Shown: one piece after another, positions 1 through 64,000 of the stretch
Numbering within the stretch: position 1 is the stretch's first letter
Layout of the letters: each line of letters opens with the position of its first letter
DNA from: Nanobdellota archaeon
Lineage (GTDB): Archaea > Nanobdellota > Nanobdellia > Pacearchaeales > GW2011-AR1
Length of the DNA: 64,000 bases
Reading direction: 5' to 3'
NCBI GenBank assembly: GCA_038045825.1
Contig: JBBSXJ010000001.1
Coordinates: forward strand, 6,281 to 70,280
The notes under the pieces: model-generated
What the model was told of the DNA's origin: nothing
What the model saw: only the letters and a program-made list of their open reading frames with translations
The model's database searches: none
Made by a program: the position numbers and the translations under genes

Positions 1-1
1 G

Positions 2-1399
2 ATAGCAAAAGATAAGAAGAATTATGGATCAAATATTGAAGGAAAAGGAAAGAAGTTCATGATGGAGTTTTCTCAGCCTAATACTCATAAGGCATTTCAT
101 GTCGGTCATATAAGGGGAACTAGTTTAGGAGAAAGTATTGCTAGAGTACGCGAATTTTCAGGATACAAAGTAATAAGGGCAAATTATTCTGGAGATACTG
201 GAATGCATATTGCAAAGTGGATATGGGCATATAATAAATTCCACAAAGGAGAGAAAATACAAAATAATGAGAGCTGGTTTGCTAAAATATATGTTGAGGC
301 TGTTAAGAATTTGGAAGGAAATGAGAAAGGTGAAGTAGAGGTTTTGGAAATAAATAAGAAACTTGATGAAAAAAGAGATTCTAAACTTTTGAAAATATGG
401 AAAGATACTAGAAGCAAATCAATATCTGCATGGAAACCAATTTATTCTGACTTGGATGTAAAATTTGATGAGCAGTATTTTGAATCTCAAGTTGAAGAAA
501 AAGGAAAGAGAATTGCTTTAGAGTTGGTTAAGAAAGGCCTGGCTGAAATATCTGATGGAGCCACTATAATGAATCTTAAGGATAGGAATCTTGGTGTCTG
601 GATTTTATTAAGAAGAGATGGTACTGTTCTTTATTCTGCTAAAGATATTGCGTTAGCAGAGGAAAAGTTTGCTAAATATTCAATGGATGAATCTCTTGTT
701 ATAACTAATATGGAACAAAATTTGCATTTTCAACAACTAAAAAAAACTTTAGAGCTCATGAAATTCAAGAACTGGGAAAAATATTATCATTTGGGATTTG
801 AATCTGTAAGACTACCTGAAGGAAAGATGTCTTCTAGAACTGGAAATAATATTCTCTATGCAGATTTCAGAAAAGAGCTTGTTTCTGCAGCTAAAGAAGA
901 AATACTGAAGAGAGATAAGATTAGTGATAAGGAATCTGAAGATAGAGCTTTTGCTATTGCAATATCTGCTATAAAATATTCTATGCTTAAACAAGATACA
1001 AATAAAGTAATAATATTCAACAAGGAAGAGGCTATTCGTTTTGAAGGAGATACTGGACCTTATTTACTTTACAGCTATGCTAGGGCTAACAGCATAATTT
1101 CTAAATCTAAACATTCAAAGAACTTTAAAATAGATAAAATAGAGAGTCATGAAAGAGTTTTGATAAATGAACTTGCTCGTTTTCCAGACTTAGTTCTTGA
1201 AAGCTCAAGAACATTTAATGTTAATAGCGTAGCACATTATGCTTATAATTTATCTCAGAAATTCAATGAGTTTTATCATTCTTGTCAAGTTATTGGAAGC
1301 AAGGAAGAAAAATTTAGAGTTGCAATTGTAAATTCTTTTGCTATTGTCTTAGAAAATTCTTTGAAATTACTTGGGATACCTGTTTTAAAACAGATGTAA
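2..1399 (+). CDS. argS: arginyl-tRNA synthetase, 5' end truncated by window edge
   Basis: The frame is open from base 2 ('IAKDKKNYGSNIEGKGKKFMMEFSQPN'). It has the class I aaRS HIGH motif 'HVGHIRG', a KMSKS-like 'MSSRTG', and a C-terminal anticodon-binding region ending in M. Confidence 0.9.
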   Translation: MAKDKKNYGSNIEGKGKKFMMEFSQPNTHKAFHVGHIRGTSLGESIARVREFSGYKVIRANYSGDTGMHIAKWIWAYNKFHKGEKIQNNESWFAKIYVEAVKNLEGNEKGEVEVLEINKKLDEKRDSKLLKIWKDTRSKSISAWKPIYSDLDVKFDEQYFESQVEEKGKRIALELVKKGLAEISDGATIMNLKDRNLGVWILLRRDGTVLYSAKDIALAEEKFAKYSMDESLVITNMEQNLHFQQLKKTLELMKFKNWEKYYHLGFESVRLPEGKMSSRTGNNILYADFRKELVSAAKEEILKRDKISDKESEDRAFAIAISAIKYSMLKQDTNKVIIFNKEEAIRFEGDTGPYLLYSYARANSIISKSKHSKNFKIDKIESHERVLINELARFPDLVLESSRTFNVNSVAHYAYNLSQKFNEFYHSCQVIGSKEEKFRVAIVNSFAIVLENSLKLLGIPVLKQM

Positions 1400-1438
1400 A
1401 TTTTAGGTAATAATATTTAAATACAGAGATAAATTTTT

Positions 1439-1609
1439 ATGAATCCAATGAAGATAGAATACATTTTAATGATAAATACAGTTATATTTGCAATTGTATT
1501 AATAGTTCTTCTAGTACTCTCAGGAAAGAAAGGCAACAAGAAACAAAGAAAAGTCATGAGCAAAGAAATGCGTAAAATTAAAGATCAGATTTCTGAAAAT
1601 AGCGAATAG
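1439..1609 (+). CDS. small single-TM protein (56 aa), hypothetical
   Basis: I read this ATG..TAG ORF myself; it is below the track cut-off. Product: 'MNPMKIEYILMINTVIFAIVLIVLLVLSGKKGNKKQRKVMSKEMRKIKDQISENSE', a hydrophobic helix followed by a basic tail. Confidence 0.3.
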   Translation: MNPMKIEYILMINTVIFAIVLIVLLVLSGKKGNKKQRKVMSKEMRKIKDQISENSE

Positions 1610-1640
1610 TTAGTCTTAAAAAGCTTCTAAACTCCAAATC

Positions 1641-1900
1641 GCTGTAGGCGAGTTGGCGCGTTAGCCCTGCGCTGTTACACCTGCGGGCTTCAAGTGAACT
1701 TAAAGGAGTGCGTGAAACGAACAAACTCTCGTCTTTTACCAGACGTTGAGGATTTGTCCTGTTCGACCGTGCTCCTGTGAAATGGGTCAGGCCTTGATCG
1801 GAGCAGCCCTAAGCAGAAGCCTCGGTGCTTGCAGAAAACAATTCCGAGGATGGTGGAAGGTCAAACGAGTTTTTGACGTCAAGCAAGCTCCCCGCCTACA
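1641..1900 (+). ncRNA. signal recognition particle RNA (7S/SRP RNA)
   Basis: This is a GC-rich island in AT-rich DNA with no credible ORF. A terminal helix pairs 'tgtaggcg' (1644-1651) with 'cgcctaca' (1893-1900). A helix-8-like motif 'GGTCAGGCC...GGAGCAGCCCTAAGCAG' resembles the universal SRP 'GGUCAGGUCC-GGAA-GGAAGCAGCC'. A 5' Alu-like 'GCGCTGTTACACCTGCGGGC' is present. A TTTTT run follows at 1901-1905, and a TTAAAAA TATA-like box lies at 1616-1622. Confidence 0.72.
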
Positions 1901-1942
1901 TTTTTAGTAATCATTTAAAAACTTCTTTCTCTTTCCAACTTT

Positions 1943-2464
1943 ATGAACAAAAGAGGACAGGTGTTTTTGATGGCTGCGCTTATAATTGCAGGAATACTAA
2001 TAAGTCTTGTGAGAATATCAAATCAAAGTACTGCGAGAGATGAACCAGAAGCTTTTTTTGATTTAAGCGATGAAATAAGCTTTGAAACTAAAAGAGTTTT
2101 AGATTATGGAGTAATTAATGCTGAACCAAACATCAGCGGACTTGCATCTCAATTGTTGAGTAATTATAGTGAAGCCATAGGAGATCAAGATGTAGCTTTT
2201 GTATATGGTAATCCTGCCACTGGAATTTATGCTTATTATTATAACAATGTACAAGTTATTGGAGTTACTCTTTTTAATGGAATAGCTGTGCCAATTACAA
2301 TACAAAGCGGTAGTCAAATTGTGGCAAATTATTCCAGCACAGCAAATACTGTTACAATAAGAATTGATGGTGTGGATTATGTTTTTAATTTAAAACCTGG
2401 GCAGAATTTTTACTTTGTATTAGCTAAAGATGAAGAAGGAGAGAAATTTGTTACCGTTGAATAA
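1943..2464 (+). CDS. archaeal type IV pilin-like protein (class III signal peptide)
   Basis: The N-terminus 'MNKRGQ|VFLMAALIIAGILISLV' has a short basic leader, a G/Q cleavage context and a hydrophobic helix. It is the first gene of the pilin cluster. Confidence 0.6.
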   Translation: MNKRGQVFLMAALIIAGILISLVRISNQSTARDEPEAFFDLSDEISFETKRVLDYGVINAEPNISGLASQLLSNYSEAIGDQDVAFVYGNPATGIYAYYYNNVQVIGVTLFNGIAVPITIQSGSQIVANYSSTANTVTIRIDGVDYVFNLKPGQNFYFVLAKDEEGEKFVTVE

Positions 2465-2951
2465 AAAAGGTGTAAGTATAATGGTGGGGTATGTTTTGTT
2501 GATAGCAATTGCAGTATCTCTTTCTACTGCTGTATTCTTTTATTTGAAGCTTTATTTGCCAGATGAAAGGCCCGAGTGTAATGTTGATATTAAACTTACA
2601 ATAGATTCTGTTAGTTGTAAATGGAATCGGCCTATTAATCCAGATTCAGTTAATATTAGATTGGATGTTACAAACAGAGGATTGTTTAAAATTGAAGGCG
2701 CTTATGTAAAAATAGGAGATTATGATAGAGCATATAGAGATGATTTGAATCCTAGTTTGGCTCTAGCATCTTTATGTAATGGTGGCTCTCCTGTCTTAAA
2801 TCCGGGAGAGAAATACTGCGAGGTACTTCCTTATAATCTTGTTCCAATAAAGGTTCAAGAGATAAGTGTGCAGCCAATTGTTTGGATAGATAACAAACCA
2901 ATATTATGTCCTGATGCTATTGCTTCAAAGACAATTACTTGTATACCTTAA
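2430..2951 (+). CDS. archaeal type IV pilin-like protein
   Basis: Class III signal 'NKKGVS IMVGYVLLIAIAVSLS'. An alternative in-frame TTG start at 2457 would give 'MNKKGVS...'. It overlaps the stop of the upstream gene. Confidence 0.6.
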   Translation: MKKERNLLPLNKKGVSIMVGYVLLIAIAVSLSTAVFFYLKLYLPDERPECNVDIKLTIDSVSCKWNRPINPDSVNIRLDVTNRGLFKIEGAYVKIGDYDRAYRDDLNPSLALASLCNGGSPVLNPGEKYCEVLPYNLVPIKVQEISVQPIVWIDNKPILCPDAIASKTITCIP

Positions 2952-2995
2952 TAAAAAAAGTCAACATATAAAAACAGATATAATCTTTTCTTTAT

Positions 2996-3487
2996 ATGTT
3001 CAAAAAGGGTGTTAGTCCTGTTGTTGCTACTGTTCTTCTTATTGTAATAGTGATTGTTCTTGCTACTATAATATTCATATGGGCTAAAGGATTTTTATCT
3101 GAAAGTGCTACTAAAGGAGATAGAGTTGTTGAGAGTTCTTGTGAAGATGTTAATTTTAAAGTTCAAATTGCTTCTAGTGCAAGCCAGTGCAGTAGTGGAA
3201 GTGGTTGGGCTATAGATATAAACAACATAGGGAATGTTCCAATATACGGCATTAAAGTTCTGAAGTATGATGATTCAACTGGAAGTATTGACGATTTGGC
3301 TCTTGCTGATGAGACTTTTGTTGGAGGAACGGTTACTGTTGGAAGATCTTCTTATGTTTGTATGACTGGTACATTAAACGGTGGAGATAAATTCAGAATA
3401 ATACCTAAGCTTCTTGCAGAGAAAGATAGTAGAAAGATTGCTTATACATGTCCTGAAAAAGATGGACAGACTATTGTTTATACTTAA
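2996..3487 (+). CDS. archaeal type IV pilin (archaellin N-terminal-like domain)
   Basis: Canonical archaeal prepilin N-terminus 'MFKKGVSPVVATVLLIVIVIVLATIIF'. Confidence 0.8.
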   Translation: MFKKGVSPVVATVLLIVIVIVLATIIFIWAKGFLSESATKGDRVVESSCEDVNFKVQIASSASQCSSGSGWAIDINNIGNVPIYGIKVLKYDDSTGSIDDLALADETFVGGTVTVGRSSYVCMTGTLNGGDKFRIIPKLLAEKDSRKIAYTCPEKDGQTIVYT

Positions 3488-3533
3488 TTTAATTAATTGA
3501 AAAGGTATATAAAAAGAGGTTCTGATAAATATC

Positions 3534-4058
3534 TTGATGGTGATGATTGATTCTAGAAAGGGTGTTAGTCCTGTTGTTGCTACTGTTTTACTTCTTGTTT
3601 TAACAATAGTAATAGGCGGAATAGTATTTTCTGTAGTGATACCTTTTGTAAATGATTCTCTTGGAGAAAGCAAGGAATGTCTTGATATTTTTGAAGGAGT
3701 TGAATTCCCTGAAAGCCAATTTAACTGTTATTTGTCTGCTACTTCTGGAAATGAAACTGGTTTTTCTATAAAAGTTAATAAGGAAGGAATATCAAGGGTC
3801 AGAGTTGGTTTGATAGATGGTGATGGCAACTCTGATGTTTTTGAGATATACGAAGGAGCTTCTGATGCAAATTTGAGGCCTATGGGTGGCGCACTAGCTG
3901 AAGCACTTACATTTCCTGCTATAAGTGGTCAGAGAACATATGTTGTGAATAAATTGTACAAGAAGGCCGAGATATCTGCTTTGACAACTTCAGGAGATGT
4001 TTGTTCTGTTGCAGACATTATTGAATTTGAGCCTTGTATAGGCGTCACATTCCCATGA
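3534..4058 (+). CDS. archaeal type IV pilin (archaellin N-terminal-like domain)
   Basis: 'SRKGVSPVVATVLLLVLTIVIGGIVF'. It is a paralogue of the 2996 gene at the N-terminus. Confidence 0.8.
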   Translation: MMVMIDSRKGVSPVVATVLLLVLTIVIGGIVFSVVIPFVNDSLGESKECLDIFEGVEFPESQFNCYLSATSGNETGFSIKVNKEGISRVRVGLIDGDGNSDVFEIYEGASDANLRPMGGALAEALTFPAISGQRTYVVNKLYKKAEISALTTSGDVCSVADIIEFEPCIGVTFP

Positions 4059-4597
4059 TTATAAACAAACACTTTGACATAAGGGGTCAGATATGGGTTG
4101 AGACAGTAATATACACATTAATCGGATTGGCATTGATAGGATTGACTTTAGCTATACTGACTCCTCAGATAAGAGAATTTAGGGATAGAAGTGTAATTGA
4201 ACAGACAATAGAATCGCTTAATACTTTTGACTCTAAAGTCATAGAAATTCTTGATGCTCCTGGAAATAAGAGGAAGATTACATTCAGATTAGATAGAGGG
4301 GAAATAATTGTTGATTCTTTTGATAATGAAGTTAGATATATTCTTGATGGGTCTAATGTAAGATATTCAGAACCAGGGGTTGAATTGAATATTGGTAGAA
4401 TAAGAGTACTTACAGAAGAACTTACTGAAAAATATAAAATAATATTGTCTTTGCCTTATTTACATAATATTACTTATGATGGGGCTGATAGAGATAACGA
4501 AACATTCTCTCCTGTAAGTATACCTTACGAATTCTTTGTTGAAAACAAGGGAAAGATTAACAATAAAATATGGATAGACATCACAGAGGGTTCTTAG
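4034..4597 (+). CDS. pilin-like / pilus minor subunit-like protein
   Basis: The likely start is the ATG at 4055, an ATGA overlap with the upstream stop, giving 'MIINKHFDIRGQ|IWVETVIYTLIGLALIGLTLAIL'. Confidence 0.55.
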   Translation: MYRRHIPMIINKHFDIRGQIWVETVIYTLIGLALIGLTLAILTPQIREFRDRSVIEQTIESLNTFDSKVIEILDAPGNKRKITFRLDRGEIIVDSFDNEVRYILDGSNVRYSEPGVELNIGRIRVLTEELTEKYKIILSLPYLHNITYDGADRDNETFSPVSIPYEFFVENKGKINNKIWIDITEGS

Positions 4598-4611
4598 TAT
4601 GATAGATTTAA

Positions 4612-6168
4612 ATGCATTTAGAGTTTTATTATTTAAGAGGTGTGAATATGATAAGCATTAATCCCAATCCCGTTGTACCTGTATTGCCTAAAATAACTGA
4701 CAGGACTAAAATTGATGTAAGGTATGCTTTGATACAACCATTTGCAAATGCACATATTTACTGGGATGAAGAAGCTGGAGATTTAGTCTATGACGTTGAA
4801 GAGCCTTTACTGAAAGATGAAGATAAAGAGACTATAAGGAAATTGGAAGATGCTATGATTGAATTGATCAATGTGAATGTAGTTACTGAAAAAACTCCCG
4901 ATAAAATAATGGAATACGTTGATAAAACTGCGAAATTCCTTATAAGTGAACTAAACTTGAAAATAGAAGAAGGAAGTTATGAGAAAATATTTTATTATCT
5001 GTATAGAGACTTTGTTGGATTCAATGAGATAGAACCATTGTTAAGAGATTATTTTATTGAAGATATAGAATGCAATGGTGCTAATACTCCCATATATGTA
5101 GTTCATAGAAATTATCATAATATAAGAACAACATTAAGATTTAAAGAATTAGATAATCTTTCTAGTTTTGTTGAGAAACTAGCACAGAGAAGTGGGAAGT
5201 ATGTTTCTTATTCTGAACCATTGCTTGATGGAACTCTTCCGGATGGAAGCAGAGTTAACGCAACTTATACCCAAGATGTTACTTCTAAAGGTCCTACATT
5301 CACAATACGTAAATTTACTAAAATACCATGGACACCAATACAATTAATTTCATTTAATACTCTTAGTCCTGAGATGCTTGCTTATTTCTGGATGCTTGTG
5401 CAGTATAAATCAAATATATTCATTGCTGGAGGAACCGCATCTGGAAAAACAACTCTTCTTAATGCTATTGCATTTTTCATTCCCCCTGAATCTCACGTTG
5501 TAAGTATTGAGGATACTAGAGAACTTAATTTACCTAGAGAGAACTGGATTCCTGCAGTTGCAAGAGTTGCAATGAGTAAAGGAGGGGTTGGGGAAATAGA
5601 TTTATTTGACTTGCTTAAGAACTCATTCAGACAGAATCCAAATTATGTTATTGTAGGAGAAGTTAGAGGTAGGGAGGCTTTTGTATTGTTCCAAGGAATG
5701 GCATCTGGACATCCTTCAATAAGTACAATGCACGCAGATTCTGTTGATACTCTGATTAAAAGGTTGGAAACTCCCCCTATTGAATTATCACCAACTCTTG
5801 TAAACTCCCTTGATTGTGTTGCAATAATGACTCACGCTTTGATAAAAAAGAATGAAACTAGAAGGTTAAGAGAAATTGTAGAAATAGTTAATGTTAAAGG
5901 TGATGGGATGGTAATGGTAAATACCCCGTTTGTATGGAATCCTGCACAAGATACTTTTTATTTCAAAAAAGAAAGCAAGGTCTTTGAAAAAATATCTATA
6001 AGATATGGTTTGACAATTGAAGAGTTGCAGAAAGAATTTTTGAATAGGAGCAAACTGATATATGAACTTTACAGAAGAAAGATATTTGGATTTGATGAGG
6101 TAAGAAAAATAGTTGTAGACTACTATAGAAATTCAAAGACTGTTCTTGAGAAATTTGGCATAAATTAG
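4612..6168 (+). CDS. type IV pilus/archaellum-family assembly ATPase (FlaI/PilB/VirB11 superfamily)
   Basis: Walker A 'AGGTASGKTT', 'IEDTRELNL', Walker B/Asp box 'NPNYVIVGEVRGREA' and His box 'GHPSISTMHA'. Confidence 0.9.
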   Translation: MHLEFYYLRGVNMISINPNPVVPVLPKITDRTKIDVRYALIQPFANAHIYWDEEAGDLVYDVEEPLLKDEDKETIRKLEDAMIELINVNVVTEKTPDKIMEYVDKTAKFLISELNLKIEEGSYEKIFYYLYRDFVGFNEIEPLLRDYFIEDIECNGANTPIYVVHRNYHNIRTTLRFKELDNLSSFVEKLAQRSGKYVSYSEPLLDGTLPDGSRVNATYTQDVTSKGPTFTIRKFTKIPWTPIQLISFNTLSPEMLAYFWMLVQYKSNIFIAGGTASGKTTLLNAIAFFIPPESHVVSIEDTRELNLPRENWIPAVARVAMSKGGVGEIDLFDLLKNSFRQNPNYVIVGEVRGREAFVLFQGMASGHPSISTMHADSVDTLIKRLETPPIELSPTLVNSLDCVAIMTHALIKKNETRRLREIVEIVNVKGDGMVMVNTPFVWNPAQDTFYFKKESKVFEKISIRYGLTIEELQKEFLNRSKLIYELYRRKIFGFDEVRKIVVDYYRNSKTVLEKFGIN

Positions 6169-6198
6169 ATATATAAAGCAATTTTCATTCGTATTATA

Positions 6199-6360
6199 AT
6201 GAAAAAAGAGGATGTATTTTTGGTATATAAGATGCTTGTCCAAATGAAAGATTTGTCTGAAAGACTTGAAGATTCATTGAAAAAACAGGATTTTATTAAA
6301 GTCTCACAATTAAAACAAAAAATGCTCGAAATGCAGAGGAGCCTCGCTAAAATATTATGA
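6199..6360 (+). CDS. small coiled-coil protein (53 aa), hypothetical
   Basis: I read this ORF myself: 'MKKEDVFLVYKMLVQMKDLSERLEDSLKKQDFIKVSQLKQKMLEMQRSLAKIL'. Its stop overlaps the ATG of the platform gene (ATGA at 6357-6360). Confidence 0.35.
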   Translation: MKKEDVFLVYKMLVQMKDLSERLEDSLKKQDFIKVSQLKQKMLEMQRSLAKIL

Positions 6361-7670
6361 TTATTGAAAGTTTGAAGGCAAATATAGATACTGAAATAAA
6401 CATGATTCGCGAGCTTGATAAGATTTATTCTTTAGAGGCACAATTTGATGCAGAAGAAACTAGAATATACTTTAAAATTGCAGAGTCATTGGCAAGAAGA
6501 GTATCCATACTTAATGATAGTATTCCAGATATACTTGATAAAATAGGAACTGATTCTATTTCAAATAAAAGAGAGGAGGAACCTAAAGGGCTTGAGATTG
6601 TTCAGATAAAGCCTCTTAATACTACTAAAAAAGAGGTTGCAGTTATTGTTTCAGAGAGAAATAGAACTGAGTTCTTAAAAGAATTAAATATTGACTCTCA
6701 GCTAATTAAAAAGATAAAAAAGAGGCAAAAAGAAAAGCCAAAGAAGCTTGAGAAATTTAATACAACAAACTGGTATGGTAAATTTGCCAACAAGGTATTT
6801 TTTAACTTCTCTCAGAAGCTTGTAAGTGAGGGATCATTCAAATCATTGATACTTGATATAAGAAAGAGCAATTTGAACATACTTTCAACAACTTATTTGT
6901 CGATGATGTTTATGACGATAGTGCTTGCATCTATTCTTGGTGTATTTGTAATGATATTCTTTCTATTTTTTAGTTTTGATTTTCTCAATTTATCAATAGA
7001 AGTTTATTCTGGGTCATACCTGTTAAGATTTGTGAAAATATTATGGGTTTTATTAGCAGTTCCTGGGTTAGCTTTTTTAGTTTTATATTCATATCCAGCT
7101 GCTGAAAAGAAATCAACCGCTGGAAAAATAAATCAAGAAATTCCTTTTGTAGTTATTCATATGGCATCTATTTCGGGAAGTGGTATTGAACCAGTTGAAT
7201 TATTTAGAATAATTGCAACAAGCAAAGAGTATGAATTTGCTGGAAATGAGTTTACCAAAATATTGAATCAAACAAATCTTTACGGATACGATTTAAGCAC
7301 TGCTTTAAGAAATGTTTCTTTATCCACTCCCAGCTCTAAATTTTCAGAGCTGCTTAATGGAATGGCAGTCACAATAAACTCTGGGGGGGACATGAAAAAA
7401 TTCTTTGAGAAGAGAGCTGAAAGTTTATTGCTTGAATATAGACTTGAAAGAGAGAAAGCAAATAAATCTGCTGAGACATTCATGGACTTATATATTAGTA
7501 TTGTAATTGCTACACCTATGATAATGGTAATGCTTCTTGTTATAATATCTATATCTAAAATAAGCACGGGGTTCAATCCCACTCAGATGACTACTGCAAT
7601 TATTGGTTTAGTTGCTATTGTAAATGTAATATTTATTGCATTTCTGCATATGAAACAACCCAACTACTAA
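6357..7670 (+). CDS. FlaJ/TadC/PilC-family pilus platform membrane protein, first half
   Basis: It has an N-terminal cytoplasmic coiled-coil region followed by a polytopic membrane T2SS-F-like domain. It lies immediately downstream of the ATPase, as in archaeal pilus and archaellum loci. Confidence 0.65.
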   Translation: MIIESLKANIDTEINMIRELDKIYSLEAQFDAEETRIYFKIAESLARRVSILNDSIPDILDKIGTDSISNKREEEPKGLEIVQIKPLNTTKKEVAVIVSERNRTEFLKELNIDSQLIKKIKKRQKEKPKKLEKFNTTNWYGKFANKVFFNFSQKLVSEGSFKSLILDIRKSNLNILSTTYLSMMFMTIVLASILGVFVMIFFLFFSFDFLNLSIEVYSGSYLLRFVKILWVLLAVPGLAFLVLYSYPAAEKKSTAGKINQEIPFVVIHMASISGSGIEPVELFRIIATSKEYEFAGNEFTKILNQTNLYGYDLSTALRNVSLSTPSSKFSELLNGMAVTINSGGDMKKFFEKRAESLLLEYRLEREKANKSAETFMDLYISIVIATPMIMVMLLVIISISKISTGFNPTQMTTAIIGLVAIVNVIFIAFLHMKQPNY

Positions 7671-7672
7671 AA

Positions 7673-8044
7673 ATGAATATCAAACAAATAAAAGAAGTAA
7701 TGAAAAAATATGGAAAAGCTTGGATTAATCAAGATACTGATTTATTAATATCTTGCTTTTCTGAGAAAGGAATTTATCTTGAGAGCCCTATATCAAAACC
7801 ATACAAAGGACATAAAGAGATTGCTAACTTCTGGAACAATACTGTTGTTAAAGAAACTGAAAGCATTAAATTTAGATTAAAGAAGTGCTATATATCAAAT
7901 GACAAAATAACAGGATTTGCAGAATGGGAGTGTGAAAATCTTTACAAAAAAAAGAAAAATATTATGGCCGGAATTATGTTAATTAATATGAAAGGGGGCA
8001 AAATAACTTACTTAAATGAGTACTGGAACACTAAAATAAAATGA
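7673..8044 (+). CDS. SnoaL/NTF2-like fold small protein
   Basis: 'VMKKYGKAWINQDTDLLISCFSEKGIY...GHKEIANFWN...GFAEWECE' fits the SnoaL-like polyketide cyclase / NTF2 pattern. It is tightly packed between the two platform genes. Confidence 0.5.
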   Translation: MNIKQIKEVMKKYGKAWINQDTDLLISCFSEKGIYLESPISKPYKGHKEIANFWNNTVVKETESIKFRLKKCYISNDKITGFAEWECENLYKKKKNIMAGIMLINMKGGKITYLNEYWNTKIK

Positions 8045-8886
8045 TACTAAAAAAGGCAAACTGGATAGGAATAATATTTGGATTAATATTAATAATAGTT
8101 GATTTTATATTCTTTTTTGGAGAGAATTTATTCTATTTTCTTATTGGAATAGCAATGGCTGTTATTGCGCTTCCTTTTGTTGTAACTACAATATTTGAAA
8201 CTAATCTTGAAAAAGAAAAGAATGAGCAATTCTTGGAATTCGCAAGAGCTCTGGCTGAAAATGTTAAGGGTGGAACCCCTATAGGACAGAGTATCAAAAA
8301 TATGAGAAATAAGAATTTTGGTTCACTTACTGAAAATATAGGAAAACTTGCGAATCAAATGTCTATTGGAATTCCTATGAGCAAAGCGTTGCACACTTTT
8401 GCTGAAGATATTGGAAGCGTTACTGTAAAGAGAGCTATTTCATTGATTAAAGAGGCTGAGATGGCTGGAGGAAAGATAGATGATATTTTAGATTCGGTGG
8501 CCTCATCCATTTATCAAATTGAAAAGTTAAAGAAAGAAAGAAGTGCAGCAATATCTTCTCTTGTTGTACAGGGATACATAATATTCTTTATATTCATAGG
8601 AATAATGCTTGTAATGCAGTTCAAGATAATTCCTTTAACTGATCAAGTAAATAGTGTTGGGGGTCTTGAAGGGATAGGTGGGGGGATAGGAGCTTCCAGC
8701 GGAGAAGGATTCTCAACAGATGATTTATCAAGGCCATTATTATGGATGCTTCTTCTTCAAGGATTATTTAGCGGACTTGCAATAGGAAAGTTATCTGAAG
8801 GGTCTGTAAAGGCAGGAGTCAAACATTCTTTTGTTATGGTAATTGCTGCTTTCTTGATATCTACAGGTGCCAAGTTATTCCTTTAG
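8041..8886 (+). CDS. FlaJ/TadC/PilC-family pilus platform membrane protein, second half
   Basis: It has two N-terminal TM helices, a cytoplasmic T2SS-F-like helical domain ('FLEFARALAENVKGGTPIGQSI...') and C-terminal TM helices. There is an ATGA overlap with the upstream gene. Confidence 0.65.
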   Translation: MILKKANWIGIIFGLILIIVDFIFFFGENLFYFLIGIAMAVIALPFVVTTIFETNLEKEKNEQFLEFARALAENVKGGTPIGQSIKNMRNKNFGSLTENIGKLANQMSIGIPMSKALHTFAEDIGSVTVKRAISLIKEAEMAGGKIDDILDSVASSIYQIEKLKKERSAAISSLVVQGYIIFFIFIGIMLVMQFKIIPLTDQVNSVGGLEGIGGGIGASSGEGFSTDDLSRPLLWMLLLQGLFSGLAIGKLSEGSVKAGVKHSFVMVIAAFLISTGAKLFL

Positions 8887-8890
8887 TTCA

Positions 8891-8902
8891 CGGCCCGCGC
8901 AT
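8891..8902 (+). repeat. 12-bp GC-rich core repeat copy 1 (cggcccgcgcat), candidate recombination (att) core
   Basis: Exact 12-mer, beginning 5 nt after the stop of the platform gene. Together with the preceding A it makes a 13-mer identical to copy 3. Confidence 0.85.
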
Positions 8903-8976
8903 TTGGAAGTTTTGTCTAATTTCTCGAGCAATCAATTTAAATCTAAATATAAAGAATGTTTCTTGATTTGATATCT

Positions 8977-10073
8977 TTAAAATATAGTAGTAAATTCTAT
9001 TCTCCCATTTACATCTTCAGGATTTTCAAATGGAGTGTCTATTATGAATCTTAAATTTCCTTTTTCCCCTATTGGAGCTTTTAATTGTAGCCCCGCTCCA
9101 TAATTTTCAGAACCATGTAAGTCAAAGCTGGCAGTTATTAATGGAGTAACTTCTGCTTTGCCGATTCTTGTTACATATGCAAGTGTTCCATTTGCAGATC
9201 TAGTGTTTGTTTTAGAGTCATTTGTAGCAGATAATATTCCCACAAGCCCGTTATCTACTCGATCATTAAACGGAACTCCTTCAATTGGCGCCCTTCCAAA
9301 TAGGTCTGTAAAAAGATCATTTGTAAACATATCGGCATTATTAGAGGTTCTGCCAACTGCCCAATCGGCATAGCCCCTCTTGATTCCTCCAAACATTAAT
9401 TGGCCAAAAGCATTAGTTTCTCCATCTTCTGAAAAATCAACTTTTCCAAGAGTTCTATAACCTAATTTTACCTCTGGTCCAGCATGATTTGCAAAGAAAC
9501 TTATAGAATACTTATTTTCTAATTCAGAATTTGTGAATGCAAGTCCTAACCCTGCACGATCTTCATTTGAGAAACTATGTATCACATTTCCAAGAAACTG
9601 TGTTTTTTTGCCCCATTAAGGTCTAAGTAGTCAAATCCTATTCCTATTTGGCTATCACTAAACTCTTTTGTAAGGCCAAATCCAGTTCTTAGAGAGTCCT
9701 CTGTTTTGCTTAATGATGCATCAAGAACTTTATCTCCGATTAATGTTTTTGATTCTAATCCTACTCCGTTCTCAACCGTTGATCCGGTTAGCCATAGAGT
9801 GTTAAGATCGTTCGGTTTAAAACGGGCTCCGAATACATAGTCTGTATTTCCTGATATATCATCAATTCTTCTAACTTTAAAATCTTCATCCATAATTCCA
9901 TTTCCAAATCCTAAATCATAAGTAATCTTATCTGGGCTGAATATGTAGGCTGAACGTATTCCATTGGGCTTTTCATTTTCAACGTTTTGTGCTTGTACGT
10001 AATCTCCGATTAATGTTGCTCCTGCAAGCAAGCTAGTTCTTGCAATCTTTCCTAATTGTTCTTTTAAACTCAT
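8977..10073 (-). pseudogene. outer-membrane beta-barrel-like protein, frameshifted (two ORFs 9582-10073 and 8977-9585)
   Basis: The N-terminal signal-like sequence is 'LLAGATLIGDYVQAQ'. The body is rich in G/N/D/T with an alternating pattern and ends '...NGRIEFTTIF' with a terminal Phe. The two ORFs join in frame if the A7 run (rc of 9603-9609) is read as A8, giving '...GAKKTQFLGNVIHSFSNED...'. Confidence 0.5.
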
Positions 10074-10281
10074 CTTAATAACTGCTAATTTAGCCTATTT
10101 TTAAATCTTTCTATCTTGTTACCCCTATGTAGTTAATAAGTAATTAAAAGGTTCTTAATTTTTATCGGGAATATTGTCACCATTTGGTGGTCGATCATCC
10201 TTAAAAATAAAACCAATCTTATATAATTAACAAAATAAGAGCACACGATGCTCACCAGATTAGACAAAACTTGCTACTGCC

Positions 10282-10293
10282 CGGCCCGCGCAT
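10282..10293 (+). repeat. 12-bp core repeat copy 2 (cggcccgcgcat)
   Basis: Exact 12-mer at the junction between the two cassettes. Confidence 0.85.
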
Positions 10294-10374
10294 CCATACA
10301 TCATGTCCATTTTCATGGGGAGTGGCCTAATTGCACAACCTAAGATTTAAATAAGCTAAGTTCACTGCCTAATT

Positions 10375-10692
10375 ATGGTACAAGAGACTATAGGTAGACC
10401 AGAAATGATTTCAGCTATAACTGGAATACCAGTAGATGAATTGAATGAAGGTATGCGATGGTTAACAGTAGCCAATGGTCCACTTTCAGGATCTGTAAAA
10501 GTTACCCCTAATCAAATGAGTATGGTATATGCTGCTACAAGAAAGTTTGTAGCATTACAAATACTCTGTCCTGATGCTGTAGATTATTACAAACCAGCTT
10601 TGGATGCTATAGAATCCGCTTATAGAATAGATCATCATATTGGTTTTGTAAAAGGACTTGAACACCTTATGGCTCTGATGTCATGGGAATAA
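10375..10692 (+). CDS. hypothetical protein (cassette cargo)
   Basis: A 105-aa ORF with no motif I recognise. Confidence 0.45.
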   Translation: MVQETIGRPEMISAITGIPVDELNEGMRWLTVANGPLSGSVKVTPNQMSMVYAATRKFVALQILCPDAVDYYKPALDAIESAYRIDHHIGFVKGLEHLMALMSWE

Positions 10693-10820
10693 TTTCTTTT
10701 TAGAGAATTCATATCAAATAGTCTAATTTTTAATAAACTCCATGGAATTAGGCAACTAACCCTATGATTTATTTATCCTTAAGTCAAAAGTGTTAAAAAC
10801 TTCTAATATTCATTAATTTT

Positions 10821-11108
10821 ATGAAAAAATCACTGCAAGAAATCAAAGAAAAGATAGCCCCATTGCTTAAAGAGAATAATGTAACTAAAGCAGGGATATT
10901 TGGTAGCTATGCACGTGGAGAGGAGAAAAATGGAAGTGATGTAGACATATTAATAGAAATGAATGATGGAGGAGGATTTGACTCAATAATAAATCTTAAG
11001 ATATTGCTTGAGAAAATCCTTAAAAGAAAAGTAGATTTAGTTGAATATTGTACTATAAGAAAAGAGCTAAAAAGATCTATTCTGAGGGATGAAATAAGAG
11101 TTATATGA
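10821..11108 (+). CDS. minimal nucleotidyltransferase (MNT) antitoxin-type protein
   Basis: 'GIFGSYARGEEKNGSDVDILIE' is the GS...DxD motif of Pol-beta-fold NTases. It overlaps the downstream HEPN gene by 4 nt. Confidence 0.85.
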   Translation: MKKSLQEIKEKIAPLLKENNVTKAGIFGSYARGEEKNGSDVDILIEMNDGGGFDSIINLKILLEKILKRKVDLVEYCTIRKELKRSILRDEIRVI

Positions 11109-11440
11109 AAAGAGATTATAAACTGTACTTGCAAGATATAAAGGAAAGTATAAATCAAATCGAGAGTTATTTAAAAGGAATTTCACAAGTTGAATTTAAT
11201 AAAAATCTTATGCTTCAAGACGCAGTCATAAGAAGGCTGGAGATAATTGGAGAAGCAAGTAAAAATATTCCTGGTTCGTTAAAAGAAAAAAATAGACATG
11301 TGCCTTGGATTAGAATGCAAAACTATAGAGACTTTATCATCCACTCTTATTTTGAGGCTAGCTTAAGTAGAATTTGGGTTGTTGCGACAAAGGAAATAAA
11401 AGAAATTAAGGAAGCAATGAAAAATATTATTTTGGTTTAA
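11105..11440 (+). CDS. HEPN-domain (DUF86) toxin-type protein
   Basis: It has the R-x4-H HEPN motif 'RDFIIHSYF' and forms a typical MNT-HEPN operon. Confidence 0.8.
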   Translation: MKRDYKLYLQDIKESINQIESYLKGISQVEFNKNLMLQDAVIRRLEIIGEASKNIPGSLKEKNRHVPWIRMQNYRDFIIHSYFEASLSRIWVVATKEIKEIKEAMKNIILV

Positions 11441-11478
11441 TTCCGCTTCACGCTCTTTGGACACTAGAGCCATGTGTA

Positions 11479-11490
11479 CGGCCCGCGCAT
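11479..11490 (+). repeat. 12-bp core repeat copy 3 (cggcccgcgcat)
   Basis: Exact 12-mer, ending 4 nt before the 3' end of the minus-strand methyltransferase gene. Confidence 0.85.
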
Positions 11491-11494
11491 ATCA

Positions 11495-12268
11495 TTAAAT
11501 CTTTTTAATCAAATAAAATAACTCTTGATTTGTTCTTGTTATTTTATAATCATATTTTAGGGCTTTGAGTATATTTTCAAACCAACGCCTGTATGGGCTA
11601 TTCATCTTTTTTCCAGTTAATGTGCGGGTTGCGAAACTAACAATGAAATGTTTTGCATTTATTTTCTTTAAGAGGTCTCTTGTTATTCCTATCCTTCTAT
11701 CTCCTAGAATGTCTAGTACTTTGAAAATAATACAAAGGTCTACATCAGGGAAAGTTGGTTCTTCTCTAATATCTTTATGATGGACATCCCCATGAATTCC
11801 ATTAACTTTGAAAAATTCATTTACTATTTCAAGGTCGTATTCATTAATATCATAAGCATGATACTTTATGCCAGGTTTTGCTAGGGCTATTGGATTTATA
11901 CCACAACCAAGATCAAGAATACTTTGCGGATTTAGAGCTCTAATCATATTTCTTACAAGAGGATAATCATCTACTCTTTCTCTTGTTGAAGAATGCTGTA
12001 ACAATAATTCATTGATATCTCCGCTTTTGATAAATTCACTTCTATTTTTGATATTTGACTTAGAAGCATACTGTCCAGTATATTTTCTTAGCTCCTCTCT
12101 TACTTCTTTTATTATAATTTTTTGAGCCTTTTCTGAATGGGTGTCTTTTATCTTATTTTTTAACAGATAACTTTCTAGAGTTGATATTACAAGAGTATCT
12201 GGAAGACTTTTTAGTTCAAATTTCTCCTTTATTTTTCTGACCAGTTTATCCATTGATCTGTAGAGCAA
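11495..12268 (-). CDS. 16S rRNA (guanine1405-N7)-methyltransferase-like protein (ArmA/Rmt/FmrO family)
   Basis: The motif order matches my recollection of ArmA/Rmt enzymes: 'LLLQHSSTRERV', SAM motif 'ILDLGCGINPIAL', 'IKYHAYDINEYDLEI', 'FIVSFATRTLTGKK' and a C-terminal 'QELFYLI'. Confidence 0.7.
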   Translation of the reverse strand: MLYRSMDKLVRKIKEKFELKSLPDTLVISTLESYLLKNKIKDTHSEKAQKIIIKEVREELRKYTGQYASKSNIKNRSEFIKSGDINELLLQHSSTRERVDDYPLVRNMIRALNPQSILDLGCGINPIALAKPGIKYHAYDINEYDLEIVNEFFKVNGIHGDVHHKDIREEPTFPDVDLCIIFKVLDILGDRRIGITRDLLKKINAKHFIVSFATRTLTGKKMNSPYRRWFENILKALKYDYKITRTNQELFYLIKKI

Positions 12269-12298
12269 CCTATATAAATAAAGGTAAGTTTTTTAGAT

Positions 12299-13018
12299 TT
12301 GATGTATAAAAAAGGATTGAGCCACATAGAATTTGTGGTTTCATTTACAATATTCATAGGGTTTCTTGTATTTGCTTTTGTATTCTTTAATCCGTTGCAG
12401 AGTCAAAGAACATTGAAGTCTACAATGGATTATGCTTGGATTGAGGTATCTCGTGAGGGAAGAGAAAATATTGAAAGTTACTCTGTGTCTATAGATACGG
12501 GATATGCTTCGGCCGTAAATTTTGAGATAGCTGGAATACCTTTAGATTATAATGCTACTGCAGAAGATGAAAATGGTAATCCAATAGATGTACATAGAGA
12601 TTCTAACGGGATAGTTTATCTTGATAGAGGAACTAGCAATTTTATTAAGATATTATACTCTCCTGCTTTAGAGAATAGTCCTTTTGTAAGTCTTGGAGCT
12701 TCACTTGGAACAATAACTCCTACCACAACTACAGGTAATTTTTATATTTCTTCTTCTGAGATAAAAGACATCTATTTTGAGAGATTATTTTTAGAATTAA
12801 ATCAAAGTTATTACTCTGATTATGCTGCACTTAAAGAAGACTTGAACTTGCCAAACAGAATAGATTTTGGATTCATAATTACTTTTGATAATCATCAAAT
12901 AAGAGCAATGAATGATGTACCTGAGGGTATTGAAGTATTGTCAAAGAATGATAGAGTCGAGATAATTAAACAGAATGGAGATCATGGATTTGCCGAGGTA
13001 ACTGTTTTGGTATGGTAA
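12299..13018 (+). CDS. pilin-like protein (class III signal peptide)
   Basis: 'MMYKKGLS|HIEFVVSFTIFIGFLVFAFVFF'. Confidence 0.55.
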   Translation: MMYKKGLSHIEFVVSFTIFIGFLVFAFVFFNPLQSQRTLKSTMDYAWIEVSREGRENIESYSVSIDTGYASAVNFEIAGIPLDYNATAEDENGNPIDVHRDSNGIVYLDRGTSNFIKILYSPALENSPFVSLGASLGTITPTTTTGNFYISSSEIKDIYFERLFLELNQSYYSDYAALKEDLNLPNRIDFGFIITFDNHQIRAMNDVPEGIEVLSKNDRVEIIKQNGDHGFAEVTVLVW

Positions 13019-13488
13019 ATCAAAAAATCGATGTTGATACTCGATTTTTGGATGATCGAAGTGTCGACTTAAGGAGACACTTGCGACATAAAAAAGGAAT
13101 TGCTAGGATAATTGAACTTCTTATAGCTATAACAATTATTTCAATAATATTACTTGTTACATACAGACAAAGCTTACCTTCACAAGAAACTCAGGATTTA
13201 TCTGAAAATGCAAGAGACATATTATCTGAAATAAGCACTATTGATAACTTAAGAGATGAAGTTGTAGCTAATCAAGTTAATGTTGTTGCAATGACTAACA
13301 CTCTTGCGTTTATTAACTCGAGTTTACCTGATTATATTAAATTTGAATTACGTGCGTGCATAATAACAAGTTCATGTGGTCAATCTAATTATGTTGGAGA
13401 TGTCTACTCTGCCGAGAGAATAATAAGCGCCAGTAGAGATGAGTTTGGTCCTGTTAAACTAAGATTATTCTTGTGGGTAGAAGAATGA
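13012..13488 (+). CDS. pilin-like protein with repeat-element insertion in its leader
   Basis: 'MVN[QKIDVDTRFLDDRSVDLRRHLRH]KKGIARIIELLIAITIISIILLV'. The bracketed 23 codons are repeat-element copy A. Without them the N-terminus is a canonical 'MVNKKG|IA...' prepilin. Confidence 0.55.
   Translation: MVNQKIDVDTRFLDDRSVDLRRHLRHKKGIARIIELLIAITIISIILLVTYRQSLPSQETQDLSENARDILSEISTIDNLRDEVVANQVNVVAMTNTLAFINSSLPDYIKFELRACIITSSCGQSNYVGDVYSAERIISASRDEFGPVKLRLFLWVEE
13021..13089 (+). mobile_element. miniature hairpin repeat element, copy A (69 bp)
   Basis: It shares 'atcaaaaaatcgatg...ctcgatttttggatga' and '...gatcgaagt...cgacat' with the copies at 48740-48817 and 29427-29599 (rc). A hairpin pairs aaaaatcga with tcgattttt. 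Confidence 0.65.
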
Positions 13489-13895
13489 TGAAGAAATTTG
13501 AATTTTTAGAGCATACTGGAGACTTGAAGTTTAGAGCATATGGTAATAGCTTGAATGAGATGTTTGAGAATTGTGCTTTGGCTGTTTCATCCGTATTTTC
13601 AAGAGGCAAGAAGATTAAGGCATTGAGTAAAAAAGAGATTTCTGTATCTGGAAAGGATAAGGAATCTATTCTTTACAAATTTATTGAAGAAATAATATAC
13701 TTATTTGATGCTGAAGGGTTTGTTATCTCTCGTGCAGATGTTGAACTTAGTGATGGGAAATTGAATGCAACTGCTTACGGGGATGATTCTTCTAATTACA
13801 AAGATTTAGACGCAATAAAGTCACCAACATATGCTGAGATGTATGTAAAAGAGAAAAATGGAAGTTGGGTTTGTCAAGTTGTTGTAGATGTTTAG
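13485..13895 (+). CDS. archease (RtcB activator)
   Basis: 'MMKKFEFLEHTGDLKFRAYG' is the archease N-terminus. It lies directly upstream of rtcB. The ATG at 13485 overlaps the upstream stop (ATGA); the track ORF starts at a GTG at 13473. Confidence 0.85.
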   Translation: MMKKFEFLEHTGDLKFRAYGNSLNEMFENCALAVSSVFSRGKKIKALSKKEISVSGKDKESILYKFIEEIIYLFDAEGFVISRADVELSDGKLNATAYGDDSSNYKDLDAIKSPTYAEMYVKEKNGSWVCQVVVDV

Positions 13896-13925
13896 ATATT
13901 TAAACCAATCAAGCTACTTTTAGAC

Positions 13926-16760
13926 ATGGTAAATATTAAAAAAATAAATGAATACACTTGGGAAATTCCGAAAGAAAATGGCATGAAAGTACCAGGCAGA
14001 ATTTTTGCCTCTGAAAAATTATTTGAAAAAATAAAGAATGACTTAACTTTTGAACAAATAAAAAATGTAGCTAAACTTCCAGGAATAATTGGATACTCTC
14101 TTGCCATGAGTGATGCCCATCAGGCCTATGGGATGTGTGTCGGAGGGGTAGCTGCTTTTGATTCTAAGAAAGGAATTATAAGTCCCGGAGCTGTTGGTTT
14201 TGATATTAATTGCTTAACTGGAAATAGTTCAATAGTTACTGAATTTGGAGGATCTATGAAAATTGAAAACTTTGAAAAATTACAATCTGAACTAGAGATA
14301 GATGATAATGGAAGAAAAATAAAAAAGATTGTTTTCTCAAGCCAGCTATCTACTCTCAACAATCAAAATAAATCTATGGAGGGAAAACCAGTTAACCTTA
14401 TTATGTCAAGAAATGCTGAAAAAGTCTCCGAGATAACTCTTGAATCTGGATTAAAAATAAAGACGACTGAAGAACACCCGTTTTTGACTAAAGAAGGTAT
14501 GCAAAAAATTTCTGAAATTAGTCTAGGGAAACTTGTAGGCGTGGACTTATTTGAAGGAATTGAATTAAACGAAGAAATAGATGAAAAAGAAGCCATTATT
14601 GCAAAGATAATGGGTTACTTGTTTGGAGATGGGAATTTCTCCAGATTAAAGACAGGACTAAGAGCCTCTGCTTATGGAAAAAAAGAAGATTTAGAGGAAA
14701 TTAAAAAAGATTTAGAGAGAATACGGGTTAAATCATATATTTATTCTAGAGAAAGAGACCACTCTATAAATACAAGATATGGAAATGTTAAGTTTAGAAA
14801 TATAGAATATTCATTACATATAAACTCTCAAGAATTCAATAGACTGCTAGAACAAAAAGGACTTATTTTAGGAAATAAAACAAGGCAAGAAGTAAGAATA
14901 CCTCAATGGATTAAAGAGTCTAAACCTATAATAAAAAGATTATTTTTAGCTGGATTTTTTGGAGCTGAAATGTCTACTCCTAAAACATTATCTAAAACTT
15001 GCTTTTTCTGCCCAACAATAGATCAAAATAAAATTGAATCTCTATCTCAAAATGCTCGCGACTTTTTGATAGATCTTTCTTTGCTTTTAGAAGAATTTGG
15101 AATAAATAATACTAAAATAAGCGAGATTGATGATTTCCATAATAAATATGGAGAAAAAACAAAGAGGTTTAGGTTATTTGTAAAGGGAGAAGAAGATATG
15201 CTCAAGCTATGGAGAAACATAGGTTTTGAATACAACCAAAAAAGAAAAAATATGGCTAATATAGCTTCACTTTACATCTTACTTAAAAAACAAGAAAACA
15301 ATAAAAGACTGTATTTGGCTCGAAAGATTAAAGAATATAAAAATAGAGGATTCAAACTGAAAGAAGTAAAAAAGATATTATTTAAAGAAATTAATGAAAG
15401 ATTCATTGAAAGACATTATTATGAAGATGCAGCTCAAAGAATTAAATTAGATTTTATTTCTTTTAAGGATTTTAAAAGGCTTAAACTGGAAGAATTAAAT
15501 AATTATGGAACAATATTTGATAAAATAGCAGAAAAAAAAGAAATAATTGGCAATCACAGAGTATATGATTTTAACGTTCAAGACAATCATAATTTCATAG
15601 CAAATGGGTTTGTTGTTTCGAATTGTGGCGTCCGATTATTAATATCTAATTTAGATAAAAAACAATTCTTGTCCAAAAGAAAAGATATTTTAAAAGAAAT
15701 TTATAATGCTGTCCCTTCTGGGGTTGGCAAAAAAAGTAAATTCAACCTCAACAATAAAGAAATTGATAACGTTTTAACTAATGGTGTTGGGTGGGCTATT
15801 GATAAAGGATATGGAGAGGCAGAAGATAAAGAATTATGCGAAGACAATGGTCAAATAATTGGAGCTGACTCAAAGAAAATATCTGCAAAAGCCCGTGGAC
15901 GAGGAATGAATCAACTTGGTACATTAGGAGCAGGAAACCATTTTCTAGAGATTGCAGAAGTTGAAAGCATTTATGATGAAAGAGTTGCTAAAATATTTGG
16001 CATTAAGAATGTTGGACAAATCACAGTCATGATTCATTCGGGCAGCAGAGGCGTTGGACACCAAGTTGCATCAGATTATATGAAAAAAATGGAAGAAGAA
16101 TATGGTTACAAACATTTACCTGATCGACAACTTGCTTATGCTAAGATAGACTCTGTATTAGGAAAAGACTATCTTGCTGCGATGGCAGGCGCTGCTAACT
16201 TTGGATTTACGAATAGACATTTAATTATGCATCAAGTCAGGGAGTCATTTGGAAAACACTTTCCTAAATCTGAATTAAACTTAGTTTATGACCTTGCACA
16301 CAACATTGCAAAATTTGAGGACCACACAGTTGATGGTAAAAAAATGAAATTATTAATTCATAGAAAAGGTGCAACACGTTCATTTGGTCCTGGAAGAAAA
16401 GAAATTCCCTTAAAATATCGCAAAGTCGGATGTCCTATATTTATTCCAGGGAGCATGGGGACATATTCTTACGTTTTAGTTGGAACAAAAAAAGCTGAAG
16501 AATTGACATTTGGCTCAACTGCGCACGGGGCTGGAAGAATATTATCTAGAAGCGAAGCTTCTCGAACTATCACTCCTCAAAATCTTGCTAAAGAGATGAA
16601 TGACAAAGACATTATCCTAGAATCTGCAAGTATGAAAGGTGCAGTGGACGAAGCACCCGCCGCATACAAAGATGTTAATGAAGTTGTTCGCGTAAGTGAT
16701 GAACTTGGTATAGGTAAGATGGTTGCTAGGCTTAAACCACTCGGGGTTGTTAAAGGATAA
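13926..16760 (+). CDS. rtcB: RNA-splicing ligase RtcB, interrupted by an intein
   Basis: Exteins: '...GAVGFDIN' + 'CGVRLL...'. RtcB motifs 'GAGNHFLE', 'HSGSRGVGH' and 'HGAGR' are present. Confidence 0.92.
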   Translation: MVNIKKINEYTWEIPKENGMKVPGRIFASEKLFEKIKNDLTFEQIKNVAKLPGIIGYSLAMSDAHQAYGMCVGGVAAFDSKKGIISPGAVGFDINCLTGNSSIVTEFGGSMKIENFEKLQSELEIDDNGRKIKKIVFSSQLSTLNNQNKSMEGKPVNLIMSRNAEKVSEITLESGLKIKTTEEHPFLTKEGMQKISEISLGKLVGVDLFEGIELNEEIDEKEAIIAKIMGYLFGDGNFSRLKTGLRASAYGKKEDLEEIKKDLERIRVKSYIYSRERDHSINTRYGNVKFRNIEYSLHINSQEFNRLLEQKGLILGNKTRQEVRIPQWIKESKPIIKRLFLAGFFGAEMSTPKTLSKTCFFCPTIDQNKIESLSQNARDFLIDLSLLLEEFGINNTKISEIDDFHNKYGEKTKRFRLFVKGEEDMLKLWRNIGFEYNQKRKNMANIASLYILLKKQENNKRLYLARKIKEYKNRGFKLKEVKKILFKEINERFIERHYYEDAAQRIKLDFISFKDFKRLKLEELNNYGTIFDKIAEKKEIIGNHRVYDFNVQDNHNFIANGFVVSNCGVRLLISNLDKKQFLSKRKDILKEIYNAVPSGVGKKSKFNLNNKEIDNVLTNGVGWAIDKGYGEAEDKELCEDNGQIIGADSKKISAKARGRGMNQLGTLGAGNHFLEIAEVESIYDERVAKIFGIKNVGQITVMIHSGSRGVGHQVASDYMKKMEEEYGYKHLPDRQLAYAKIDSVLGKDYLAAMAGAANFGFTNRHLIMHQVRESFGKHFPKSELNLVYDLAHNIAKFEDHTVDGKKMKLLIHRKGATRSFGPGRKEIPLKYRKVGCPIFIPGSMGTYSYVLVGTKKAEELTFGSTAHGAGRILSRSEASRTITPQNLAKEMNDKDIILESASMKGAVDEAPAAYKDVNEVVRVSDELGIGKMVARLKPLGVVKG
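14211..15623 (+). mobile_element. RtcB intein with LAGLIDADG homing-endonuclease domain (471 aa)
   Basis: It starts at Cys ('CLTGNSS'), has block B 'TTEEHPF', LAGLIDADG motifs 'IMGYLFGDGNF' and 'LFLAGFFGAEMS', and ends 'NGFVVSN' followed by the +1 Cys of 'CGVRLL'. Confidence 0.9.
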
Positions 16761-16810
16761 TATTATTGTTTAATCTTTTTGATAATCTTTATAAACATGC
16801 GACGGATTAA

Positions 16811-19060
16811 ATGGCAATGAGGAGATTGATAAAAATACTATCTTTTGGTTTATTTTTTATTCTCTTGCTTGTTTTTAATGTCAGTGCTCAAGCTTGCACA
16901 GATAATGAAAGAATACTAAGACTTTCAAGTACATCTAATGCTCATGGAGAAATATATAATGGATTAGGAAATTATGGGACTCAAATATGTTTTCCTAATT
17001 TATTTCCTGGTTACTCTATTGGAGCTAACCCTCATGATTGCATTATTCCAAATGAGGGGGCTGAACCCACTAATCTTGTTTTGAGACTTAGTGATGATAC
17101 TAACGCTCACGCTCAAGCGCCAGATTACACTGGAACAGCTTACCCTATAGATATTTGTTATGGAAGTCTAATTTGTGTTAGTAGTACGAGTGCTTGTCCT
17201 AGTGGGCAGACTGAAGTTGTTTCTCTCTTTTCTGATACTAATTCTAACCTTGAAACTGTTGGGACCAATAATTATGACACGAGAATTTGTTGCACTGCTT
17301 CTACTAATCCAAATATTTTGAATGCAAAGTGGAAATATTATGATGGCAGCGAAATACCTAATAATGACCCTCCTATAAATGTTTGCAGAAATAATTATAT
17401 AATTGCTAGCGCACAGACTGTTGGATTAAATGGTCAACAAATTACATTTAGATTTTTAGATGATGATTTAGGTTCTGATGACGAGATCATCCGTTTGAAT
17501 GCTAATGTGGTCAATAATAGGGCTGAAATAGCTTTAAATTTGGGTGACTCTGCAGTTCAGACAATTATACAAGGAGAGCTTGGAGGAACAGAAGGAGATG
17601 ATTTAGAATTATTATTTGAGGCAATTGCTCCTTCTGATACAGAAAGATCCTATCAAGTAACTTATCAAAATAATTCTGCCTTATGTTCATTCGAACCACC
17701 TCAAGCAAATATTGAGGCTCCCGTACATAGAGGGGTTTATTTTGCTAATACTGAGATTCCTTTCACTTCGGGATGTACAAGCCGAATAGGTCCTGTGACA
17801 AATGAATGGACAATTACTCCTCAGAATGGACAACCATTTACTCGAACTGAATCGACATTTAACCATACATTTACATCTCCAGGGCAAGTTAATGTAAAAT
17901 TAAAGTGTACTGATTTAGATGGAAGATTTGATGTCAATGAAAGTCAGATGTTAGTTGTTGCCAGCCCTTATGTTCTTGCTTACATTAACGAACCTAGATT
18001 GAATGAAATCACATACAGAGTTCCTCCTGTTTCTGGACCTTACTTCCCTAATGAATTTTCATTCAATGCTTCTGATAGTTTCGCTGTTGATTCTAGCGGA
18101 TGTACTCTTGTATGTATAGGTGGAAACTGCCCTATTGAAACTGAGAACTCTCTTCTATCTTGCGGAGCAAGTGGAGGACCAATACCTATTACTCCTCAAG
18201 CTGGTGGTTACTCCAGTTTATTCTTTAACTGGACTTTCTTAGATAGTGACTGGACTAGTGAATGGTCTAGTTTTGAAACTGGAAATGGAATATATTCAGG
18301 ATCTGTTCAGTATGATGATATGTCAAATACATTGAATGATAAGAGAATAATAGTAAACGTTAGATATACTAATGGAGCAAGTGCTCAATTTGAAAGAGAA
18401 TTTACATTGGGAAGATGCTTGAATAATGGAAATACATACTATGCTTCCCAAACTGAAAGTTATTCTACAAATGAAGCTAATGATAAATGTAAAGGTGGAG
18501 ATGGTTCTGCTGGAACTGCAGATGATTGTTGTGCTACAGGACTTCAATGTCTTCATGGAACTACTGCAAATCCATTGTACTCGTGTCAAATACCTTCTGG
18601 AGGAATGGTTACAGAATGTGAAGACTTTAGAAATCAATCTGAATGCAATGGAAATACAAACCCTGCGATTCCTCAAGCATCTTATGGAGGAAACCCTCCT
18701 GCTTGTACTACATTAAGATGTCAATGGTCTAGCACGTCTAATTCATGTGGATTGAATGTGACTACATATCAATCATCTTCTACTACTGGAGCATGTAGTT
18801 CTGGACCAGGAGCAATAATTACTAGTTCATGTTCTTATACTACAAGTACAAGTGAATGTGTTAATGGGAGAAAAACTATAAGCTATTCAACCACTGGAGG
18901 AGTAGCTTGTCAAAGAAATCCTGTAATTGTTCCTTGTGGCTCATTGAGTTTTGAGCTTGGATTCTTTACATTAAGAGAATTCTTACTTTCTATTCTACTA
19001 ATTGGAGCGATATATTTCGTATTCAACATTAGAAAGGAAATTAAGAATAATGAAAAGTAA
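16811..19060 (+). CDS. large Cys-rich secreted surface protein with PKD-like domain and C-terminal TM anchor
   Basis: It has a signal peptide 'LSFGLFFILLLVFNVSAQA'. Three N-terminal repeats have the form 'RLS..TNAH....Y...IC'. A PKD-like segment reads 'WTITPQNGQPFTRTESTFNHTFTSPGQVNVKLKCTD'. The C-terminal part is Cys-rich, followed by the TM 'FLLSILLIGAIYFVF'. Confidence 0.7.
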   Translation: MAMRRLIKILSFGLFFILLLVFNVSAQACTDNERILRLSSTSNAHGEIYNGLGNYGTQICFPNLFPGYSIGANPHDCIIPNEGAEPTNLVLRLSDDTNAHAQAPDYTGTAYPIDICYGSLICVSSTSACPSGQTEVVSLFSDTNSNLETVGTNNYDTRICCTASTNPNILNAKWKYYDGSEIPNNDPPINVCRNNYIIASAQTVGLNGQQITFRFLDDDLGSDDEIIRLNANVVNNRAEIALNLGDSAVQTIIQGELGGTEGDDLELLFEAIAPSDTERSYQVTYQNNSALCSFEPPQANIEAPVHRGVYFANTEIPFTSGCTSRIGPVTNEWTITPQNGQPFTRTESTFNHTFTSPGQVNVKLKCTDLDGRFDVNESQMLVVASPYVLAYINEPRLNEITYRVPPVSGPYFPNEFSFNASDSFAVDSSGCTLVCIGGNCPIETENSLLSCGASGGPIPITPQAGGYSSLFFNWTFLDSDWTSEWSSFETGNGIYSGSVQYDDMSNTLNDKRIIVNVRYTNGASAQFEREFTLGRCLNNGNTYYASQTESYSTNEANDKCKGGDGSAGTADDCCATGLQCLHGTTANPLYSCQIPSGGMVTECEDFRNQSECNGNTNPAIPQASYGGNPPACTTLRCQWSSTSNSCGLNVTTYQSSSTTGACSSGPGAIITSSCSYTTSTSECVNGRKTISYSTTGGVACQRNPVIVPCGSLSFELGFFTLREFLLSILLIGAIYFVFNIRKEIKNNEK

Positions 19061-21764
19061 GTTAATTATTGCAACTTTTGCTTTTGTTCTTTTTGGAGTT
19101 ATTGGTGTTTTTGCGAGCGTAAATCATCTGCATAATACTATTGCAACGAATTATTCTGATGGAGATGCAATAAGAGGAAATATCAACTTGAGATTGAGTA
19201 ATGAACCTGGAGATACTCAATTAACAAGTAACTTTCCTGGAAGTTTGACTCTTTTAGAGCTTATAGAAAATCAGACTGGATTAATTGAAGGAATTGATTA
19301 TAATTGTTCTACTAATTGGTGTTTGAATGATTACTCTTCATCTGGAGTTGTTCAACAAATTCAAATTGATTCTGGGAGTGTTGATTACACCGGATTTAAA
19401 ATAGAGGGTTCAGGAGTTGAAGTTAAAGATTCTAAAGTTAGAATAAGCTCTAATGCGCCTTCCAGTTGCACTCCAAATCTTTACGTTGATTTACTTTCAG
19501 ATGGAGATAATATACTTACAAGCCAAGGAAATGGAGAAAGCTGTGGAATAAGACATACTGGATGTTATGACCAATCAAACACTTTGCTTGCAAACATAGT
19601 TACAGGAAGACAGTATTGTGAAAAGATAAGCATCCCTCAGGCTCCTGGTTTCATAGTTGGAGCTCAAATAAAACAAGGAACTGGGGATTCAAATCTGACA
19701 GTTAAATTATATGATGGAGACAGAGATAGTACATCTCTTCTTGGTTCATGCAAGTTGCCTCAAAACTTGCAGCAGACTCAGGAAAGAAGCTGTGTTATAA
19801 ACTATTCATCATACGAAACTAGAGAGTATTATGTTTGCATATCAACAAGTGTAAATAATGGATATCAAATCGGTCAGGAGACTAATTCTCCTACATGCGG
19901 AACTGCTCAAGGATTTAATTCATTGAACAGCGATTTTGATATATTTGCTGAGACTGAAAGATATGCTGCATCTCCAAGTTTTGTAATAAATGTAAGCACT
20001 TACAAAAAGGCTTTCAATTTGAATCTTACTCAAGTTATAGACCAATATATCCAGAATTTATATGATGGGAATTGTCAGAATGATTGTTTTGTGCCAATGA
20101 AAATATTTGGAGAAAACCAGACTGTTTTATTTAGTGATCCTGAGCTAAAATATGAAAGCTTTGGAGCATCACTTGCACCCATACAGGAGATTAATTCGCT
20201 GGATTACGAATCTACAAGAATAACATCTAATAACTTGAGTCTTGATATATCAAAAGCAAACTTTGTAATACCTATAGCTAGTAGTGAAAATGATTTTAGA
20301 CTTTATTTAAATGGAGATAATTTTCTTTCAAAGTCAATAAACATAAGAAGAAGCTTTTTGTTCGACATAAATCCAAAGTCTGTTGCATTTGGACAAAATG
20401 TGAGATTTAATGCTACTTCTGCTGTTAGGATTACAAGAACAATATGGAATTTTGGAGATGGAACTCCTGTTCAAACAGTTAATGGTACATCAATATACCA
20501 TGCTTTCACGAGGAATGGAACTTCATTCACAGTTAATGTTACTGCAATATCCAATAATACTCAAGCTACAAGACAATTTACAGTTTTTGTAGGAAACCCA
20601 AGAGACATAGCTAATTTGACAATAATAGAATATAGAAGAAGATTAACAAATATTACTAGTCAAATAAATGGATATCCTTCATGGGCTGTGCCTAAAATAC
20701 AAAGTATAGTAAGTATTAACAATATGACTTCTAGACTGAATTCTATTGAACTTGATTTTAGAAATGCTACTTTAGAGGAAGATTATCAAAATGTGATGCT
20801 TGACCTAATTAACTTAGATGTGCCTGCTTATGTCTCAGCAACAAACTCAGGAGATAACCTTCCACTAAGCTTAGGATATGAAAATATTAATCCATCTTAT
20901 ATAGAAGAGATTGAAAATAAAGACTTACAGAATAGTGGATTAAGGGAACAAATAGTTGCTTGGATGAATGATAACTTCAATCCAGAAATATCATTTAGAA
21001 AGATACAGAGAATAGGAAATAGTGGAACACAACCTGTAGGAGCATTATTTACAATAAAAACTAATCCACTTACATCTATTGATGATAATGTATACCTGAT
21101 ATTTGGACAGGATGTAGAGAACTTTGGTGTTTACAGAACAAATTATAATCCTTTGTCAGTTACATCGGGAACAGATTATATTTTGCTTGATACTTCTAAG
21201 TCAGAGACATTTGAATTTTTTGTAGAGGGAGATTTTGATGCAGAGACTCTTGGAGCATATATTGCACCATCTCTTGACATTCTTGGAAATATTGAAGCGC
21301 CTTCAGGGGTTTGTGAAATAAATGATATATGTGAGTCTGGAGAAAGCGCTGATTCTTGTCCAGAAGATTGTTCAAGAAGGTGGTTTAAGTTTACAATAAT
21401 TGGATGGATATTGGTTGCAATAGGAGCAATTATTGGTTACATAGTATTGCAGGAATGGTATAAGCGCAATTATCAGAAAAGTCTATTCCCTAACTCAAAT
21501 GATTTATTCAATTTGATTAATTTCATATACAATGCGAGAAAATCTGGTCTTTCTGATTCTGATATCAAGACAAAGTTGAAACAGCAACAATGGTCAAATG
21601 AGAGAATAGGATTTGCATTTAAAAAGATAGATGGTAAGAGGGTTGGAATGCTTGAAATTCCTATATTTACACGCAAGGAACATAAAGAAATAGTAAAACA
21701 AATAGAGAATAGGCAAAAAGCACCTGTTGACGCAAGATTTATTAAAAGACCTTATTATCAATGA
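19050..21764 (+). CDS. large secreted surface protein with PKD domain, C-terminal TM and cytoplasmic tail
   Basis: The likely start is the ATG at 19050 ('MKSKLIIATFAFVLFGVIGVFA'); the track ORF begins at 19002. PKD motif: 'WNFGDGTPVQTVNGTSIYHAFTRNGTSFTVNVTAISN'. The TM 'FTIIGWILVAIGAIIGYIVL' is followed by a ~110-aa tail. Confidence 0.7.
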   Translation: MKSKLIIATFAFVLFGVIGVFASVNHLHNTIATNYSDGDAIRGNINLRLSNEPGDTQLTSNFPGSLTLLELIENQTGLIEGIDYNCSTNWCLNDYSSSGVVQQIQIDSGSVDYTGFKIEGSGVEVKDSKVRISSNAPSSCTPNLYVDLLSDGDNILTSQGNGESCGIRHTGCYDQSNTLLANIVTGRQYCEKISIPQAPGFIVGAQIKQGTGDSNLTVKLYDGDRDSTSLLGSCKLPQNLQQTQERSCVINYSSYETREYYVCISTSVNNGYQIGQETNSPTCGTAQGFNSLNSDFDIFAETERYAASPSFVINVSTYKKAFNLNLTQVIDQYIQNLYDGNCQNDCFVPMKIFGENQTVLFSDPELKYESFGASLAPIQEINSLDYESTRITSNNLSLDISKANFVIPIASSENDFRLYLNGDNFLSKSINIRRSFLFDINPKSVAFGQNVRFNATSAVRITRTIWNFGDGTPVQTVNGTSIYHAFTRNGTSFTVNVTAISNNTQATRQFTVFVGNPRDIANLTIIEYRRRLTNITSQINGYPSWAVPKIQSIVSINNMTSRLNSIELDFRNATLEEDYQNVMLDLINLDVPAYVSATNSGDNLPLSLGYENINPSYIEEIENKDLQNSGLREQIVAWMNDNFNPEISFRKIQRIGNSGTQPVGALFTIKTNPLTSIDDNVYLIFGQDVENFGVYRTNYNPLSVTSGTDYILLDTSKSETFEFFVEGDFDAETLGAYIAPSLDILGNIEAPSGVCEINDICESGESADSCPEDCSRRWFKFTIIGWILVAIGAIIGYIVLQEWYKRNYQKSLFPNSNDLFNLINFIYNARKSGLSDSDIKTKLKQQQWSNERIGFAFKKIDGKRVGMLEIPIFTRKEHKEIVKQIENRQKAPVDARFIKRPYYQ

Positions 21765-22390
21765 GCATGTTAAAGATATTATCAAGATTATTCGGAATTT
21801 TCAGGAGGAGAGACAACTTAAAGATAGGTTTCTATGGCCCTCCTAACGCAGGAAAGACAAGTCTTGCTAATTTATTATGTAAAGACTGGACTGGAGAGGA
21901 ACTTGGAAGCGTAAGTGAAATTCCTCACGAGACAAGACATGTTCAATTTAAAGAAAAAGTGGAAATAGAACACAAGGGAAAGAAAATGGTCTTGAAAATA
22001 GTCGATACTCCTGGAATTGCTACTAAGATAGATTATGAAGACTTTCTTGGATATGGGATTGGTAAACAAGATGCAAAGAAAAGAGCCAAGGAAGCAACTC
22101 AGGGAATAATTGAGGCTATCAAGTGGCTTGATGATATGGATGCTGTTGTAATTGTCCTTGATTCTGCAGAGAACCCTTATTCTCAAGTAAACTTAACTAT
22201 AATAGGAAATCTTCTTGCTAGAAAGATTCCTGTTCTTGTTGTTGCAAACAAAATAGATTTGAGAAAGTCAAATGTTAAAAAGATAGAAGCTGCGTTCCCT
22301 GAATATCCTGTTGTTGGTATATCTGCAAGAAAAGCTATGAATATGAATGAATTTTACGATGCTCTCTTCAAACTAACTAAAAAAGTTTGA
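21761..22390 (+). CDS. small GTP-binding protein
   Basis: G1 'GPPNAGKTS', G3 'DTPG' and G4 'NKID'. There is an ATGA overlap with the surface-protein gene. Confidence 0.85.
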   Translation: MSMLKILSRLFGIFRRRDNLKIGFYGPPNAGKTSLANLLCKDWTGEELGSVSEIPHETRHVQFKEKVEIEHKGKKMVLKIVDTPGIATKIDYEDFLGYGIGKQDAKKRAKEATQGIIEAIKWLDDMDAVVIVLDSAENPYSQVNLTIIGNLLARKIPVLVVANKIDLRKSNVKKIEAAFPEYPVVGISARKAMNMNEFYDALFKLTKKV

Positions 22391-22402
22391 GGTAAAATTA
22401 AT

Positions 22403-22798
22403 ATGATAGTGAAAAAAAACAACAAGTTGAAAGGATTAAGCATACATATTATGCCTTATTCTGAGATAAGAGAGCTTACAATAACTGAAAGAGTCAAGAA
22501 GATACTTAATTTAATCCTGGGGAATAGAGTGGTGATACTCCAAGGAAGATTAAGGCCTGAAGAGGAGATAAGGCTTATTGAAGATACTATGGCGATGGTC
22601 GATCATATAAAGACTTTCAAAGGGATTGAACTTGCTGTTGTTGACTCAAATAAAGATGAAGGTTTCTTCTTAAGAATGAAGAGAGGAATTGCTAGAGGAT
22701 TGACTGGAGAATCTAATTCTTTGACAGTTATAGGGCCTGCCTCAATTGTAAAGGAAATAAAGAAAGACCCTTCTAAGATTGAAGTATTCTTCGGTTGA
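22403..22798 (+). CDS. conserved archaeal protein (DUF2073-like)
   Basis: 'VVILQGRLRPEEEIRLIEDTMAMVD..FKGIEL' matches my recollection of the DUF2073 family that accompanies this GTPase in archaea. Confidence 0.5.
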   Translation: MIVKKNNKLKGLSIHIMPYSEIRELTITERVKKILNLILGNRVVILQGRLRPEEEIRLIEDTMAMVDHIKTFKGIELAVVDSNKDEGFFLRMKRGIARGLTGESNSLTVIGPASIVKEIKKDPSKIEVFFG

Positions 22799-22843
22799 TT
22801 TTATACGACAATATTTATTAATATCAAAATTTGATAGAATTCC

Positions 22844-23272
22844 GTGCCACATAAATGTATACACTGCTCAGAAGTTTATCCTGACGGATCTAAAGAAGTC
22901 CTTGAAGGATGTAGCAAATGCAATAGTAGATTCTTCTTCTTTGTAAGCATGGATAAATACAATAAAATATTATCTGCTAATCCTGCAAAGGAACAGTCAA
23001 AACCACAAGAAGAACAGATAGAGACATTGTCAATACTTGATGAATTAAGTTCTGAAGATAAGAAACACATGGAACAGGATGTGCGTGAAATAATGGGTAT
23101 TGAAGAGATAGATGCTCCTGTAATACTTGATTTAGAGACTGTTAAAGTTACCAGCCCTGGTAAATACCTGCTCGATATACCTAATTTATTCAGTAAGGAA
23201 CGCCCTTTGGTTTACAAATTAGAAGATGGCAAGTATGTTATTGATTTGTCTTCTAGTATTCGTAAGAAGTGA
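22844..23272 (+). CDS. Zn-ribbon protein (DUF2072-like)
   Basis: GTG start. It has an N-terminal CxxC...CxxC ribbon 'HKCIHCSEVYPDGSKEVLEGCSKCNSRFFFFV'. Confidence 0.55.
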   Translation: MPHKCIHCSEVYPDGSKEVLEGCSKCNSRFFFFVSMDKYNKILSANPAKEQSKPQEEQIETLSILDELSSEDKKHMEQDVREIMGIEEIDAPVILDLETVKVTSPGKYLLDIPNLFSKERPLVYKLEDGKYVIDLSSSIRKK

Positions 23273-23273
23273 T

Positions 23274-23495
23274 TTAAATTGACTTAGAAATTGCTTCTTC
23301 GATTATTTCAGATATTGATTTCCTTGTTTTCTCCCTAATGCTTTTTAACTTATTAATTAATCTCTTGCTCAGAGTAATGTCTATTCTTTTTCTTCCTATT
23401 GGCCATTCACGAGTCCTGTCATAATTCTCAAGTATTTCAAATACATATTTACCTTCTTTCATTATTTTATTATGTAACTTTTTATTTAATTGCAT
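23274..23495 (-). CDS. ribbon-helix-helix-like putative antitoxin
   Basis: The C-terminal 'RKSISEIIEEAISKSI' is typical of CopG/RHH proteins. It overlaps the 3' end of the Doc gene by 14 nt. Confidence 0.5.
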   Translation of the reverse strand: MQLNKKLHNKIMKEGKYVFEILENYDRTREWPIGRKRIDITLSKRLINKLKSIREKTRKSISEIIEEAISKSI

Positions 23496-23823
23496 TTTTA
23501 AGACGCTCCTCTATTGCCCTAATTTGAGATATATTCTTTGAAGCTATTGATAGTATATGATGGGCTATTAAATCCTGATTGACTGATTTATTTAATTGGT
23601 TAGCAAATACAAAAGCTAGATAAGCTGCAGTTCTTTTATTCCCATCTGTAAATGGATGATCTACTAATATTACTCTAAATAAATAAGCTAACTTTTTATA
23701 TTCTCCAATTTTATTGTTTTCTTCGTGTTTCAGAGCAAAGTCAAGACTAGCCTCATTTCTTATGCTTCCACCAAATCCTTTGTTTATTCTAATTATATCT
23801 TCTTTACTTATTTTCATACACAT
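23482..23823 (-). CDS. doc: Doc/Fic-family toxin
   Basis: It has the Fic/Doc core motif 'HPFTDGNKRTA'. Confidence 0.85.
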   Translation of the reverse strand: MCMKISKEDIIRINKGFGGSIRNEASLDFALKHEENNKIGEYKKLAYLFRVILVDHPFTDGNKRTAAYLAFVFANQLNKSVNQDLIAHHILSIASKNISQIRAIEERLKNAIK

Positions 23824-23928
23824 AAATATACGTAAGCAATATATAAGCTTTTCTAAAACTATATGAACTTTATTAGAACCATGGGTTCTACTGTAAAGGT
23901 TTTAAAGTAATTAGTCATTATATACGCC

Positions 23929-25206
23929 ATGCCAGACATCAAGAAAATAGTCTCTGAACAAATAAAGAAATTAAAACCAGATATTGAGTCAATAAATGAA
24001 CTTAATAAAAGAAGCAAAGATTTTATTGCTAAACTTGAGAAAGAAATATCTAAAGCTAAAGTTAATGCTGATGTTTTCGTTGGAGGAAGCTTTGCTAAAG
24101 GCACTCTTTTGAAATCAGATAATTATGATGTGGATATTTTTGTAAGATTTGATAAAAAATATGAGAACTTATCTGATAGACTTGAGAGATTCTTAAATGC
24201 TGTATGTATGAATCTTAATTTAGATGTTGAAAGAGTTCATGGAAGTAGAGATTATTTTATTATAAGAGATAAAAAGATGTTTGGATATTTCGAAGTGATT
24301 CCAGTAAATAAAATATCAAGTCCTAAAGATGAAAAGAATGTTACTGATTTAACTTATTTTCATGGGCCTTATGTAAAAAAAAGGATAAATGGATTTGAAG
24401 ATCAAGTAAGAGTTGCTAAGAAATTCATGAAGGCTCAGGAAGTTTATGGTGCTGAAACTTATGTAAAGGGTTTCTCTGGGTATACTGTTGAACTTTTAAT
24501 AATAAAATACAAATCTTTTGTTAAAATGCTTAAAGAACTACTGAAAGTTACTTCTGAGAAAAGACTTGTAATTGATATTGAAAAGAAATATAAGAATTCT
24601 AATGAAGTTTTCATTCAACTTAACGAGGCTAAAATACATTCTCCAGTAATATTAATTGATCCTACATATAAAGAAAGAAATGCGCTTGCAGCTTTATCAC
24701 ACGATACTTTTGTTAAGTTTCAGGATTCTGCTCGTGCTTTTCTTAAGTCTCCATCTAGTAATTTCTTTGAGAAGAAAGATATTGATTTCAACAAACTAAG
24801 AGAAAAGAATAAAGATAATTTTATTTCTATACAAATTCAAACAGATAAACAAGCGGGTGATATTGCTGGAACTAAACTAAAGAAGTTCTTTGAATTGGTT
24901 GTAAGAGAGGTAAAGAAAGATTTTATTTTGAATGATAGTTATTTCAGATATTCTGGAGGAAATATTGGGGAAGGATATCTAATCGCTAAACCGAAAAAAG
25001 AACTTGTTCGTATTGGACCACCATTGCATATGAAAAAAGCTATTTTGAGTTTTAAGAATAAACATGCTAATACATTTGAGAGGAACAAGCATATTCATGC
25101 GAGAATGAATATTGATTTTAATTTGCGTGAGTTTCTTGATTCATGGAAATCTGGTTCAAAGACTTTAATGGAACAAATGCATATAACTGACTTTAAGATA
25201 ACTTAA
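23929..25206 (+). CDS. cca: CCA-adding enzyme (archaeal class I tRNA nucleotidyltransferase)
   Basis: 'VFVGGSFAKGTLLKSDNYDVDIFVRF' is the Pol-beta NTase motif. The ~425 aa length and domain order are typical of archaeal Cca. Confidence 0.85.
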   Translation: MPDIKKIVSEQIKKLKPDIESINELNKRSKDFIAKLEKEISKAKVNADVFVGGSFAKGTLLKSDNYDVDIFVRFDKKYENLSDRLERFLNAVCMNLNLDVERVHGSRDYFIIRDKKMFGYFEVIPVNKISSPKDEKNVTDLTYFHGPYVKKRINGFEDQVRVAKKFMKAQEVYGAETYVKGFSGYTVELLIIKYKSFVKMLKELLKVTSEKRLVIDIEKKYKNSNEVFIQLNEAKIHSPVILIDPTYKERNALAALSHDTFVKFQDSARAFLKSPSSNFFEKKDIDFNKLREKNKDNFISIQIQTDKQAGDIAGTKLKKFFELVVREVKKDFILNDSYFRYSGGNIGEGYLIAKPKKELVRIGPPLHMKKAILSFKNKHANTFERNKHIHARMNIDFNLREFLDSWKSGSKTLMEQMHITDFKIT

Positions 25207-25910
25207 GCTGATTTTCTCACATCAAAAGTATAAAAGCCACCTGCATACCCCCATGAAGAATGTCCAACAGTTACCATATAACCAACTCCAAAAATTGGAG
25301 TCATTATTGAAGCTGTATTCTTAATTACTAGTCTTATATCTTTTTTAGTTCTTTCTGCAATTTGTGCTAATTTCTCTGGAGAAGTTTTATCTCCAGTCAA
25401 TAATATTGGATATTCCTCTGCTAATATGGTAAATGGATTATAAACTCCTGAATTTAATTCTGAAATGGGCATTACTCTTGCCCCTCCCCTACCTATTACA
25501 ACCCATCCAGATAAGTCTGACCCCACTACAGGTCTTAATTTATCCACAAGATCTTTTTCGTTAATTTTAACCTCTCTATTACCATATTCGTTCTCTCTAA
25601 ATTGAGGATTATCTAATGCAACAATTAAACCGGATTCTTTAATTTTAGTAATGGTATTTGCAATTAAAGGATTATACTTTCTATTTGCATACCCAATTAC
25701 TCTCTTTGCTTGCTCATTATCTTCATTAAGATAACTTGCATGCATCAAATTTAATAGCTCGCTGAATGTTGGAGGTCTAAATCCTTCTTCACAACCTGTC
25801 TGCAGTCTTTCTATATTTTCACCTATTTTTCTATTACTTAAAGAATAAACAGTTCCATCGACTTCAACAGTTTTACCATCTGGTGAAACATTAAAAGAAG
25901 GCTTTTTCAT
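25203..25910 (-). CDS. hypothetical protein
   Basis: A 235-aa ORF with no recognised motif. Confidence 0.5.
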   Translation of the reverse strand: MKKPSFNVSPDGKTVEVDGTVYSLSNRKIGENIERLQTGCEEGFRPPTFSELLNLMHASYLNEDNEQAKRVIGYANRKYNPLIANTITKIKESGLIVALDNPQFRENEYGNREVKINEKDLVDKLRPVVGSDLSGWVVIGRGGARVMPISELNSGVYNPFTILAEEYPILLTGDKTSPEKLAQIAERTKKDIRLVIKNTASIMTPIFGVGYMVTVGHSSWGYAGGFYTFDVRKSA

Positions 25911-25919
25911 CTAAACCTC

Positions 25920-26687
25920 TTAATTACCTTTATCAAGCATTGCTGAAAGAGAACTTGCGAAATATGGTGAATTTATCCATACTCCTACTTCTTCCTGCAT
26001 GTTCTCAGGATGAATCATTAAAAGCATTTCTTTCTTGTCGATTATGAAATATTTTCCTATTTGGTTTGATTCTTTTACTTTAAGGTCATTTCTTGATGCT
26101 ATTCTTTTTACTTTGTAGCTGTCACCTGAAAGAGATATTCTTAATTTTATTTCTTTGTTTATTTTACCTAGAACTGACAATAGAACTCTTGATTTGTCTT
26201 CAAAGTCTTCTGCTGTAGTATGAATTATAATTTCTTTTTGAGCAGAGTCAATCATTTCTTTTAGTTTTGAAAGTAAGTTTGATCTTCCCTTTATGTGTCC
26301 TGACAATTCTTCAAGCTTAACAGGAGATATTCCTTCTTTATGCAACTGAACTAACTCATCATATTCTTGAGTAGTCTTCAAGTTTGATAGAGTATTAACT
26401 TTTTCTTGAGCTTTTGTAAGAGTGTTTGTCTGCATTCTTTCTAGAACTGTTTTAGGCTCTACAGCAATGTATTTTACTGGTTTCCCAACCTTAACTATTG
26501 CGAACCCTCTTTTTGTTAAAGACTCTAGAACGTCGTATGTTCTTGATCTTGGAACACCTGATATTTCAGCTGTTTCTCCTGCAGTAACTATTCCTTTAGA
26601 AAGTAATGCAAGCCATACTTTAGTCTCATAGATATTAAGATCGAAGTGTTCTTTCACTTTGTTTACTATTTCTTGTTTTATTATCAT
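25920..26687 (-). CDS. TrmB-family transcriptional regulator
   Basis: N-terminal wHTH: 'ETKVWLALLSKGIVTAGETAEISGVPRSRTYDVLESLTKRGFA'. Confidence 0.8.
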   Translation of the reverse strand: MIIKQEIVNKVKEHFDLNIYETKVWLALLSKGIVTAGETAEISGVPRSRTYDVLESLTKRGFAIVKVGKPVKYIAVEPKTVLERMQTNTLTKAQEKVNTLSNLKTTQEYDELVQLHKEGISPVKLEELSGHIKGRSNLLSKLKEMIDSAQKEIIIHTTAEDFEDKSRVLLSVLGKINKEIKLRISLSGDSYKVKRIASRNDLKVKESNQIGKYFIIDKKEMLLMIHPENMQEEVGVWINSPYFASSLSAMLDKGN

Positions 26688-26771
26688 ATAGGAGCGAAAA
26701 TTTGAGGGTATTTAAAGGTTTCTAGTGTTGTAACTATAAAGGAGTTATATAATCAAAATAGTTATATACTA

Positions 26772-27701
26772 ATGAAATTTCTTAAAAGAATGGAATTAAA
26801 GAATGCTAAAGTTGATTTTCAGGCGACTGGGTGGGTTGTTGAAAAAGATAGACCTGCCAGATTTGGTGCTTTAAGTAGATGGTTTGTTAATAGGGTTGAA
26901 GGATTTGGCAAAAATGTAGATTCTATCTTAGAACATGCCTATCAGAAAGGAGAGAATAGAGTTATGGTTCTTACAGATTATTATCAACCTAAATTTCAAA
27001 GAGTTGTAAATGATAATTCAGTAACTGCTCTTGAAAGGGTTGGTGTAGGTGTTCATGATGATTACAAAGACACTTTCACAGGGTTTACTAAAAATGGAGG
27101 AAGAAGCTGGCTGTATTTAGTTAGAGGAAAAGAATACTTCTGTAGAGAAGGTCATGTATTGGCTGTCGGGACTCCAACGTCACTTCCTGCTGAAAGAAGT
27201 TGGTATAGACACGGACCAAAACTTGAAGATGTATTGAAATTTGAAAAAGATCAAGATGCTATTCTTATTCCTTCTCATCCTCTTTCAAAGTTTGGATTTG
27301 GTGTCAAAGCAATATTGCTTGCAATTGGAGAACCATCTGGGACAAACCTTGGATTACAAGAAGATACTATTAGGAAATATGCTGATTATTTTGATGCTCT
27401 TGAAGCTTATAGTTTAAGTATGGATTCAAAACAAACTAAAAGAGTTCAAGAATTAGCAAGAGAACTTAAACTGTCTACAGTTAGTAATACAGATGCTGAT
27501 TTGAGGTCAAGTTTCTCTACATACAATACTTTTGATTTAGTTGACTTAACTAATCCTCAAAAATTCAGAGATAGTATTAGAGCTGGTTTAAAGGGAGAAG
27601 GAAATAAACATGTAGAACATAGAGGAGAATTTGTTAAATCTCTAAGAGACAAGATAACACATATTTTGCTTAATGTTGCTCAAAGTAGAAAATATTTCTA
27701 A
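26772..27701 (+). CDS. hypothetical protein
   Basis: A 309-aa ORF. Its weak resemblance to metal-dependent phosphoesterases is not convincing. Confidence 0.5.
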   Translation: MKFLKRMELKNAKVDFQATGWVVEKDRPARFGALSRWFVNRVEGFGKNVDSILEHAYQKGENRVMVLTDYYQPKFQRVVNDNSVTALERVGVGVHDDYKDTFTGFTKNGGRSWLYLVRGKEYFCREGHVLAVGTPTSLPAERSWYRHGPKLEDVLKFEKDQDAILIPSHPLSKFGFGVKAILLAIGEPSGTNLGLQEDTIRKYADYFDALEAYSLSMDSKQTKRVQELARELKLSTVSNTDADLRSSFSTYNTFDLVDLTNPQKFRDSIRAGLKGEGNKHVEHRGEFVKSLRDKITHILLNVAQSRKYF

Positions 27702-27703
27702 TA

Positions 27704-28633
27704 TCATATTAGATAAGCAATTGCTAAAGCAATAAAGCATCCTATTGATATGAAAGGCATGGCTGGATAGAACTTGCCTTTTTCTGATTTATAGAATAGG
27801 AATGCTAGAGCTAAAGTAGCTCCTACTGAAATTGTTACTGCTTGCCATAATCCTAGAGTTCTAAGAACAACTCCTGCAAGTATTATAGGGAATACAACAT
27901 CTCCTCCACCTAGAATTGCCAAATTGATCTTTATTTTCTTTGCTTTGCTCTCTTTTTCTTTTATTGATTTAGCTTTGCTAAGAACCAACTTGTCTTCTCT
28001 TCTCATGTAAGGTACAAAGAAACCTGAGAAGAGCTTTAGTTTTTGGATTTGGAACTTAGCCATTTTTTGCATGAATCCAGAGTGCCATACTGCATACATA
28101 TCATATAGAGATATTACTACAAGCAAAATAGATACAGACCACACATTAAGAATTGGTATGAATACTGTAGCTATTCCAGGGTAAATTAATAATTCTGTTG
28201 CATTATGGACATACATATTTCTATGGAATATTTTTAGTATTCCTAGAGGGATTGCTAAAATTAATGAAATGAGTGTTGCTCTTGGAAAAGGCATAAGAAA
28301 CGCATTTATGGCTATTGATAATCCAAGAATAACGACTATTGTGAACCATCCCCTCAAGAATGTTTCTGCTTTTAATTTCATAAGAAATAGCATCAATGCA
28401 ACCGCTATTATTAGAGCAATTACTATTGATATTATTGATTCTTGGGGTTTTATGTCTGTAGGAGGGTCAAGACCATAAGGAAGATTGTAAACTGTTTCGT
28501 TCTTTATTTCTCCAGTTTCTGTGACTACTTGCTTTATTTCTGGAAGATATTGATGAGCTACATAAATTCCTATTAATTGTGCAAAAAAGAATAAACTTAT
28601 CAGAATTAATGTGACTTTTACTGTATGCTTCAT
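27704..28633 (-). CDS. presenilin/signal-peptide-peptidase homologue (A22 intramembrane aspartyl protease)
   Basis: It is polytopic, with the catalytic 'YD' ('SLYDMYAVW') and 'GxGD' ('LGGGDVVFP') motifs and a PAL-like 'YPAMPF' near the C-terminus. Confidence 0.75.
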   Translation of the reverse strand: MKHTVKVTLILISLFFFAQLIGIYVAHQYLPEIKQVVTETGEIKNETVYNLPYGLDPPTDIKPQESIISIVIALIIAVALMLFLMKLKAETFLRGWFTIVVILGLSIAINAFLMPFPRATLISLILAIPLGILKIFHRNMYVHNATELLIYPGIATVFIPILNVWSVSILLVVISLYDMYAVWHSGFMQKMAKFQIQKLKLFSGFFVPYMRREDKLVLSKAKSIKEKESKAKKIKINLAILGGGDVVFPIILAGVVLRTLGLWQAVTISVGATLALAFLFYKSEKGKFYPAMPFISIGCFIALAIAYLI

Positions 28634-28739
28634 ATTTCCTCTTCCGAATTAAACTTGAGCTCCAATGTATTTAAATGTGAGGTGTTTGTTAAAACTGATT
28701 AATAGAAAAACTTAAATAGTATCACCCAGGTAATACTTT

Positions 28740-28952
28740 ATGGAAACAAATAAGTCTGACATGGAAACTGTGCCTACGAAGTTAACTAAAAGAATTATCA
28801 CTGAAATGGAAGAAATAATTAAACAGGGATGGTATGCTAATAGATCTGAATTAATTAGGGATGCTGTGCGCGACTTAGTTAAAAAACAAAAAATAACCTT
28901 ATTGGAGTCTGCTATAAAAGAGGATATTCAATGGGGATTGTATGGAAAGTAA
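28740..28952 (+). CDS. CopG/RHH-family antitoxin
   Basis: 'GWYANRSELIRDAVRDLV' is an RHH signature. It overlaps the PIN gene. Confidence 0.75.
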   Translation: METNKSDMETVPTKLTKRIITEMEEIIKQGWYANRSELIRDAVRDLVKKQKITLLESAIKEDIQWGLYGK

Positions 28953-29427
28953 GGCTATCTCTGATACTGGTCCTGTAATTCATTTAAATGAAATTAATTT
29001 AACTTCTGCTTTGGATGTTTTTTCATCAATATTCATACCATTAGAAGTTTCTCATGAATTGCAAAAATATAAAATAAATCTTCCAAAAAAAATAAAGGTT
29101 AGAGAATTAGAGGGACTGTCTAAAGATATAGTTAAGATTTTAACTAATGAGTATGACTTGGATATTGGAGAATCTTGTGCTATTTCATTGGCATTGCAAG
29201 AGAAAGCGGATTACTTTCTTACAGATGATTTAGAGGCTCGCGAAACAGCAAAAAAATACAAATTGGAAGTTCATGGGACTGTAGGAATTATTCTAAGAGC
29301 ATTTAAGGAAAAAATAATTGATAGAAAGACAGCTATAACAAGAATAAACGATTTACATGAGAAATCTACTTTATTTATCACAAAAGATCTTATTAAAAAT
29401 ATAATAGAAGCAATTGAGTCATTTTGA
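28942..29427 (+). CDS. PIN-domain nuclease toxin
   Basis: It has an N-terminal 'ISDTGPVIHL', then acidic residues 'GESCAISLA' and 'FLTDDLEAR', and pairs with the upstream RHH gene. Confidence 0.75.
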   Translation: MESKAISDTGPVIHLNEINLTSALDVFSSIFIPLEVSHELQKYKINLPKKIKVRELEGLSKDIVKILTNEYDLDIGESCAISLALQEKADYFLTDDLEARETAKKYKLEVHGTVGIILRAFKEKIIDRKTAITRINDLHEKSTLFITKDLIKNIIEAIESF

Positions 29428-29599
29428 TGTCGATAGTCTCTCACATAAACCACACCTTTTAGGAGGTGTTCAAGACTTCGATCACTGCAACAGTATCGTC
29501 TGTTGCAGGTACTACAACTTCTTTGAAGTTGAAGTCATCCAAAAATCGAGCACCAATCAAACCACACACTTTAGTATATGGCAGTGCATCGATTTTTTG
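29427..29599 (-). mobile_element. miniature hairpin repeat element, copy C (173 bp, longest)
   Basis: The reverse complement begins 'caaaaaatcgatgcac' and ends 'gagagactatcgacat'. Internal perfect hairpins are ctgcaacag/ctgttgcag, caacttc/gaagttg and acacct/aggtgt. A long-range stem pairs caaaaaatcgatgcac with gtgctcgatttttgg. Confidence 0.65.
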
Positions 29600-29625
29600 A
29601 TATGAATAATTTGCAAGTATGTTTA

Positions 29626-32600
29626 CTACTTCAATCTAATTGTTTCCAAATTTCTAGGAACTATTGTTTCTATACCATACTGGCGGTAAATACTTGATGC
29701 GAAATCCAAACAACGAGATTGTTCTCCGTGAGAAATTATTACTTTCTTAGGTTTAGGAGTCATTCTTCCTATAAACTGCATTAACTCTCCTCTTCCAGAG
29801 TGAGCTGAAAGACCAGACATTGTTTCAACTTGCATGTTTACATTTATTGTCTCTCCTCCAAAGTTTTCATCTATTCTTACAACTTTATTTCCTTCTGAGA
29901 CTTGTCTTCCTAAGGTATTAGGTCCTTGGTAACATCCGAAAATTATTAGGTTCTTTTCATTTTCAGCAAATTCTTTGAAATATTCAACTGAAGCTCCTCC
30001 AGCAAGCATTCCGTTTGTTGCAATAACTATGCATGGGCCTCCTTCAAAGACTTCTTTTCTTTCTGTAGGAGAACCTACTCTTTTGAATAATGAAGAAGTA
30101 AATGGATTTTCATCATTGAAGATTTTATTTCTTATATTACTTCCAAGAAATTCTGGGTAAGCTGTGTGAATTGCAGTTATATCCCATAACATACCATCAA
30201 GATAAACTGGAATTTGGGGAAGCTTCCCTGTGCGAATTGCATCTTCCACTCTTAGCAATGTTTCTTGAGCGTGACCTAAACCCAATTCAGGAAGAAGTAT
30301 CTTTCCCCCTCTCTTTATAGTATCATTAACTAGAATGCAGAATTTCTCATCAACTTCTGATAATGGGGGCTGAATCTGGTCTTTGCTTCCATAAGTTGAT
30401 TCTACCATTATTGATTCAACTCTCGGATAGAAGTTTACAGCGGGATCGAGAAGTCTTGTTTTTCTATAATTTGAGTCTCCAGTATAAACAAAATTATGTA
30501 ATCCATTTCCTATATTTACATGAGTTATAGCTGATCCAAGAACGTGTCCGGCATTATAAAATGTAATCCTAATATCTGGAGTTATATCAAAGACTTCTCC
30601 ATAATTAAGACATATTGAGTGTCTAACCATCTCTTTTACATCATCTGCTCTGTATATTGGAACTTCTGCTTTTTTGTAATGTACACTTACAAGATCAAGA
30701 GCAAGAAGAGCTGAGATATCTCTTGTTGGAGGAGTCATATATACAGGACCTTTGTACCCCATCTTGTATAGATAAGGAATTAATCCAGAATTGTGAACCA
30801 CTATATTTCCGGCTATAAAGTTGTGGCTTTCTACTTCTATATCTACTAAATAAGGATATGGATTTTCTTTTGAATCTATGGTTGTTATTTTTTCCCAGAT
30901 AACCTCTAATTTAAGAATATTTTCTAGAAGAGATATTTTATTATTAATGGCAGAAATTGTAGATGTCATCTTGTCTTTCATAAAAGATGAAAGGATGTGT
31001 GAAATCGAAGCCGCAAATTCTTTAGAAATTCTGTTTTCTTCTATTTGTTGTATTTGAGAAACTTTTAAACCAGTAGAAAGGCTTATTTCAGTTCTGGTAA
31101 GACTTAATAGCTGCCTAAGAACATACATATCATTTAGATCTATTCTTTTATTAATTTCAGTTATTCTATTCTTTAATACATATAGAAGTGTTTCTGCAGT
31201 CTTTCTTGTTGCATATCCTTCTTTTCTTCTAAATAAGTCTAAAAGACTCATAGGTAAAATATTACTTAAATTTGGACTATCATGTACTTTTCCCAACATG
31301 CCCGCTACTTTTAGTATTTCTCGCAAGTCATTTGAAGTTAAAGGCACTAAATCTTGTTTATTAAATTCATGATTATTAAACTTGGAAACTTCACTCATCA
31401 GATTGTCCATTTTATATTTTATTGAGAAGCCAACTTTTTCTTTGAACCTAGACAATCCGTAAATTGAAGATATACTTATGTCGTTGCCTGAAATATGTGA
31501 AGGGATATTGTTTAAAGAGAATAGATGCTGTAAATCTTTAATCATTTCTTTGCTGAATGAAGTTATTTTAATTCTGTTTGAAACTGTACCTTCTGCATCA
31601 GCAAAACCCCTTAAAAATGCTAGTTGTACTTCGTTTCCTGAATTAATTATCTTTTCAGGTATCCTAATATCTCTTGTTTTAGAGAAAAATTCTGGAAAGT
31701 TATTTTCCAAGAATCTAATTATTTTTATATTGTTTATTTCAAGAATATGTGCATTTTTTGTTTTATCTGAGTGATGCCTTATTATTGCCTCGGAATTAAA
31801 TAACTCTTTGATTATTTCTTTATGATATTCTAAAATTGGGATATGTGAATCTGTTAACCTTAAAGAATAAGGTGTTGATTTATGCCCATCACCCATATAA
31901 TAACCAATAAATTCTGCTAGATTTGGAGTCAGCTCATGAGGAAGATGTGTTTTGCCTTCCCCTTTTTTATTATATTGGACTTTAGTGATTAGTGGAATTA
32001 GCTCTCCTAATTTTTGATCTTTATGGAGTAAATTTGATGGCAAGAGCATATGTTCTGTTAATTCTTGGGCCTCAGTTTCTTTGATTTCTAGATTTTTAAC
32101 TGTAAAGAATCTATGGTTTGGAGAAGACTCTATTGTTGAATAAGGCGTTTTAATTGTTAGTACTCTTTTATGCCCATTAGTTTGAGTTTTTTCAGTTACT
32201 TTAGATGATATATATTTACCAGATTTCCAATCTAATGAAATTACGTTTTCCCCTACTTTAATATCATCTATTTTCTTGTAACCTTTTTCTGTTAGAACAG
32301 GATATTGTGGAGGCAGACAATGGTCTAAATGAGCGTGTGAAAGAACTATTGCATCAATACTTGAAATGTCTCCTATTTCAGAAACATCTAAGTAAGGGAA
32401 TCTTTCTGGACCAGATATAACTCCAACGTTTATTCCACAGTCAAAAACTATCTTTGACTTTGGAGTCTGCAATAAAAGACATGAACGGCCTACTTGTCTT
32501 CCAGACCCAAGATAAGTAAGTCTAACCCACATATCCATCTTTTCAGGATTCCAGTTCTCATAAATCTTCTTTCCAATTTCATTCAAGAATTTCTTTCTGT

Positions 32601-33051
32601 AAGAGTTATTTGCATAAAGGACATCTCTGATTTTTTCAGTTATTTTTGAGTGGATCGCAGGACTTCTTTGAGTTTGGATTGTCCACATCGTAGAATTCTT
32701 TATTTCTTTTAGAATTGAACCATTCTTTCCTATTACTATTCCAGGGCGCTTTGCCTCCACTATTGCAGTAGATCTAGGAACATCAAATATTATGGATTCT
32801 ATTTCTGCATCTGTTGGAACTAATTCACGAATGGTCTTCTCAGTCTCTTCTTGAGGGGCTAGCATTGAACTATCCGCCCTTAACTCTATTCTTTTTTTTA
32901 CCTTCTTTACTATATCTCTTATTTTATCATCTGAGTTTCTAAAGAATTCTTTGTCTGTTGTGTAAAGAACTATGTTTGCTCCTTCAAAGATTGCCTCGCT
33001 AACTACACCGTTAGGTAATTCGCTTTTTATTGCCTTTAATATTTCACTCAT
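29626..33051 (-). CDS. aCPSF1 (KH-domain beta-CASP metallo-beta-lactamase ribonuclease), interrupted by an intein
   Basis: It has N-terminal KH domains ('GIVIGKNGSILKEIK'). The MBL motif 'LSHAHLDH' resumes after the intein with 'SGLIPYLYKMGYKGPVYMTPP'. It also has a beta-CASP region and a C-terminal 'ISHGE'. Confidence 0.9.
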   Translation of the reverse strand: MSEILKAIKSELPNGVVSEAIFEGANIVLYTTDKEFFRNSDDKIRDIVKKVKKRIELRADSSMLAPQEETEKTIRELVPTDAEIESIIFDVPRSTAIVEAKRPGIVIGKNGSILKEIKNSTMWTIQTQRSPAIHSKITEKIRDVLYANNSYRKKFLNEIGKKIYENWNPEKMDMWVRLTYLGSGRQVGRSCLLLQTPKSKIVFDCGINVGVISGPERFPYLDVSEIGDISSIDAIVLSHAHLDHCLPPQYPVLTEKGYKKIDDIKVGENVISLDWKSGKYISSKVTEKTQTNGHKRVLTIKTPYSTIESSPNHRFFTVKNLEIKETEAQELTEHMLLPSNLLHKDQKLGELIPLITKVQYNKKGEGKTHLPHELTPNLAEFIGYYMGDGHKSTPYSLRLTDSHIPILEYHKEIIKELFNSEAIIRHHSDKTKNAHILEINNIKIIRFLENNFPEFFSKTRDIRIPEKIINSGNEVQLAFLRGFADAEGTVSNRIKITSFSKEMIKDLQHLFSLNNIPSHISGNDISISSIYGLSRFKEKVGFSIKYKMDNLMSEVSKFNNHEFNKQDLVPLTSNDLREILKVAGMLGKVHDSPNLSNILPMSLLDLFRRKEGYATRKTAETLLYVLKNRITEINKRIDLNDMYVLRQLLSLTRTEISLSTGLKVSQIQQIEENRISKEFAASISHILSSFMKDKMTSTISAINNKISLLENILKLEVIWEKITTIDSKENPYPYLVDIEVESHNFIAGNIVVHNSGLIPYLYKMGYKGPVYMTPPTRDISALLALDLVSVHYKKAEVPIYRADDVKEMVRHSICLNYGEVFDITPDIRITFYNAGHVLGSAITHVNIGNGLHNFVYTGDSNYRKTRLLDPAVNFYPRVESIMVESTYGSKDQIQPPLSEVDEKFCILVNDTIKRGGKILLPELGLGHAQETLLRVEDAIRTGKLPQIPVYLDGMLWDITAIHTAYPEFLGSNIRNKIFNDENPFTSSLFKRVGSPTERKEVFEGGPCIVIATNGMLAGGASVEYFKEFAENEKNLIIFGCYQGPNTLGRQVSEGNKVVRIDENFGGETINVNMQVETMSGLSAHSGRGELMQFIGRMTPKPKKVIISHGEQSRCLDFASSIYRQYGIETIVPRNLETIRLK
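30790..32319 (-). mobile_element. aCPSF1 intein with LAGLIDADG homing-endonuclease domain (510 aa)
   Basis: It starts at Cys245 ('CLPPQYPVL'), has block B 'SSPNHRF', LAGLIDADG motifs 'FIGYYMGDGH' and 'LRGFADAEGT', and ends 'GNIVVHN' followed by +1 Ser. I checked the codons on the sequence: tgt at rc 32319-32317, aat at rc 30792-30790. Confidence 0.88.
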
Positions 33052-33063
33052 TGTAATTAGAAA

Positions 33064-33735
33064 TTACTTTACTGTTTCAAAACTTACTATAGCTTCCTTA
33101 TCTGCTACTTGTTTAATTTCACCTTTCTTTACAAGGTAAATATCCATTCCAGCTCCTACACTAGGTTCTCTGGCCGTAGCTGCCTTAATACATTTTGTGA
33201 CCATTGTAATAGCTTCTTCTGTTGACATATTCTTCTTATATTCCATGTCTAGTATAGGATGTGCTTGTGCTATACCTGAACCAGTAGCAACATACGTTTC
33301 TGACTCTTGAATATAACCATCTGGAGAAATGTCATATAAGTATAACCCGTTTTCATCATAACCTGATAAAATAAAATGAGTTATTGCCGGAATCATTGAA
33401 GGTGTTCTGATATTCCCGTATACCATATTTGCCATGAAATTAGCTGCTTCTGGTACAGATATTCTTTCCTTTGTTCTTAGTTCTTTTAATTTGAATTCTG
33501 CACGTAAAATGTCCAAAACTTTTCTTGTATCTGAAGCTGTACCTGCTGTTGTAGCAATCATTCTGTCTGTTAACTCCAGAACTTTCTTAGCTGCTCCTGC
33601 AAGGTATGAAACTCCTCCGCCTTGAGCACCATAAGATTGTCTTCTATCTGCAGCTACGATTATCCCGTCTTTGCAAACTATGCCAATTGTTAAAGTTCCT
33701 GTTTTTAAAACGTGTTTTGAAATGTCTTCATTCAT
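33064..33735 (-). CDS. psmB: proteasome subunit beta
   Basis: A propeptide is followed by 'TGTLTIGIVCKDGIIVAADRR', the Ntn-hydrolase beta-subunit pattern. Confidence 0.9.
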   Translation of the reverse strand: MNEDISKHVLKTGTLTIGIVCKDGIIVAADRRQSYGAQGGGVSYLAGAAKKVLELTDRMIATTAGTASDTRKVLDILRAEFKLKELRTKERISVPEAANFMANMVYGNIRTPSMIPAITHFILSGYDENGLYLYDISPDGYIQESETYVATGSGIAQAHPILDMEYKKNMSTEEAITMVTKCIKAATAREPSVGAGMDIYLVKKGEIKQVADKEAIVSFETVK

Positions 33736-33796
33736 TAGAAAGAATACCTCTTAGATTATTCTAAACCAATAGTATTTAAATTTTTCTATGGAAAAT

Positions 33797-35860
33797 TTAG
33801 TGTATTTCTGGAGCACTTACTACTTCTGAAACACCATTAGTTTTCTTGAAACGTATGACATGATCTACAAAACCTTCCATTTTTGTTTCATGGCTTACAA
33901 TAAGGAGCTGTTTTACATTTAACTCCTTTAACATGTCTCTCATCTTGTCAAGTTGTTGTTCTGAGAATCCTTCAGTAGGTTCATCTAATATTACTACATC
34001 GCTTGTTTTTATTTTACTTAAAACTGAGTTAATTAGCTGATTTAGTGCTAATCTATAGGCTAGAGCTACTGCAGTTCTTTCTCCTCCTGAAAGATATTCA
34101 TAATCTAACTCAAATTCATTATGAATTATTACAGGTGAGAAGTTTTCATCTAGATAAACTTCAAAAGCGTCAGTTGTAAGCATTGAAAACCATTTGTTGA
34201 ATATTTTTGTAAACTCTTTTCTCAAAGCAATTAATATATTCTTTTCAGTAAACTTTGTAAGATTTGTGAAGTTGTTAGACAACCATGTTTCTACATCAAG
34301 CATTTTTATTAATTTATTTCTTGATTCCTGTCCTTTTTGTATCTCCACACTATATTTTAGTATTTCTTTTATAGTCAATTCTATTTCTTTTTTTATCTCT
34401 GCAAACTCTATCTCTTTGTTCTTTTCTGAGTTAACTAAAAATGCCAATTCATCTCTTTTAATTTTCAATAAGTTGTCGTACTTTAAATAATCTAAAGAAT
34501 TCTTTTTCTGCGAATCTATTTGATCATTAATAAAAACGATATCTTTTTCAAAAGCTTCTTTTATCTTTTCTAATTCTTGCTTTTTAGATATATATTTATT
34601 TAGATTTTCCTGCTTGGCATTATTGATTTGTATTGCGATCTTATCATTCTCCAAGCTTTTTAGAATACTCTTCTGGTTTGCTATATCAATGCTAATTCTT
34701 TGAATCTCATTTGTAAGAACTATTTTATCTTTATCAAATCTGCTTATTTTTGTTTCTACTTCATTTATTATGTTGTGTTTGTGAGCTTCTGGAACATCTT
34801 GAAGACAAGTAGGACAATGTGTTAACTGAAATATTTTTGTTTTTTTAACTAGTTCGCTTTGCTTTTGAATATCCAGAGAGTTACTGTTTGAACTAAATTT
34901 CAAATAATCTCTTTCTAATGAATCTATTAATATCAGAGTCTTTTCTATTTGCTCATTAATCTTCTTTGGATCAAGACTTATAGCTACAGACTTGGATGAA
35001 TTTATCAAATCATCAATTTCAGACATATCTTTAGTAAAGCGAGATGTTTGTTCATGTTTATTTCTCAATACCAATGAGAGCTTTTCTATTTCTTTCTTGA
35101 AACTCTCTCTTTCTACCAACTTATTTTGTAGATTCTCAACTTCCTTTTCTTTTAACAATCTCTCTTCTTTTGTTTTCTTTATTTCTTCTTGTTTTCCTGC
35201 TATTTTAGATTCAAGAATACCAACAAACTTTTGACTTGAATCTAAATCATTCTTTCTAGTATCTATAATTGCTGATTCTGCTTGTAAGTATCTTGACTCA
35301 TCTCTTATTATAGATGCTATTCTAGCTATATTTTCCTGTATTCTTTTGTATTTGTCTATTCCAAAAACGTGTCTTAAGACATCTAGTCTTGTTTCAGTAT
35401 CCTCTTGAATTATTTTCTTCATTTCTTCTTGGGGGGTATAAACAGTGTATTTATAAACAAGATTATTTTTCCTTACAAATTCTACTGGATAATTAAGAAG
35501 TGCTAATATTCTGGATTTTACTTCTGTAACTGATGACTCAAATCTTGAACCATTTACAGTAATTGTAGCAAAGTCTTGATTTATTGATTTTGAACTTCTT
35601 TTTAGGCCCCTATCTATTATTACGTTGCTTCCATTAATATCAAGTTCTAATGAGATTTCACCATATTCTTCTCCATTTGAGAGTAATGCTGAACCTCTCT
35701 GTCCAGGCTGAAGACCAAAAAGAGCATATTCTATTGCTAAAAGAATAGATGTTTTTCCAGAGCCTACATCTCCTGCTAAAAGAACTGCTCCTTCTGGAAA
35801 AACTACTTCTTCCTCTTTGTAACTTCTTATATTTTTTAGTCTGATTTTCTTGAATATCAT
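33797..35860 (-). CDS. rad50: DNA double-strand break repair Rad50 ATPase (short coiled coil)
   Basis: Walker A 'GDVGSGKTS', zinc hook 'CPTC', ABC signature 'LSGGERTAVALAYRLAL' and Walker B 'VVILDEPT'. Confidence 0.9.
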   Translation of the reverse strand: MIFKKIRLKNIRSYKEEEVVFPEGAVLLAGDVGSGKTSILLAIEYALFGLQPGQRGSALLSNGEEYGEISLELDINGSNVIIDRGLKRSSKSINQDFATITVNGSRFESSVTEVKSRILALLNYPVEFVRKNNLVYKYTVYTPQEEMKKIIQEDTETRLDVLRHVFGIDKYKRIQENIARIASIIRDESRYLQAESAIIDTRKNDLDSSQKFVGILESKIAGKQEEIKKTKEERLLKEKEVENLQNKLVERESFKKEIEKLSLVLRNKHEQTSRFTKDMSEIDDLINSSKSVAISLDPKKINEQIEKTLILIDSLERDYLKFSSNSNSLDIQKQSELVKKTKIFQLTHCPTCLQDVPEAHKHNIINEVETKISRFDKDKIVLTNEIQRISIDIANQKSILKSLENDKIAIQINNAKQENLNKYISKKQELEKIKEAFEKDIVFINDQIDSQKKNSLDYLKYDNLLKIKRDELAFLVNSEKNKEIEFAEIKKEIELTIKEILKYSVEIQKGQESRNKLIKMLDVETWLSNNFTNLTKFTEKNILIALRKEFTKIFNKWFSMLTTDAFEVYLDENFSPVIIHNEFELDYEYLSGGERTAVALAYRLALNQLINSVLSKIKTSDVVILDEPTEGFSEQQLDKMRDMLKELNVKQLLIVSHETKMEGFVDHVIRFKKTNGVSEVVSAPEIH

Positions 35861-37005
35861 GGTAATAGAACCTTTCTTGAATCTGAAAATAATCTATCTT
35901 CGAAAACTCTTGATGTTTCATCTTCTTTCTTTTCCATGTCAAGCATTGATAGAAGAAGAGGTATGTGTTTGTTCAATTCATGAGGATTCTTATTACAAAA
36001 GCCATTAACTATTTCTGATTCAAAATCTTCTGTTGTAGGAGTTACATCTATCTCAACTATTGGAAAGAACAATTTTGTTGTGTTTTTCATAAAACAATAT
36101 ACTCCTTGTTTTCTTGAGAACTCTTCTATTTTGTTAAAATTTATATCTGTTATCTTTCCTTTTTCTAGAACCCCTTTTAGTTTTAGAATGAATATCTTAT
36201 CTTTTAAGGGATGTTTCTTTAACTCTTCAATTATTTTGTCTGTCCCTATCAAAGAGTCTGTTATTTCTAGATCTAAAACTAAAACATCTTTTAATTTTAT
36301 ATTATGTCTCTTTGCTTCTTTGTTTGTATCAACAATGTAGAAAGTTCCGTACTTTAGGTCTTCTAATTCAGATGCATTGTTTGGGTATATTGGTCCACCG
36401 TATACTGCATTTCCTTTTTCATATTGAAGATGTAAATGTCCTAGAGCAATGTAATCCACTTTTGGCAAAGATTCCCTGTTTACTGATGGAATATCAAGGT
36501 TTGGAAGAGCATCTTTCATTGTTGTATGCAACATCAATATTTTGAACATTCCAGGTGCATCTTGTAGTTTTATTCTTGGGATATCGTAAACTTCTAAGCC
36601 TGTTTTCTTACCAGGATAACCGTAAATTGCTGCTCCTTTGCATATTGTTGGTTCTAAAATAATTAAATTATCTTTGTCTATTGGTTTGAAAACATTTACT
36701 CCAAATCCTGACTTTTCCATTACATCTAAGAAGCTTTTTCCAGATATTGAATAATCATGACTTCCTGCTATAAAGAAGACAGGTATATTTGCTTCTTTTA
36801 GTTTTCTGAATTCATTGAACGCATCTTTTATTGTTTCTATTGGAGGGTATGGAGAATCAAATAAATCTCCAGCTATAAGAATAAAATCAACTTTCTCTTT
36901 TTTACATGTCTCTAAAGCGCTCTTAAAACTCTCAAAATTAAGTTGTTGTAATTCAGGATATCTCCAAGCGCCTAGGTGACAGTCGGCAAGGTGTCCGAAC
37001 TTCAT
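35857..37005 (-). CDS. mre11: DNA double-strand break repair nuclease Mre11
   Basis: Calcineurin-like phosphoesterase motifs 'HLADCHLG', 'ILIAGDLFD', 'GSHD' and 'GHLH'. There is a 4-nt overlap with rad50. Confidence 0.9.
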   Translation of the reverse strand: MKFGHLADCHLGAWRYPELQQLNFESFKSALETCKKEKVDFILIAGDLFDSPYPPIETIKDAFNEFRKLKEANIPVFFIAGSHDYSISGKSFLDVMEKSGFGVNVFKPIDKDNLIILEPTICKGAAIYGYPGKKTGLEVYDIPRIKLQDAPGMFKILMLHTTMKDALPNLDIPSVNRESLPKVDYIALGHLHLQYEKGNAVYGGPIYPNNASELEDLKYGTFYIVDTNKEAKRHNIKLKDVLVLDLEITDSLIGTDKIIEELKKHPLKDKIFILKLKGVLEKGKITDINFNKIEEFSRKQGVYCFMKNTTKLFFPIVEIDVTPTTEDFESEIVNGFCNKNPHELNKHIPLLLSMLDMEKKEDETSRVFEDRLFSDSRKVLLP

Positions 37006-37057
37006 GAAGTTTGGTTATATGTGGAGTTTTTAGAGATTGTTGTGGTGCTTAGAAAAG

Positions 37058-37359
37058 CTAATTCTGAACTTCGTATGGTGGAAATTTGGTAGCTAACATG
37101 AATGCTGCTCTTTCCGCCTCTATGGGGGAGGCCCTATTAGGACCCTGACCTCTTGCATCGCAGACACGCTCATTACTAGTTAAAACATAACCTTTACCAA
37201 CAACTCTTATTCTAAATCTTTCATCAAAACATTCCTGTGCTACTTACAAATCTCTTAAAACATCATCTAATTTTGCATAATGAAATATTTTACTTTGTCT
37301 GTCTCTGGTTCTAAACCAACTGTACCAGTTTCTTCTTTTTGAACATGAATCCAACTCAT
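37058..37359 (-). pseudogene. degenerate ORF (one frameshift and one in-frame stop)
   Basis: My own minus-strand reading gives 'MSWIHVQKEETGTVGLEPETDKVKYFIMQN*', then a frame shift to 'LDDVLRDL*VAQECFDERFRIRVVGKGYVLTSNERVCDARGQGPNRASPIEAERAAFMLATKFPPYEVQN*'. Part of it is locally GC-rich. Confidence 0.35.
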
Positions 37360-37426
37360 ATTAAATAATTAAAAAATCCCTTTATAAAATTATTATGCTC
37401 AATTCTGACAGAGCAGTTGTTTATAT

Positions 37427-37693
37427 TTACCGAATCATTCCTTTAAATTCTGGCAGATGCGACTCTATAAAATGCAAGATATTTCTTTTATATTCTGTAT
37501 TTAGAGAGATACCTAAAAAATTAGGTTTGGAGTAAATAAGAAGCCAACCTTGTTTTGATAGCTCCTTAACTATTAAATCTCTATGCTGAAATCTCTTAAA
37601 ATGTTCTAATCTGTCGTATTTGTGACCCCAATTATTTTTTCTTGCTAGTTTAAACATAATTTGTGCTTTTTCTTTTTCTAAACCATCAACCAT
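37427..37693 (-). CDS. hypothetical protein
   Basis: An 88-aa ORF with no recognised motif. Confidence 0.45.
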   Translation of the reverse strand: MVDGLEKEKAQIMFKLARKNNWGHKYDRLEHFKRFQHRDLIVKELSKQGWLLIYSKPNFLGISLNTEYKRNILHFIESHLPEFKGMIR

Positions 37694-37790
37694 TTAGTTG
37701 AGACTATTTCTTTATTTATTAATGTTTCTATTATTGAAATAACTCTTGCATAATGAAAACATTTAAATATCCATTATAACCTAATGCTTT

Positions 37791-38123
37791 ATGAAAGTAA
37801 AAGAAAACAAGTCAATATTCTTAGAATATATGGGGGACACTCCTCAACTTAGAGTTCTTGACTTTTTGATAGACAATCATTTTTTTGATTACCCTCTTAC
37901 TGAAATAGCTAGAGGTAGCAATGTTAGTTATAACTCTCTTGTTTCATTCTTTTCTGGTTGGATAAAAAAAGAGATAGTGATTAGAACAAGAAAAATTGGA
38001 AAATCTGATTATTACCAATTAAATATGGATAATTCTTTTGTAAAAAATATAATAAAGCTTGATTGGAGCTTGACTAAAAAGAATGCTATGCCTGAACTGA
38101 AAGATGAAGAGTTAGTTGCTTAA
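37791..38123 (+). CDS. winged-helix DNA-binding protein
   Basis: 'LRVLDFLIDNHFFDYPLTEIARGSNVSYNSLVSFFSGWIKKEIV' fits a wHTH pattern. Confidence 0.55.
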   Translation: MKVKENKSIFLEYMGDTPQLRVLDFLIDNHFFDYPLTEIARGSNVSYNSLVSFFSGWIKKEIVIRTRKIGKSDYYQLNMDNSFVKNIIKLDWSLTKKNAMPELKDEELVA

Positions 38124-38651
38124 TTTAATTTCTAGAACTTCTAAAACTTCGAAGAACATCTTTGTTGAGGCTATTACCTTTGAAATGAGCTTCTCTTTCT
38201 CTAGTTTCTTATTTATTTCATCCATTGGAGTTAATGATGAAAATAACAATAGGATTATTCCATCTTTTTCTAGATGAGGTTTAACATGATCTAGAAAGTT
38301 TAGAATGAATTCATCTCCGTCATCTCCTCCAGTAGTTGCTAACTCGCTTTCTTTATCTTCATCTTTATCTTTTGGAAGATATGGAGGATTACATATTATT
38401 AAGTCAAACTTTCCTTTTACTTTTTGGAACATGCTTGAACGAATCTTCTTTATCTTTTCTTCCTTTATAGAATCTAATGCACTTTTGTTAATATCAACAG
38501 CTGTAACTGATTTTGCTCCATTATCTAAAGCAGATTTTGCAAGTATACCTGTGCCAGTACACATATCAAGAACAGATTTATTTTTACAGTACTTTTTTAT
38601 TACAGATTCTAACAAGTAAGAATCTTCCTCTGGTTCGTATACTAGGCTCAT
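38112..38651 (-). CDS. N5-glutamine (release factor) methyltransferase, Mtq2/PrmC/HemK-related
   Basis: 'YEPEEDSYLL', SAM motif 'VLDMCTGTGIL' and catalytic 'NPPY'. Confidence 0.75.
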   Translation of the reverse strand: MSLVYEPEEDSYLLESVIKKYCKNKSVLDMCTGTGILAKSALDNGAKSVTAVDINKSALDSIKEEKIKKIRSSMFQKVKGKFDLIICNPPYLPKDKDEDKESELATTGGDDGDEFILNFLDHVKPHLEKDGIILLLFSSLTPMDEINKKLEKEKLISKVIASTKMFFEVLEVLEIKLSN

Positions 38652-39160
38652 AGACTCAATAAGTCGAGAATGTCATCTTTAAAGACTATTACTGATATTA
38701 ATGCTAAAACTAAGAGTAATAATACAAGGATAAGAACAAGTATCTTTCCAACGCCTGGAGGATTTATTTTTTGAGAAGGAAGAGGTTTTGGTCTTGAAAA
38801 CTGCGCTTGTTGAGGTTGAGAAGGAGTTTTGTATTGTGGTGCTTGAGGCATCTGAGTTCTTTGTTGTTGAGGAACTTGTTGCTGAGCCTGAAAATTTTGT
38901 GGTTTGGAATATTGTTGTTGAACTTGAGTTTGTGTAGATATTTGTTGAGGCTTAGAAGATATTTGAATCTGCGGGGTTTGTTGATTAACTTGTTGTGCCT
39001 GTTGTGCTTGTAATTCAGGATTGTTTGAAATTACGTAATCATAAGCTTCTTTTACATCTTTCATAGGGTAACCAGAATTAATCAAAGATTGAGCTACTTT
39101 CTGAGGGTTACCACCATGATCTATTGCATTCTTCAGCATTCCTACTATATCCTCCCTCAT
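38648..39160 (-). CDS. Gln-rich tail-anchored membrane protein
   Basis: It has a small N-terminal globular domain, a ~90-aa Q/P-rich low-complexity region and a C-terminal TM 'ILVLILVLLLLVLALISVIVF'. It is overlap-coupled to both neighbouring genes. Confidence 0.6.
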   Translation of the reverse strand: MREDIVGMLKNAIDHGGNPQKVAQSLINSGYPMKDVKEAYDYVISNNPELQAQQAQQVNQQTPQIQISSKPQQISTQTQVQQQYSKPQNFQAQQQVPQQQRTQMPQAPQYKTPSQPQQAQFSRPKPLPSQKINPPGVGKILVLILVLLLLVLALISVIVFKDDILDLLSL

Positions 39161-40488
39161 GCTATTTTTATTGACTCTCCGTTTGAAAGCAAATGAACAT
39201 TATAACCTTTTTTGTACCCCATATCTTCAGCAACATGCATTCCGGGAATTGTTTTAGCATGATCTCCATGAGAGGGAATCACATTTTCAGGATTTGTCAA
39301 TTTTATTAGTTCGATTAAATCTTCCCTAGATCCATGACCTGACACATGAAGGTTATCATGTATTCTTGGTTTGAACTCATCCAATCTCTTCATTAACTCA
39401 CTCCTTGATGCAATTGTTTCAGGAGCTGGAATTGTTTTGGAACAAAATACTATATTATCTCCTTGGCGAATTCTAAGGGGGAGCTGATTTCTTGACATTC
39501 TATCTAATACTGAGCCCTTCTCTCCTTGATGGCCTGTGCAAACTACAAGATATTTATCTCTGTTTGCTTCAACCATTCTAAGAGTTTTATCTACTTGTTT
39601 TTTATAAGTTGCAAGAATAATCTTATTTTTGAAAGGTACTTGATTTATCATTTCTCCTGCTGAGACATATTTTGCTAGACTCCTGCCTATGAAAACTATC
39701 TTTCTATCTAACTTCTGACCGAAGTCAACTATTGATTTAAGTCTAGCAATATGAGATGCGAAGGTTGTTACTATTAATCCCTCTTTACTTCCTTGTAACT
39801 CTTGAAACTTATCTTTGACCAAGTCTCTAGCAATACTTTCAGAAGGTGTTTTCTTTTCTGCATGAGCATAAAGACAGTTCACTACAAGAGCCTTTACACC
39901 TTCTTTTGATATCTGTTTAAGTCTTGAATAATTTGGCTTATCTCCAATAACAGGAGTATCATCTAATTTGTAATCATTGGCATATAATACTACACCCTCT
40001 GGAGTGTGGACTGCTACTAAAGCACATTGAAGAGTCGAATGAGTCATATTTACAAACTCTACTTTGTATTTACTTTTCCCATTTATATTAGCAAAACCAT
40101 TTGGTTTTATTGAGTGTATTGGATTTCTTATCCCTCTTTCTGGTAATAGATTCTTTAGAACCTCGGTAGTATAAGGGGTTCCTGAAATTGGAGCTTTATA
40201 TCTATGAGCTAAGTATTGAACTGCTCCAACATGATCTAGATGAGCATGAGAAATTGCTATAGACTTTACTTTTCCTCTTAATCCTTTTTCGTCTAAATAG
40301 TGGTCATTAGGAAGTGCACCTATATTTCTCATTCCTTGTTCTGTTGGTATTTTTTCTTTTTCAGTTACCCCTACTAAAGCTGGAATGAAAAGACCTGCAT
40401 CGCATAAAGTGACATCATCATTGCATTCCACAGCAGTCATATTTTTACCTACTTCAGAAAAACCACCAACTGCATGAATTTTTAACAT
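39157..40488 (-). CDS. beta-CASP ribonuclease, archaeal RNase J type
   Basis: It has the MBL motif 'ISHAHLDHVGA', is ~440 aa with no KH domains, and has a C-terminal 'VSGHGS...PSHGD'. Confidence 0.75.
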   Translation of the reverse strand: MLKIHAVGGFSEVGKNMTAVECNDDVTLCDAGLFIPALVGVTEKEKIPTEQGMRNIGALPNDHYLDEKGLRGKVKSIAISHAHLDHVGAVQYLAHRYKAPISGTPYTTEVLKNLLPERGIRNPIHSIKPNGFANINGKSKYKVEFVNMTHSTLQCALVAVHTPEGVVLYANDYKLDDTPVIGDKPNYSRLKQISKEGVKALVVNCLYAHAEKKTPSESIARDLVKDKFQELQGSKEGLIVTTFASHIARLKSIVDFGQKLDRKIVFIGRSLAKYVSAGEMINQVPFKNKIILATYKKQVDKTLRMVEANRDKYLVVCTGHQGEKGSVLDRMSRNQLPLRIRQGDNIVFCSKTIPAPETIASRSELMKRLDEFKPRIHDNLHVSGHGSREDLIELIKLTNPENVIPSHGDHAKTIPGMHVAEDMGYKKGYNVHLLSNGESIKIA

Positions 40489-40727
40489 ATTAGAAATATT
40501 GAGATATAAGTTTATAATGGTTTGCGAGAATTAGAGATAAACGCTAGCTCTATCTGGATTGAAGCTATAGCCCCTATCTTCTGTGGGAGTTACTCCTTCG
40601 TCAACTAGACCATCGATGGCCTTTGCAAAATCAACCATCTTATTTATTTAATTAGATTATATTATTAAATATTATTGTAATTTTTGGTAAAGTAAGCTAT
40701 AAATAGACAAGCAAATTTGGTATTAAA

Positions 40728-41546
40728 ATGGAGCATCATATTAATGTTTTATACGGGGCAGTAATATTGCTTCTTATTGTACAGTTAGTTTCTTTTACAT
40801 TTGTAAGCTCTCAATCTGCGAAGCTTATTGCTCAACAAAATAACTTTGAAGAAGAAATTAGAGGATCTCTTGGAAGTGTAAGGCAGGAGAATCAATATCA
40901 GATTGGAGAGATAGTAAGATCAATTTCCCAGCAAAGAAGCGATTTTGAGAATCAAATAGATCTGCTGAAGTCAACTCAGCAGGATCTATCTATTATAATT
41001 GAAGATGCAATAAAGAAAGTGGTTACTATAACTACAGATATTTCAGCTGGAACTGGATTTGTAGTTGCAGAGGGGGATTACATATTGACAAACAATCACG
41101 TAATTGACGGAAGCACAGTTATTCAAGTTCAGACCTACAGCAATGAAGTCTATACCGCTGAGGTTGTTGGAGCAGATGCTTTGGCTGATTTAGCAGTCTT
41201 GAGAATTTCTGGGGATCTTGAAAGTTTTGAGCTTGCTGATTCAGACTCTGTGTCTATAGGGCAGAAAGCAATAGCTATTGGAAATCCTTTAGGGCTATCA
41301 TTTACTGTTACTGAAGGAATTGTTTCTGCTCTTGACAGGGAAGGACCTAATGGTCTTAATTCATATATTCAAACAGATGTTACTCTTAATCCCGGAAATT
41401 CTGGAGGCCCTCTTGTAGATAAAGATGGAAGAGTAATAGGAATGGCCAATTTCAAAGTTGGGGGAGCTGAAGGACTCGGATTTGCTTTGGAAAGCAATAT
41501 GCTAAGGATAAAGACCAATGAGATAGTTGGTTCTGAAGTATTATAA
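40728..41546 (+). CDS. membrane-anchored trypsin-like serine protease (HtrA/S1C-like, no PDZ)
   Basis: It has an N-terminal TM and the catalytic triad context 'LTNNHVI', 'DLAVLRI' and 'GNSGGPL'. Confidence 0.8.
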   Translation: MEHHINVLYGAVILLLIVQLVSFTFVSSQSAKLIAQQNNFEEEIRGSLGSVRQENQYQIGEIVRSISQQRSDFENQIDLLKSTQQDLSIIIEDAIKKVVTITTDISAGTGFVVAEGDYILTNNHVIDGSTVIQVQTYSNEVYTAEVVGADALADLAVLRISGDLESFELADSDSVSIGQKAIAIGNPLGLSFTVTEGIVSALDREGPNGLNSYIQTDVTLNPGNSGGPLVDKDGRVIGMANFKVGGAEGLGFALESNMLRIKTNEIVGSEVL

Positions 41547-41815
41547 TGTTTAAGTTAAAACCATCCGCGCGTGAAAGCAAGAGATATATTCTAATTAGAG
41601 GAACAAGATATAATATTGAGAAAGCAATACTTGAGTTCATAGGGGTTTTGGGATGGGCTAAAGCATCTCCTGTTTTTGTTTCTGAAGTTTCTGATGAAGT
41701 TGTTTTAGCTGTAAATAACAAAGAATTGAATAATGTAAAGGCTGCTTTTGCACTTGCAAAAGATGAGTTGAAGATATTAAGAGTTTCAGGAACGCTGAAA
41801 GGTTTGAATAAGTGA
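41546..41815 (+). CDS. RNase P protein component Pop5 (short form)
   Basis: 'LKPSARESKRYILI' and 'LRVSGTLKGL' match the archaeal Pop5 pattern. It sits upstream of psmA, as in the exosome superoperon. Confidence 0.7.
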   Translation: MFKLKPSARESKRYILIRGTRYNIEKAILEFIGVLGWAKASPVFVSEVSDEVVLAVNNKELNNVKAAFALAKDELKILRVSGTLKGLNK

Positions 41816-41846
41816 GTACAACAATACTTAAAAATGTATTTTAGAT

Positions 41847-42224
41847 TTGATATATATGAGTTCAAGAACTAAAAAGTCTAACTTAGAGAGTCTTCAAGCT
41901 AAAGTTTTTAAGGGAAAAGAATTAAATTGGAGACCTTCTCCAACTCAAGGCCCATCTTTTCAGTTTGTAGAAACACCAACAACATGGTATCTTAATAGGA
42001 TTGGAACGGATGTTATATATGTGCAACCTAGAGATGATACTTCTATGCCTACATGTTATGATTGTAACTCAGATGTTATGTCTAAATATCAAAGGGTTAC
42101 TGAAAGAGTAGAAGGTATGGGGGGTTGTGCAGGAGGAGATGTTAAAGATAAACTTGTAAGATATTGCCCTACTTGTGAAGGCGTACCACCTAGTACTGCG
42201 ACTGAACATGAAAGTACTTTTTAA
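41847..42224 (+). CDS. Zn-ribbon-containing hypothetical protein
   Basis: It has the Cys pairs 'CYDCNS' and 'CPTCEG'. Confidence 0.5.
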   Translation: MIYMSSRTKKSNLESLQAKVFKGKELNWRPSPTQGPSFQFVETPTTWYLNRIGTDVIYVQPRDDTSMPTCYDCNSDVMSKYQRVTERVEGMGGCAGGDVKDKLVRYCPTCEGVPPSTATEHESTF

Positions 42225-42317
42225 CATGATAAATAAAGTTTGATATAGCAAATTTTAAATAGACTTCATTCTCAACAATATTATCTAAAAGGAGTTTACT
42301 AATTAAAAAACAACAAA

Positions 42318-43043
42318 ATGGATATGCCAACTGAAATGCAGCATCAAGCAATGGGTTACGATAGAGCCGCGACCATGTTCTCACCTGAGGGTCATTTATT
42401 GCAGGTTGAATATGCTGAGAAGACTGTAAAGCTTGGAAGTAACAGTGTTGGTATTGTTTGTAAAGATGGAGTTGTAATTATAGCGGATAAAAGAATTAGG
42501 GATAACTTGATTGCTCCTGAATCTGCAATGAAGGTCTTTGAAGTTGATGAACATGTTATGGCAACTGCTGCCGGAATTGCTTCTGATGCAAGAGTCTTAG
42601 TAGATAGAGCAAGATTACTTTCTCAACAACACAGAGTTTCATATGGGACGCCTATTGATCCTATTTCTGTAATTCAGATGATTGCTGATAACAAACAAGC
42701 TTATACTCAGTATGGTGGATCAAGACCATACGGTGTTGCCATAATGATTGCTGGAGTTTCAAAAGGAAGAGGTCATTTGTATACTTCAGATATTACTGGA
42801 AACTTCTTTGCTTACAAAGCAAACTCCATAGGAGAAAATGATGAACAAGTTAAAGAAGAGTTGAGAAAGGGAGTTAATGAAAATATGACTATGGATGAAG
42901 CTATAAAGTTTACTATGAAGATATTCAAAGATTTACTTGGGAAGAACTTTGAATTAGCAAGATTTGATGTTGGAATGATTTCTATGAAGGATGCTAAGCT
43001 TGTTAGATTACACGGCGAGGAACTTCGCAAGTATATTAAATAA
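42318..43043 (+). CDS. psmA: proteasome subunit alpha
   Basis: 'GYDRAATMFSPEGHLLQVEYA' is the alpha-subunit signature. Confidence 0.92.
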   Translation: MDMPTEMQHQAMGYDRAATMFSPEGHLLQVEYAEKTVKLGSNSVGIVCKDGVVIIADKRIRDNLIAPESAMKVFEVDEHVMATAAGIASDARVLVDRARLLSQQHRVSYGTPIDPISVIQMIADNKQAYTQYGGSRPYGVAIMIAGVSKGRGHLYTSDITGNFFAYKANSIGENDEQVKEELRKGVNENMTMDEAIKFTMKIFKDLLGKNFELARFDVGMISMKDAKLVRLHGEELRKYIK

Positions 43044-43098
43044 TTTTATTTTTAGATGTAGTTGAAATACTGCATTCTTTTTTATAACATGCATTGTT

Positions 43099-43455
43099 GT
43101 GACTCGTATGGCTAGAAAATACGATGAAAGGGAAAGAGAATTACATGATGAGGGTGTTAGAGAAGAAGAACTCAAGAGTGATTTAGCTAATTCTGCTTCT
43201 TCTATGCAAAGCCCAGGACAAGAAATGCAATCAAGTAGAAGAAAATACGAAGTGGAAGCTAAAGATATAGTGGCTAGTCAAACTACCGCACCTGTCGAAA
43301 ATACTAATGAAGTAACTGTTGACTTTAGAGATTTTGTTAGAAAAGAAGATGCTCATCAAGACACAAGAGAGAACCACATCATAAGGTTAAGAGAAGCAAT
43401 GAGGATTATTGAGGAAGAAATAAGACATATCGAGCTAAGAAGTGAAAATATATAG
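43099..43455 (+). CDS. hypothetical charged protein
   Basis: A 118-aa, highly charged ORF with no recognised motif. Confidence 0.4.
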   Translation: MTRMARKYDERERELHDEGVREEELKSDLANSASSMQSPGQEMQSSRRKYEVEAKDIVASQTTAPVENTNEVTVDFRDFVRKEDAHQDTRENHIIRLREAMRIIEEEIRHIELRSENI

Positions 43456-43491
43456 CTAAATCTTTAAAAATGTCATTTGCTCATCTTAATC

Positions 43492-44160
43492 ATGGCAAAC
43501 GTTGAAGCACGCATTAAAGTGAATGGGAAGCAATTTGAAATATCTGTTGACTTAGATGAAGCTCTGAAAGTCAGAATTGGAAAAGGCAATGTTAATACTG
43601 CTTTGAACTCTCCTTCTGTTTATACTGATTTGAAAAAGGGAATGGTTGCTTCAAAAGCTGAACTAGACGCTGCTTTTGATACATCTGATGTTTATGCAAT
43701 AGCTGAAAGAATTATGAAGAATGGAGAAATTCAAAAAGATCAAGAATTTAGAGATGCTGAACGCGAGAAAAAAATAAAACAAGTGATTGATTTAATTTTA
43801 CGCAATGCTGTGGATCAGCATGGAAGACCATATACTGATGACCGCATAAGAAAAGCTATTCATGAAGTTCACTTTAATTTTGATAATAGGCCTGCTGAAC
43901 AACAGATGCCTGAGTTGATTACTAAACTAGCAACAGTAATCCCAATTAAAGTTGAAACTAAAAAAGTTAAGTTGACAATTCCAGCAAGATATAGTGCTCA
44001 AGTTTATGGAATGCTTAAAGATTACAAAGAAAGTGAAGAATGGCTTGGAAATGGAGATTTGCAAGTTGTGATGAATATTCCATCAGGATTGCAAATAGAC
44101 TTCTATGATAAGTTGAATTCAGTGACTCACGGTGCTGTTATTAGCCAAGAAATGAAATAG
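43492..44160 (+). CDS. SBDS/Sdo1-family ribosome maturation protein
   Basis: The start is the ATG at 43492 ('MANVEARIKVNGKQFEISVD'). The size and its position between psmA and Rrp4 match the superoperon. Confidence 0.8.
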   Translation: MANVEARIKVNGKQFEISVDLDEALKVRIGKGNVNTALNSPSVYTDLKKGMVASKAELDAAFDTSDVYAIAERIMKNGEIQKDQEFRDAEREKKIKQVIDLILRNAVDQHGRPYTDDRIRKAIHEVHFNFDNRPAEQQMPELITKLATVIPIKVETKKVKLTIPARYSAQVYGMLKDYKESEEWLGNGDLQVVMNIPSGLQIDFYDKLNSVTHGAVISQEMK

Positions 44161-44168
44161 AGATCTAT

Positions 44169-44792
44169 TTAGAAATTAGCTTTTGATGGAATACTGCTTG
44201 TTTTAGATTGATTTTTAGAAGAATTTGGAAATTTATTACTGAGTCTAATTGATTCTGTAAGATCCCAATAACCACCAGCACTTTCCACTAATTCAAGTAA
44301 GCCCGGAGGAAACATTCTACTTAAACTACTTTTAATAGTTCTTAATGGACTTCCTTCTTTTGGCATTCTTACATATTTTACTTTTTTTGAATTTTTTAGA
44401 AAATAAGAAGCATAAGCTATAATATCATCTATAAGATCGATTTGTTCTTTAGTTAAATCGAGTTTTGCTACAGGAATTTTTCCAAAACTAATTTGCCTGC
44501 CATCATCTGTATTTTTAGGATAATAAATTATATTATCTTGAAATATTCTTTGCATTGAACGTGCTTTATCTCCGTTTCTGTAATTTTCTGTTAAATCTTC
44601 TTGAACACCATAAAAAAATAGTCTATCCAAACCATTTCCATAATCTATATCTTGAAAACCTTGAGTCGCTGTAAATTCTCCGCAAATTCCTCTAATTTTA
44701 TGAGTTCCTCTTAAAAAATGATTTATCCTGGTAAATCCATGGAGACTATCATTTTGCTGAACTGCTCTGACATTTAGACTTCCCCTTATCAT
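44169..44792 (-). CDS. hypothetical protein, tandem paralogue 2
   Basis: It shares 'RG...KI.GIC.(E/D)F', 'LFFYG' and 'R.I...(L/F).RMF...L(L/F).L.E.AG.Y.DL(T/S)' with the 44901 ORF. Confidence 0.55.
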   Translation of the reverse strand: MIRGSLNVRAVQQNDSLHGFTRINHFLRGTHKIRGICGEFTATQGFQDIDYGNGLDRLFFYGVQEDLTENYRNGDKARSMQRIFQDNIIYYPKNTDDGRQISFGKIPVAKLDLTKEQIDLIDDIIAYASYFLKNSKKVKYVRMPKEGSPLRTIKSSLSRMFPPGLLELVESAGGYWDLTESIRLSNKFPNSSKNQSKTSSIPSKANF

Positions 44793-44900
44793 TTAAAGCT
44801 GGAAAAAATCGGATTTATAAACATTATTGTAAAAACTAGTTTGACTTTGAATGTCTTCTTGTATGTTCTGGCATAACTCTAAAAAAATACCTACTAAAAA

Positions 44901-45536
44901 TTAACAATTTATTCCTCTACCAGATGAAAAAACAAGAGTTGGGGGATTATTTAGGAAAGAGGCAATTTCAATTTTAGATTTACCTACATAATAAGATAAA
45001 TCTAAATAATGTCCTGCTTTTTCTGCCAAATCAAATAGTTCTTTAACGAACATCCTATCAAAACCGGCACGAATGGCTCGATAACCGCTTGTTTCTTTAG
45101 GAGGGAGTGTAATCTTTTTTAAATCTTCAAATTTTATTCTTGAGCTAAGATGAATCAAAATATCTCTAGCTAGTATAATTTTTCCTTTATCTAATTTACA
45201 TTCTTCTACTGAAATTCTTGCAAAGCCATCTCTATCATACTGGTATCTATTATTGTGATCATACTCTCTATCTAAATGAGATGGAAACAAGTCATCTGCC
45301 ATGGCAGAAGCAATTTCTGAGCTTCTAAAATTTTTTAAAAAGGCTGTCTTATTTCCATAGAAAAATAAATCACCTTCATTTTGCGAATAAGTTATAACTT
45401 GATCTGCTACTGAAAAATCTGCACAAATTCCTTCTATTTTATTGGCTCCCCTTGCACCTCTCATTCTTACGACTCCATAAAAACCATCATCTTTCGGAAC
45501 TGCTCTTAGTTGTGCAATTATTCTTTGTTCTACCAT
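44901..45536 (-). CDS. hypothetical protein, tandem paralogue 1
   Basis: See the 44169 ORF. The two proteins are colinear along their length. Confidence 0.55.
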   Translation of the reverse strand: MVEQRIIAQLRAVPKDDGFYGVVRMRGARGANKIEGICADFSVADQVITYSQNEGDLFFYGNKTAFLKNFRSSEIASAMADDLFPSHLDREYDHNNRYQYDRDGFARISVEECKLDKGKIILARDILIHLSSRIKFEDLKKITLPPKETSGYRAIRAGFDRMFVKELFDLAEKAGHYLDLSYYVGKSKIEIASFLNNPPTLVFSSGRGINC

Positions 45537-45575
45537 GAAAATAGACCAATAATTTCATTTATAAAAGTAATTGAT

Positions 45576-46958
45576 TTAAATGCTGCATTTATAGACATTT
45601 AATGTATCTGATTCTTCTAATAATAAACAATCTTTCTTCATTGCTTCTAGCGGTGCTCTTTGATTAGGACCGAGCTTAGAATATCCGAAAAAGTCTTCTA
45701 GAAATATAAAGTTTTTAGTTTGATTATTCCAGACTTCTGCTCCTGTGTATATATCAGCTCCATTGTATAAAGCATATCCGCTTTCTAATCCATTTAATGA
45801 AAATGGTATAATGTAGTCTGGTTTCTTAAGATACCATTCTACACCTGGACTTGATAGGGTTACCAAAGTATTATTCATAATCAAAGTCTTAGTTGATTCA
45901 CTTAAAGACTTGTAATCTATTACTGGTTCTGTTGCTGAATAAGGGCTTATTACTTGGGGTTTAACTACAGTTAGATAATTAGAATCAAAAAATAAGTTGG
46001 AAGGATAGATTATTGCTAATGCAATGATAAGAACACCAATTACCTTATTGCTTTCATATAAATAAGATAATAATGAAGCTAGAAATATTATTACTGAAAG
46101 AATTACAAAATAAGCATAGCGTAAAGCAAATACTTTAACAAAAAATAAACCTGTAAGCAATATTACTGAAGGCAAAAGTAAAAGATAAAACATTCTTTTA
46201 TTCTTTTTATATGTAAATGGAATTCCAAGTAAAGAAATTATGAAGAAAGCTCTTAGACTCTTGAAAAGCTGGGAAGTGTATTCTTCAGCGTATTCGCTTC
46301 CTGTAGATATTGTTGCTCCAATTCCTAAGAAAGATAAACCAAAGTAAGCTCCCACTAAAATTGGAATAATGAAAAGTTTCCAATCTTTATGCTCTCGGAA
46401 AAACATAAATAAGAAGAAAGGAATCAGAACTAACCCTGCTATCTGCGTTTGAACTAAAACGATCAAAGAAATGGAAGCAAGCCAAGCATATTTCTTGCTT
46501 TTTTTGGATTTATACAATAAGTATAGTGTTAGGAAAAATAAAAACTGAAATGCTTGATAAAACCTGGCCTGGCGAGAATAAACTATCTCAAGAAATAGAA
46601 AACAGGTAAATAAAGCAGCAATAACTCCTGTGCTTTTATTGAACTCCTTTCCTATAAAGAAAGCTAGCAGGATAGTTGCAAGACCAAAGAGCACACTTAC
46701 AAATCTAACAGCAAAATCTGCAGAACCAAAAATTAAAATAAACAACCCTTGTAAATAATGAAAAACCAAAGCCCTGGAATAAAAAAGCCCTGAATCAAAG
46801 ATAGGGATTCCTTTAGTGGCAATGTTTTCGGCAGCTATGGAAGAAATTGTTTCATCAAACCATAATGGGCTCGAGCCTAAAGAATAAACTCTCAAAACTA
46901 AACCAAAGATGAGAATTAAAGCAAGTATACTAAATACTATCTTGTTATTTTTATCCAT
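45576..46958 (-). CDS. GT-C-type membrane glycosyltransferase (ArnT/PMT family 39-like)
   Basis: It has ~11 TM helices, the N-terminal loop 'LWFDETISS' (DE motif) and a C-terminal soluble domain. Confidence 0.65.
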   Translation of the reverse strand: MDKNNKIVFSILALILIFGLVLRVYSLGSSPLWFDETISSIAAENIATKGIPIFDSGLFYSRALVFHYLQGLFILIFGSADFAVRFVSVLFGLATILLAFFIGKEFNKSTGVIAALFTCFLFLEIVYSRQARFYQAFQFLFFLTLYLLYKSKKSKKYAWLASISLIVLVQTQIAGLVLIPFFLFMFFREHKDWKLFIIPILVGAYFGLSFLGIGATISTGSEYAEEYTSQLFKSLRAFFIISLLGIPFTYKKNKRMFYLLLLPSVILLTGLFFVKVFALRYAYFVILSVIIFLASLLSYLYESNKVIGVLIIALAIIYPSNLFFDSNYLTVVKPQVISPYSATEPVIDYKSLSESTKTLIMNNTLVTLSSPGVEWYLKKPDYIIPFSLNGLESGYALYNGADIYTGAEVWNNQTKNFIFLEDFFGYSKLGPNQRAPLEAMKKDCLLLEESDTLNVYKCSI

Positions 46959-47130
46959 ATTATTAGCAGAAACTTAGATTAGTTAAAACTTAGTTATGTC
47001 AAAGTGTTTGTTTAAAACAACATCCTTTAGGGTGTGAACACTTTCAGCATAAGAATTTTGTTAGCATCCAAAAAACTAAACAAACTCCACATTTAAGTGT
47101 GGGGTAAACTCAAAGTCTTTTTGATCTTAA

Positions 47131-47787
47131 TTGATTAAACAAAAGATTTATATAGGAACAGTTAGTTCCGTTATAGGAACTATTAGTTCATATAAGATGA
47201 CATCTTTAACAGACAAAGAAAGTGAGATATTAATTAAATTATTTAAGAATTTTAGTACGAACTATAATGCAAATTCAATATCTAAAGAAGTTGGTCTTAG
47301 TCCGAGAGGATCTTTAAAAATATTAAAACGTTTAGAAAAAAATGGAATATTAGCAGGTAAAAAACTAGGGAAAGCTGTATTTTACAAATTAAACCTGCAA
47401 GATTTATATGCAAGTAAAATAATGGAAACGACCTTAATCAAAGAAACGAGAACTAAGGCTATGAGGTGGATTGATGAATTTAAAGAAATATTTGATTATA
47501 CTGATATAGTTCTAATTTTTGGGTCAGTTATAAAAAATCCAAAACATGCTAGCGATATAGATGTTCTTTTCGTTTATAAAAAGAAAAATTATAAGATTGT
47601 TTCCAACTTTATTTTAGCCAAAAACAAAATACTGTTTAAAAAAATACATGATATACCTCAAACTATCCAAGATCTAAAAGAGAACCTTAAAGATAACCCA
47701 GCTATTATAGATGCAATAAAAAATGGTTATGTCTTGCATGGTTATGATAAAATTGTTGAGGTAATAAAAAATGTCACAATCTTCTAA
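47131..47787 (+). CDS. wHTH + nucleotidyltransferase (MNT-like) fusion protein
   Basis: The likely start is the ATG at 47197. wHTH: 'ANSISKEVGLSPRGSLKILKRLEKNGIL'. NTase: 'LIFGSVIKNPKHASDIDVLFV'. Confidence 0.7.
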   Translation: MIKQKIYIGTVSSVIGTISSYKMTSLTDKESEILIKLFKNFSTNYNANSISKEVGLSPRGSLKILKRLEKNGILAGKKLGKAVFYKLNLQDLYASKIMETTLIKETRTKAMRWIDEFKEIFDYTDIVLIFGSVIKNPKHASDIDVLFVYKKKNYKIVSNFILAKNKILFKKIHDIPQTIQDLKENLKDNPAIIDAIKNGYVLHGYDKIVEVIKNVTIF

Positions 47788-48307
47788 ACATGTAGGATGG
47801 TGTTTAAATAAAGCTAAGAAAGAACTAGAAGAATGTAAAAAATTGGGAAAGAGAGCAAAACATAGAGGCTTAGTTAAATCTAAACCTGACAAGCAAGAAT
47901 CGAAAAATCATTTGAAAAAGGCTGAAGAAAATTTAGAATTTGCCATCCAGCTAGATAAAAATAAATATGGTTATAAGATTATAGAATCTTTATTTTACTG
48001 CATATATCAATGTTTTCTCTCTATTGTAGCTAAATTTGGTTATGAATCTGCAAACCAAACATGCACAATAAGTTTAGTTGAATATTTAAAAGAAGATGGC
48101 AAAATAGATTTGGATCAGAAATTTATTGAAATGATGAAATATAAAGATGAACAGAAAGAAGACATGTATAGCATTATTGAAATGAGAGAAGATTATACTT
48201 ATAGTTCTAAAGTCTCTGTAGAAGAAGAAAAGATTGAAGAATTAGTAACTACTTGTAAAGAGCTTTTGGAAAAAACTAAAGAAATCATATATTTAGAAGA
48301 ACAATGA
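47771..48307 (+). CDS. HEPN-like partner protein (tentative)
   Basis: It is helical, overlaps the 3' end of the NTase gene and occupies the usual partner position. I did not see a clear Rx4-6H motif. Confidence 0.4.
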   Translation: MSQSSKHVGWCLNKAKKELEECKKLGKRAKHRGLVKSKPDKQESKNHLKKAEENLEFAIQLDKNKYGYKIIESLFYCIYQCFLSIVAKFGYESANQTCTISLVEYLKEDGKIDLDQKFIEMMKYKDEQKEDMYSIIEMREDYTYSSKVSVEEEKIEELVTTCKELLEKTKEIIYLEEQ

Positions 48308-48406
48308 TATTTAGGACAAATAAGGTATCTAAAATTAAGATAAAATAATCAAATTTATTATATACAAACACTTAAAATGGGTCTGGCATTGAGGATTTAA
48401 TATAAA

Positions 48407-48547
48407 ATGGCAAAAAAATATGGATATAAGTGTGAATATAAATTTAAAGAAATTAAATTTAACAAAGAGGATATTTCTAATAAGACATCTATGGCTAATG
48501 TAGAAAAAAGAATTGCAGACTTAAATGAACAGATAAACAATAAGTAA
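48407..48547 (+). CDS. small ORF (46 aa), hypothetical
   Basis: My own reading gives 'MAKKYGYKCEYKFKEIKFNKEDISNKTSMANVEKRIADLNEQINNK'. Confidence 0.2.
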   Translation: MAKKYGYKCEYKFKEIKFNKEDISNKTSMANVEKRIADLNEQINNK

Positions 48548-48575
48548 TGCTAATAGAACTATTCAATAATAGCGC

Positions 48576-48902
48576 TTATTTGTAAATTCTTCCTCTTTTA
48601 TCAAAGACCCTTACAAATAAAATCTTTCTTTTAAAATCTATATCTATTAACATCCTATAGTCTCCTATTCTTAATTTATAATCTTCACCTTCAAAATGTT
48701 CTAGAAACCTAAATGGATCCAAAACAATTTCATTAAATCAAAAAATCGATGCACTTTTGATTTGTGCTCGATTTTTGGATGATTGAAGTTTCGATTTTGT
48801 GAGAAACTATCAACATTTAGATTTAATTCTTTCTTGGATATCTTTAGGAAGATTTCTGAAAAATTTAGTAGCCTGGTTTGAGAATTTTACAGAGTAACTC
48901 AT
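48576..48902 (-). pseudogene. relE: RelE/ParE-family toxin gene disrupted by repeat-element copy B
   Basis: 5' part: 'MSYSVKFSNQATKFFRNLPKDIQERIKSK'. 3' part: 'FNEIVLDPFRFLEHFEGEDYKLRIGDYRMLIDIDFKRKILFVRVFDKRGRIYK*'. Deleting 48740-48817 joins them in frame. Confidence 0.75.
48740..48817 (+). mobile_element. miniature hairpin repeat element, copy B (78 bp)
   Basis: 'caaaaaatcgatgcac-ttttgattt-gtgctcgatttttggatgattgaagtttcgattttgtgagaaactatcaacat'. It lies inside the RelE ORF. Confidence 0.75.
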
Positions 48903-49072
48903 AAATTCTCTAAATCTGTGTAAGAGGATTCAGGGTCTTTTCGAGCTTTTGCTAATTCTTTTTTAGCCCATTCTGTAAGCTTTCCTTCAGACATTAGCAT
49001 ATATTTTATTAGAGCAATATCTCTCTTTAGGGATAAAATATCATCATGCAGATGTTTTGCATTAACTTCCAT
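48899..49072 (-). CDS. antitoxin of the RelE module (57 aa)
   Basis: My own reading gives 'MEVNAKHLHDDILSLKRDIALIKYMLMSEGKLTEWAKKELAKARKDPESSYTDLENL'. There is an ATGA overlap with the relE start. Confidence 0.55.
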   Translation of the reverse strand: MEVNAKHLHDDILSLKRDIALIKYMLMSEGKLTEWAKKELAKARKDPESSYTDLENL

Positions 49073-49181
49073 ATATTTCTTACATTAATCTAACTTTTAT
49101 AGTTTTCCATTGCCTATTAGAACTACTCGGTAATCTATACAAATCCTTAAAAAACCGTATTAGAAAGTAATTTAATCTAAA

Positions 49182-50342
49182 ATGGACGATAACTCTAGAA
49201 GAAGGCAGGAAGATTGGGAGAGAAGTTTAGCGGCTTGGAAATCTAAACAAAATAAAGAGAGTAGTGTACCACATCATCAACCAAAACCAGTATCGACACC
49301 CAGCCAAGATCAGTATTCTTCAAAAGCATTTAACAAATTTCTAATCTTTTTGGCTTTTGCAATTCCTCTAGCACTTTTAGGTTATGCGTTATATATCAAT
49401 TACCTACCATTTGGCTATGAGAAAAGCTATGAATTAACAGTTGACGAAAATGGGGTTATCTCACCATTGTCAAATGAAATTTACTTGACAACACCCCAAG
49501 GAAGAAAACTCTTATCATTGCCTGAAGGTGTGCAGGGACAAGTTAACTTAGTTATTGATCCAAAAGTAGTTCTGAAGAATTCAACTATAAATGTTTCAAT
49601 TGAAGGAGATAATGTATACCTAGCGCCTCTATTGAGCTTGGATTTAGATAGTATGGAATGGGATCACAACTGGGATTTCAGTCAAAATATCCCAGAAGAA
49701 TTTGAAGGCACAGCAGAATATAATGAAGAAGAAGCATGCACACACTTTAATGCCTATAATGAGCAAACCTTAAACTTGCCCAATTCAGAAGACATGTTTG
49801 AATCAGGGCCAATGAGCATTTATGTAAAGTGGAAGCCTAGTTATGTAAGTCAGAAATTAGGAAATAATCAACAGTTAGCAGGACATTTTAACTGGGAAAT
49901 ATGGCAAAACGAAAAGAGTGTTCAGTTTAGAGTTGGTAGAATGAATGACGCTAATGGCTCGATGCATTCAATAAGTTATCCAATTGATCTAGAATTTTTT
50001 GGAAAAGAACATGAAGCCTTAGCAGTTTATTCTCCAAGTGAAGATGGTAATGGATATATTGAATTATGGATAGATAAAAATTTAGCAGGAAGAGCATTAA
50101 TTGGGAGCGATGTTATCTATCCAGATTATAATTTTAATATCTCGTTAAATTTTGGTTGGAGTTCACATAACAATGGAAATAATCCTTATTATGATGGTTG
50201 TTTATATGAAGTTAAGGTAACCGATATAGCATTGAAAGAAGAGAGAAACCAATTTGAAATAAATGGAATTAATGGAAAAATGGTTATCCCAGTCATAGGA
50301 AACGGGAACTTAAAAGTTCTAAAGGCTATAATTTCACAATGA
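49182..50342 (+). CDS. membrane-anchored LamG/concanavalin-like domain protein
   Basis: It has an N-terminal cytoplasmic segment and the TM 'FLIFLAFAIPLALLGYALYI'. The C-terminal 'YIELWIDKNLAGR...DGCLYEVKVTD' resembles LamG-type lectin folds. Confidence 0.5.
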   Translation: MDDNSRRRQEDWERSLAAWKSKQNKESSVPHHQPKPVSTPSQDQYSSKAFNKFLIFLAFAIPLALLGYALYINYLPFGYEKSYELTVDENGVISPLSNEIYLTTPQGRKLLSLPEGVQGQVNLVIDPKVVLKNSTINVSIEGDNVYLAPLLSLDLDSMEWDHNWDFSQNIPEEFEGTAEYNEEEACTHFNAYNEQTLNLPNSEDMFESGPMSIYVKWKPSYVSQKLGNNQQLAGHFNWEIWQNEKSVQFRVGRMNDANGSMHSISYPIDLEFFGKEHEALAVYSPSEDGNGYIELWIDKNLAGRALIGSDVIYPDYNFNISLNFGWSSHNNGNNPYYDGCLYEVKVTDIALKEERNQFEINGINGKMVIPVIGNGNLKVLKAIISQ

Positions 50343-50378
50343 ATAAAAATTATATAATCTAAGATTATTAGATATCTG

Positions 50379-50672
50379 ATGAATATCATTCTTGAAGTGA
50401 TTGAAAAAACAGGCAAGAATCTTCTCTTAACTTCTGAGCGTTGGGCTCATATTAGAAAAGATCACCCTGAAGTAGAATTAGAAGAAATTGAGAGAGCGCT
50501 CATAAAACCAATAAACCTAATTAAAATAAATGATGAGAAATATTATTATTTTCATTACTTTAAACATAAAAAGATTTCAAATAAATTATTAAGAGTGATA
50601 GTTAAATATAAAAGCAATAAATGGTTGATAATGACTGCTCACTTTGTGCATAAAATGCATCAAAATGAATAA
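50379..50672 (+). CDS. small putative toxin-like protein
   Basis: 'LTSERWAHIRKDHPEV...LLRVIVKYKSNKWLIMTAHF'. It lies upstream of the DUF2283-like genes. Confidence 0.45.
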   Translation: MNIILEVIEKTGKNLLLTSERWAHIRKDHPEVELEEIERALIKPINLIKINDEKYYYFHYFKHKKISNKLLRVIVKYKSNKWLIMTAHFVHKMHQNE

Positions 50673-50898
50673 AGGAATGAGAATATATTATGATCAGGAA
50701 TTAGATTATCTTACGATTTTTGTAGGTGAGCCTAGATTAAACTATGGAGAAGATATTTCGGAGGGAGTTACGATTTTCAAAGATCAAAATAGTAATGAAA
50801 TTATAGGAATAGGGATTCAGGAATTCAAAGAAAAAACCAATTCGTTGAATGAGATCGAATTGAAACTACCATTTAAGATAAGTTTTTTCCAGAACTAA
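50644..50898 (+). CDS. DUF2283-like protein
   Basis: 'MRIYYDQELDYLTIFVGEP...EGVTIFKDQNSNEIIGIGIQEFKEK'. Confidence 0.65.
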   Translation: MCIKCIKMNKGMRIYYDQELDYLTIFVGEPRLNYGEDISEGVTIFKDQNSNEIIGIGIQEFKEKTNSLNEIELKLPFKISFFQN

Positions 50899-50927
50899 CG
50901 AAAATAAAATGAAAGAAAATAAAACAT

Positions 50928-51164
50928 ATGATATATATATATTATGATGAAGAAGCGGACTTCTTAGAGGTGTCTTTCGAAGAACCTGCGAAATCAGGAA
51001 CCACAGAAGAGATAGAAGAAGGAGTTTTCGTAACAAGAGATATAGATTCTCAAAGAGTTTCTAATGTTGGAATTTTATCATTTAAGAAAAGAGTTGAACT
51101 TCTTAAAAGAGTATTAGCAACGCTTAACAAAAGACTGCCTATTGAAATAAGCATCTCTAAATAA
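50928..51164 (+). CDS. DUF2283-like protein (second copy)
   Basis: 'IYYDEEADFLEVSFEEP...EGVFVTRDIDSQRVSNVGILSFKKR'. Confidence 0.65.
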   Translation: MIYIYYDEEADFLEVSFEEPAKSGTTEEIEEGVFVTRDIDSQRVSNVGILSFKKRVELLKRVLATLNKRLPIEISISK

Positions 51165-51226
51165 TAAGTTATAAGTTCAATAAAACTTATACAAAGCATT
51201 AAAAAACATGATGTCGCCTATTTTTT

Positions 51227-53239
51227 ATGAACAAAGAGAATTTCTATAAAACAGGATACATCTTATCATTAAATCTTTCAATCATAGCAATTTTATTGAT
51301 GATATTGAGCTTAGTAGAAATTATTGATTTGGATATTTTTTTAAGTTATAAGTTGTTATCTGGTATTTTAATAGCCTCTTTAACACTGACTGTTTTCTAT
51401 AAACATAATTTAGATAGATCAAGAAATCAGTATATTTCATTCATAGAATCAATTTTGCAAACTTCACCTTATTTCTTTCTATCAATCCTAATGATTTTAG
51501 CAATTAATCAATTCCTGAAGTTTGAATTCATAATTCAGAGAAATTTTCATTTAATAGCATTAGGAATAGCTTTTGGATTTCTTGCATTTTATAAAAATAG
51601 AAACAAGATTGAACATGAATTAGAAGAAGAAAAACAAAGAGAAACTCAAACAGAAGAACAAAGATTGCATGATTTCCAGTATAAATTCCCAATAATAAAT
51701 AGAATTTGGGGAATAAGAACAATAATTAGATGGTTCTATGCTGAAGGATTATTTTATTCCCTAACAATTATTTTGACAATTATTATAGGAACATCACTTA
51801 TATTTTATAATTTAGGAGAAAGTAATTTTACAAATGATGAATTTGCAACGATGGAATCTGCATCTGGATTTTATTTTACAAGCACTTTCTGGAAATGGGA
51901 TTGGATTAGAGGGTTTTCCGGAGAATACACTAATTGTATAGCCCAAGATATATGGTGCCACTATACGCGAGCGGAGATTCATTCCTTACTTATAGCATCT
52001 ATCTACAAATTAATTGGAATATCTGAATTTTCTACACGTCTTGTTTCTGCAATATTTGGATTATTATTGTTAATAACTGCTTACCCCTTACTTAGAAAGT
52101 TTGGTTTTAATAAAAAAGTTTCTTTATTAGCTTTAATCTTAATTACTTTGAACCATAAAATCTTGGAATTTAGCAGATATGGTAGAATGTATGCTTTGAT
52201 GATCCCATTAGTCCTCTGGTTCATATTACTCACATATATTTTATTTAATAATGAGGTAGGTAAAAAAAGATTAATTTGGTTGACGGCTTTAACTTTATTT
52301 GTTTTATTATTACTTTACAATCTTCATTCTCAAAACCTAATAATTGTCTTGGTTTTAGGGGTGATATTTATGTCTCAAAAATTATCTAAAAAATCAAGCA
52401 CGTTTCTCAGAATATTATTAATTCTTATAGCTCTTTTTATTTTAGTAATATTTTTATCAAATGTTTTGTCTATTGTAGAGCCAGCATTTGAGTTTGTAAA
52501 TTTTGATCAAAGAATCTACAATTATAATTATGAATACATCAATTATATTTTTGATTATCCTTTGCCACAAATAGGTTTTATTATTTGTATGTCCTTTATT
52601 CTTACTAGAGTCTTTAGTCCTCACAAACTTGATTTAATAAGCAACTTAATAGCAATATTGATTTTTTCAGCAGCAGTCTTAATATTTTTAATAGATAGAT
52701 TTCCACATCCAGTATATAGCTCAACTTTACTCCCGCTATTAGCAATTATATTAGCTTTTTCAACAGATTACTTCAGCAAGATATTTGTCAGAAAGGCGTT
52801 TAAGTTATTTATATTTATAATAATTATAACTTGCGCAATTACCTCTTTAATAAACAGTTTTGGAGAGATATACGGATCTCAGAGTTTTTACTATGCAGAT
52901 TATGAGAAAGCCTATACCCCTCTAATTGAAAATTACCAACCTGAAGATTTCATAATAATGGGTTATAGTAGAAAATATTATCTTAAAGATTTGGAATATA
53001 ATGGTGGAGATATATTTGAACTTGGTCAAAAGGATTATTCCACGAATGTCGATAATAAATTTATGGAAATTTTAGAGACACATAAGAGTGGATGGATAAC
53101 ATGGGATAAGTTTTCTGAAGGAGATCTTAAATCTTCTATTAGAAATTACATCGAAAAAAACTTTAAACAATATTCTGGAGAAGGCTTAGATGATACAAGA
53201 GTAAATGTTTATTATTACAATAAATCACTCAGCGATTAA
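51227..53239 (+). CDS. large polytopic membrane protein, GT-C glycosyltransferase-like
   Basis: It has more than 12 TM helices, the loop 'FTNDEFATMESASGF' and a C-terminal soluble domain. It lies within the glycosylation cluster. Confidence 0.5.
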   Translation: MNKENFYKTGYILSLNLSIIAILLMILSLVEIIDLDIFLSYKLLSGILIASLTLTVFYKHNLDRSRNQYISFIESILQTSPYFFLSILMILAINQFLKFEFIIQRNFHLIALGIAFGFLAFYKNRNKIEHELEEEKQRETQTEEQRLHDFQYKFPIINRIWGIRTIIRWFYAEGLFYSLTIILTIIIGTSLIFYNLGESNFTNDEFATMESASGFYFTSTFWKWDWIRGFSGEYTNCIAQDIWCHYTRAEIHSLLIASIYKLIGISEFSTRLVSAIFGLLLLITAYPLLRKFGFNKKVSLLALILITLNHKILEFSRYGRMYALMIPLVLWFILLTYILFNNEVGKKRLIWLTALTLFVLLLLYNLHSQNLIIVLVLGVIFMSQKLSKKSSTFLRILLILIALFILVIFLSNVLSIVEPAFEFVNFDQRIYNYNYEYINYIFDYPLPQIGFIICMSFILTRVFSPHKLDLISNLIAILIFSAAVLIFLIDRFPHPVYSSTLLPLLAIILAFSTDYFSKIFVRKAFKLFIFIIIITCAITSLINSFGEIYGSQSFYYADYEKAYTPLIENYQPEDFIIMGYSRKYYLKDLEYNGGDIFELGQKDYSTNVDNKFMEILETHKSGWITWDKFSEGDLKSSIRNYIEKNFKQYSGEGLDDTRVNVYYYNKSLSD

Positions 53240-54459
53240 AGTTTTCTGTAAAATAGAATTATCTTTAACAAATTAACCAAATTTGTGATTATAACAAAAA
53301 GAATAATTAATAATTTCACATTAATTACTTCTCCCATAAATAACCATATTGAGCCTAAAGCTAATATTCCCAATATTAACGGATATATTAATATTTTAGC
53401 ATATCCTAATGGGGTGATGTATCCATTAGATACAACTGCTTCAATTGCATATAATGGAAAGATTAGAGAAACAACATGAAAAATAAAAAGAAAATCTGAA
53501 TTGTAATATTCTGGGAATAAATTTTTAAGTACCAATGGAAAAGTTAAGTAAAGAAATAATAATATAATTATAGAAAAATAAAAAGAAAGTTTGGAATGTT
53601 TTACTAATTGTTTTCTTATATGATCTTTACCAAATGAAATGTGTTCTTCTATTTTTCTGGGTCCTAAAATTATTCCTATTGCAGCAAATATATTGATTAA
53701 TACAAACAATATTCTTATGACAAGCTCGTAATACCCTACTAATTCTATACTTCCTTGGCTATTTAAGATAAACAAGACAAAACGAGTATAGAGAAATAGA
53801 GAGACATTTGCTACTGCAATAACTATTGAATAAGAGAACATTTTCTTAATTAGTGGTCCAGAAAATCTACCAAAAGTAAGACTTATATTTGGAATGAATA
53901 GGAAAAAGAAGTTAACCCCGTAAAAGACACCCTGTGAAATCAATGCTCCAGTCAAACTATAATTTTTAACACACCAAAAAGTAAAGAGAATGGATAAAAT
54001 ACTTGGAATAATTGTTAATATTGCTAAAGATTTGAATCTTTTTAAGCCTACATAAAGACCATCATAAACCCCAATTAAAGAAGTAAAAACAATTACCGGC
54101 GTTAGAAACAAAAAATAAAAATTAACTGATTGAAAATAATAATTATAGATGATTGATAAAACTAACAAAACAGCCGAAACTAAAAATCCTAAAAAGAATG
54201 AAGAAGAAACAATTGTTTTTATTTTTAGATCATGTTTTATTGATGATTCTGCTATAAACTTACTCACTGCACTAGATAACCCTAGGTTCCCAATTGTAGA
54301 AATTAATAGGACGATTGCCAATAAGAGTGAAAGCTTACCGAAATCTATAGGAGATAAAAAAGCCGCTGAAATTAAGAAAATAAGCAAATACGCTCCTTGC
54401 CTAAATCCTATCTGTAATGCCCTCCATAAGAAGTCTTTAAAAATTAAATTATTCTTCAT
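53236..54459 (-). CDS. polysaccharide/oligosaccharide flippase (Wzx/MOP superfamily)
   Basis: It is 407 aa with ~12 TM helices. The N-terminal 'ALQIGFRQGAYLLIFLISAAFLSP..FGKLSL' is typical of this family. Confidence 0.65.
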   Translation of the reverse strand: MKNNLIFKDFLWRALQIGFRQGAYLLIFLISAAFLSPIDFGKLSLLLAIVLLISTIGNLGLSSAVSKFIAESSIKHDLKIKTIVSSSFFLGFLVSAVLLVLSIIYNYYFQSVNFYFLFLTPVIVFTSLIGVYDGLYVGLKRFKSLAILTIIPSILSILFTFWCVKNYSLTGALISQGVFYGVNFFFLFIPNISLTFGRFSGPLIKKMFSYSIVIAVANVSLFLYTRFVLFILNSQGSIELVGYYELVIRILFVLINIFAAIGIILGPRKIEEHISFGKDHIRKQLVKHSKLSFYFSIIILLFLYLTFPLVLKNLFPEYYNSDFLFIFHVVSLIFPLYAIEAVVSNGYITPLGYAKILIYPLILGILALGSIWLFMGEVINVKLLIILFVIITNLVNLLKIILFYRKL

Positions 54460-55555
54460 TGCATAGTAGCTCTGAATAAAGGTTATTATAATCTACCATT
54501 ATCTTACTTTCAGAATAATTTTTTATGAGTGAAATATTATTTCTTGACATTTTCTCTATTAATTTTTTATCTGAAGAAATACCCCTTAATATGGATTCTA
54601 TCTTTTTTTTATCTCCTGGTGTGAAGAGATAACCGTTTACCCCATCTTTCACATATTCTTTGATTGGACCAAGATTAGATGCTAAAATTACCAATCCCCT
54701 GCTCATTGCTTCAAGAATGGTTACTCCAAAAGTTTCTGAGTATGATGGTAAAATAAAAAAATCTGAGGAATCGTAGTATCTGTTTATTTTTCTATTTGGT
54801 ACTTCTCCAGTAAATAGGATGTTTCTATTTTTGATTGAAGGTATTTTACTATTTGGACCTCCAACAAATTTGAATTTTAATTTTGTATCTTCCAAATCCT
54901 TACTTATTTCGATTAAATCATCAACACCCTTATATTTGGAAAGAAAACCCACATATAAGATAGATAGATCTTTGGAAAAAGCTTTTCTTTTTACAATATT
55001 CTTATCTTGAATAAAATTAGGAATGATTTTTGATTTTTTCATGAAAAAATGTTTATTTAAAGCATATCTCCTAAGGTGATCTCTTTGAAACTTGCTTAAT
55101 ACTATTATTTTATCAAAAAATAATAATGAGAAATTAACATATAATGGGACTGCTAGGCTTCTGTATAACCCATAAGCCACTAGTTTCATTATTTCTCCAC
55201 TATATAACTCCTTATAACCCATCCCAAAATTCTTATGGAATGTGATTACTTTCTTTTTTCCTAACAAAAATGGAATCATAAAAAAGATAATTATATTTGA
55301 AAGATGAACATGGATGAGTGGATATCCTCTTAATTTCTTAATAAATTTAAAGAACTTATCTATTTTAGGAAATATTATTTCAAAACCAATTTTATAACAT
55401 GGAATAAACTCTTTTTTATTATATAGATTAGTTTTATCTTGAGAGTGCAATATTAAAGTTTCACTCTTCAAATTATTAGAGATTCTAGAAACCATTACGT
55501 CCAGCCCACCATTTTCACCTTTAGAAATGTGAAGGATTTTATTTTCTAAGTTCAT
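54449..55555 (-). CDS. GT4-family glycosyltransferase
   Basis: It has the C-terminal 'PSYSETFGVTILEAMSRGLVILASN' (EX7E region). Confidence 0.8.
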   Translation of the reverse strand: MNLENKILHISKGENGGLDVMVSRISNNLKSETLILHSQDKTNLYNKKEFIPCYKIGFEIIFPKIDKFFKFIKKLRGYPLIHVHLSNIIIFFMIPFLLGKKKVITFHKNFGMGYKELYSGEIMKLVAYGLYRSLAVPLYVNFSLLFFDKIIVLSKFQRDHLRRYALNKHFFMKKSKIIPNFIQDKNIVKRKAFSKDLSILYVGFLSKYKGVDDLIEISKDLEDTKLKFKFVGGPNSKIPSIKNRNILFTGEVPNRKINRYYDSSDFFILPSYSETFGVTILEAMSRGLVILASNLGPIKEYVKDGVNGYLFTPGDKKKIESILRGISSDKKLIEKMSRNNISLIKNYSESKIMVDYNNLYSELLCNEE

Positions 55556-56670
55556 TTTATTAAATCTTCATATTTAGGAATAACAGTTTTAAGAGAGAAA
55601 ACATTTTCATATCTCTTCCTTGCATCTTTTGCATACCTCTTAAGGATTTTAGGATTTTTAACTAAATAAGTTAATTTTTCTTTTACTTTGGAGACATCTG
55701 ATGGTTTCACTAATGATCCGGTGTTTCCAACTGTTTCAGGACAACCAGACAGATTTGAGGATATTATAGCGCACTTCGTAGACATAGCTTCCTGGAATAC
55801 AACGCCTAAAGTCTCTTTTGATGATAATAAAGAAAATATTTTTGATTTATTAAATAATTCTTTATACTTTTTAGAAGAATTATCTAACCATCCAGTAAAG
55901 ATGATTTCTGGATTATTTTTAGCCATCGATTTAAGTTCATTTTTGTAAGGTCCATCTCCTATAATATAAAGCTTCCAACCTTCTAAATTTGCACTCTCAA
56001 AAGCTTTTATTAAATATTGAAAACCTTTTCTTGGAAGAAGTCTGCCTGATGAAATTATAATATTCTCTTTTTTTAGAGACTTAATTAAAAAATCTTTCAT
56101 TGGATAAGGAATTACTGCAAAAGGGTATTTTCCTATTTGTGCCTTAATGAGATTTATATGAGATTTTGATGGTGCAGTAATTATTTTAGCCCCGATACAA
56201 ACTTTCCTTATAATGGATTTAGTAAACTTGTGCATTAACTTAAAGCGATCAGAATTATAACCGGGAACATCACTGCCGTGACTTGTAATTATGTATGGAA
56301 TACCAAACTTCTTTTTTGCCCATAATGCCACTATTCCTGTTGGAATAATGAAATGAGTATGGTTGATATTGTACTTGTTGGTTTTTAGGTGCTTCTTTAG
56401 AAAGTGTTTTGCCGATATTATGTATGTGAGCATTTCTAGAGTTGTACATATTTCTTTCTTTTTTCTTAAACATTTTACTCTGTAAATATTGATGCCATCT
56501 TTAACCTCGAAAAATGGAAGACCTTTGTAATGCATTGTTACTACATCTACACTATGTCCTAACTTGACGTAGCCCTTTGCAATTTCATAAGATGCAGGAG
56601 AAGCTCCGCCTCCTAATGGAGGAAATTCATAATTTAGCATTAAAATTCTCATTTTATTATTTGAATTCAT
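55552..56670 (-). CDS. GT4-family glycosyltransferase
   Basis: 'YEFPPLGGGAS' at the N-terminus, and 'SSKETLGVVFQEAMSTKCAIISSN'. Confidence 0.8.
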   Translation of the reverse strand: MNSNNKMRILMLNYEFPPLGGGASPASYEIAKGYVKLGHSVDVVTMHYKGLPFFEVKDGINIYRVKCLRKKKEICTTLEMLTYIISAKHFLKKHLKTNKYNINHTHFIIPTGIVALWAKKKFGIPYIITSHGSDVPGYNSDRFKLMHKFTKSIIRKVCIGAKIITAPSKSHINLIKAQIGKYPFAVIPYPMKDFLIKSLKKENIIISSGRLLPRKGFQYLIKAFESANLEGWKLYIIGDGPYKNELKSMAKNNPEIIFTGWLDNSSKKYKELFNKSKIFSLLSSKETLGVVFQEAMSTKCAIISSNLSGCPETVGNTGSLVKPSDVSKVKEKLTYLVKNPKILKRYAKDARKRYENVFSLKTVIPKYEDLIK

Positions 56671-56760
56671 TAAAACTCGTTTTATTTGGGATTTATATAA
56701 TATTCTCTAAAGCACTGCAGACTTATTTATTTAATAGCTGTCTGATAACTGCTACAAAAC

Positions 56761-57387
56761 TTATTCTTTTCTCATCCATGGTTCGATCATTCTATAATAA
56801 TTTTCTATTCCGTAAATGATTATATTATTCTTTACTATCTCTTTTCCTACATTATTTTCATTCGTTTTTAACATTGATATAAATTCAGTTGTAGTAAAAT
56901 CCTGTATTTCTAAAGATATAGGTAATAATCTCAACTTTGCAATTAGTTCTTTTGCTTTCTCATTATTGTCTGATATTACACATAAATCTATATCTGATCG
57001 AGCCTTATTTGTTTTTTTAACTATTGAACCAAATAATAATACTATAAAAAATGGATATTTTAGAGAAAGTGCATCTTGTAAAATTAATCTTAACTCTTTA
57101 TGATTTTGCAGGAATTGTTTTGTTCTTTTGCTTTCAACCGAGTAGATTTCTTCACTTATGGATTGTTTTAATTGTATTAAACTTGCATTACCTATTTTTT
57201 CTTTATAGATAATATCAGGATATAGATTATTTACAATATTATGTGTGTTTTTGTAATCTATAAAAGTAGCTCCTGAAATAGTTAAAATTGGTTGGTTGTT
57301 TTTATTTTCTATTAAATAGCTAATTATTTTTTCTTTTGGACTTAGTTTGATTTCTTTCTGCTCTTGCATATTCTTGTTTTTTACCAT
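56761..57387 (-). CDS. wHTH + nucleotidyltransferase (MNT-like) fusion protein, orphan
   Basis: 'LLFGSIVKKTNKARSDIDLCVISD'. It has the same architecture as the 47131 gene, but no HEPN partner is adjacent. Confidence 0.65.
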   Translation of the reverse strand: MVKNKNMQEQKEIKLSPKEKIISYLIENKNNQPILTISGATFIDYKNTHNIVNNLYPDIIYKEKIGNASLIQLKQSISEEIYSVESKRTKQFLQNHKELRLILQDALSLKYPFFIVLLFGSIVKKTNKARSDIDLCVISDNNEKAKELIAKLRLLPISLEIQDFTTTEFISMLKTNENNVGKEIVKNNIIIYGIENYYRMIEPWMRKE

Positions 57388-57410
57388 AATATTATGGTAT
57401 ATTTACCATA
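57382..57410. promoter_or_regulatory. operator-like palindrome over the start codon of the wHTH-NTase gene
   Basis: A perfect 18-bp palindrome taccataatattatggta lies at 57382-57399, with a third 'ttaccata' half-site at 57403-57410. Confidence 0.4.
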
Positions 57411-57439
57411 TTTAAATCTTTCTATTGGTAATAGGAAAT

Positions 57440-58369
57440 TCATCTTTTAATTAGCTCCCTGACATAATACCGTTTTTCTACATGGGAAGTGTTTAGATTT
57501 GTTCTAATTGTAAGATCCATCAAGATTCCAAAACAAAAGAACATAACTCCTATAATTATTAGGAAGAAACCTAAGAAGAACCAACCGCTTCTGTTCAATG
57601 GAAGACTTCCTGTAATTTTCTGATATATTGACCATATGATTGGAAGCAAACCTGCGAAGAAAGATATTAGGCCTAAACCACCGAACATGTGAAGCGGTCT
57701 GTTTGAATATTTGTTTAGAAACCAAATGTAAATTAGGTCTATGAAGCCTTTGTACATTTTCTTATAATTGTATTTGGTTTTTCCCTGTGTTCTTGGTCTG
57801 TGGTTTACTACTACTTCTCCAATTGTAAACCCTTTCCATCTTAATAGAGCTAAGATGTAGCGATGCATTTCCCCCCATAAGTCTAGAGATTTTGCTGCTT
57901 CTTTTCTGTATACCCTTAGTGTACAGCCAGTATCATGCACATCATCTTTAATTATAATTCTTCTAAGCAATCTGCCTATTTTTGTGAGTATTTTTATTCC
58001 TGACTTGTCTTTTCTGTGTTTTCTCCAGCCAGCTACTACATCTAGATTATCTTTTTCTAGTTTTTCTAGTAATTTTGGAATGTCTTTGGGGTCGTTTTGA
58101 AGATCTCCATCCAAAGAGATTATTATATCTCCTTGGGCTTGCTTGAAACCTGCGTCTAAGGCTATTGATTGACCGTAGTTTCTATTGAGATTTACAATAA
58201 CTGTTTTTGATAACTTCTTTAGTTCTTTTAGAGAATTGTCTTTGCTCCCATCATTAATATAAATTATTTCGTAATTGCCTAATTTATCCATTACTTCCCT
58301 TATTTCTTTATCTAACTCTTTGATGTTTCCTTCTTCTTCATATATTGGAACTATAACTGAATACTTCAT
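57440..58369 (-). CDS. GT2-family glycosyltransferase (dolichyl-phosphate sugar synthase type) with C-terminal TM helices
   Basis: 'YSVIVPIYEEEGNI', 'YINDGSKD' and 'DGDLQNDP', plus two C-terminal TM helices. Confidence 0.85.
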   Translation of the reverse strand: MKYSVIVPIYEEEGNIKELDKEIREVMDKLGNYEIIYINDGSKDNSLKELKKLSKTVIVNLNRNYGQSIALDAGFKQAQGDIIISLDGDLQNDPKDIPKLLEKLEKDNLDVVAGWRKHRKDKSGIKILTKIGRLLRRIIIKDDVHDTGCTLRVYRKEAAKSLDLWGEMHRYILALLRWKGFTIGEVVVNHRPRTQGKTKYNYKKMYKGFIDLIYIWFLNKYSNRPLHMFGGLGLISFFAGLLPIIWSIYQKITGSLPLNRSGWFFLGFFLIIIGVMFFCFGILMDLTIRTNLNTSHVEKRYYVRELIKR

Positions 58370-58417
58370 TGAACTTCCAGAAGATTGAACTATTATAAAT
58401 ATTATCTCTAAGAGTTA

Positions 58418-58609
58418 TTATAAAACTACTGGGTGTCTTTCAATTGGGCACCTCATTTCAAGGGAAACGAAATAAGCCGAATGGTGATATTCACCTTTAG
58501 CGTATCTTTTTGCAAACATTTCTCCAATTTCTCTATCTTTAAATAAACAAAAGATACGATATGCAAGTTCTGGATCTTTACGTACAATGTTTTTTTTTGC
58601 TTTAGGCAA
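58418..58609 (-). CDS. hypothetical small protein
   Basis: A 63-aa ORF with a TTG start. It lies immediately after a 40-aa ORF (58611-58733, 'MAIIRITDLVRSVLDSKKERDMKKEIDEFIKYHQERGGSN'). The pair may be a two-gene module. Confidence 0.35.
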   Translation of the reverse strand: MPKAKKNIVRKDPELAYRIFCLFKDREIGEMFAKRYAKGEYHHSAYFVSLEMRCPIERHPVVL

Positions 58610-58868
58610 TCTAATTACTTCCTCCTCTTTCTTGATGATATTTAATAAACTCGTCTATTTCTTTTTTCATATCTCTTTCTTTTTTACTATCTAAAACTGA
58701 TCTAACTAAATCTGTAATCCTTATAATTGCCATTTTTAGATGAAAACTATTTTATTTATATAAATTTAGGAATTAGAGAATGTGTTTAGGATTTTAGGGC
58801 TAGAATTGTTGATTGAAGCATTTTATACCACAAATCTTTATAAAGAGTGAATTCATGGTTTTGTTTCT

Positions 58869-59771
58869 ATGATGATAAAAAACAAGACTGGTGGCGTTAG
58901 TAAAATCTTAAGCAGTGTGATTACTGCTTTTGTTATTGGGCTGCTTGTTTTTGTTGGTCCTGTTGATGCTTTGCGCTTACAGCTAGATGGATTAAGAAAC
59001 ACTCCTTATCAACTTGGAGAAGAAGTTAACTTTGTTGGTTCTATTAAGATAGAATCAAATGAAAGAGTTGGACTAACTAATGTTAGTGTTGAATTGAATG
59101 ATGAAGTTGTCTGCACTTTTACAACTTCTGGGACAATATTATCTGGTTGCCAGGGGATTAGCGTTTCTCTATTATCAAATACCGCTCAATTTGGTTATGG
59201 ATATGGGTACAGCACTTTCCAACAAAACTGGACAGGAAGTAACTCTAGTTCTAATGCAGGAAATTATGCAGGTTATGGATATGGATACGGTTATGGATAT
59301 GGATATTCAAATGGACCTAGCCAACTTACTTATAACATAACTATACAGACTCCTCAATCATACTTAAACTTCCCAGGAAATAATGAATTAAAGTTAATCT
59401 CTCAGACTTCAACTCAGACATTTAACTCAAGAACAGAAAGATTTGTACTTATACCTCCAACTGGAAACTCAAATATATTCTTAATGGGATCTGAAGATGG
59501 AGAGGCTCTTTTCTGGGGAAGATTCAATAGCACAGAGCATACTATGAAGGGAGAAGTTATTTGGAGAGAAAATACTGCTATTAGACGTAATGGTGAAGGA
59601 AGTTATGTTGTTCATAATCCGCATTCAGGATCATTTGCTCTTAGATTTTATGATCCTAACAACCCTTCCGACCCTGGACTTAACTGGACAGGCGCTTATG
59701 GTCATGGAACATGGAATATGGCTACTGGAAACTCCACCTTGCAGGGAATAGTTTACTTAGCTCCAAGGTAA
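58869..59771 (+). CDS. secreted protein with Gly-Tyr dipeptide repeats
   Basis: It has a signal/TM 'ILSSVITAFVIGLLVFVGPVDA' and the low-complexity stretches 'FGYGYGYS' and 'YAGYGYGYGYGYGYSNG'. Confidence 0.6.
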   Translation: MMIKNKTGGVSKILSSVITAFVIGLLVFVGPVDALRLQLDGLRNTPYQLGEEVNFVGSIKIESNERVGLTNVSVELNDEVVCTFTTSGTILSGCQGISVSLLSNTAQFGYGYGYSTFQQNWTGSNSSSNAGNYAGYGYGYGYGYGYSNGPSQLTYNITIQTPQSYLNFPGNNELKLISQTSTQTFNSRTERFVLIPPTGNSNIFLMGSEDGEALFWGRFNSTEHTMKGEVIWRENTAIRRNGEGSYVVHNPHSGSFALRFYDPNNPSDPGLNWTGAYGHGTWNMATGNSTLQGIVYLAPR

Positions 59772-59867
59772 TTCTTGAATTTTAGATTTATTCTTATCTT
59801 TTGATTAATTAACTTATAAGTAGCTACAAATAGAAATATTTAAATAGGTTTTGTTAAGCCAAGGAAT

Positions 59868-60263
59868 ATGAAAGATAAGGCAACTCCACATATTAGACTG
59901 ACTGCAACTGTAAATGGATTGGAAATTGTGACTGAGGAAGTTCAAGTTCCTTTTGGATTTATAAATGAAATTGGATTAAATTTAAGAGGCTATAGATCTA
60001 CTGTTAGAGAGGTTGGAAAACCTGATCCAAGATATTCTAGATTCTACGGATCAGTTGAAGAAGCAATTAAAGGTCATTGTGGCTTGGCTTTGACAGGCCA
60101 TAATAATCCAGATTCTATTAGACCAGTAGATAGATCTGTAGAATTTATTAAAAGATTTGGTAGTCTAGTTGAAAAAAAGGAGAAAAATAAGTTTGATATA
60201 GATTTTAAGTCACCTTACTCTAATTTTATGAAATGTAAATATGATGATGAAAGGAATAGATAA
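59868..60263 (+). CDS. hypothetical protein
   Basis: A 131-aa ORF with no recognised motif. Confidence 0.45.
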   Translation: MKDKATPHIRLTATVNGLEIVTEEVQVPFGFINEIGLNLRGYRSTVREVGKPDPRYSRFYGSVEEAIKGHCGLALTGHNNPDSIRPVDRSVEFIKRFGSLVEKKEKNKFDIDFKSPYSNFMKCKYDDERNR

Positions 60264-60549
60264 AATGATACCACAAGCATCTAGACCAATGGGAGTTGCG
60301 TTAGTGATTGAGTTTAATGGAAAACATCCTATTGAAATTCATGGTAGAATTAATTTACAAAATTATTTGTCTACTATGTGTGATACTGGTGCGAAATTGA
60401 TAGCTCGTTACAGAATTGATACACCTGAAGAAATTGGTTTTTATGCTGGAGAAGTTACTAGATATCTTCAATCAAGAAAACCTGGTAAACAATTGACTCG
60501 AGGAGAAATTGATGCATTTTTGGTTTCTGAAAGACAAAGCACTAACTGA
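60241..60549 (+). CDS. hypothetical protein
   Basis: A 102-aa ORF that overlaps the upstream gene. Confidence 0.45.
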   Translation: MMMKGIDKMIPQASRPMGVALVIEFNGKHPIEIHGRINLQNYLSTMCDTGAKLIARYRIDTPEEIGFYAGEVTRYLQSRKPGKQLTRGEIDAFLVSERQSTN

Positions 60550-60667
60550 CATAGATTCTTAGCCTTGGATAAACACAATATTTAAAAAGGGAAGAAATAT
60601 TGAAATATTGAAATTACAAGCGAACAAAGGAATTATTACAATTATTCTTTGTTGATTGGTAAATTAC

Positions 60668-61393
60668 ATGGAAAAATTTAACGAAAAAAATAACGAAGAG
60701 AATTATGAAGAATTCGTTGGTGTTGCAGAACCTTCTAGTAGAACTGTTGTAGTTCCTGGAGAAGTTATTGCTTCTGGAGACGATTTCTTAGCTGGAGAAG
60801 GCGCTAGAAAAGAAGGAAACAATGTTGTCGCATCTCGTTATGGATTAGCTGAAAAAGTTGGAAGAGTTGTTAAAATAATACCGTTCTCTGGAGCTTTTAT
60901 CCCAAGAAGAAATAATGTTGTTATTGGAAGAGTAAATGATATAGTTCACTCTGGATGGATTATAGATATTGATTATGCTCAAAATGGATTCTTACCTTTG
61001 ATGGAAAGTCCTAGATTTGTAAACAAACATGAAATGGATCAATTTTTAGCTATTGGTGATGTAGTTGCAGCTAAAGTATGGTCAGTTTCTCCTAAAGGAA
61101 TAGACTTAGCAATGAAAGGAAAGGGTCTAGGAAAATTAGAAGGTGGATTTGTATTCAGAGTAAATCCTTCAAGAGTTCCTAGAATTATAGGAAGAGAAGG
61201 AAGCATGATTAACTTGATAAAAGAAAAAACAGGATGCAATGTTACAATTGGACAGAATGGATGGATTTGGATAAAAGGAAATGATATTGATTCTGAACTT
61301 AAAACTAGAAGAGCTATAGAATTTATAGCTGAGAAGGTTTTGGTTTCAGGATTAACAGATAAAATGGAAAAATGGTTTGGAGAAAATAAATAA
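60668..61393 (+). CDS. rrp4: exosome complex RNA-binding protein Rrp4 (S1 + KH)
   Basis: The start is the ATG at 60668; the track uses a TTG at 60656. S1 region: 'VVIGRVNDIVHSGWIIDI'. KH: 'PRIIGREGSMINLIKEKTGCNVTIGQNGWIWI'. Confidence 0.88.
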   Translation: MEKFNEKNNEENYEEFVGVAEPSSRTVVVPGEVIASGDDFLAGEGARKEGNNVVASRYGLAEKVGRVVKIIPFSGAFIPRRNNVVIGRVNDIVHSGWIIDIDYAQNGFLPLMESPRFVNKHEMDQFLAIGDVVAAKVWSVSPKGIDLAMKGKGLGKLEGGFVFRVNPSRVPRIIGREGSMINLIKEKTGCNVTIGQNGWIWIKGNDIDSELKTRRAIEFIAEKVLVSGLTDKMEKWFGENK

Positions 61394-61649
61394 AATGGCA
61401 AATATAAATAATATTCAAACACCTAACAGAATTGCAAATAAAATTTATTATAGTGTTTTAGGATTACTGGGAACAGCATCAGCAGCTACAGGAGTTTACG
61501 GAATGGTTTCAGATCAAGATAATTATGCAATGGGTGGAATTATTATGACAACTGCATTTATACTAGCGGGTATGCAAACCGCACGCGTTAATAGACGTAG
61601 GACTCAAGATCTTCAAGAACTAGAAAGGGTGGTTAATCAATTCAGATGA
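61377..61649 (+). CDS. small two-TM membrane protein
   Basis: A 90-aa ORF that overlaps the rrp4 stop and has an ATGA overlap with the rrp41 start. Confidence 0.45.
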   Translation: MEKINKMANINNIQTPNRIANKIYYSVLGLLGTASAATGVYGMVSDQDNYAMGGIIMTTAFILAGMQTARVNRRRTQDLQELERVVNQFR

Positions 61650-62350
61650 CATTCAAAAGACCTGACGGAAGGAAACTAGATGAAATGAGACCTATTGTGG
61701 CTAAAATAGGAATTGTTCCTAATGCTGATGGAAGTGCAATGTTTACATTTGGTAAAACTGTAGCAATTGCTGCAGTTTATGGACCTAGATTATTACACCC
61801 TCAACATATGCAAGATCCTAAGGCTGCTATATTAAGAGTTAATTATGATTTACTTTCATTCTCTGTTGCAGATAGAAAGAAGCCTGGACCTTCAAGAAGA
61901 TCACAGGAAATTTCTAAAGTTACTGAGTGGGCATTATCTCCTGCACTTGATTTGAAAGAATTTCCTAATACAGTTATTGATGTACAGATATACATATTAC
62001 AAGCTAATGCAAGTACAAGGGTGGCTGGAATAAACGCTGCTAGTATGGCTTTGGCTCAAGCTGGGATACCTATGAAAGATTTAGTTTGTGCTGTATCTGT
62101 AGGAAAGATGGATAAGGACCTTGTTTTAGATGTTAATGATGAAGAAGAACACTTTGAAGATGGAGAGGGCGCAACAGACATGGCTACTGCTAGATTAGCA
62201 AACTCTGACAAATGGACATTACTTCAATTAGATGGAAAGATACAACCTGATCTTTACCCTAAGGCATTAAGTATGGCAGACAAAGCATTTGCTAAGATTT
62301 ATGAAGTGCAGAAAAAAGCATTAAAGAGTGTCATGGAGGAAGAAAAATGA
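61646..62350 (+). CDS. rrp41: exosome complex exonuclease Rrp41 (RNase PH domain)
   Basis: 'RPDGRKLDEMRPI...ADGSAMFTFGKTVAIAAVYGPR'. Confidence 0.92.
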   Translation: MTFKRPDGRKLDEMRPIVAKIGIVPNADGSAMFTFGKTVAIAAVYGPRLLHPQHMQDPKAAILRVNYDLLSFSVADRKKPGPSRRSQEISKVTEWALSPALDLKEFPNTVIDVQIYILQANASTRVAGINAASMALAQAGIPMKDLVCAVSVGKMDKDLVLDVNDEEEHFEDGEGATDMATARLANSDKWTLLQLDGKIQPDLYPKALSMADKAFAKIYEVQKKALKSVMEEEK

Positions 62351-62385
62351 AAAAATTTTTGTTAACAAGTAAAACTTTTGCCTGT

Positions 62386-62416
62386 TCAATATTCCCAAGT
62401 AGGGGAGGAATATTGA
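62386..62416 (+). promoter_or_regulatory. perfect 10-bp hairpin overlapping the rrp42 Shine-Dalgarno region
   Basis: tcaatattcc (62386-62395) pairs with ggaatattga (62407-62416) across an 11-nt loop. GGAGG (62404-62408) is partly in the 3' arm. The ATG is at 62418. Confidence 0.4.
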
Positions 62417-62417
62417 C

Positions 62418-63239
62418 ATGAGCGCAATGAATTTATCTAATTTGACTTATAATACTTTAAGCAAGATGTTTGTTGCTGGAAAGAGATTTGATGGTCGTAA
62501 ACTTTTAGAGCAGAGAGATTTCACAGTGGAATATGATGTTTCTTACAAAGCTGAGGGAAGCGCTAGAGTTAAACTAGGAAAAACAGAAGTTGTTGTAGGA
62601 GTTAAAATGGAAGTTGGGACTCCTTACCCTGATTCTATGGACAAAGGAAACTTGATGGTTTCTGGAGATTTATTGCCTCTAGCATCACCTAGATTTGAAT
62701 CTGGACCTCCTAAGTTCAATGCTATTGAATTACCAAGATTAATTGATAGAATGGTAAGAGAATCTCATATGATTGATTTAAGCAAATTGGTAATAACTGA
62801 AGGAGAGAAAGTTTGGGTAGTGATTATTGATATTTATCCTATAAATGATGATGGAGCATTGATTGATGCCGCAAGTATTGCTACAATAGCTGCTTTACAG
62901 CAGGTACGTATCCCTGAATTGAATAAAGATTTAAAGATAGATCATGATAAAAAAGGAACAAAGAAATTGCCTTTGGTTGATTCAATATTGCCTTTGTCAT
63001 TTACATTCTACAAGCTTGCAGATTCATTATTCATTGATCCAACAAGAGAAGAAGAAGAAGCAGCTGATGGAAAGATTGTGTTGGGCATATCACATTACAA
63101 AGGAAAAGAACATATGATACACTCTGCTCAAAAAGGAATGGAAGCTCATTTATCAACTGAAGATATAACTGAAATGATGAAAACTCTTCCAAAACTGTAT
63201 GACGATACACTTAAAAAGCTTAAAAAGTTTCTGAAGTAA
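62418..63239 (+). CDS. rrp42: exosome complex subunit Rrp42 (RNase PH-like)
   Basis: 'GKRFDGRKLLEQRDFTVEYDVSYKAEGSARVKLGKTEVVVGVK'. Confidence 0.9.
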   Translation: MSAMNLSNLTYNTLSKMFVAGKRFDGRKLLEQRDFTVEYDVSYKAEGSARVKLGKTEVVVGVKMEVGTPYPDSMDKGNLMVSGDLLPLASPRFESGPPKFNAIELPRLIDRMVRESHMIDLSKLVITEGEKVWVVIIDIYPINDDGALIDAASIATIAALQQVRIPELNKDLKIDHDKKGTKKLPLVDSILPLSFTFYKLADSLFIDPTREEEEAADGKIVLGISHYKGKEHMIHSAQKGMEAHLSTEDITEMMKTLPKLYDDTLKKLKKFLK

Positions 63240-63240
63240 C

Positions 63241-63627
63241 ATGGTTGAAGTACATGAGGGTTTTACTAGATTTGAAATAGCACGTATATTGGGTGCTAGA
63301 GCTTTGCAAATTTCTATGGACGCTCCACTTTTAATGGCTATTTCTGACGAAGAATTGACAGCTATGCACTTTGATGCTTTGAAAATTGCTACGAAGGAAT
63401 TTAGAGCAGGAGTTTTACCTATATCTGTAAGAAGACCTATGCCTCTAAAGACAGGAGCTAAACTACATCCTGTCCGTGATGACTCTGTTGATGATGAAAA
63501 GATAGTTGAGAAGGAGAAAGAAGTTGAAAAAGAAATAGTTGAGAAAGCTGAGGAAATGGGCCTTGTTAATGAAGGTGATACAGAAGATGCAATTATTGAA
63601 GATTCTTCTGGTGGGTCTGAAGAATAA
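63241..63627 (+). CDS. rpoK: DNA-directed RNA polymerase subunit K/Rpo6 with acidic C-terminal extension
   Basis: 'TRFEIARILGARALQISMDAPLL' is the RpoK/omega core. It is followed by a ~60-aa D/E-rich tail. Confidence 0.85.
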   Translation: MVEVHEGFTRFEIARILGARALQISMDAPLLMAISDEELTAMHFDALKIATKEFRAGVLPISVRRPMPLKTGAKLHPVRDDSVDDEKIVEKEKEVEKEIVEKAEEMGLVNEGDTEDAIIEDSSGGSEE

Positions 63628-63653
63628 AACTATATTAGATAGCATTGATGCAA

Positions 63654-63971
63654 TTAATATTTTAGATTACCAAAGAGCCATTCATATTGATTTTTAAACT
63701 GTAAATAAGCAGTATCAAATCTATATTGATCTGATCTTGACAGTTGGGTTGTTTCCTTAAAGTTTTTTACATTATCTAGATATCTCATAAAAGATTTCTT
63801 AAATTCTCTTAATTCTTCTTCATCTACTGGGTTTACCCTAAGTTCTTGAATTATTCTAGTGCTGTCCTCCAGCCCATTAACATATTCAATTAATCTGCTT
63901 TTTGTTGATCTTTCTATTCTTCTCTTCTTATTCTCTGCAAATATCTTTCTGAATTTTTCTAGTAAACTCAT
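63654..63971 (-). CDS. hypothetical protein
   Basis: A 105-aa ORF with no recognised motif. Confidence 0.45.
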   Translation of the reverse strand: MSLLEKFRKIFAENKKRRIERSTKSRLIEYVNGLEDSTRIIQELRVNPVDEEELREFKKSFMRYLDNVKNFKETTQLSRSDQYRFDTAYLQFKNQYEWLFGNLKY

Positions 63972-64000
63972 ATTTTTGAATTCAATACTATAGTTTAATA

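Follow-up and report, generated by a model that had tools for sequence, protein, structure and literature searches.

The array between the TadC-like and FmrO genes

In the window, i.e. the whole stretch of 64 kb that was analysed, two gene cassettes designated A and B (segments 1 and 2 of the preliminary description) are located between a TadC-like pilus gene and the convergent gene of an FmrO-type rRNA methyltransferase. The cassettes are delimited by three exact copies of the 12-mer CGGCCCGCGCAT, all on the plus strand, with core-to-core spacings of 1391 and 1197 bp. The following features were assigned at the locus.

8041..8886, plus strand: left flank, second T2SSF/TadC-like pilus membrane gene (Pfam T2SSF, E=2e-15), with its stop codon 4 nt before core copy 1
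8891..8902, plus strand: putative att core copy 1, mimic of the tRNA-Gly(GCC) 3' end, at the chromosome/cassette A junction; exact match
8903..8935, plus strand: left arm of cassette A (P'-type), with one copy of the 14-bp inverted repeat (8907-8920) and arm homology to L162 and L124
8977..10073, minus strand: frameshifted cargo gene of cassette A (ORFs 9582-10073 and 8977-9585) for a strand-rich, signal-peptide-like protein, no function assigned
10191..10281, plus strand: right arm of cassette A (P-type), with the other copy of the 14-bp inverted repeat (10259-10272) and arm homology to L124
10282..10293, plus strand: putative att core copy 2, at the cassette A/cassette B junction; exact match; L003 and L002 align again from 10283
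10294..11478, plus strand: cassette B, with ORF105, a 59-bp element, MNT, HepT and a right arm
10375-10692, in cassette B: ORF105
10717-10775, in cassette B: conserved 59-bp intergenic element
10821-11108, in cassette B: MNT nucleotidyltransferase (Pfam Polbeta/NTP_transf_2)
11105-11440, in cassette B: HepT toxin (Pfam HepT-like)
11479..11490, plus strand: putative att core copy 3, at the cassette B/chromosome junction; exact match; homology of the right flank to L003 from 11477
11495..12253, minus strand: right flank, FmrO-type rRNA methyltransferase gene (Pfam FmrO, E=4e-19), convergent with the TadC-like gene

Only 0.11 occurrences of the 12-mer were expected by chance and none of 100 shuffles gave three or more, so the preliminary description rightly regarded the three same-strand copies as non-random. 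It also noted no further copy in the window, and no further match was found in these 64 kb even with two mismatches allowed. This applies to the window only; in the population a second array is present at a tRNA gene. The base directly upstream of the core (base 13) is A, C and A at copies 1, 2 and 3, as had been reported, but it belongs to the upstream sequence and does not mark attL and attR versus an element-element junction.

The sole gene of cassette A is interrupted by a frameshift in a G4/A7 run, identical in four independent assemblies, and after repair the protein can be aligned over its whole length with an intact homologue of 375 aa, P0003, at 48% identity; the gene is probably a pseudogene. 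The protein has no Pfam match. A single homologue, on an AT-rich contig, was found among 5.8 billion proteins, and outside its context the protein was met on one 1363-bp contig only, which carries an intact homologue and lacks the core. The AlphaFold model is strand-rich and, with a mean pLDDT of 36, too unreliable for a fold search. The frameshifted minus-strand gene, ORF105 and the MNT/HepT pair thus stand as described before, but the label of a bacterial-type beta-barrel is not borne out by these data.

The TadC-like gene abuts or overlaps the FmrO gene in most FmrO-carrying related species, the two being directly adjacent in L018, L020, L023, L026, L029, L032, L034 and others, and the core is absent from the 58 related-species loci. 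Since the flanking genes abut in related species, the site was originally empty, in agreement with the prediction of an empty site in relatives. In another species (L033) this gene junction carries an insertion of 526 bp with a single gene, placed between 12-bp direct repeats of a different sequence, CTTTTCTATAAT.

Among strains the window site is occupied by three different arrays of approximately 2.6, 8 and 18 kb, all of which break at cores. The blastn homology breakpoints of the window versus strain variants fall at 8889, 10283, 11477 and 11490, i.e. at the cores, which establishes the segments as discrete repeat-bounded insertions and answers the expectation of alternative occupancy. Cassette B is 99.4% identical from core to core (over 1208 nt) in strains in which it has other neighbours on both sides. 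Exact-protein look-ups with the 257-aa FmrO ORF gave no match, and those with the 252-aa FmrO protein and the archease returned the window's own strain only.

Each of the 16 junctions examined reads YKGCYCGCGCAT or a degenerate form of it, and none of them contains a GTTRRRY/RYYYAAC pair. Two variants of the core, TGGCT following cassette D and TGGCC following the NYN cassette, go with the upstream cassette, and an NYN cassette ending in the TGGCC-variant core is also found in another species (L147). The leftmost junction varies among strains, ACGGCCCGCGCAT versus CTGACTTGCACAT, which one fixed crossover point cannot account for.

The tRNA-Gly gene and the second array

In the 12-mer, 11 nt are those with which the tRNA-Gly(GCC) gene ends, and one base follows: 3 nt come from the T-stem, 7 nt make up the acceptor strand, and the discriminator A and one additional base complete the core. 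It is neither a novel chromosomal core nor an integron-like one. Integrative elements that target tRNA genes classically use the 3' end of the gene as their att core.

The tRNA-Gly(GCC) gene of L096 carries a 34-nt intron at position 37/38 and was identified by ARAGORN with the intron search; default ARAGORN misses the intron-containing gene and the intron option is required. The Rfam tRNA model matched it at full length (15122-15227 of L096, minus strand, 52.9 bits). The gene ends in ...TTCAATTCCCGGCCCGCGCA, followed by T. The tRNA-end core lies at 15121 and further cores are located downstream at 11648, 10872 and 10409 (TGGCTCGCGCAT), forming the second array. Proteins of the window locus and of the tRNA-Gly locus have the common NCBI MAG locus-tag prefix AABX10, and the tRNA-Gly array belongs to the same population as the window, on another contig. 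Cassette B is linked to the flank of the tRNA-Gly array by contig L094, a k=31 Logan contig that is possibly chimeric at a 44-nt repeat.

The two arrays also have a cassette in common. The 463-bp cassette D is present in L003 (between TadC and FmrO) and in L096 (at tRNA-Gly) with 96.5% identity over 507 nt; in both arrays it is accompanied by the same core variant and the same downstream 32-nt arm, and its upstream neighbours differ. Among AT-rich loci with this tRNA end, 10 of 52 contain extra core copies downstream. Neither tRNA-Gly nor the core was found near the 126-aa flank gene in a related species, a result that is uninformative on an empty tRNA site.

The tRNA and Rfam scans of the window gave no matches. 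The window array itself sits away from any tRNA gene and hence represents a secondary site.

Cassette arms and a putative divergent integrase family

The perfect 14-bp inverted repeat claimed for cassette A was confirmed, together with its offsets of 4 nt and 9 nt from the core on the respective sides. It exceeds all of 500 shuffles and forms part of a 40-nt inverted repeat that is 78% complementary. This site architecture points to a tyrosine recombinase, as had been proposed. The repeat of cassette B, already described as weak, is not significant (p about 0.36). Altogether, of 14 cassettes tested only 5 had significant terminal inverted repeats, namely A, E, the element of 15.6 kb and those of L124 and L142; their offsets from the core are variable (4 and 9, 0 and 5, 3 and 0 nt), and some inter-core segments have arms of different types at the two ends. 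At 10-36 nt from the core there is an enrichment of 5-mers such as TGCGA, ATGCG and TCATG, which is taken as a lead only since the arms are non-independent.

The arms of cassette A recur in other Pacearchaeota. For the core with the left arm, identity reaches 95% (40 nt) with the interval between tRNA-Gly and the integrase gene in L162 and 89% (45 nt) with L124. For the right arm with the core it is 87% (103 nt), the counterpart being the right end of the 4.4-kb cassette of L124. This L124 cassette is integrase-less and shares both arms with cassette A; its cargo is unrelated.

In L162, L159 and L126, which derive from other Pacearchaeota, genes of an integrase-like family of 385-400 aa begin 88-140 nt downstream of tRNA-Gly, and in L139 and L158 a member of the family is found within about 6 kb of tRNA-Gly. 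The family has no match in Pfam, Phage_integrase included. Its profile matched P. abyssi XerA (4a8e) with E=0.0034 and NCBIfam recomb_XerA_Arch matched four of five members (E=1.5e-11), these XerA-type matches being weak and far under the curated cut-offs. The integron integrase model TIGR02249 reached 13 bits against a cut-off of 265 (best E=5e-4). The alignment contains the motifs GIRAPTE (with the aligned Arg I), YDFRH and HYY, the last of which is assumed to hold the putative catalytic Tyr. YxxR in place of HxxR is the signature of pNOB8-type integrases (PMC8371274). Judged from these matches and motifs, the family appears to consist of divergent tyrosine integrases with a pNOB8-like YxxR motif.

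The preliminary description had noted that no recombinase is encoded nearby, and our searches agree. No integrase family was present among the Pfam matches of window genes, whether precomputed or from direct scans, and tblastn with the tRNA-Gly-linked family gave no match in the window. Pfam and PHROGs searches with 17 proteins of the L002 and L003 arrays revealed no recombinase and almost no matches. The window, the three arrays at its site and the tRNA-Gly array, as far as it was fetched, yielded no member of this integrase family or of any Pfam-recognised one. The IMG/VR scans gave no match with the integrase alignment or with the 1138-aa and 585-aa proteins of the 15.6-kb element, and only chance matches, in GC-rich phages, with the arm sequence.

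An SSV-type split integrase was considered, since on the minus strand the core reads ATGCGCGGGCCG and opens a 110-aa DUF7678 ORF. It was rejected because the Pfam match of this ORF begins at residue 32 and because in the reconstructed circular junction of the 15.6-kb element stop codons occur in all frames and no frame crosses the junction.

Origin of the cassettes and relation to known systems

Very probably, the cassettes are tandem integrase-less derivatives of integrative elements targeting tRNA-Gly, which reside at a secondary site and were probably moved in trans. The 12-mers are best explained as the att repeats of a family of such elements in Pacearchaeota (DPANN archaea). This interpretation presupposes a tRNA gene ending in CGGCCCGCGCA in the genome of the organism; the identity between core and tRNA, limited to 11-12 nt, counts against it, as do the weak profile matches of the integrase family, the small share of cassettes with significant inverted repeats and the strain-dependent leftmost junction. 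A circular element would hold the core between two arms, and a tyrosine integrase would recombine this core with the end of the tRNA gene or with any existing copy of the core. Repeated integrations would then lead to a tandem array with each segment bounded by cores; the serial site-specific integration at one core envisaged before is retained. Cassette A would have kept both arms of a family that includes an integrase-bearing element, and the window segments would occupy a non-tRNA secondary site between the two convergent genes. Strand exchange most likely occurs within the invariant CGCGCA(T) of the core, at an exact position that we infer; the core variants that accompany the upstream cassette speak for this placement. 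Since no integrase was found in the fetched sequence of the window's organism, we infer mobilisation in trans; it may be the L162-type integrase family that moves these particular cassettes, and the window cassettes may still be mobile. No excised circle or attP junction was seen and no circular contig was found. Taken together, this is an ordinary mechanism in a little-studied archaeal group, with elements of a known type.

It seems unlikely that the cassettes are instead dead relics at a tRNA-derived core, with the differences between strains and arrays arising by homologous recombination or gene conversion at cores and arms and no integrase acting in trans. The failure to find an integrase in any array of the window population, the frameshift in cassette A and the many cassettes without significant inverted repeats are in line with this explanation, and cassette D, given its identical core variant and 32-nt arm in both arrays, could have been moved within a larger block. 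However, the upstream neighbours of cassette D differ between the arrays, the breakpoints fall inside 12 nt, which is too short for efficient homologous recombination, and NYN cassettes with the same TGG-variant core end are present in another species. Moreover, the arms of cassette A are 87-95% conserved although L124 and L162 carry unrelated cargo, which suggests selection on cis-acting ends.

The remaining explanations involve different machinery. Transposon- or MITE-like elements with terminal inverted repeats and a preferred 12-13-bp target duplicated on insertion would account for the five cassettes with significant repeats and for the L033 insertion between another 12-bp direct repeat. 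We consider them highly improbable, because a transposase is absent, the inverted repeats are subterminal with varying offsets, and the supposed duplication is the same at every junction, equals the tRNA end heading the primary array and, unlike a duplication made by insertion, varies in its 5' part with the upstream cassette. There is equally little chance that these are IMEX-type elements using host XerA at a dif-like site near the replication terminus, even though they are tandem, integrase-less and placed between convergent genes, and the best database matches of the integrase family are archaeal XerA proteins. The dif site has 28 bp, with two 11-nt inverted arms and a 6-nt spacer (PMC8371274); no such 11-6-11 inverted repeat was recognised by eye around the core or the predicted empty site, and the likeness to IMEX-type integration suggested before was dropped. 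The core is also part of a tRNA and present at at least two genomic loci, whereas dif is a single copy near the terminus, and the cumulative GC skew has no turning point at 9-11 kb of the window.

An integron-like CALIN, its cassettes captured as folded single-stranded attC by an IntI-type integrase, can be given next to no credence, for all that small cassettes rich in toxin-antitoxin and orphan genes, the absence of an integrase nearby and the faint match of the integrase family to the integron integrase model, far below its cut-off, recall one. Integrons and CALINs have been reported in Nanoarchaeota, which speaks for this explanation, but the archaeal integrons so far described use canonical attC, which speaks against it (PMC9668308). 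The boundaries here are CGGCCCGCGCAT and not GTTRRRY, the RYYYAAC partner is absent, and the crossover separates the two inverted-repeat arms, between which there are 1.3-15 kb in the array, whereas an attC hairpin is found whole at the 3' end of a cassette; on these grounds the integron-like interpretation raised in the preliminary description is not supported. In addition, the core coincides with the 3' end of a tRNA gene, where the array begins, cassette genes are in both orientations, and no IntI with the integron-specific additional domain is encoded in the window.

DPANN archaea have tiny genomes in which gene gain and loss are little understood. As this locus shows, a Pacearchaeota population, at least one, has two chromosomal platforms at which small gene modules are exchanged at a tRNA-derived site. 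Related elements of neighbouring species carry defence and metabolic genes. A bolder proposal, which we regard as possible but doubtful, is that Pacearchaeota have a dedicated cassette-exchange system, integron-like in its working and built of different parts: a minimal 11-nt tRNA-Gly core with arms of ~30-90 nt and arbitrary cargo (toxin-antitoxin pairs, orphan genes, a shikimate-pathway operon and restriction-modification systems among it), served by a divergent YxxR integrase in trans, with shuttling between tRNA-Gly and secondary platforms within and between co-occurring species. If true, gene flux in these reduced genomes would have one of its main routes here. As the integrase family is missed by the Pfam integrase model, surveys relying on Pfam would call such arrays integrase-less or take them for new. 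Short GC-rich direct repeats in AT-rich archaeal DNA should be compared first with the 3' ends of tRNA genes, intron-containing ones included.

Among known systems, SSV-type (type I) elements also target tRNA genes and are flanked by tRNA-derived repeats after integration. Their integrase gene contains attP and is split when the element integrates, whereas here no ORF spans the reconstructed circular junction and the integrase genes of L162, L159 and L126 are intact. Integrons and CALINs (PMC9668308) are alike in function only: they, too, are arrays of small cassettes that can be exchanged and are rich in toxin-antitoxin genes, with a recombinase gene located elsewhere. The present arrays have neither attC hairpins nor R'/R'' boxes, a tRNA end serves as their core, crossover takes place between the arms and not at the base of a folded stem, and the cassettes are in both orientations with their own intergenic regions.

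The tycheposons and tRNA-seeded islands of Prochlorococcus (10.1101/2020.12.28.424599) come closer. They share serial integration at one tRNA att site, with older elements pushed inward, partial tRNA repeats and degenerate remnants scattered in the island, metabolic and defence cargo, and a streamlined host genome. They belong, however, to another domain of life and another integrase lineage, and tRNA att sites are typically ~40 nt according to the same study, as they are in tycheposons. The hallmark replication modules of tycheposons were not seen here, and the second platform is away from a tRNA gene.

The present elements differ from those of pNOB8 type (type II) in their short core of 11-12 nt, in an integrase so divergent that Pfam Phage_integrase does not recognise it, in their DPANN host and in the window copies, which are integrase-less and placed at a non-tRNA secondary site. 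They agree in the following features: the direct repeats equal the 3' part of the tRNA gene, the tRNA is regenerated at one end, the putative tyrosine recombinase is of the YxxR kind (YDFRH here), and in L162, L159 and L126 an intact integrase gene adjoins the tRNA gene.

Cassettes at the TadC-FmrO junction

The 12-mer CGGCCCGCGCAT occurs at positions 8891, 10282 and 11479 of the window, with all three copies on the plus strand, and no further copy was found in the window even when two mismatches were permitted, in full agreement with the preliminary description. Chance matches to the 12-mer in dinucleotide-preserving shuffles averaged 0.11, and at least three were obtained in 0 of 100 shuffles. 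The core-to-core distances are 1391 and 1197 bp, and the two segments, cassette A (core 8891 to core 10282) and cassette B (core 10282 to core 11479), have the following genes in and around them:

Left of cassette A: T2SSF/TadC-like gene
Cassette A, minus strand: frameshifted gene
Cassette B: ORF of 105 aa (ORF105) and MNT/HepT pair
Right of cassette B: FmrO-type methyltransferase gene

This gene content, including the pilus and methyltransferase flanks, is as it had been read from the sequence alone. The host is an archaeon with a GC content of about 32 %, recognized by its intein-bearing RtcB gene, archease and FlaI-type ATPase, and the nearest genomes carry the labels Pacearchaeota, Woesearchaeota or Nanoarchaeota. 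LAGLIDADG-domain inteins are present in two housekeeping genes of the window, those of the RtcB ligase (944 aa) and a beta-CASP/KH RNase (1141 aa), at 13926-16760 and 29626-33051.

The same locus was retrieved from several Hainich groundwater assemblies through exact-protein look-ups. One recovered strain was identical to the window sequence, and in two others a MazE + NYN segment replaces cassette A and is followed by the same cassette B. Downstream of cassette B, one of the two (L003) carries three more segments and the other (L002/L076) a 15.6-kb element, in each case followed by the same methyltransferase gene. Homology between the strains (blastn) breaks at window positions 8889, 10283-11490 and 11477, which are the three cores, and this confirms the proposal that the segments are discrete insertions. 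The further boundaries in L003 consist of CGGCCCGCGCAT or of variants with one to two mismatches (TGGCCCGCGCAT, TTGCCCGCGCAT, TGGCTCGCGCAT).

The flank junction was also compared in 58 related species retrieved with the TadC-like protein. In most of those bearing FmrO, this gene is directly convergent with or overlaps the TadC-like gene, and no GC-rich core was found at these directly joined sites. The ancestral state is therefore an empty site, and the core has no long history in this intergenic region. Both the empty site in related genomes and the alternative occupancy sought on the basis of the preliminary description were thus found, and the segments are true cassettes. The junction predicted for an empty window locus is ...cctttagttcaCGGCCCGCGCATatcattaaatc... 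and that predicted for a circle of cassette A is ...attagacaaaacttgctactgccCGGCCCGCGCATttggaagttttgtctaat....

Other insertions were observed at the same junction. In a related species (L033, 10848-11400) a 526-bp insertion with one signal-peptide gene is bounded by direct repeats of 12 bp with the native target sequence, CTTTTCTATAAT, and unrelated insertions of 0.36-2.0 kb are present in other species (L021, L022, L024 and L025). The convergent TadC/FmrO pair is thus a hot spot for insertions in general, not for the tRNA-Gly elements alone. Within the pilus operon, a SnoaL-like gene lies at 7673-8044 between the two T2SSF/TadC-like genes. At most of the loci in related species, and at all of the closest ones, just a few nt separate the end of the first TadC-like gene from the start of the second, and tblastn matches to the SnoaL protein were confined to this species; the gene looks like a separate single-gene insertion.

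The frameshift in the cassette A gene lies in a GGGGCAAAAAAA run (9585-9600, minus strand) and is the same in 4 independent assemblies; either the gene is a fixed pseudogene or the site is prone to slippage. In cassette B, ORF105 (10375-10692) is similar to a single repeat unit of the 1138-aa protein encoded by the 15.6-kb element (L076, 13033-16449), a protein made of units of about 86 aa (ITGIPVDELNEGMRW vs LTGIPIDELNGKWNN is one example of the similarity); no family matches were obtained for either protein. A 59-bp intergenic element, AGTCTAATTTTTAATAAACTCCATGGAATTAGGCAACTAACCCTATGATTT, occupies positions 10717-10775 in the gap between ORF105 and MNT. It has no second copy in the window. 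In the first cassette of the other strains it reappears between MazE and NYN (93 % identity), and cassettes of other species (L147/L152, L163) contain it with 82-86 % identity. It could serve as promoter or terminator or mark the boundary of an internal module.

The core and the tRNA-Gly gene

The MNT protein is identical across all strains, and its look-up gave the short contig L094, in which cassette B with its downstream core is followed by a gene for a 126-aa Cys-rich protein and by glmS instead of the methyltransferase gene. Look-up of the 126-aa protein uncovered a second locus, present in the same samples and represented by the 225-kb contig L096, whose sample also yields a window-type contig at similar coverage. 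The two loci, physically linked in L094, also have in common the NCBI MAG locus-tag prefix of their proteins, AABX10, and these two observations tie the tRNA-Gly locus to the population of the window.

The core is present in L096 in four copies on one strand. The copy at 15121 forms the end of a gene reading GCGCGGGTAGTATAGTGGTTAGTATACGACGTTGCCA[34-nt intron]ACGTTGTGGCCCGGGTTCAATTCCCGGCCCGCGCA, identified by ARAGORN with intron search as tRNA-Gly(GCC) with the intron at 37/38 (the search without introns missed it) and matched in full length by the Rfam tRNA model (52.9 bits vs a gathering score of 29). The 12-mer is therefore composed of three T-stem bases, the 3' acceptor strand (seven bases), the discriminator A and one base beyond it.

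The two arrays have content in common, since the 463-bp segment encoding a 104-aa protein (cassette D) is found both in the L003 array and in the tRNA-Gly array of L096, with 96.5 % identity over 507 nt and different upstream neighbours. Past its last core, the tRNA-Gly array continues with 32 nt whose sequence is also that of the left arm in cassettes C and E and in the 15.6-kb element. The 126-aa gene nevertheless has its stop codon inside these 32 nt, which are either native flank or a truncated element arm.

In both arrays cassette D is followed by the core variant TGGCT, and behind the NYN cassette the variant is TGGCC, in three strains as well as in another species. The sequence downstream of each core varies independently of these variants. 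The first five bases of the 12-mer therefore move with the upstream segment, which most likely places strand exchange in the invariant CGCGCA(T) of the core. The overlap region of tyrosine recombinases is typically 6-8 bp. The leftmost junction reads ACGGCCCGCGCAT in the window strain vs CTGACTTGCACAT in the other strains, in a flank otherwise 99 % identical. The CTGACTTGCACAT junction looks like a pseudo-attB hybrid, and one single crossover point fails to account for both forms.

Cassette arms and a putative integrase family

A perfect 14-bp terminal inverted repeat had been noticed in cassette A, and it is indeed present (8907-8920 / 10259-10272), embedded in a 40-nt inverted repeat with 78 % complementarity. 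Significant terminal inverted repeats were detected in 5 of 14 segments (A, E, the 15.6-kb element and the cassettes of L124 and L142); that of cassette B was not significant. The short GC-containing words TGCGA, ATGCG and TCATG are enriched across the arms, 10-36 nt from the core, but they are only a lead because the arms are kin to each other.

Metagenome contigs were scanned with the 22-nt tRNA end, which gave 52 AT-rich loci, ten of them with extra downstream cores at distances of 82 to 6307 nt. At one of these ten (L147/L152) an NYN cassette ends with ...cccagtgTGGCCCGCGCAT, as does the NYN segment that other strains carry at the window's site. Very short units, 82-136 nt from the tRNA end to the second copy of a longer repeat, TTCCCGGCCCGCGCA, were observed in L141 and L119, where the tRNA is followed by GGAATTGAAC, which is complementary to the T-loop region. 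Such units may represent a different att variant or else minimal remnants.

Clustering of the ORFs downstream of the tRNA-Gly genes revealed one family of five sequences (385-400 aa), which begins 88-140 nt past the tRNA in L162, L159 and L126; in L139 and L158 the tRNA is no more than about 6 kb away. Pfam gave no integrase match for this family. The five-sequence profile matched XerA of Pyrococcus abyssi (4a8e) with E=0.0034, in an alignment spanning the first catalytic arginine (GIRAPTE vs GLRVSE) and the box-II motif (YDFRH vs HQLRH), and the NCBIfam archaeal XerA model matched four of the five members (up to E=1.5e-11), with scores well under the curated cut-off. The YxxR motif, with Tyr replacing the first His, is the signature named in a review for pNOB8-type archaeal integrases (PMC8371274). 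The integrase-bearing elements carry restriction-modification systems. No copy of the family was detected by tblastn in the window, L003, L076, L095 or L096, and no integrase of the window's population was found in the fetched sequence.

The arms are common to elements with and without an integrase. The 28 nt from the tRNA end to the integrase region in L162, ttggaagttttgtctaatttcgtgagca, resemble the start of cassette A, ttggaagttttgtctaatttctcgagca, and core plus left arm are 95 % identical over 40 nt. In the Hainich H41 contig L124 (4461 bp), a 4.4-kb integrase-less segment directly 3' of tRNA-Gly matches cassette A in the left arm (89 % over 45 nt) and in the right arm plus core (87 % over 103 nt), with unrelated cargo. 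Its genes, assigned by eye, are those of shikimate dehydrogenase, 3-dehydroquinate synthase II, an ADH synthase-like aldolase, an O-methyltransferase and a TrmB-type regulator, and appear to form an archaeal shikimate-pathway set. Cassette E of L003 and the 15.6-kb element of L076 likewise have arms in common and different cargo. Conserved ends with variable cargo would be expected of cis-acting recombination sites.

Comparison with known systems

The integron or CALIN array, to which the cassettes had been likened, is excluded on the tests available: archaeal integrons so far described use canonical attC (PMC9668308), whereas GTTRRRY/RYYYAAC boxes are lacking here, arms lie on both sides of the crossover and the core is a tRNA end. 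Integration at dif, as in IMEX elements, is excluded as well, with no 11-6-11 dif-type structure evident by eye around the core and the core present at more than one locus. A constant repeat combined with variable inverted-repeat offsets does not fit transposition with target duplication, and the intact integrase genes do not fit an SSV-type split integrase.

The repeat is an att core derived from a tRNA and no novel kind of recombination site. Points of moderate interest are the very short core, the colonization of a non-tRNA secondary site, the exchange of cassettes between two platforms, the DPANN host and an integrase family without a match to Pfam's integrase model. The closest matches are the pNOB8-type tRNA-targeting integrative elements, and in serial integration there is a functional likeness to the tRNA-seeded islands of Prochlorococcus, in which partial tRNAs and degenerate remnants pile up (10.1101/2020.12.28.424599).

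What the first reader, a model, noticed from the sequence alone, without database searches (positions are those of the whole stretch)
29427..29599. Hairpin-rich miniature repeat element family (3 copies: 173, 78 and 69 bp); this is the longest copy
**Shared termini.** Three loci share the same ends.
- One end is '(a)tcaaaaaatcgatg(cac)...(gtg)ctcgatttttggatga'.
- The other end is '...gaga(g/a)actatc(g/a)acat', or '...agacacttgcgacat' in copy A.
- The loci are 29427-29599 (reverse orientation), 48740-48817 and 13021-13089.

**Structure.**
- All copies keep a hairpin in which caaaaaatcga(t)gcac pairs with gtgctcgatttttgg.
- The 173-bp copy adds three further near-perfect hairpins: ctgcaacag-n6-ctgttgcag, caacttc-ttt-gaagttg and acacct-n6-aggtgt.
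- The shorter copies look like internal-deletion derivatives.

**Insertion behaviour.**
- There is no obvious terminal inverted repeat.
- At most an 'AT' is duplicated at the junctions.
- All three left flanks end in (A/T)AT.
- This resembles hairpin-dependent, TSD-less elements mobilised in trans by IS200/IS605-type (Y1 TnpA) transposases more than classical TIR MITEs.
- No autonomous partner is in the window.

**Position.** This copy starts on the last base of the PIN toxin stop codon and fills the gap to the convergent aCPSF1 gene. It could also act as a bidirectional terminator or give rise to a small RNA.
Basis: seen in the sequence. Interest (0 to 1): 0.75.

Follow-up and report, generated by a model that had tools for sequence, protein, structure and literature searches.

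The report
Palindromic mobile repeat that inserts in-frame
This is a small hairpin-forming mobile DNA repeat, common in DPANN (Nanoarchaeota-type) archaea, that lands between genes and also inside protein-coding genes without breaking the reading frame, as the palindromic elements of Rickettsia do.

Summary
Three copies share exact ends, at 29427-29600 (-), 48738-48816 (+) and 13020-13089 (+). A covariance model finds a fourth, decayed copy at 46996-47125 (-).

About 60 further copies occur in Woese-/Pace-/Nanoarchaeota MAGs and groundwater metagenomes. The standard form is 115-121 nt with four helices. These are supported by compensatory changes: 22 of 44 pairs changed on both sides, and 0 of 500 shuffles reached this.

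The element is mobile.
- Syntenic relatives lack copy C by exactly 69 nt.
- Removing 78 nt of copy B restores an intact 82-aa RelE/ParE toxin.

Complementarity is Watson-Crick only, and orientation relative to neighbouring genes is random. This points to a DNA-level palindrome, not an RNA.

One sense frame (QKIDAPPHLKRCGLIGARFLDD...) is open in 36 of 55 copies. Net length is a multiple of three in 33 of 55. In 17 of 58 loci the element lies in frame in or at the ends of long ORFs:
- an E2 acyltransferase linker;
- an LMW phosphatase with two copies;
- the pilin-like gene in this window.

This is the behaviour of Rickettsia RPE and M. jannaschii MJRE elements, so I call it a new member of a known kind. 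No transposase was found, and the IS200/IS605 link is untested.

The parts
29427..29600 (-). Copy A, the finding itself. It is the full two-arm element plus an extra 53-nt two-hairpin module. It is intergenic, lying between the aCPSF1 stop (29626) and the stop of the PIN-like gene (29427).
   Evidence: 71.5 + 28.3 bits in two pieces
29539..29600 (-). Copy A, arm P1. The lower stem is CAAAAAATCGAtGCAC/GTGCTCGATTTTTGG. The upper hairpin is CCATATAC-TAAA-GTGTGTGG, with a 3' bulge TTGATT.
29482..29534 (-). Copy A, extra module of two hairpins (CTTCAACTTC..GAAGTTGtAG and CTGCAACAG..CTGTTGCAG). It sits in the GGATGA linker and is absent from the standard 121-nt form.
29427..29481 (-). Copy A, arm P2. 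The lower stem is TCGAAGTCT/AGACTATCGA, closed by ATG/CAT. The upper hairpin is ACACCTCC-TAAAA-GGTGTGGT.
48738..48816 (+). Copy B, a short form lacking both upper hairpins. It is inserted antisense into a RelE/ParE toxin gene and breaks it. Net insertion is 78 nt.
48810..48902 (-). N-terminal fragment of the interrupted RelE/ParE gene (MSYSVKFSNQATKFFRNLPKDIQERIKSK, then reads into the element and stops).
48576..48737 (-). C-terminal fragment of the interrupted RelE/ParE gene (FNEIVLDPFRFLEHFEGEDYKLRIGDYR...RGRIYK).
48899..49072 (-). 57-aa partner gene upstream of the broken toxin. The same 57-aa + 82-aa pair is intact in L153.
13020..13089 (+). Copy C, a short form. It is a 69-nt in-frame insertion after codon 3 of a type-IV-pilin-like gene (MVN|QKIDVDTRFLDDRSVDLRRHLRH|KKGIARIIELL...).
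13012..13488 (+). Host gene of copy C. It is 158 aa with the insert. The closest relatives are 134-135 aa without it.
46996..47125 (-). Copy D, a decayed full-length copy. P1 is degraded with about 11 extra nt, and P2 is well kept. It lies between divergent genes 45576-46958 (-) and 47131-47787 (+).
   Evidence: (37 bits, E 3.7e-07). The same copy is present in L149.
62348..62419 (+). Possible remnant. A P2-like hairpin TTCAATATTCC..GGAATATTGACAT ends in GACAT. Low confidence.
   Evidence: (21.8 bits, E 0.002)

Best explanation
**What it is.** It is a non-autonomous, palindromic miniature mobile DNA element of DPANN archaea.

**Anatomy.**
- The standard unit is 115-121 nt.
- It is built from two similar arms in direct orientation, joined by GGATG.
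- Each arm is a long hairpin: lower stem, upper stem CCACAC..GTGTGG, then a 3' bulge starting TTT.
- Both ends of the element sit at the base of the two arms. When the strand folds, the flanking DNA is brought together.

**Insertion behaviour.**
- It inserts at A|T sites whose right side is A-rich (AT|NAaAA), which resembles its own left end (AT|CAAAAAA).
- It has no terminal inverted repeats, and at most AT is shared at the two junctions.
- Copies shrink by loss of the upper hairpins (window copies B and C).
- Copies grow by nested two-hairpin modules (window copy A).

**Survival in a gene-dense genome.**
- One sense frame is free of stop codons.
- The net length is usually a multiple of three.
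- An insertion after an NAT codon therefore only adds about 22-62 hydrophilic residues to the host protein.
- Other insertions survive only between genes or in dispensable genes.

**Shown versus inferred.**
- Shown: repetition, structure, insertion polymorphism, precise gene interruption, in-frame residence.
- Inferred: that the hairpins act in single-stranded DNA during mobilisation, and that a trans-acting enzyme moves it. I could not identify that enzyme.
For: **Family and structure.**
- Exact shared ends in the window.
- About 60 copies in unrelated contexts in DPANN MAGs and metagenomes, and more with the covariance model.
- Four helices: 96.3% of cells paired, 22 of 44 pairs changed on both sides, 0 of 500 shuffles reached this, and slid controls paired 34-44%.

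**DNA rather than RNA.**
- In variable pairs there are 902 Watson-Crick cells, 7 G:T, 18 A:C and 24 other mismatches.
- The upstream gene is on the same strand in 26 cases and the opposite strand in 21. The downstream gene is 23 versus 22.

**Mobility.**
- Syntenic contigs L155 and L157 lack copy C by exactly 69 nt.
- The closest homologues of the host protein (77-90% identity) are 134-135 aa against 158 aa in the window.
- Removing 78 nt of copy B gives an 82-aa protein that matches ParE_toxin in one stretch. It aligns without a gap to 82-aa homologues at up to 84% identity.

**In-frame behaviour.**
- Frame S1 is open in 36 of 55 unique copies, against 1-14 for the other frames. Net length is 3n in 33 of 55.
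- Stops in S1 are depleted against pair-preserving shuffles: 5 versus 10.0, P = 0.0005. S0 and S2 show no depletion.
- 17 of 58 loci have S1 continuous with long ORFs. Six have at least 40 codons on both sides; no other frame does.
- Removing two element peptides from an LMW phosphatase restores a full LMWPc match: profile 1-143/144, 31.1 to 40.2 bits.
- In an E2 acyltransferase the peptide lies in the linker between the lipoyl and E3-binding domains.
- 27 clusters in the representative library carry the peptide.

**Junctions.**
- Position -1 is A in 59 of 61 copies, and +2 is A in 52 of 57.
- The tandem dimer in L053 shares one T, reading GACA-T-CAAAAAA.
Against: - No transposase or any other recurrent gene was found next to copies, so mobilisation in trans is inferred, not shown.
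- The collection scans required exact P1 sequence. The apparent invariance of P1 is therefore partly an artefact of how copies were found, and decayed copies such as D are undersampled.
- Copies are related by descent. The shuffle tests therefore overstate significance.
- One orthologous gene pair (L048 and L136, about 60% protein identity) carries a long and a short copy at about the same site. This suggests long residence or a hot spot rather than recent movement.
- There are no expression or proteomic data, so translation of the inserted segment is inferred from intact downstream ORFs.
Confidence: 0.8

Rival explanations
1. It is specifically an IS200/IS605-type derivative (a PATE, a palindrome-associated transposable element). 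On this reading a Y1 HUH transposase (TnpA) binds the two subterminal hairpins on one strand. It cuts 3' of ..AT at the left flank and 3' of GACAT at the right end.
For: - No TIR, at most a 2-nt shared junction, and two similar subterminal hairpins in direct orientation.
- The left flank and the right end both finish in AT.
- Removing CAAAAAA...ACAT restores relE exactly.
- Tandem copies are joined as GACAT|CAAAAAA.
Against: - A motif scan of 815 kb of fetched DNA found no Y1 transposase motif.
- No transposase was found in the window ORFs checked or recurrently near copies.
- Only 2 nt of the left flank are conserved, whereas this family uses a 4-5-nt target.
- The conserved A at +2 and the A-rich right flank are not expected for a target read only on its 5' side.
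- There is no strand asymmetry in the mismatches.
Confidence: 0.2
2. It moves as a small circle through a site-specific recombinase, such as an IS607-like serine recombinase or another integrase. The recombinase would use the AT core and weak similarity between the circle junction (GACAT|CAAAAAA) and A-rich pseudo-sites (AT|NAAAAA).
For: - AT is present at both junctions.
- The right flank resembles the element's own left end: +2 is A in 52 of 57, and +4 to +6 are mostly A.
- The empty site of copy C reads AAATCAAAAAGG, almost the same as the element's left end.
- There is a head-to-tail dimer in L053 against a single copy at the same locus in L127.
Against: - No recombinase gene was found near copies.
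- The A-rich flank could simply reflect the base composition of these 32% G+C genomes.
- Hairpin covariation is not needed for a recombinase that reads double-stranded DNA.
Confidence: 0.15
3. It is a structured non-coding RNA or a transcription or RNA-processing signal, for example a bidirectional terminator, a stabiliser or an L7Ae-binding K-turn RNA. On this reading it is repeated because it is useful.
For: - All copies fold strongly.
- Covariation supports the structure.
- Many copies lie within 45 nt of a stop codon.
- Both strands carry a T5-T6 tract, the archaeal termination signal (from the sequence).
- Some P2 arms have GA..GA motifs like a K-turn.
Against: - Rfam gives no match.
- Orientation relative to genes is random.
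- G:U pairs are rarer than A:C mismatches, which is unlike known RNAs.
- There is no conserved promoter upstream.
- The GA..GA motif is absent from many copies.
- Copies sit inside coding frames.
Confidence: 0.08
4. The similarity reflects a conserved protein-coding motif or domain shared by several genes, not an inserted element.
For: - One frame is open.
- The peptide QKIDAPP..GARFLD recurs in predicted proteins.
Against: - Most copies are intergenic and occur in either orientation.
- The peptide varies exactly where the stems covary, while the nucleotides stay complementary.
- There is no Pfam match.
- Host proteins regain full domain matches or standard length when it is removed.
- An empty site exists at the DNA level.
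Confidence: 0.02

Closest known systems
Rickettsia palindromic elements (RPE; Ogata et al. 2000, as described in PMC10969869), and the related protein-coding palindromic repeats of Wolbachia (cited in PMC2996958)
   Same: - About 100-150 bp hairpin-forming dispersed repeats with no known transposase.
- Found between genes and, in frame, inside unrelated housekeeping genes.
- They add a few tens of residues, typically in unstructured segments.
- The hosts have small, reduced genomes.
   Different: - The host here is archaeal (DPANN), not a bacterium.
- No sequence relation was shown.
- This family has two similar arms in direct orientation, sharp A|T junctions, a very strongly kept first arm, and nested add-on hairpin modules.
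MJRE palindromic repeats of Methanocaldococcus jannaschii (Suyama, Lathe and Bork 2005; cited in PMC2996958; details partly from my own memory)
   Same: An archaeal palindromic repeat family, mostly extragenic, with a few copies inside coding regions that keep the reading frame.
   Different: - Different lineage (Euryarchaeota) and sequence.
- As I recall, only three in-frame cases were reported there.
- Here about 30% of sampled loci are in frame with long ORFs, and the family spans several DPANN lineages.
IS200/IS605 derivatives (PATEs) and REP/REPIN-RAYT systems
   Same: - No TIR and no real target duplication.
- Subterminal or complete hairpins maintained by compensatory change.
- Non-autonomous, with many copies.
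   Different: - No Y1 transposase or RAYT was found.
- There is no GTAG/CGTC head as in REPs.
- The conserved target is only AT.
- In-frame residence in genes is not a feature of REPs.
Classical prokaryotic MITEs (for example Correia, ERIC, Sulfolobus SM elements)
   Same: Short, non-autonomous, structured, and occasionally intragenic with in-frame fusions (PMC10969869).
   Different: Classical MITEs are defined by terminal inverted repeats and a target-site duplication derived from a DDE transposon. Neither is present here.

Membership tests
Palindromic coding repeats (RPE / MJRE type; a class defined by behaviour) | Short (about 70-200 bp) dispersed repeat with strong dyad symmetry | tested here: met
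   (96.3% paired; 22 pairs with changes on both sides)
Palindromic coding repeats (RPE / MJRE type; a class defined by behaviour) | Copies inside unrelated protein-coding genes that keep the reading frame open | tested here: met
   (LMWPc restored on removal; E2 linker), plus (pilin-like gene in the window, with an empty site in relatives)
Palindromic coding repeats (RPE / MJRE type; a class defined by behaviour) | No transposase encoded and no autonomous partner known | tested here: met
   The elements are too short to encode one. No recurrent neighbouring gene was found. Nothing was found in the window ORFs scanned. Whole genomes were not scanned.
Palindromic coding repeats (RPE / MJRE type; a class defined by behaviour) | Sequence homology to RPE-1..10 or MJRE1-3 | not tested
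Rfam had no match.
IS200/IS605 family (non-autonomous derivative) | Mobilised by a Y1 HUH transposase (TnpA) present in the genome | tested here: inconclusive
   A motif scan of the window and all fetched loci (815 kb) gave 0 hits. Pfam on 10 window ORFs gave none. The rest of the genome could not be searched.
IS200/IS605 family (non-autonomous derivative) | No TIR, with similar subterminal hairpins at both ends in direct orientation | tested here: met
   P1b and P2b both read CCACAC..GTGTGG followed by TTT on the same strand.
IS200/IS605 family (non-autonomous derivative) | Insertion 3' of a specific 4-5-nt target, with no duplication | tested here: inconclusive
   Only A (59 of 61) and T are fixed on the left. 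An unexpected A is fixed at +2 on the right.
Classical MITE | Terminal inverted repeats | tested here: not met
   The left end ATCAAAAAATCGATG and the reverse complement of the right end, ATGTCGAAGTG, show no inverted repeat beyond AT.
Classical MITE | Target-site duplication of fixed length | tested here: inconclusive
   At most AT (2 nt) is shared. This is equally explained by insertion after AT of an element that ends in AT.
REP / REPIN-RAYT | 20-40-bp palindrome with a GTAG or CGTC head, and a RAYT gene flanked by REPs | tested here: not met
   No such head is in the consensus. No Y1 motif was found near copies.
Known RNA families (Rfam 15) | Match at the gathering score | tested here: not met
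   0 matches in the window and no tRNA-like gene

The most novel reading that the evidence does not exclude
The family may be actively mobilised across several DPANN lineages by a mechanism that needs neither terminal inverted repeats nor an element-encoded enzyme. Candidates are a host or distant HUH enzyme, or a recombinase acting on the folded two-arm structure at an AT core. On this reading, its stop-free frame and 3n length are an evolved adaptation for living inside the genes of very gene-dense, reduced genomes. That would give a tractable system for the long-open question of how RPE-type elements move. It would also be a recurrent source of new peptide segments in DPANN proteins.
Probability: 0.3. 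Interest if true: 0.75.

Novelty: new member of a known kind. Interest (0 to 1): 0.55.

Why it matters
**Annotation.** Predicted DPANN proteins in public databases already contain this 22-62-residue segment. It splits domain matches and inflates apparent novelty. Masking the element would clean up such annotations and alignments.

**Biology.** In-frame palindromic elements have been described for Rickettsia, Wolbachia and one methanogen. How they move has never been worked out. This family offers several handles on that question:
- sharp junctions;
- filled and empty orthologous sites from one aquifer;
- a head-to-tail dimer;
- modular variants.

**Genome evolution.** It shows that very small, gene-dense archaeal genomes can still carry a prolific selfish repeat, here four copies in 64 kb. 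One copy inactivated a toxin gene. Another extended a pilin leader.

Tried and rejected
- **Known RNA.** Rfam at gathering thresholds and ARAGORN gave nothing.
- **H/ACA, C/D-box or K-turn RNA.** I considered this because of the 3' ACA and the GA..GA motifs. I rejected it because there is no pseudouridylation pocket, there are no C/D boxes, the GA..GA motif is missing in many copies, and there is no excess of G:U pairs.
- **Archaeal bulge-helix-bulge intron.** I rejected this on inspection. The two ends do not pair with each other or with the flanks, and the flanks differ between copies. The 3n length and open frame would also be unnecessary if the element were spliced out.
- **Autonomous partner.**
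  - L079 looked like an element with a large insert, but it is a decayed copy.
  - The genes between the three copies of L019 are Rad50, Mre11, a methyltransferase and RNase J.
  - All-against-all BLAST of 210 neighbouring ORFs found no recurrent family.
  - A regex scan for the Y1 motif found nothing.
- **Viral contigs.** One unrelated hit.
- **Element peptide against the word-indexed protein database.** Only 5 short ORFs were returned. The full HMMER scan of representatives gave 27 clusters.
- **Unrelated metagenome hits.** About half of the hits belong to an unrelated repeat (ATTCGATAATCGAAAAAAAATCGATTTTTTCAAAACGATAATCGATTTTTGG...) and were set aside.

Full report
**1. The observation**

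The three loci are real. TCAAAAAATCGATG and CTCGATTTTTGGATGA each occur without mismatch exactly three times in the window, and the other matches are at chance level.

The exact limits are:
- A = 29427-29600 on the minus strand (174 nt);
- B = 48738-48816 (79 nt);
- C = 13020-13089 (70 nt).

All three share a first hairpin (AAAAAATCGA/TCGATTTTT), a GGATGA linker and a second hairpin that ends in (G/A)ACAT.
- Between the three copies, the second hairpin already shows compensatory changes: AGTGTC/GACACT, AGTTTC/GAAACT, AGTCT/AGACT.
- Each copy folds far better than shuffled sequence.
- Rfam and ARAGORN find nothing.

**2. The family outside the window**

A pattern scan of one genome per species found the element only in DPANN archaea. 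The records are labelled Woesearchaeota, Pacearchaeota and Nanoarchaeota. The bacterial hits are chance matches without the second hairpin.

- About 60 of the copies retrieved by the two scans together are real. Most come from the Hainich aquifer; the rest are in JGI metagenome records.
- The remaining hits belong to an unrelated repeat.

The common form is 115-121 nt.
- Each of the two arms has a lower stem, an upper stem (CCACAC..GTGTGG) and a 3' bulge that begins TTT.
- The two arms resemble each other and lie in the same orientation.
- Window copies B and C are forms that have lost both upper hairpins.
- Window copy A is the full form plus a 53-nt two-hairpin module in the linker.
- Other copies carry a 66-nt two-hairpin module at the same place, or a roughly 47-nt two-hairpin module nested in the loop of the second arm. 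The nested module occurs in either orientation and is also found on its own.

A covariance model built from 35 standard copies finds a fourth, decayed copy in the window at 46996-47125 (-). It also finds a weak possible remnant at 62348-62419, and further copies in the fetched loci.

**3. Structure, and which molecule it belongs to**

On the 35-sequence alignment, the four-helix structure has strong support:
- 96.3% of cells are paired.
- 22 of 44 pairs changed on both sides (140 cells).
- None of 500 shuffles reached this.
- Slid controls paired only 34-44%.

The changes go almost entirely from one Watson-Crick pair to another. Among variable pairs there are 902 Watson-Crick cells, 7 G:T, 18 A:C and 24 other mismatches.
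- Structured RNAs normally tolerate G:U far better than A:C (established knowledge).
- Here neither strand is favoured.

The element's orientation relative to its neighbours is random:
- upstream gene on the same strand 26, opposite strand 21;
- downstream gene 23 versus 22.

Complementarity is kept while the sequence changes. This argues against a dimeric protein site on double-stranded DNA.

Taken together, the hairpins are most simply a property of single-stranded DNA of either strand, not of an RNA. This is an inference.

**4. It is an insertion**

*Copy B* lies inside a RelE/ParE toxin gene on the opposite strand.
- The two gene fragments are at 48810-48902 and 48576-48737.
- Taking out 78 nt gives an 82-aa protein that matches ParE_toxin in a single stretch, above Pfam's cut-off.
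- That protein aligns without a gap at the junction (K29|F30, both conserved) to many 82-aa toxins of Nanoarchaeota, at up to 84% identity.
- An intact 57-aa + 82-aa gene pair is seen in L153.

*Copy C* lies after codon 3 of a type-IV-pilin-like gene.
- The window protein is 158 aa and is in NCBI as a Nanoarchaeota MAG protein.
- Its closest homologues (77-90% identity) are 134-135 aa and lack exactly the 23 inserted residues.
- Syntenic contigs from another Hainich well read ...GGTATGGTAAATC|AAAAAGGAATT..., which is 69 nt shorter.

*Copies A and B* are present in all near-identical strains I could fetch.

**5. Junctions**

Across unique flanks:
- the base before the element is A in 59 of 61;
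- the element starts TCA and ends GACAT;
- the second base after it is A in 52 of 57, and the next few are mostly A.

The frame restoration in relE and the empty site of copy C both show that one T (or AT) is shared between the flank and the element. The net insertion is therefore the element length minus one.

A head-to-tail dimer in L053 is joined as GACA-T-CAAAAAA. The same locus in L127 has one copy.

There is no terminal inverted repeat. The target thus looks like AT|NAaAA, which resembles the element's own left end.

**6. In-frame residence in genes**

Orthologous genes in L048 and L136 read straight through the element. This prompted a frame analysis.

*The frame starting at the C of TCAAAA (S1).*
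- It is open in 36 of 55 unique copies, against 1-14 for the other five frames.
- It translates to QKIDAPPHLKRCGLIGARFLDDRSADHILKDVVLGRHCRH.
- Net length is a multiple of three in 33 of 55. The 66-nt module adds exactly 22 open codons.
- Within length classes, stops in S1 are half as frequent as in pair-preserving shuffles (5 versus 10.0, P = 0.0005). The other sense frames show no depletion. Relatedness of copies weakens this test.

*Continuity with host ORFs.* In 17 of 58 loci, S1 is continuous with a long ORF. Six have at least 40 codons on both sides, and no other frame shows that.

*Host genes are ordinary genes.*
- In an E2 acyltransferase, the 38 residues lie between the lipoyl and E3-binding domains.
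- An LMW phosphatase carries two copies. It matches the LMWPc profile over positions 1-143 of 144 only after both segments are removed (31.1 to 40.2 bits).
- A metallophosphoesterase also carries a copy.

*The peptide itself.*
- It has no Pfam family.
- It varies exactly where the stems covary.
- A full scan of protein-cluster representatives finds it in 27 clusters.

*In the window.* Copy C is such an in-frame insertion. It lies in the leader that a prepilin peptidase would cut off after KKG. That would make it harmless, which is an inference.

**7. Mechanism**

The results show a non-autonomous insertion element with these properties:
- its hairpins are maintained;
- it lands at AT;
- it is filtered by selection, so that it persists between genes, in dispensable genes (the relE toxin), or in frame at NAT codon boundaries.

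What moves it is unknown.
- No protein family recurs among 210 ORFs within 3 kb of copies.
- A Y1 transposase motif is absent from 815 kb of fetched DNA.
- The genes around three copies in L019 are housekeeping genes.
- The window ORFs I scanned include no transposase.

It lacks the enzyme and a 4-5-nt target, and it does not explain the conserved right flank.

A recombinase acting on a small circle at an AT core fits the right-flank similarity and the dimer. It does not explain the hairpin covariation.

I give these about 0.2 and 0.15. A host-enzyme mechanism remains open.

**8. Comparison with what is known**

In-frame palindromic repeats are known from Rickettsia (RPE), Wolbachia and the archaeon Methanocaldococcus jannaschii (PMC10969869, PMC2996958). 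The MJRE details are partly from my memory of Suyama, Lathe and Bork 2005.

The present family behaves the same way and is therefore a new member of that kind.

I found no report of it in DPANN archaea in the searchable literature. That library is incomplete.

The family differs from the known examples in its two-arm direct-repeat architecture, its sharp A|T junctions, its nested modules, and the high share of in-frame copies.

**9. Caveats**

- The collection scans required exact first-arm sequence. Conservation of that arm is therefore overstated, and decayed copies are undersampled.
- Gene calls in the fetched loci are simple ORF calls.
- No transcript or protein data were available.
- Whole genomes could not be scanned for enzymes.

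Noticed in passing
L019:723-890 (-), L137:1012-1241 (-), L109:13830-13993 (+); also alone at L079:3370-3391, L121:4988-5009, L030:4334-4354: This is a second mini-element of about 47 nt with two hairpins (CTTCAAnTTG..CAAnTTGAAG and TTAGAAAA..TTTTCTAA). It is nested in the loop of the second arm of some copies, in either orientation. Parts of it also occur outside the main element. The first extra hairpin of window copy A (29510-29534) resembles its first hairpin.
   Followed up: partly
L040:1382-1568 and 13339-13525, L055, L059, L088, L099, L121, L137: A 66-nt two-hairpin module (CAAG..CTGCACAG..CTTGTG) sits in the GGATG linker of about ten copies. It covaries, adds exactly 22 codons and keeps frame S1 open.
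   Followed up: partly
L053:1-253 versus L127:1108-1234: The same locus carries a head-to-tail dimer of the element in one assembly and a single copy in another. The dimer shares one T at the joint. This could be a real copy-number polymorphism or an assembly effect.
   Followed up: no
L048:813-933 and L136:2528-2594: Orthologous genes (flanking proteins about 60% identical) carry a 121-nt and a 67-nt copy at about the same place near the C-terminus, both in frame. This suggests either an old insertion that later lost its upper hairpins, or a hot spot.
   Followed up: partly
window 29626-33051 (-) and 13926-16760 (+): aCPSF1 (1141 aa) carries an intein with a LAGLIDADG domain (precomputed Pfam hits). 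The RtcB-like gene (944 aa) also looks interrupted by an intein-sized insert. The RtcB case was not tested.
   Followed up: no
window 1943-4594 and 12299-13488: Several adjacent genes have type-IV-pilin-like N-termini (KKGVSPVVATVLL.., KKGIARIIELL..). They lie next to a T2SS-F-like gene at 6357-7667.
   Followed up: no
window 13060-13089: The 3' part of copy C reads AAGGAG-ACAC-TTG, a Shine-Dalgarno-like motif plus a TTG codon in frame with the pilin-like gene. Many standard copies carry AGGGAGG at the same place. Elements upstream of genes might therefore supply translation signals.
   Followed up: no
L026-L029, L032, L034-L039 and many others (JGI Ga0056123, Ga0209781, Ga0209364 ...): An unrelated abundant repeat (ATTCGATAATCGAAAAAAAATCGATTTTTTCAAAACGATAATCGATTTTTGGAAAAAAACGAAATTAACATCCCTA) lies at or near contig ends in other metagenomes. 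It was picked up only because it shares the AAAAAATCGAT..TCGATTTTTGG words.
   Followed up: no
window 28740-29427, 10821-11437, 47131-48307, 48576-49072: The window is rich in toxin-antitoxin-like pairs: RHH + PIN-like, nucleotidyltransferase + HEPN-like (judged from the sequences only), and the broken RelE pair. Two of the four element copies touch such pairs.
   Followed up: no
P0220: A 371-aa protein made of tandem repeats (QGQPHLSRCGL...) matched the element peptide weakly in seven stretches. It is probably an unrelated repeat protein.
   Followed up: no

Follow-up and report, generated by a model that had tools for sequence, protein, structure and literature searches.

Introduction

The best-known in-frame 'selfish' palindromic elements are those of Rickettsia. 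The Rickettsia palindromic elements (RPEs) are small, hairpin-forming, non-coding repeats without a transposase of their own, which occur in frame in unrelated functional genes, and the insertion of an RPE adds a short peptide that is tolerated by the host protein (PMC10969869). In-frame fusions are also known from other bacterial MITEs, a MITE being a small, multicopy, non-autonomous insertion that is able to inactivate genes (PMC10969869). In the IS200/IS605 elements and the PATEs, terminal inverted repeats and a clear target duplication are both lacking; their removal is scarless, a hairpin is located near each of their ends, and they show a conserved base context on the 5' side and strand specificity (PMC10055086).

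The present work concerns a chromosomal RelE/ParE toxin gene of a groundwater DPANN archaeon, located within a stretch of 64,000 nucleotides, the whole of which was analysed and is referred to here as the window. DPANN archaea are reduced, host-dependent cells. The toxin gene is a pseudogene, the small gene upstream of it is intact, and the segment that splits the toxin gene is a copy of a two-hairpin repeat, not filed before, that occurs in DPANN archaea (viz. Woese-/Pacearchaeota-type 'Nanoarchaeota').

Results

The split toxin gene and its upstream partner

The gene pair lies on the minus strand and consists of a 57-aa ORF (48899-49072) followed by the RelE/ParE toxin ORF, with the TGA stop of the former sharing 4 nt with the toxin ATG (ATGA). 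The initial annotation had described such a pair, with an intact 57-aa gene overlapping the toxin start, and the ORFs bear this out. The upstream gene had also been named an antitoxin. It is indeed an intact and conserved partner, and neither gaps nor stops interrupt its alignment with the 57-aa genes of two intact modules (L036 and L037); however, no match to it was found among the Pfam and NCBIfam profiles, and the antitoxin role is presumed from its position and conservation.

The toxin ORF reads MSYSVKFSNQATKFFRNLPKDIQERIKSKC, meets three stops, all of which are contributed by the element, and is then resumed in the same frame as FNEIVLDPF...GRIYK, which is followed by its own stop. The 5' fragment (48816-48902, minus strand) comprises codons 1-29 (M..K29) and ends at the invariant K29 just before the element, and the 3' fragment (48576-48737, minus strand) comprises, in the same frame, codons 30-82 and the stop codon. 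Between the two lies copy 1 of the element (48738-48815, plus strand, 78 nt), which is antisense to the toxin and is delimited by a covariance model, by its two-hairpin fold and by a 78-nt gap in comparisons with intact loci. Apart from this insertion, both halves of the toxin are free of frameshifts and stops.

If these 78 nt are deleted, then an uninterrupted 82-aa protein is obtained. However, both halves of the toxin share a frame, and exact excision needed independent proof, because any deletion of a multiple of 3 nt that covers the stops will 'restore' an ORF. The exactness has three bases: the boundaries seen in other copies together with the covariance model, a gap-free protein alignment, and a DNA alignment with intact loci. 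The deletion of 48738-48815 gives the junction ...tctaaatttaatg..., and since both of its ends are flanked by A and T, a shift of 1 nt in either direction is possible. The insertion of 78 nt had been recognised correctly at the outset, but it had been placed at 48740-48817, i.e. 2 nt away from its actual position, and the deletion of that segment instead leads to the change K29R. Its description as a 78-bp repeat likewise holds for the existence of a repeat family, but not for a second 78-bp copy; the exact 78-nt sequence is found once in the window, where its chance expectation is 0.

RelE/ParE identity and the empty site

The repaired 82-aa protein matches the profile PF05016 (ParE_toxin) with 30.6 bits, against a cutoff of 23, and the match forms one stretch (residues 5-77, profile positions 1-86 of 89) which crosses the repaired junction. 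The search for homologues of the repaired toxin returned 255 proteins; nearly all of the 120 listed among them are 81-86 aa in length, the exceptions being P0104 (64 aa) and P0097 (88 aa), and many of these 120 are named as RelE/ParE of Nanoarchaeota/Pacearchaeota. Judged from these sequence comparisons, the repaired ORF is a member of the RelE/ParE toxin superfamily (PF05016). Sixteen intact homologues (81-84 aa, 68-84% identity) could be aligned to it without gaps; K29 is invariant in this alignment, no gap is present between K29 and F30, which is the exact junction, and a segment equivalent to the element is absent from all 16 of them.

The same result is seen at the DNA level. The alignment of the window with three intact loci contains a single clean gap of 78 nt, located between AAA and TTT. 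The intact modules L036 and L037 are of the same architecture as the window, viz. a 57-aa gene and an 82-aa toxin overlapping by 4 nt, and the 78 nt are the sole gap between them and the window. Several proposals of the initial annotation are upheld by these results. The RelE/ParE-like identity agrees with a profile match that is above its cutoff and continuous across the junction; the restoration of an 82-aa ORF by exact excision follows from the element boundaries, the 16 gap-free homologues, which do not naturally carry an equivalent segment, and the three intact loci; and the toxin has been broken by the insertion with its partner retained.

Copies, ends and structure of the element family

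The family comprises 19 distinct copies of 60-173 nt, found in one Pacearchaeota genome, one Woesearchaeota genome and about 20 groundwater contigs. Because it is dispersed in other genes and genomes, the family can be taken to be, or to have been, mobile, as had been suggested for the repeat in the toxin gene. Matches to the covariance model across the family reach E values of 1e-11 to 1e-19, and copy 1 is matched at 48738-48815 with 90.9 bits (E 5e-18). Three of the copies are present in the window, and the two others, of 69 nt and 173 nt, have their ends and core in common with the 78-nt copy. Copy 2 (13020-13088, plus strand, 69 nt, 89.5 bits) is located within a pilin-like ORF of 158 aa (13012-13488, plus strand), in the N-terminal leader of which it encodes, in sense and in frame, QKIDVDTRFLDDRSVDLRRHLRH; this host has a hydrophobic N-terminal segment. 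Copy 3 (29428-29600, minus strand, 173 nt) is a long, intergenic four-hairpin variant with split model matches of 41.8 and 28.1 bits. It is located between the convergent FttA/aCPSF1 gene, with respect to which it is in sense and 26 nt past the stop, and an RHH + DUF3368 pair, and this long variant recurs at a different locus in L029/L032. A segment between two RNase PH-type (exosome) genes (62348-62418, plus strand) was considered as a fourth copy; it is a doubtful, degenerate relative (26 bits, rough E 1e-3) whose fold is no better than that of shuffled sequences (z -1.1), and it was left uncounted.

Comparison of the copies places the ends of the element at TCAAAAAATCGATG...CGACA. All variants fold as two hairpins, and the element is made up of the related hairpin units H1 and H2, arranged in tandem with a conserved linker, GGATGA, between them. 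The first two bases of the element pair with one side of this linker and the last two with the other, by which the ends are held side by side; according to the consensus structure, a linker A is the partner of base 1 and the linker U next to it that of the last base, and the boundaries abut without bulges. Neither the ends nor the linker vary among the genomes of the Woese- and Pacearchaeota types. The stems covary strongly, with 99.2% of the cells paired and double compensatory changes in 10 pairs; none of 500 shuffles reached this level, and in slid registers the paired fraction falls to 31-56%. Three stem changes are one-sided, and each of these is a G.U when read on the sense strand. L009 and L011 are orthologous loci with coding sequences that are about 80% identical; their element blocks show 100% identity and one stem pair is compensated, and the adjacent spacer is scrambled. 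This conservation hints at something beyond a decaying parasite.

Rfam covariance models gave no match in the whole window at gathering score, and sensitive Rfam scans around two copies returned noise only (E 0.05 or worse). No tRNA or tmRNA was found in a search of the window. The two-block pattern of the element had no match in viral contigs, which argues against a viral origin. Ten pattern matches from bacterial and other sequences were discarded, as the 3' half of the element is missing from them.

Insertion target and orientation

The position immediately before the element (-1) is A in all 19 copies, and the positions +1 and +3 after it are T and A, respectively, in 18 of 19 each. Insertion takes place in A-rich sequence, with an A before the element and a T after it, and the left flank has no defined tetranucleotide; no guide pairing to the left flank was identified among the copies, and the flanks are variable and show neither pairing nor covariation. 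Terminal inverted repeats are absent: the 5' end reads TCAAAAAATCGATG and the reverse complement of the 3' end TGTCGATAGTG, and these have only an offset TCGAT in common. A target duplication can be at most 1-2 nt in length (A, T or AT), which is indistinguishable from the conserved ends of the element. A 3-nt duplication of the type TCA/TNA was also considered, in view of a right flank that is often T(A/C)A, but this is excluded by the RelE empty site.

The element is oriented in the sense of local transcription in 15 of the 16 informative copies (binomial p ~5e-4 by our own arithmetic on the orientation counts), the copy in RelE being the antisense exception; two copies are uninformative. 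A purely parasitic DNA model offers no obvious account of this bias among the intergenic copies.

A transposase was not found, the ten mid-sized ORFs of the window all being housekeeping genes, and motif scans of 355 kb did not reveal an autonomous or cargo-bearing version in which the H1 and H2 halves are split by cargo.

In-frame copies in other proteins

Seven of the 19 distinct copies are located inside long ORFs, and all of these are in sense, in one frame, a multiple of 3 nt in length and stop-free, although the class of copies 'embedded in an ORF' is partly defined by openness and this frame statistic is not fully independent. Five of the other ten copies, which do not read through a confirmed gene, are not a multiple of 3 nt long. 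The common frame reads QKID..RFLDDRS..RH, and from the length and frame statistics it is inferred that the in-frame copies are translated, as a hydrophilic peptide of 20-40 aa. The hosts are unrelated to each other and include the pilin-like protein, a UvrD helicase-nuclease, in which the element is in an inter-domain linker, the phosphoglycerate mutase ApgM, in which the segment is an insertion in comparison to the solved structures 2zkt and 3kd8, and a DUF6036 nucleotidyltransferase, besides others. For the pilin-like protein, more than 60 homologues (133-135 aa), starting with MVN(Q/K)(K/R)GIARIIELL, are without the 23-aa insert; the 158-aa host is identical to a protein entered in NCBI as hypothetical, from a Nanoarchaeota archaeon MAG. 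In L027, the removal of a 74-nt copy restores a HEPN protein, which is matched with 27.9 bits (cutoff 22) in one stretch across the junction. Removal is exact to the nucleotide in each of the three hosts tested (RelE, pilin-like and HEPN).

Further in-frame hosts were found in a protein census, including a search of representatives with P0123; the matches P0204 and P0213 in that search are unrelated repeat proteins. The census with a tandem-doubled peptide profile returned only seven small ORFs. The occurrence of this family mostly in frame and in sense within working genes is an observation that extends beyond the toxin locus originally annotated.

The foregoing observations bear on two alternative explanations. 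According to the first of these, the repeat is mainly a structured module useful to the host (e.g. a hairpin acting in RNA stability or processing, a termination signal or a site at which a protein binds), which is spread and kept by selection, and the damage to RelE is collateral. The conservation of the element blocks at L009 and L011 beside a scrambled spacer, the invariance of the ends and linker in both types of genomes, the position of copy 3 just past the FttA stop, and the presence of sense copies just upstream or downstream of genes and beside a tRNA are all in keeping with such a role. However, the copies within unrelated coding sequences, of which two are gene-breaking, are hard to square with a function in cis, and the copies are associated neither with a common gene class nor with a fixed distance to starts or stops. 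The conservation at an orthologous site could equally have resulted from gene conversion or from repeated insertion at a preferred site. A useful role is, moreover, compatible with mobility rather than exclusive of it, and as the main explanation we regard it as unlikely.

If, on the other hand, the element can be removed at the RNA level, as a small intron or a segment of some other kind, then the genes interrupted by it, possibly including RelE, would still give intact products. Removal that is exact to the nucleotide in three hosts, a structure strongly conserved by covariation, the sense orientation of nearly every copy, the sense-strand G.U nature of all three one-sided stem changes and the joining of the ends on the internal linker are what such a segment might show. 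However, the seven ORF-embedded copies are stop-free multiples of 3 nt in a single frame, whereas half of the other copies are not multiples of 3 nt, and this constraint counts against splicing because splicing would make it unnecessary. Further, the boundaries abut beside paired bases, whereas a bulge-helix-bulge site needs them in a pair of 3-nt bulges with a 4-bp helix in between; the flanks are variable and unpaired; no ribozyme or intron of Rfam was matched; and the copy in RelE is antisense, so that the transcript has the complement of the conserved motifs. An archaeal bulge-helix-bulge intron in particular is rejected on the geometry of the boundaries and the reading-frame constraint, and RNA-level removal in general is very unlikely.

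State of the RelE insertion in the population

The insertion is identical at the 5 places examined, which stand for 11 contigs of the population from several wells and runs, and the empty (excised) allele was seen at none of them. Two haplotypes, which are one synonymous SNP apart, both have the insertion. In this population the RelE insertion is fixed, and nothing at the site points to recent activity.

These results are pertinent to the suggestion that the insertion is a reversible switch, whose precise excision re-arms the toxin and makes the toxin-antitoxin activity phase-variable. Excision would be scarless, leaving the junction ...TCTAAATTTAAT... (TCTAAA joined to TTTAAT), and it would bring together two halves that are otherwise undamaged; elements of the IS200/IS605 type are excised far more commonly than they are inserted, and with scarless joints (PMC10055086). 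However, no empty allele was encountered at any of the 5 places, both haplotypes carry the insertion and the family is without a known transposase, for which reasons we hold a switch to be highly improbable. The possibility that the 78 nt are an assembly or chimera artefact or a chance similarity, for which only the general risk of metagenome assemblies could be adduced, is negligible, and an assembly artefact is refuted by the fact that independent assemblies of different wells, and a Logan run too, contain the identical locus, with the family also present at other loci and genomes (E down to 1e-19) and the sequence having a chance expectation of 0.

Discussion

We consider it likely that the RelE pseudogene has resulted from an insertion in which the 78 nt are a structured and non-autonomous mobile element, one of a family with an RPE-like in-frame lifestyle. 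The element has inserted at the site between AAA and TTT, antisense to the toxin, therefore introducing stop codons after codon 29, and its removal gives back the original sequence exactly. If a copy enters a dispensable gene (such as RelE or a HEPN gene), then it can break the gene and may nevertheless persist. However, if the gene is needed, then a copy would persist only when it is in sense, a multiple of 3 nt long and in the sole stop-free frame, and it would then be translated as the QKID..RFLDDRS..RH peptide, similar to what is known for the Rickettsia palindromic elements.

The movement probably takes place at the DNA level, by means of a strand-specific enzyme supplied in trans, and an IS200/IS605-like, single-strand 'peel and paste' route is tentatively favoured. 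A more far-reaching proposal, which we regard as doubtful, is that the family represents a new class of strand-specific DPANN elements, lacking inverted repeats and target duplication and having ends that are splinted side by side on the internal linker. On this proposal an excised form would close as a continuous, rod-like ssDNA/RNA circle, with ...CGACA joined directly to TCAAAAAA... at its junction, and the elements would move via this circle, would also be under selection where they land, would be routinely translated in essential proteins of organisms with very small genomes and would be a source of new protein segments.

The in-frame fusions of a palindromic element family in DPANN archaea suggest that this is a recurrent outcome for small, AT-rich, gene-dense genomes. 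At the RelE locus, a scarless insertion has disarmed a toxin-antitoxin module; the example is clean and datable, and intact relatives exist with which it can be compared. The family is also tractable, since a covariance model exists and the occupied and empty sites number in the dozens, for the study of movement, of strand bias and of the absorption of 20-40 residues by proteins. Its copies further affect the annotation of DPANN MAGs, where they split genes, produce odd N-termini and create small ORFs that are spurious.

Comparison with known systems

With the archaeal bulge-helix-bulge introns, the family has in common a short structured segment, the exact removal of which restores a gene, and an archaeal host; however, its boundaries do not have the bulge-helix-bulge geometry, and its in-gene copies obey the reading frame. 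The locus as a whole resembles a decaying type II module of the RelE/ParE kind, in which a small upstream gene overlaps an 82-aa toxin and the toxin is broken with its partner intact. It differs from such modules in that the damage is a clean and fully reversible insertion instead of point mutations or a deletion, and in that the partner in the window belongs to no recognisable antitoxin family.

The classical MITEs, inclusive of those in the archaea Sulfolobus and Haloquadratum, are similarly small, multicopy, non-autonomous and gene-inactivating. However, the ends of the DPANN family are not inverted repeats (TCAAAAAATCGATG versus the reverse complement TGTCGATAG), and there is no defined duplication of 2-10 bp. 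A likeness is also seen with the IS200/IS605-derived PATEs and the REP/BIME-type repeats, as the DPANN family shows all of the features described above for the former, with exact empty sites, two hairpins and an A-rich left flank. In contrast to the PATEs, no Y1 transposase and no full-length element with the ends of this family were found within ten ORFs of the window and the 355 kb scanned, H1 begins 3 nt from the left end of the element, and the flank motif consists only of an A-rich stretch and the invariant A and T between which the element lies. The left ends of IS608-type elements have a longer spacer with a guide sequence.

In comparison to the RPEs, there is no sequence relationship and the hosts of the DPANN family are archaeal; its copies are typically 60-120 nt long, versus about 100-150 bp for the RPEs, and they are formed of two tandem hairpins with the ends on an internal linker, whereas an RPE is one long palindrome. 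The DPANN family is also strongly sense-biased, outside genes as well, and the covariation of stems between its copies continues. What the two have in common is a hairpin-forming repeat with many dispersed copies, which in the DPANN family is found in frame in at least 7 unrelated hosts, and in more of them in the protein census.

Interruption of the toxin gene

A structured repeat of a dispersed family has inserted exactly and without a scar into the toxin gene of this minus-strand module and has broken it. The 57-aa ORF upstream of this gene (48899-49072, minus strand), which was described in the initial annotation as an intact antitoxin gene, is indeed complete, and its TGA stop overlaps the ATG of the toxin ORF as ATGA; this protein is conserved, though it matches no family in Pfam or NCBIfam, and is presumed from its gene position to be the antitoxin. 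The toxin ORF reads MSYSVKFSNQATKFFRNLPKDIQERIKSKC, then encounters stops (TGA, TAG and later TGA) and, with the frame unchanged, goes on as FNEIVLDPFRFLEHFEGEDYKLRIGDYRMLIDIDFKRKILFVRVFDKRGRIYK to a stop codon. As both halves are in one frame, any deletion of 3n nucleotides spanning these stops will give an open frame, and the exactness of the excision therefore needed independent support. In a DNA alignment of the window with three intact loci, a single clean 78-nt gap is seen at ...AAA|TTT..., which bears out an exact excision. Removal of the element does repair the toxin; however, the junction given in the initial annotation results from deletion of 48738-48815 (with a slack of 1 nt on either side), and excision of the previously proposed interval, 48740-48817, is displaced by 2 nt and changes K29 to R.

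The repaired protein of 82 aa matches the Pfam family ParE_toxin with 30.6 bits (cutoff 23) in one stretch passing through the junction, in agreement with its earlier description as RelE/ParE-like. It has 255 homologues, and the 120 listed are mostly 81-86 aa long and include several named RelE/ParE toxins from Nanoarchaeota or Pacearchaeota MAGs. None of 16 aligned homologues (68-84% identity) carries an equivalent segment, there being no gap at the junction, where K29 never varies and most sequences have F30. Two close homologues belong to intact modules of like layout, viz. a 57-aa gene with a 4-nt overlap with an 82-aa toxin gene. The event is an ordinary but very clean pseudogenisation.

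Genomic surroundings

Identical proteins are present in NCBI under "Nanoarchaeota archaeon" MAGs, and the window contains archaeal housekeeping genes for ArgRS, the CCA-adding enzyme, an RNase J-like protein, archease, exosome subunits and the transcription-termination factor FttA/aCPSF1. The last of these (29626-33051, minus strand) is 1141 aa long because its metallo-beta-lactamase domain houses an intein that has a LAGLIDADG domain (Intein_splicing, residues 252-754; LAGLIDADG_3, 474-523). Immediately upstream of the toxin module, a 386-aa ORF (49182-50342, plus strand) and its equivalents in related contigs show no Pfam match. Adjoining the module, an overlapping gene pair at 47131-48307 (plus strand) resembles MNT-HEPN type toxin-antitoxin pairs (nucleotidyltransferase and HEPN), with scores under the curated cutoffs (Polbeta 22.3 bits, HEPN 15.1 bits). 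Additionally, a 42-nt direct repeat of 93% identity (3004-3045 and 3557-3598, plus strand) marks the 5' ends of two neighbouring ORFs (2996-3487 and 3534-4058), which are alike in size and probably tandem paralogues.

Copies and structure of the element

Besides the 78-nt copy 1 in the toxin gene (48738-48815, plus strand, antisense to the toxin), the window contains copy 2 (13020-13088, plus strand, 69 nt) and copy 3 (29428-29600, minus strand, 173 nt), with its two additional hairpins. Common to all three is TCAAAAAATCGATG ... CTCGATTTTTGGATGA ... TCGAAGTnnC ... GnnACTnnCGACA. The 3' end of copy 3 abuts the stop codon of an overlapping pair of genes, ribbon-helix-helix and DUF3368 (PIN-like), at 28740-29427 (plus strand), possibly another toxin-antitoxin-like pair; both profile scores are just under the cutoffs (RHH_8, 25.3 against 25.4 bits; DUF3368, 26.6 against 27.3 bits). 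A two-block pattern search located the element in one Pacearchaeota genome, one Woesearchaeota genome and about 20 groundwater contigs, with no match in viral contigs. A covariance model built from 13 copies recovered all 13 (E 1e-11 to 1e-19) and added diverged ones. In locus L015 (890-1040, minus strand), a well-preserved copy directly follows a degenerate one head to tail, with the junction ...CCATCGACA|TCAAAAAATCG..., and a similarly oriented tRNA-like sequence lies about 60 nt downstream. A weak match (26 bits) at 62348-62418 (plus strand), in the short spacer between two RNase PH-type exosome subunit genes, carries an H2-like 11-bp hairpin ending in TTGACA and may represent either a degenerated relative or a simple hairpin.

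All variants adopt a fold of two hairpins, H1 and H2. Across 18 distinct sequences, pairing holds in 99.2% of cells and double compensatory changes occur in 10 of 22 pairs, a covariation reached by none of 500 shuffles, and slid registers drop to 31-56% paired; a 60-nt variant even compensates an otherwise invariant H1 base (AAAAAACC/GGTTTTTT). In the central linker, GA pairs with the first two bases of the element and the adjacent UG with its last two, and the two ends therefore abut. The 120-nt long form has related sub-hairpins on both tips; the element thus consists of two tandem related units, of which the short forms are tip deletions. No Rfam match was obtained for the whole window at gathering score or by sensitive scans around two copies. 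In two orthologous loci whose coding sequences are about 80% identical, the element blocks are identical, with one compensated pair, while the spacer next to them is scrambled; the structure is kept up or renewed once the element has inserted.

Copies within reading frames

Seven of 19 distinct copies lie within long ORFs, and all seven are sense, in the frame T|CAA AAA... (peptide QKID..RFLDDRS..RH), stop-free and 3n long (60-90 nt); five of ten other copies, showing no read-through of a confirmed gene, are not 3n. The family tolerates coding contexts in one frame only, and its in-frame copies are predicted to be translated. The hosts are mutually unrelated and include a pilin-like protein in the window (ORF 13012-13488; insert in the N-terminal leader), a UvrD helicase with a PD-(D/E)XK nuclease (insert in the inter-domain linker), the phosphoglycerate mutase ApgM and a DUF6036 nucleotidyltransferase. 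Compared with solved structures, ApgM has the peptide as an inserted segment, its residues 173-213 lying opposite about four residues of 3kd8. For the pilin-like protein, the 23 residues of the insert are exactly what is missing from more than 60 homologues (133-135 aa, starting MVN(Q/K)(K/R)GIARIIELL). When 1.84 billion representative proteins were searched with the long-form peptide, more internal in-frame copies turned up in unrelated proteins (e.g. P0203, P0210 and P0222). At locus L027, a 74-nt sense copy disrupts a HEPN gene, and its excision gives a continuous HEPN domain across the junction (27.9 bits, cutoff 22). It would appear that copies in needed genes persist only if they can be translated, and that those in dispensable defence or toxin-antitoxin genes can be disruptive.

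Two pilin-like homologues, P0162 and P0164, have additional segments, different and unrelated, of about 35 and 20 aa after MVN/MVS, the same position as the element in the window protein, and this leader may be prone to other in-frame insertions. A 120-nt long form is also present at the extreme 5' end of a dihydrolipoamide acyltransferase (E2) gene (L038, 10001-10210) and at equivalent sites in L039-L041, four separately assembled contigs in all, where the gene calls show a spurious separate ORF of 69 aa (P0126).

Target site and movement

Insertion is at A|T: A occupies position -1 in 19/19 cases, T position +1 in 18/19 and A position +3 in 18/19, the left side being A-rich. The element ends are not inverted repeats, and empty sites rule out a target duplication of more than 2 nt. 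Fifteen copies run along local transcription, two lie between convergent genes and only the toxin-gene copy is antisense (binomial p ~5e-4 for the sense bias, by our own arithmetic). Ten window ORFs yielded no transposase, and 355 kb of DNA scanned contained no cargo-bearing version. These elements would move at the DNA level, in trans and strand-specifically. They might also, less probably, be RNA or DNA modules useful to the host, a role that could coexist with mobility. The toxin-gene insertion is identical in all five places examined, standing for 11 contigs encoding the same 57-aa protein, and it is therefore fixed; these loci represent two haplotypes, separated by a single synonymous SNP. 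No empty allele was seen in these places, which speaks against a reversible switch. Splicing of the element from RNA is likewise disfavoured by the reading-frame constraint on in-gene copies and the absence of bulge-helix-bulge geometry. An assembly artefact is refuted.

Comparison with known systems

In the literature searched, which covers part of the journals, there is no earlier account of an element of this kind from DPANN archaea; a MITE census notes just one MITE-rich Woesearchaeota genome. Similar to IS200/IS605 elements and their minimal derivatives (PMC10055086), the element has hairpins near both ends, no inverted repeats, no clear duplication, a scarless (donor) joint and strandedness. 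However, as no cognate transposase or defined flank motif was found for this element, a movement route of this kind is possible, though less likely than not. In function, the closest known counterparts are the Rickettsia palindromic elements, hairpin repeats that lie in frame within unrelated genes (PMC10969869). The element described here is archaeal, unrelated to them in sequence, differently built and strand-biased.
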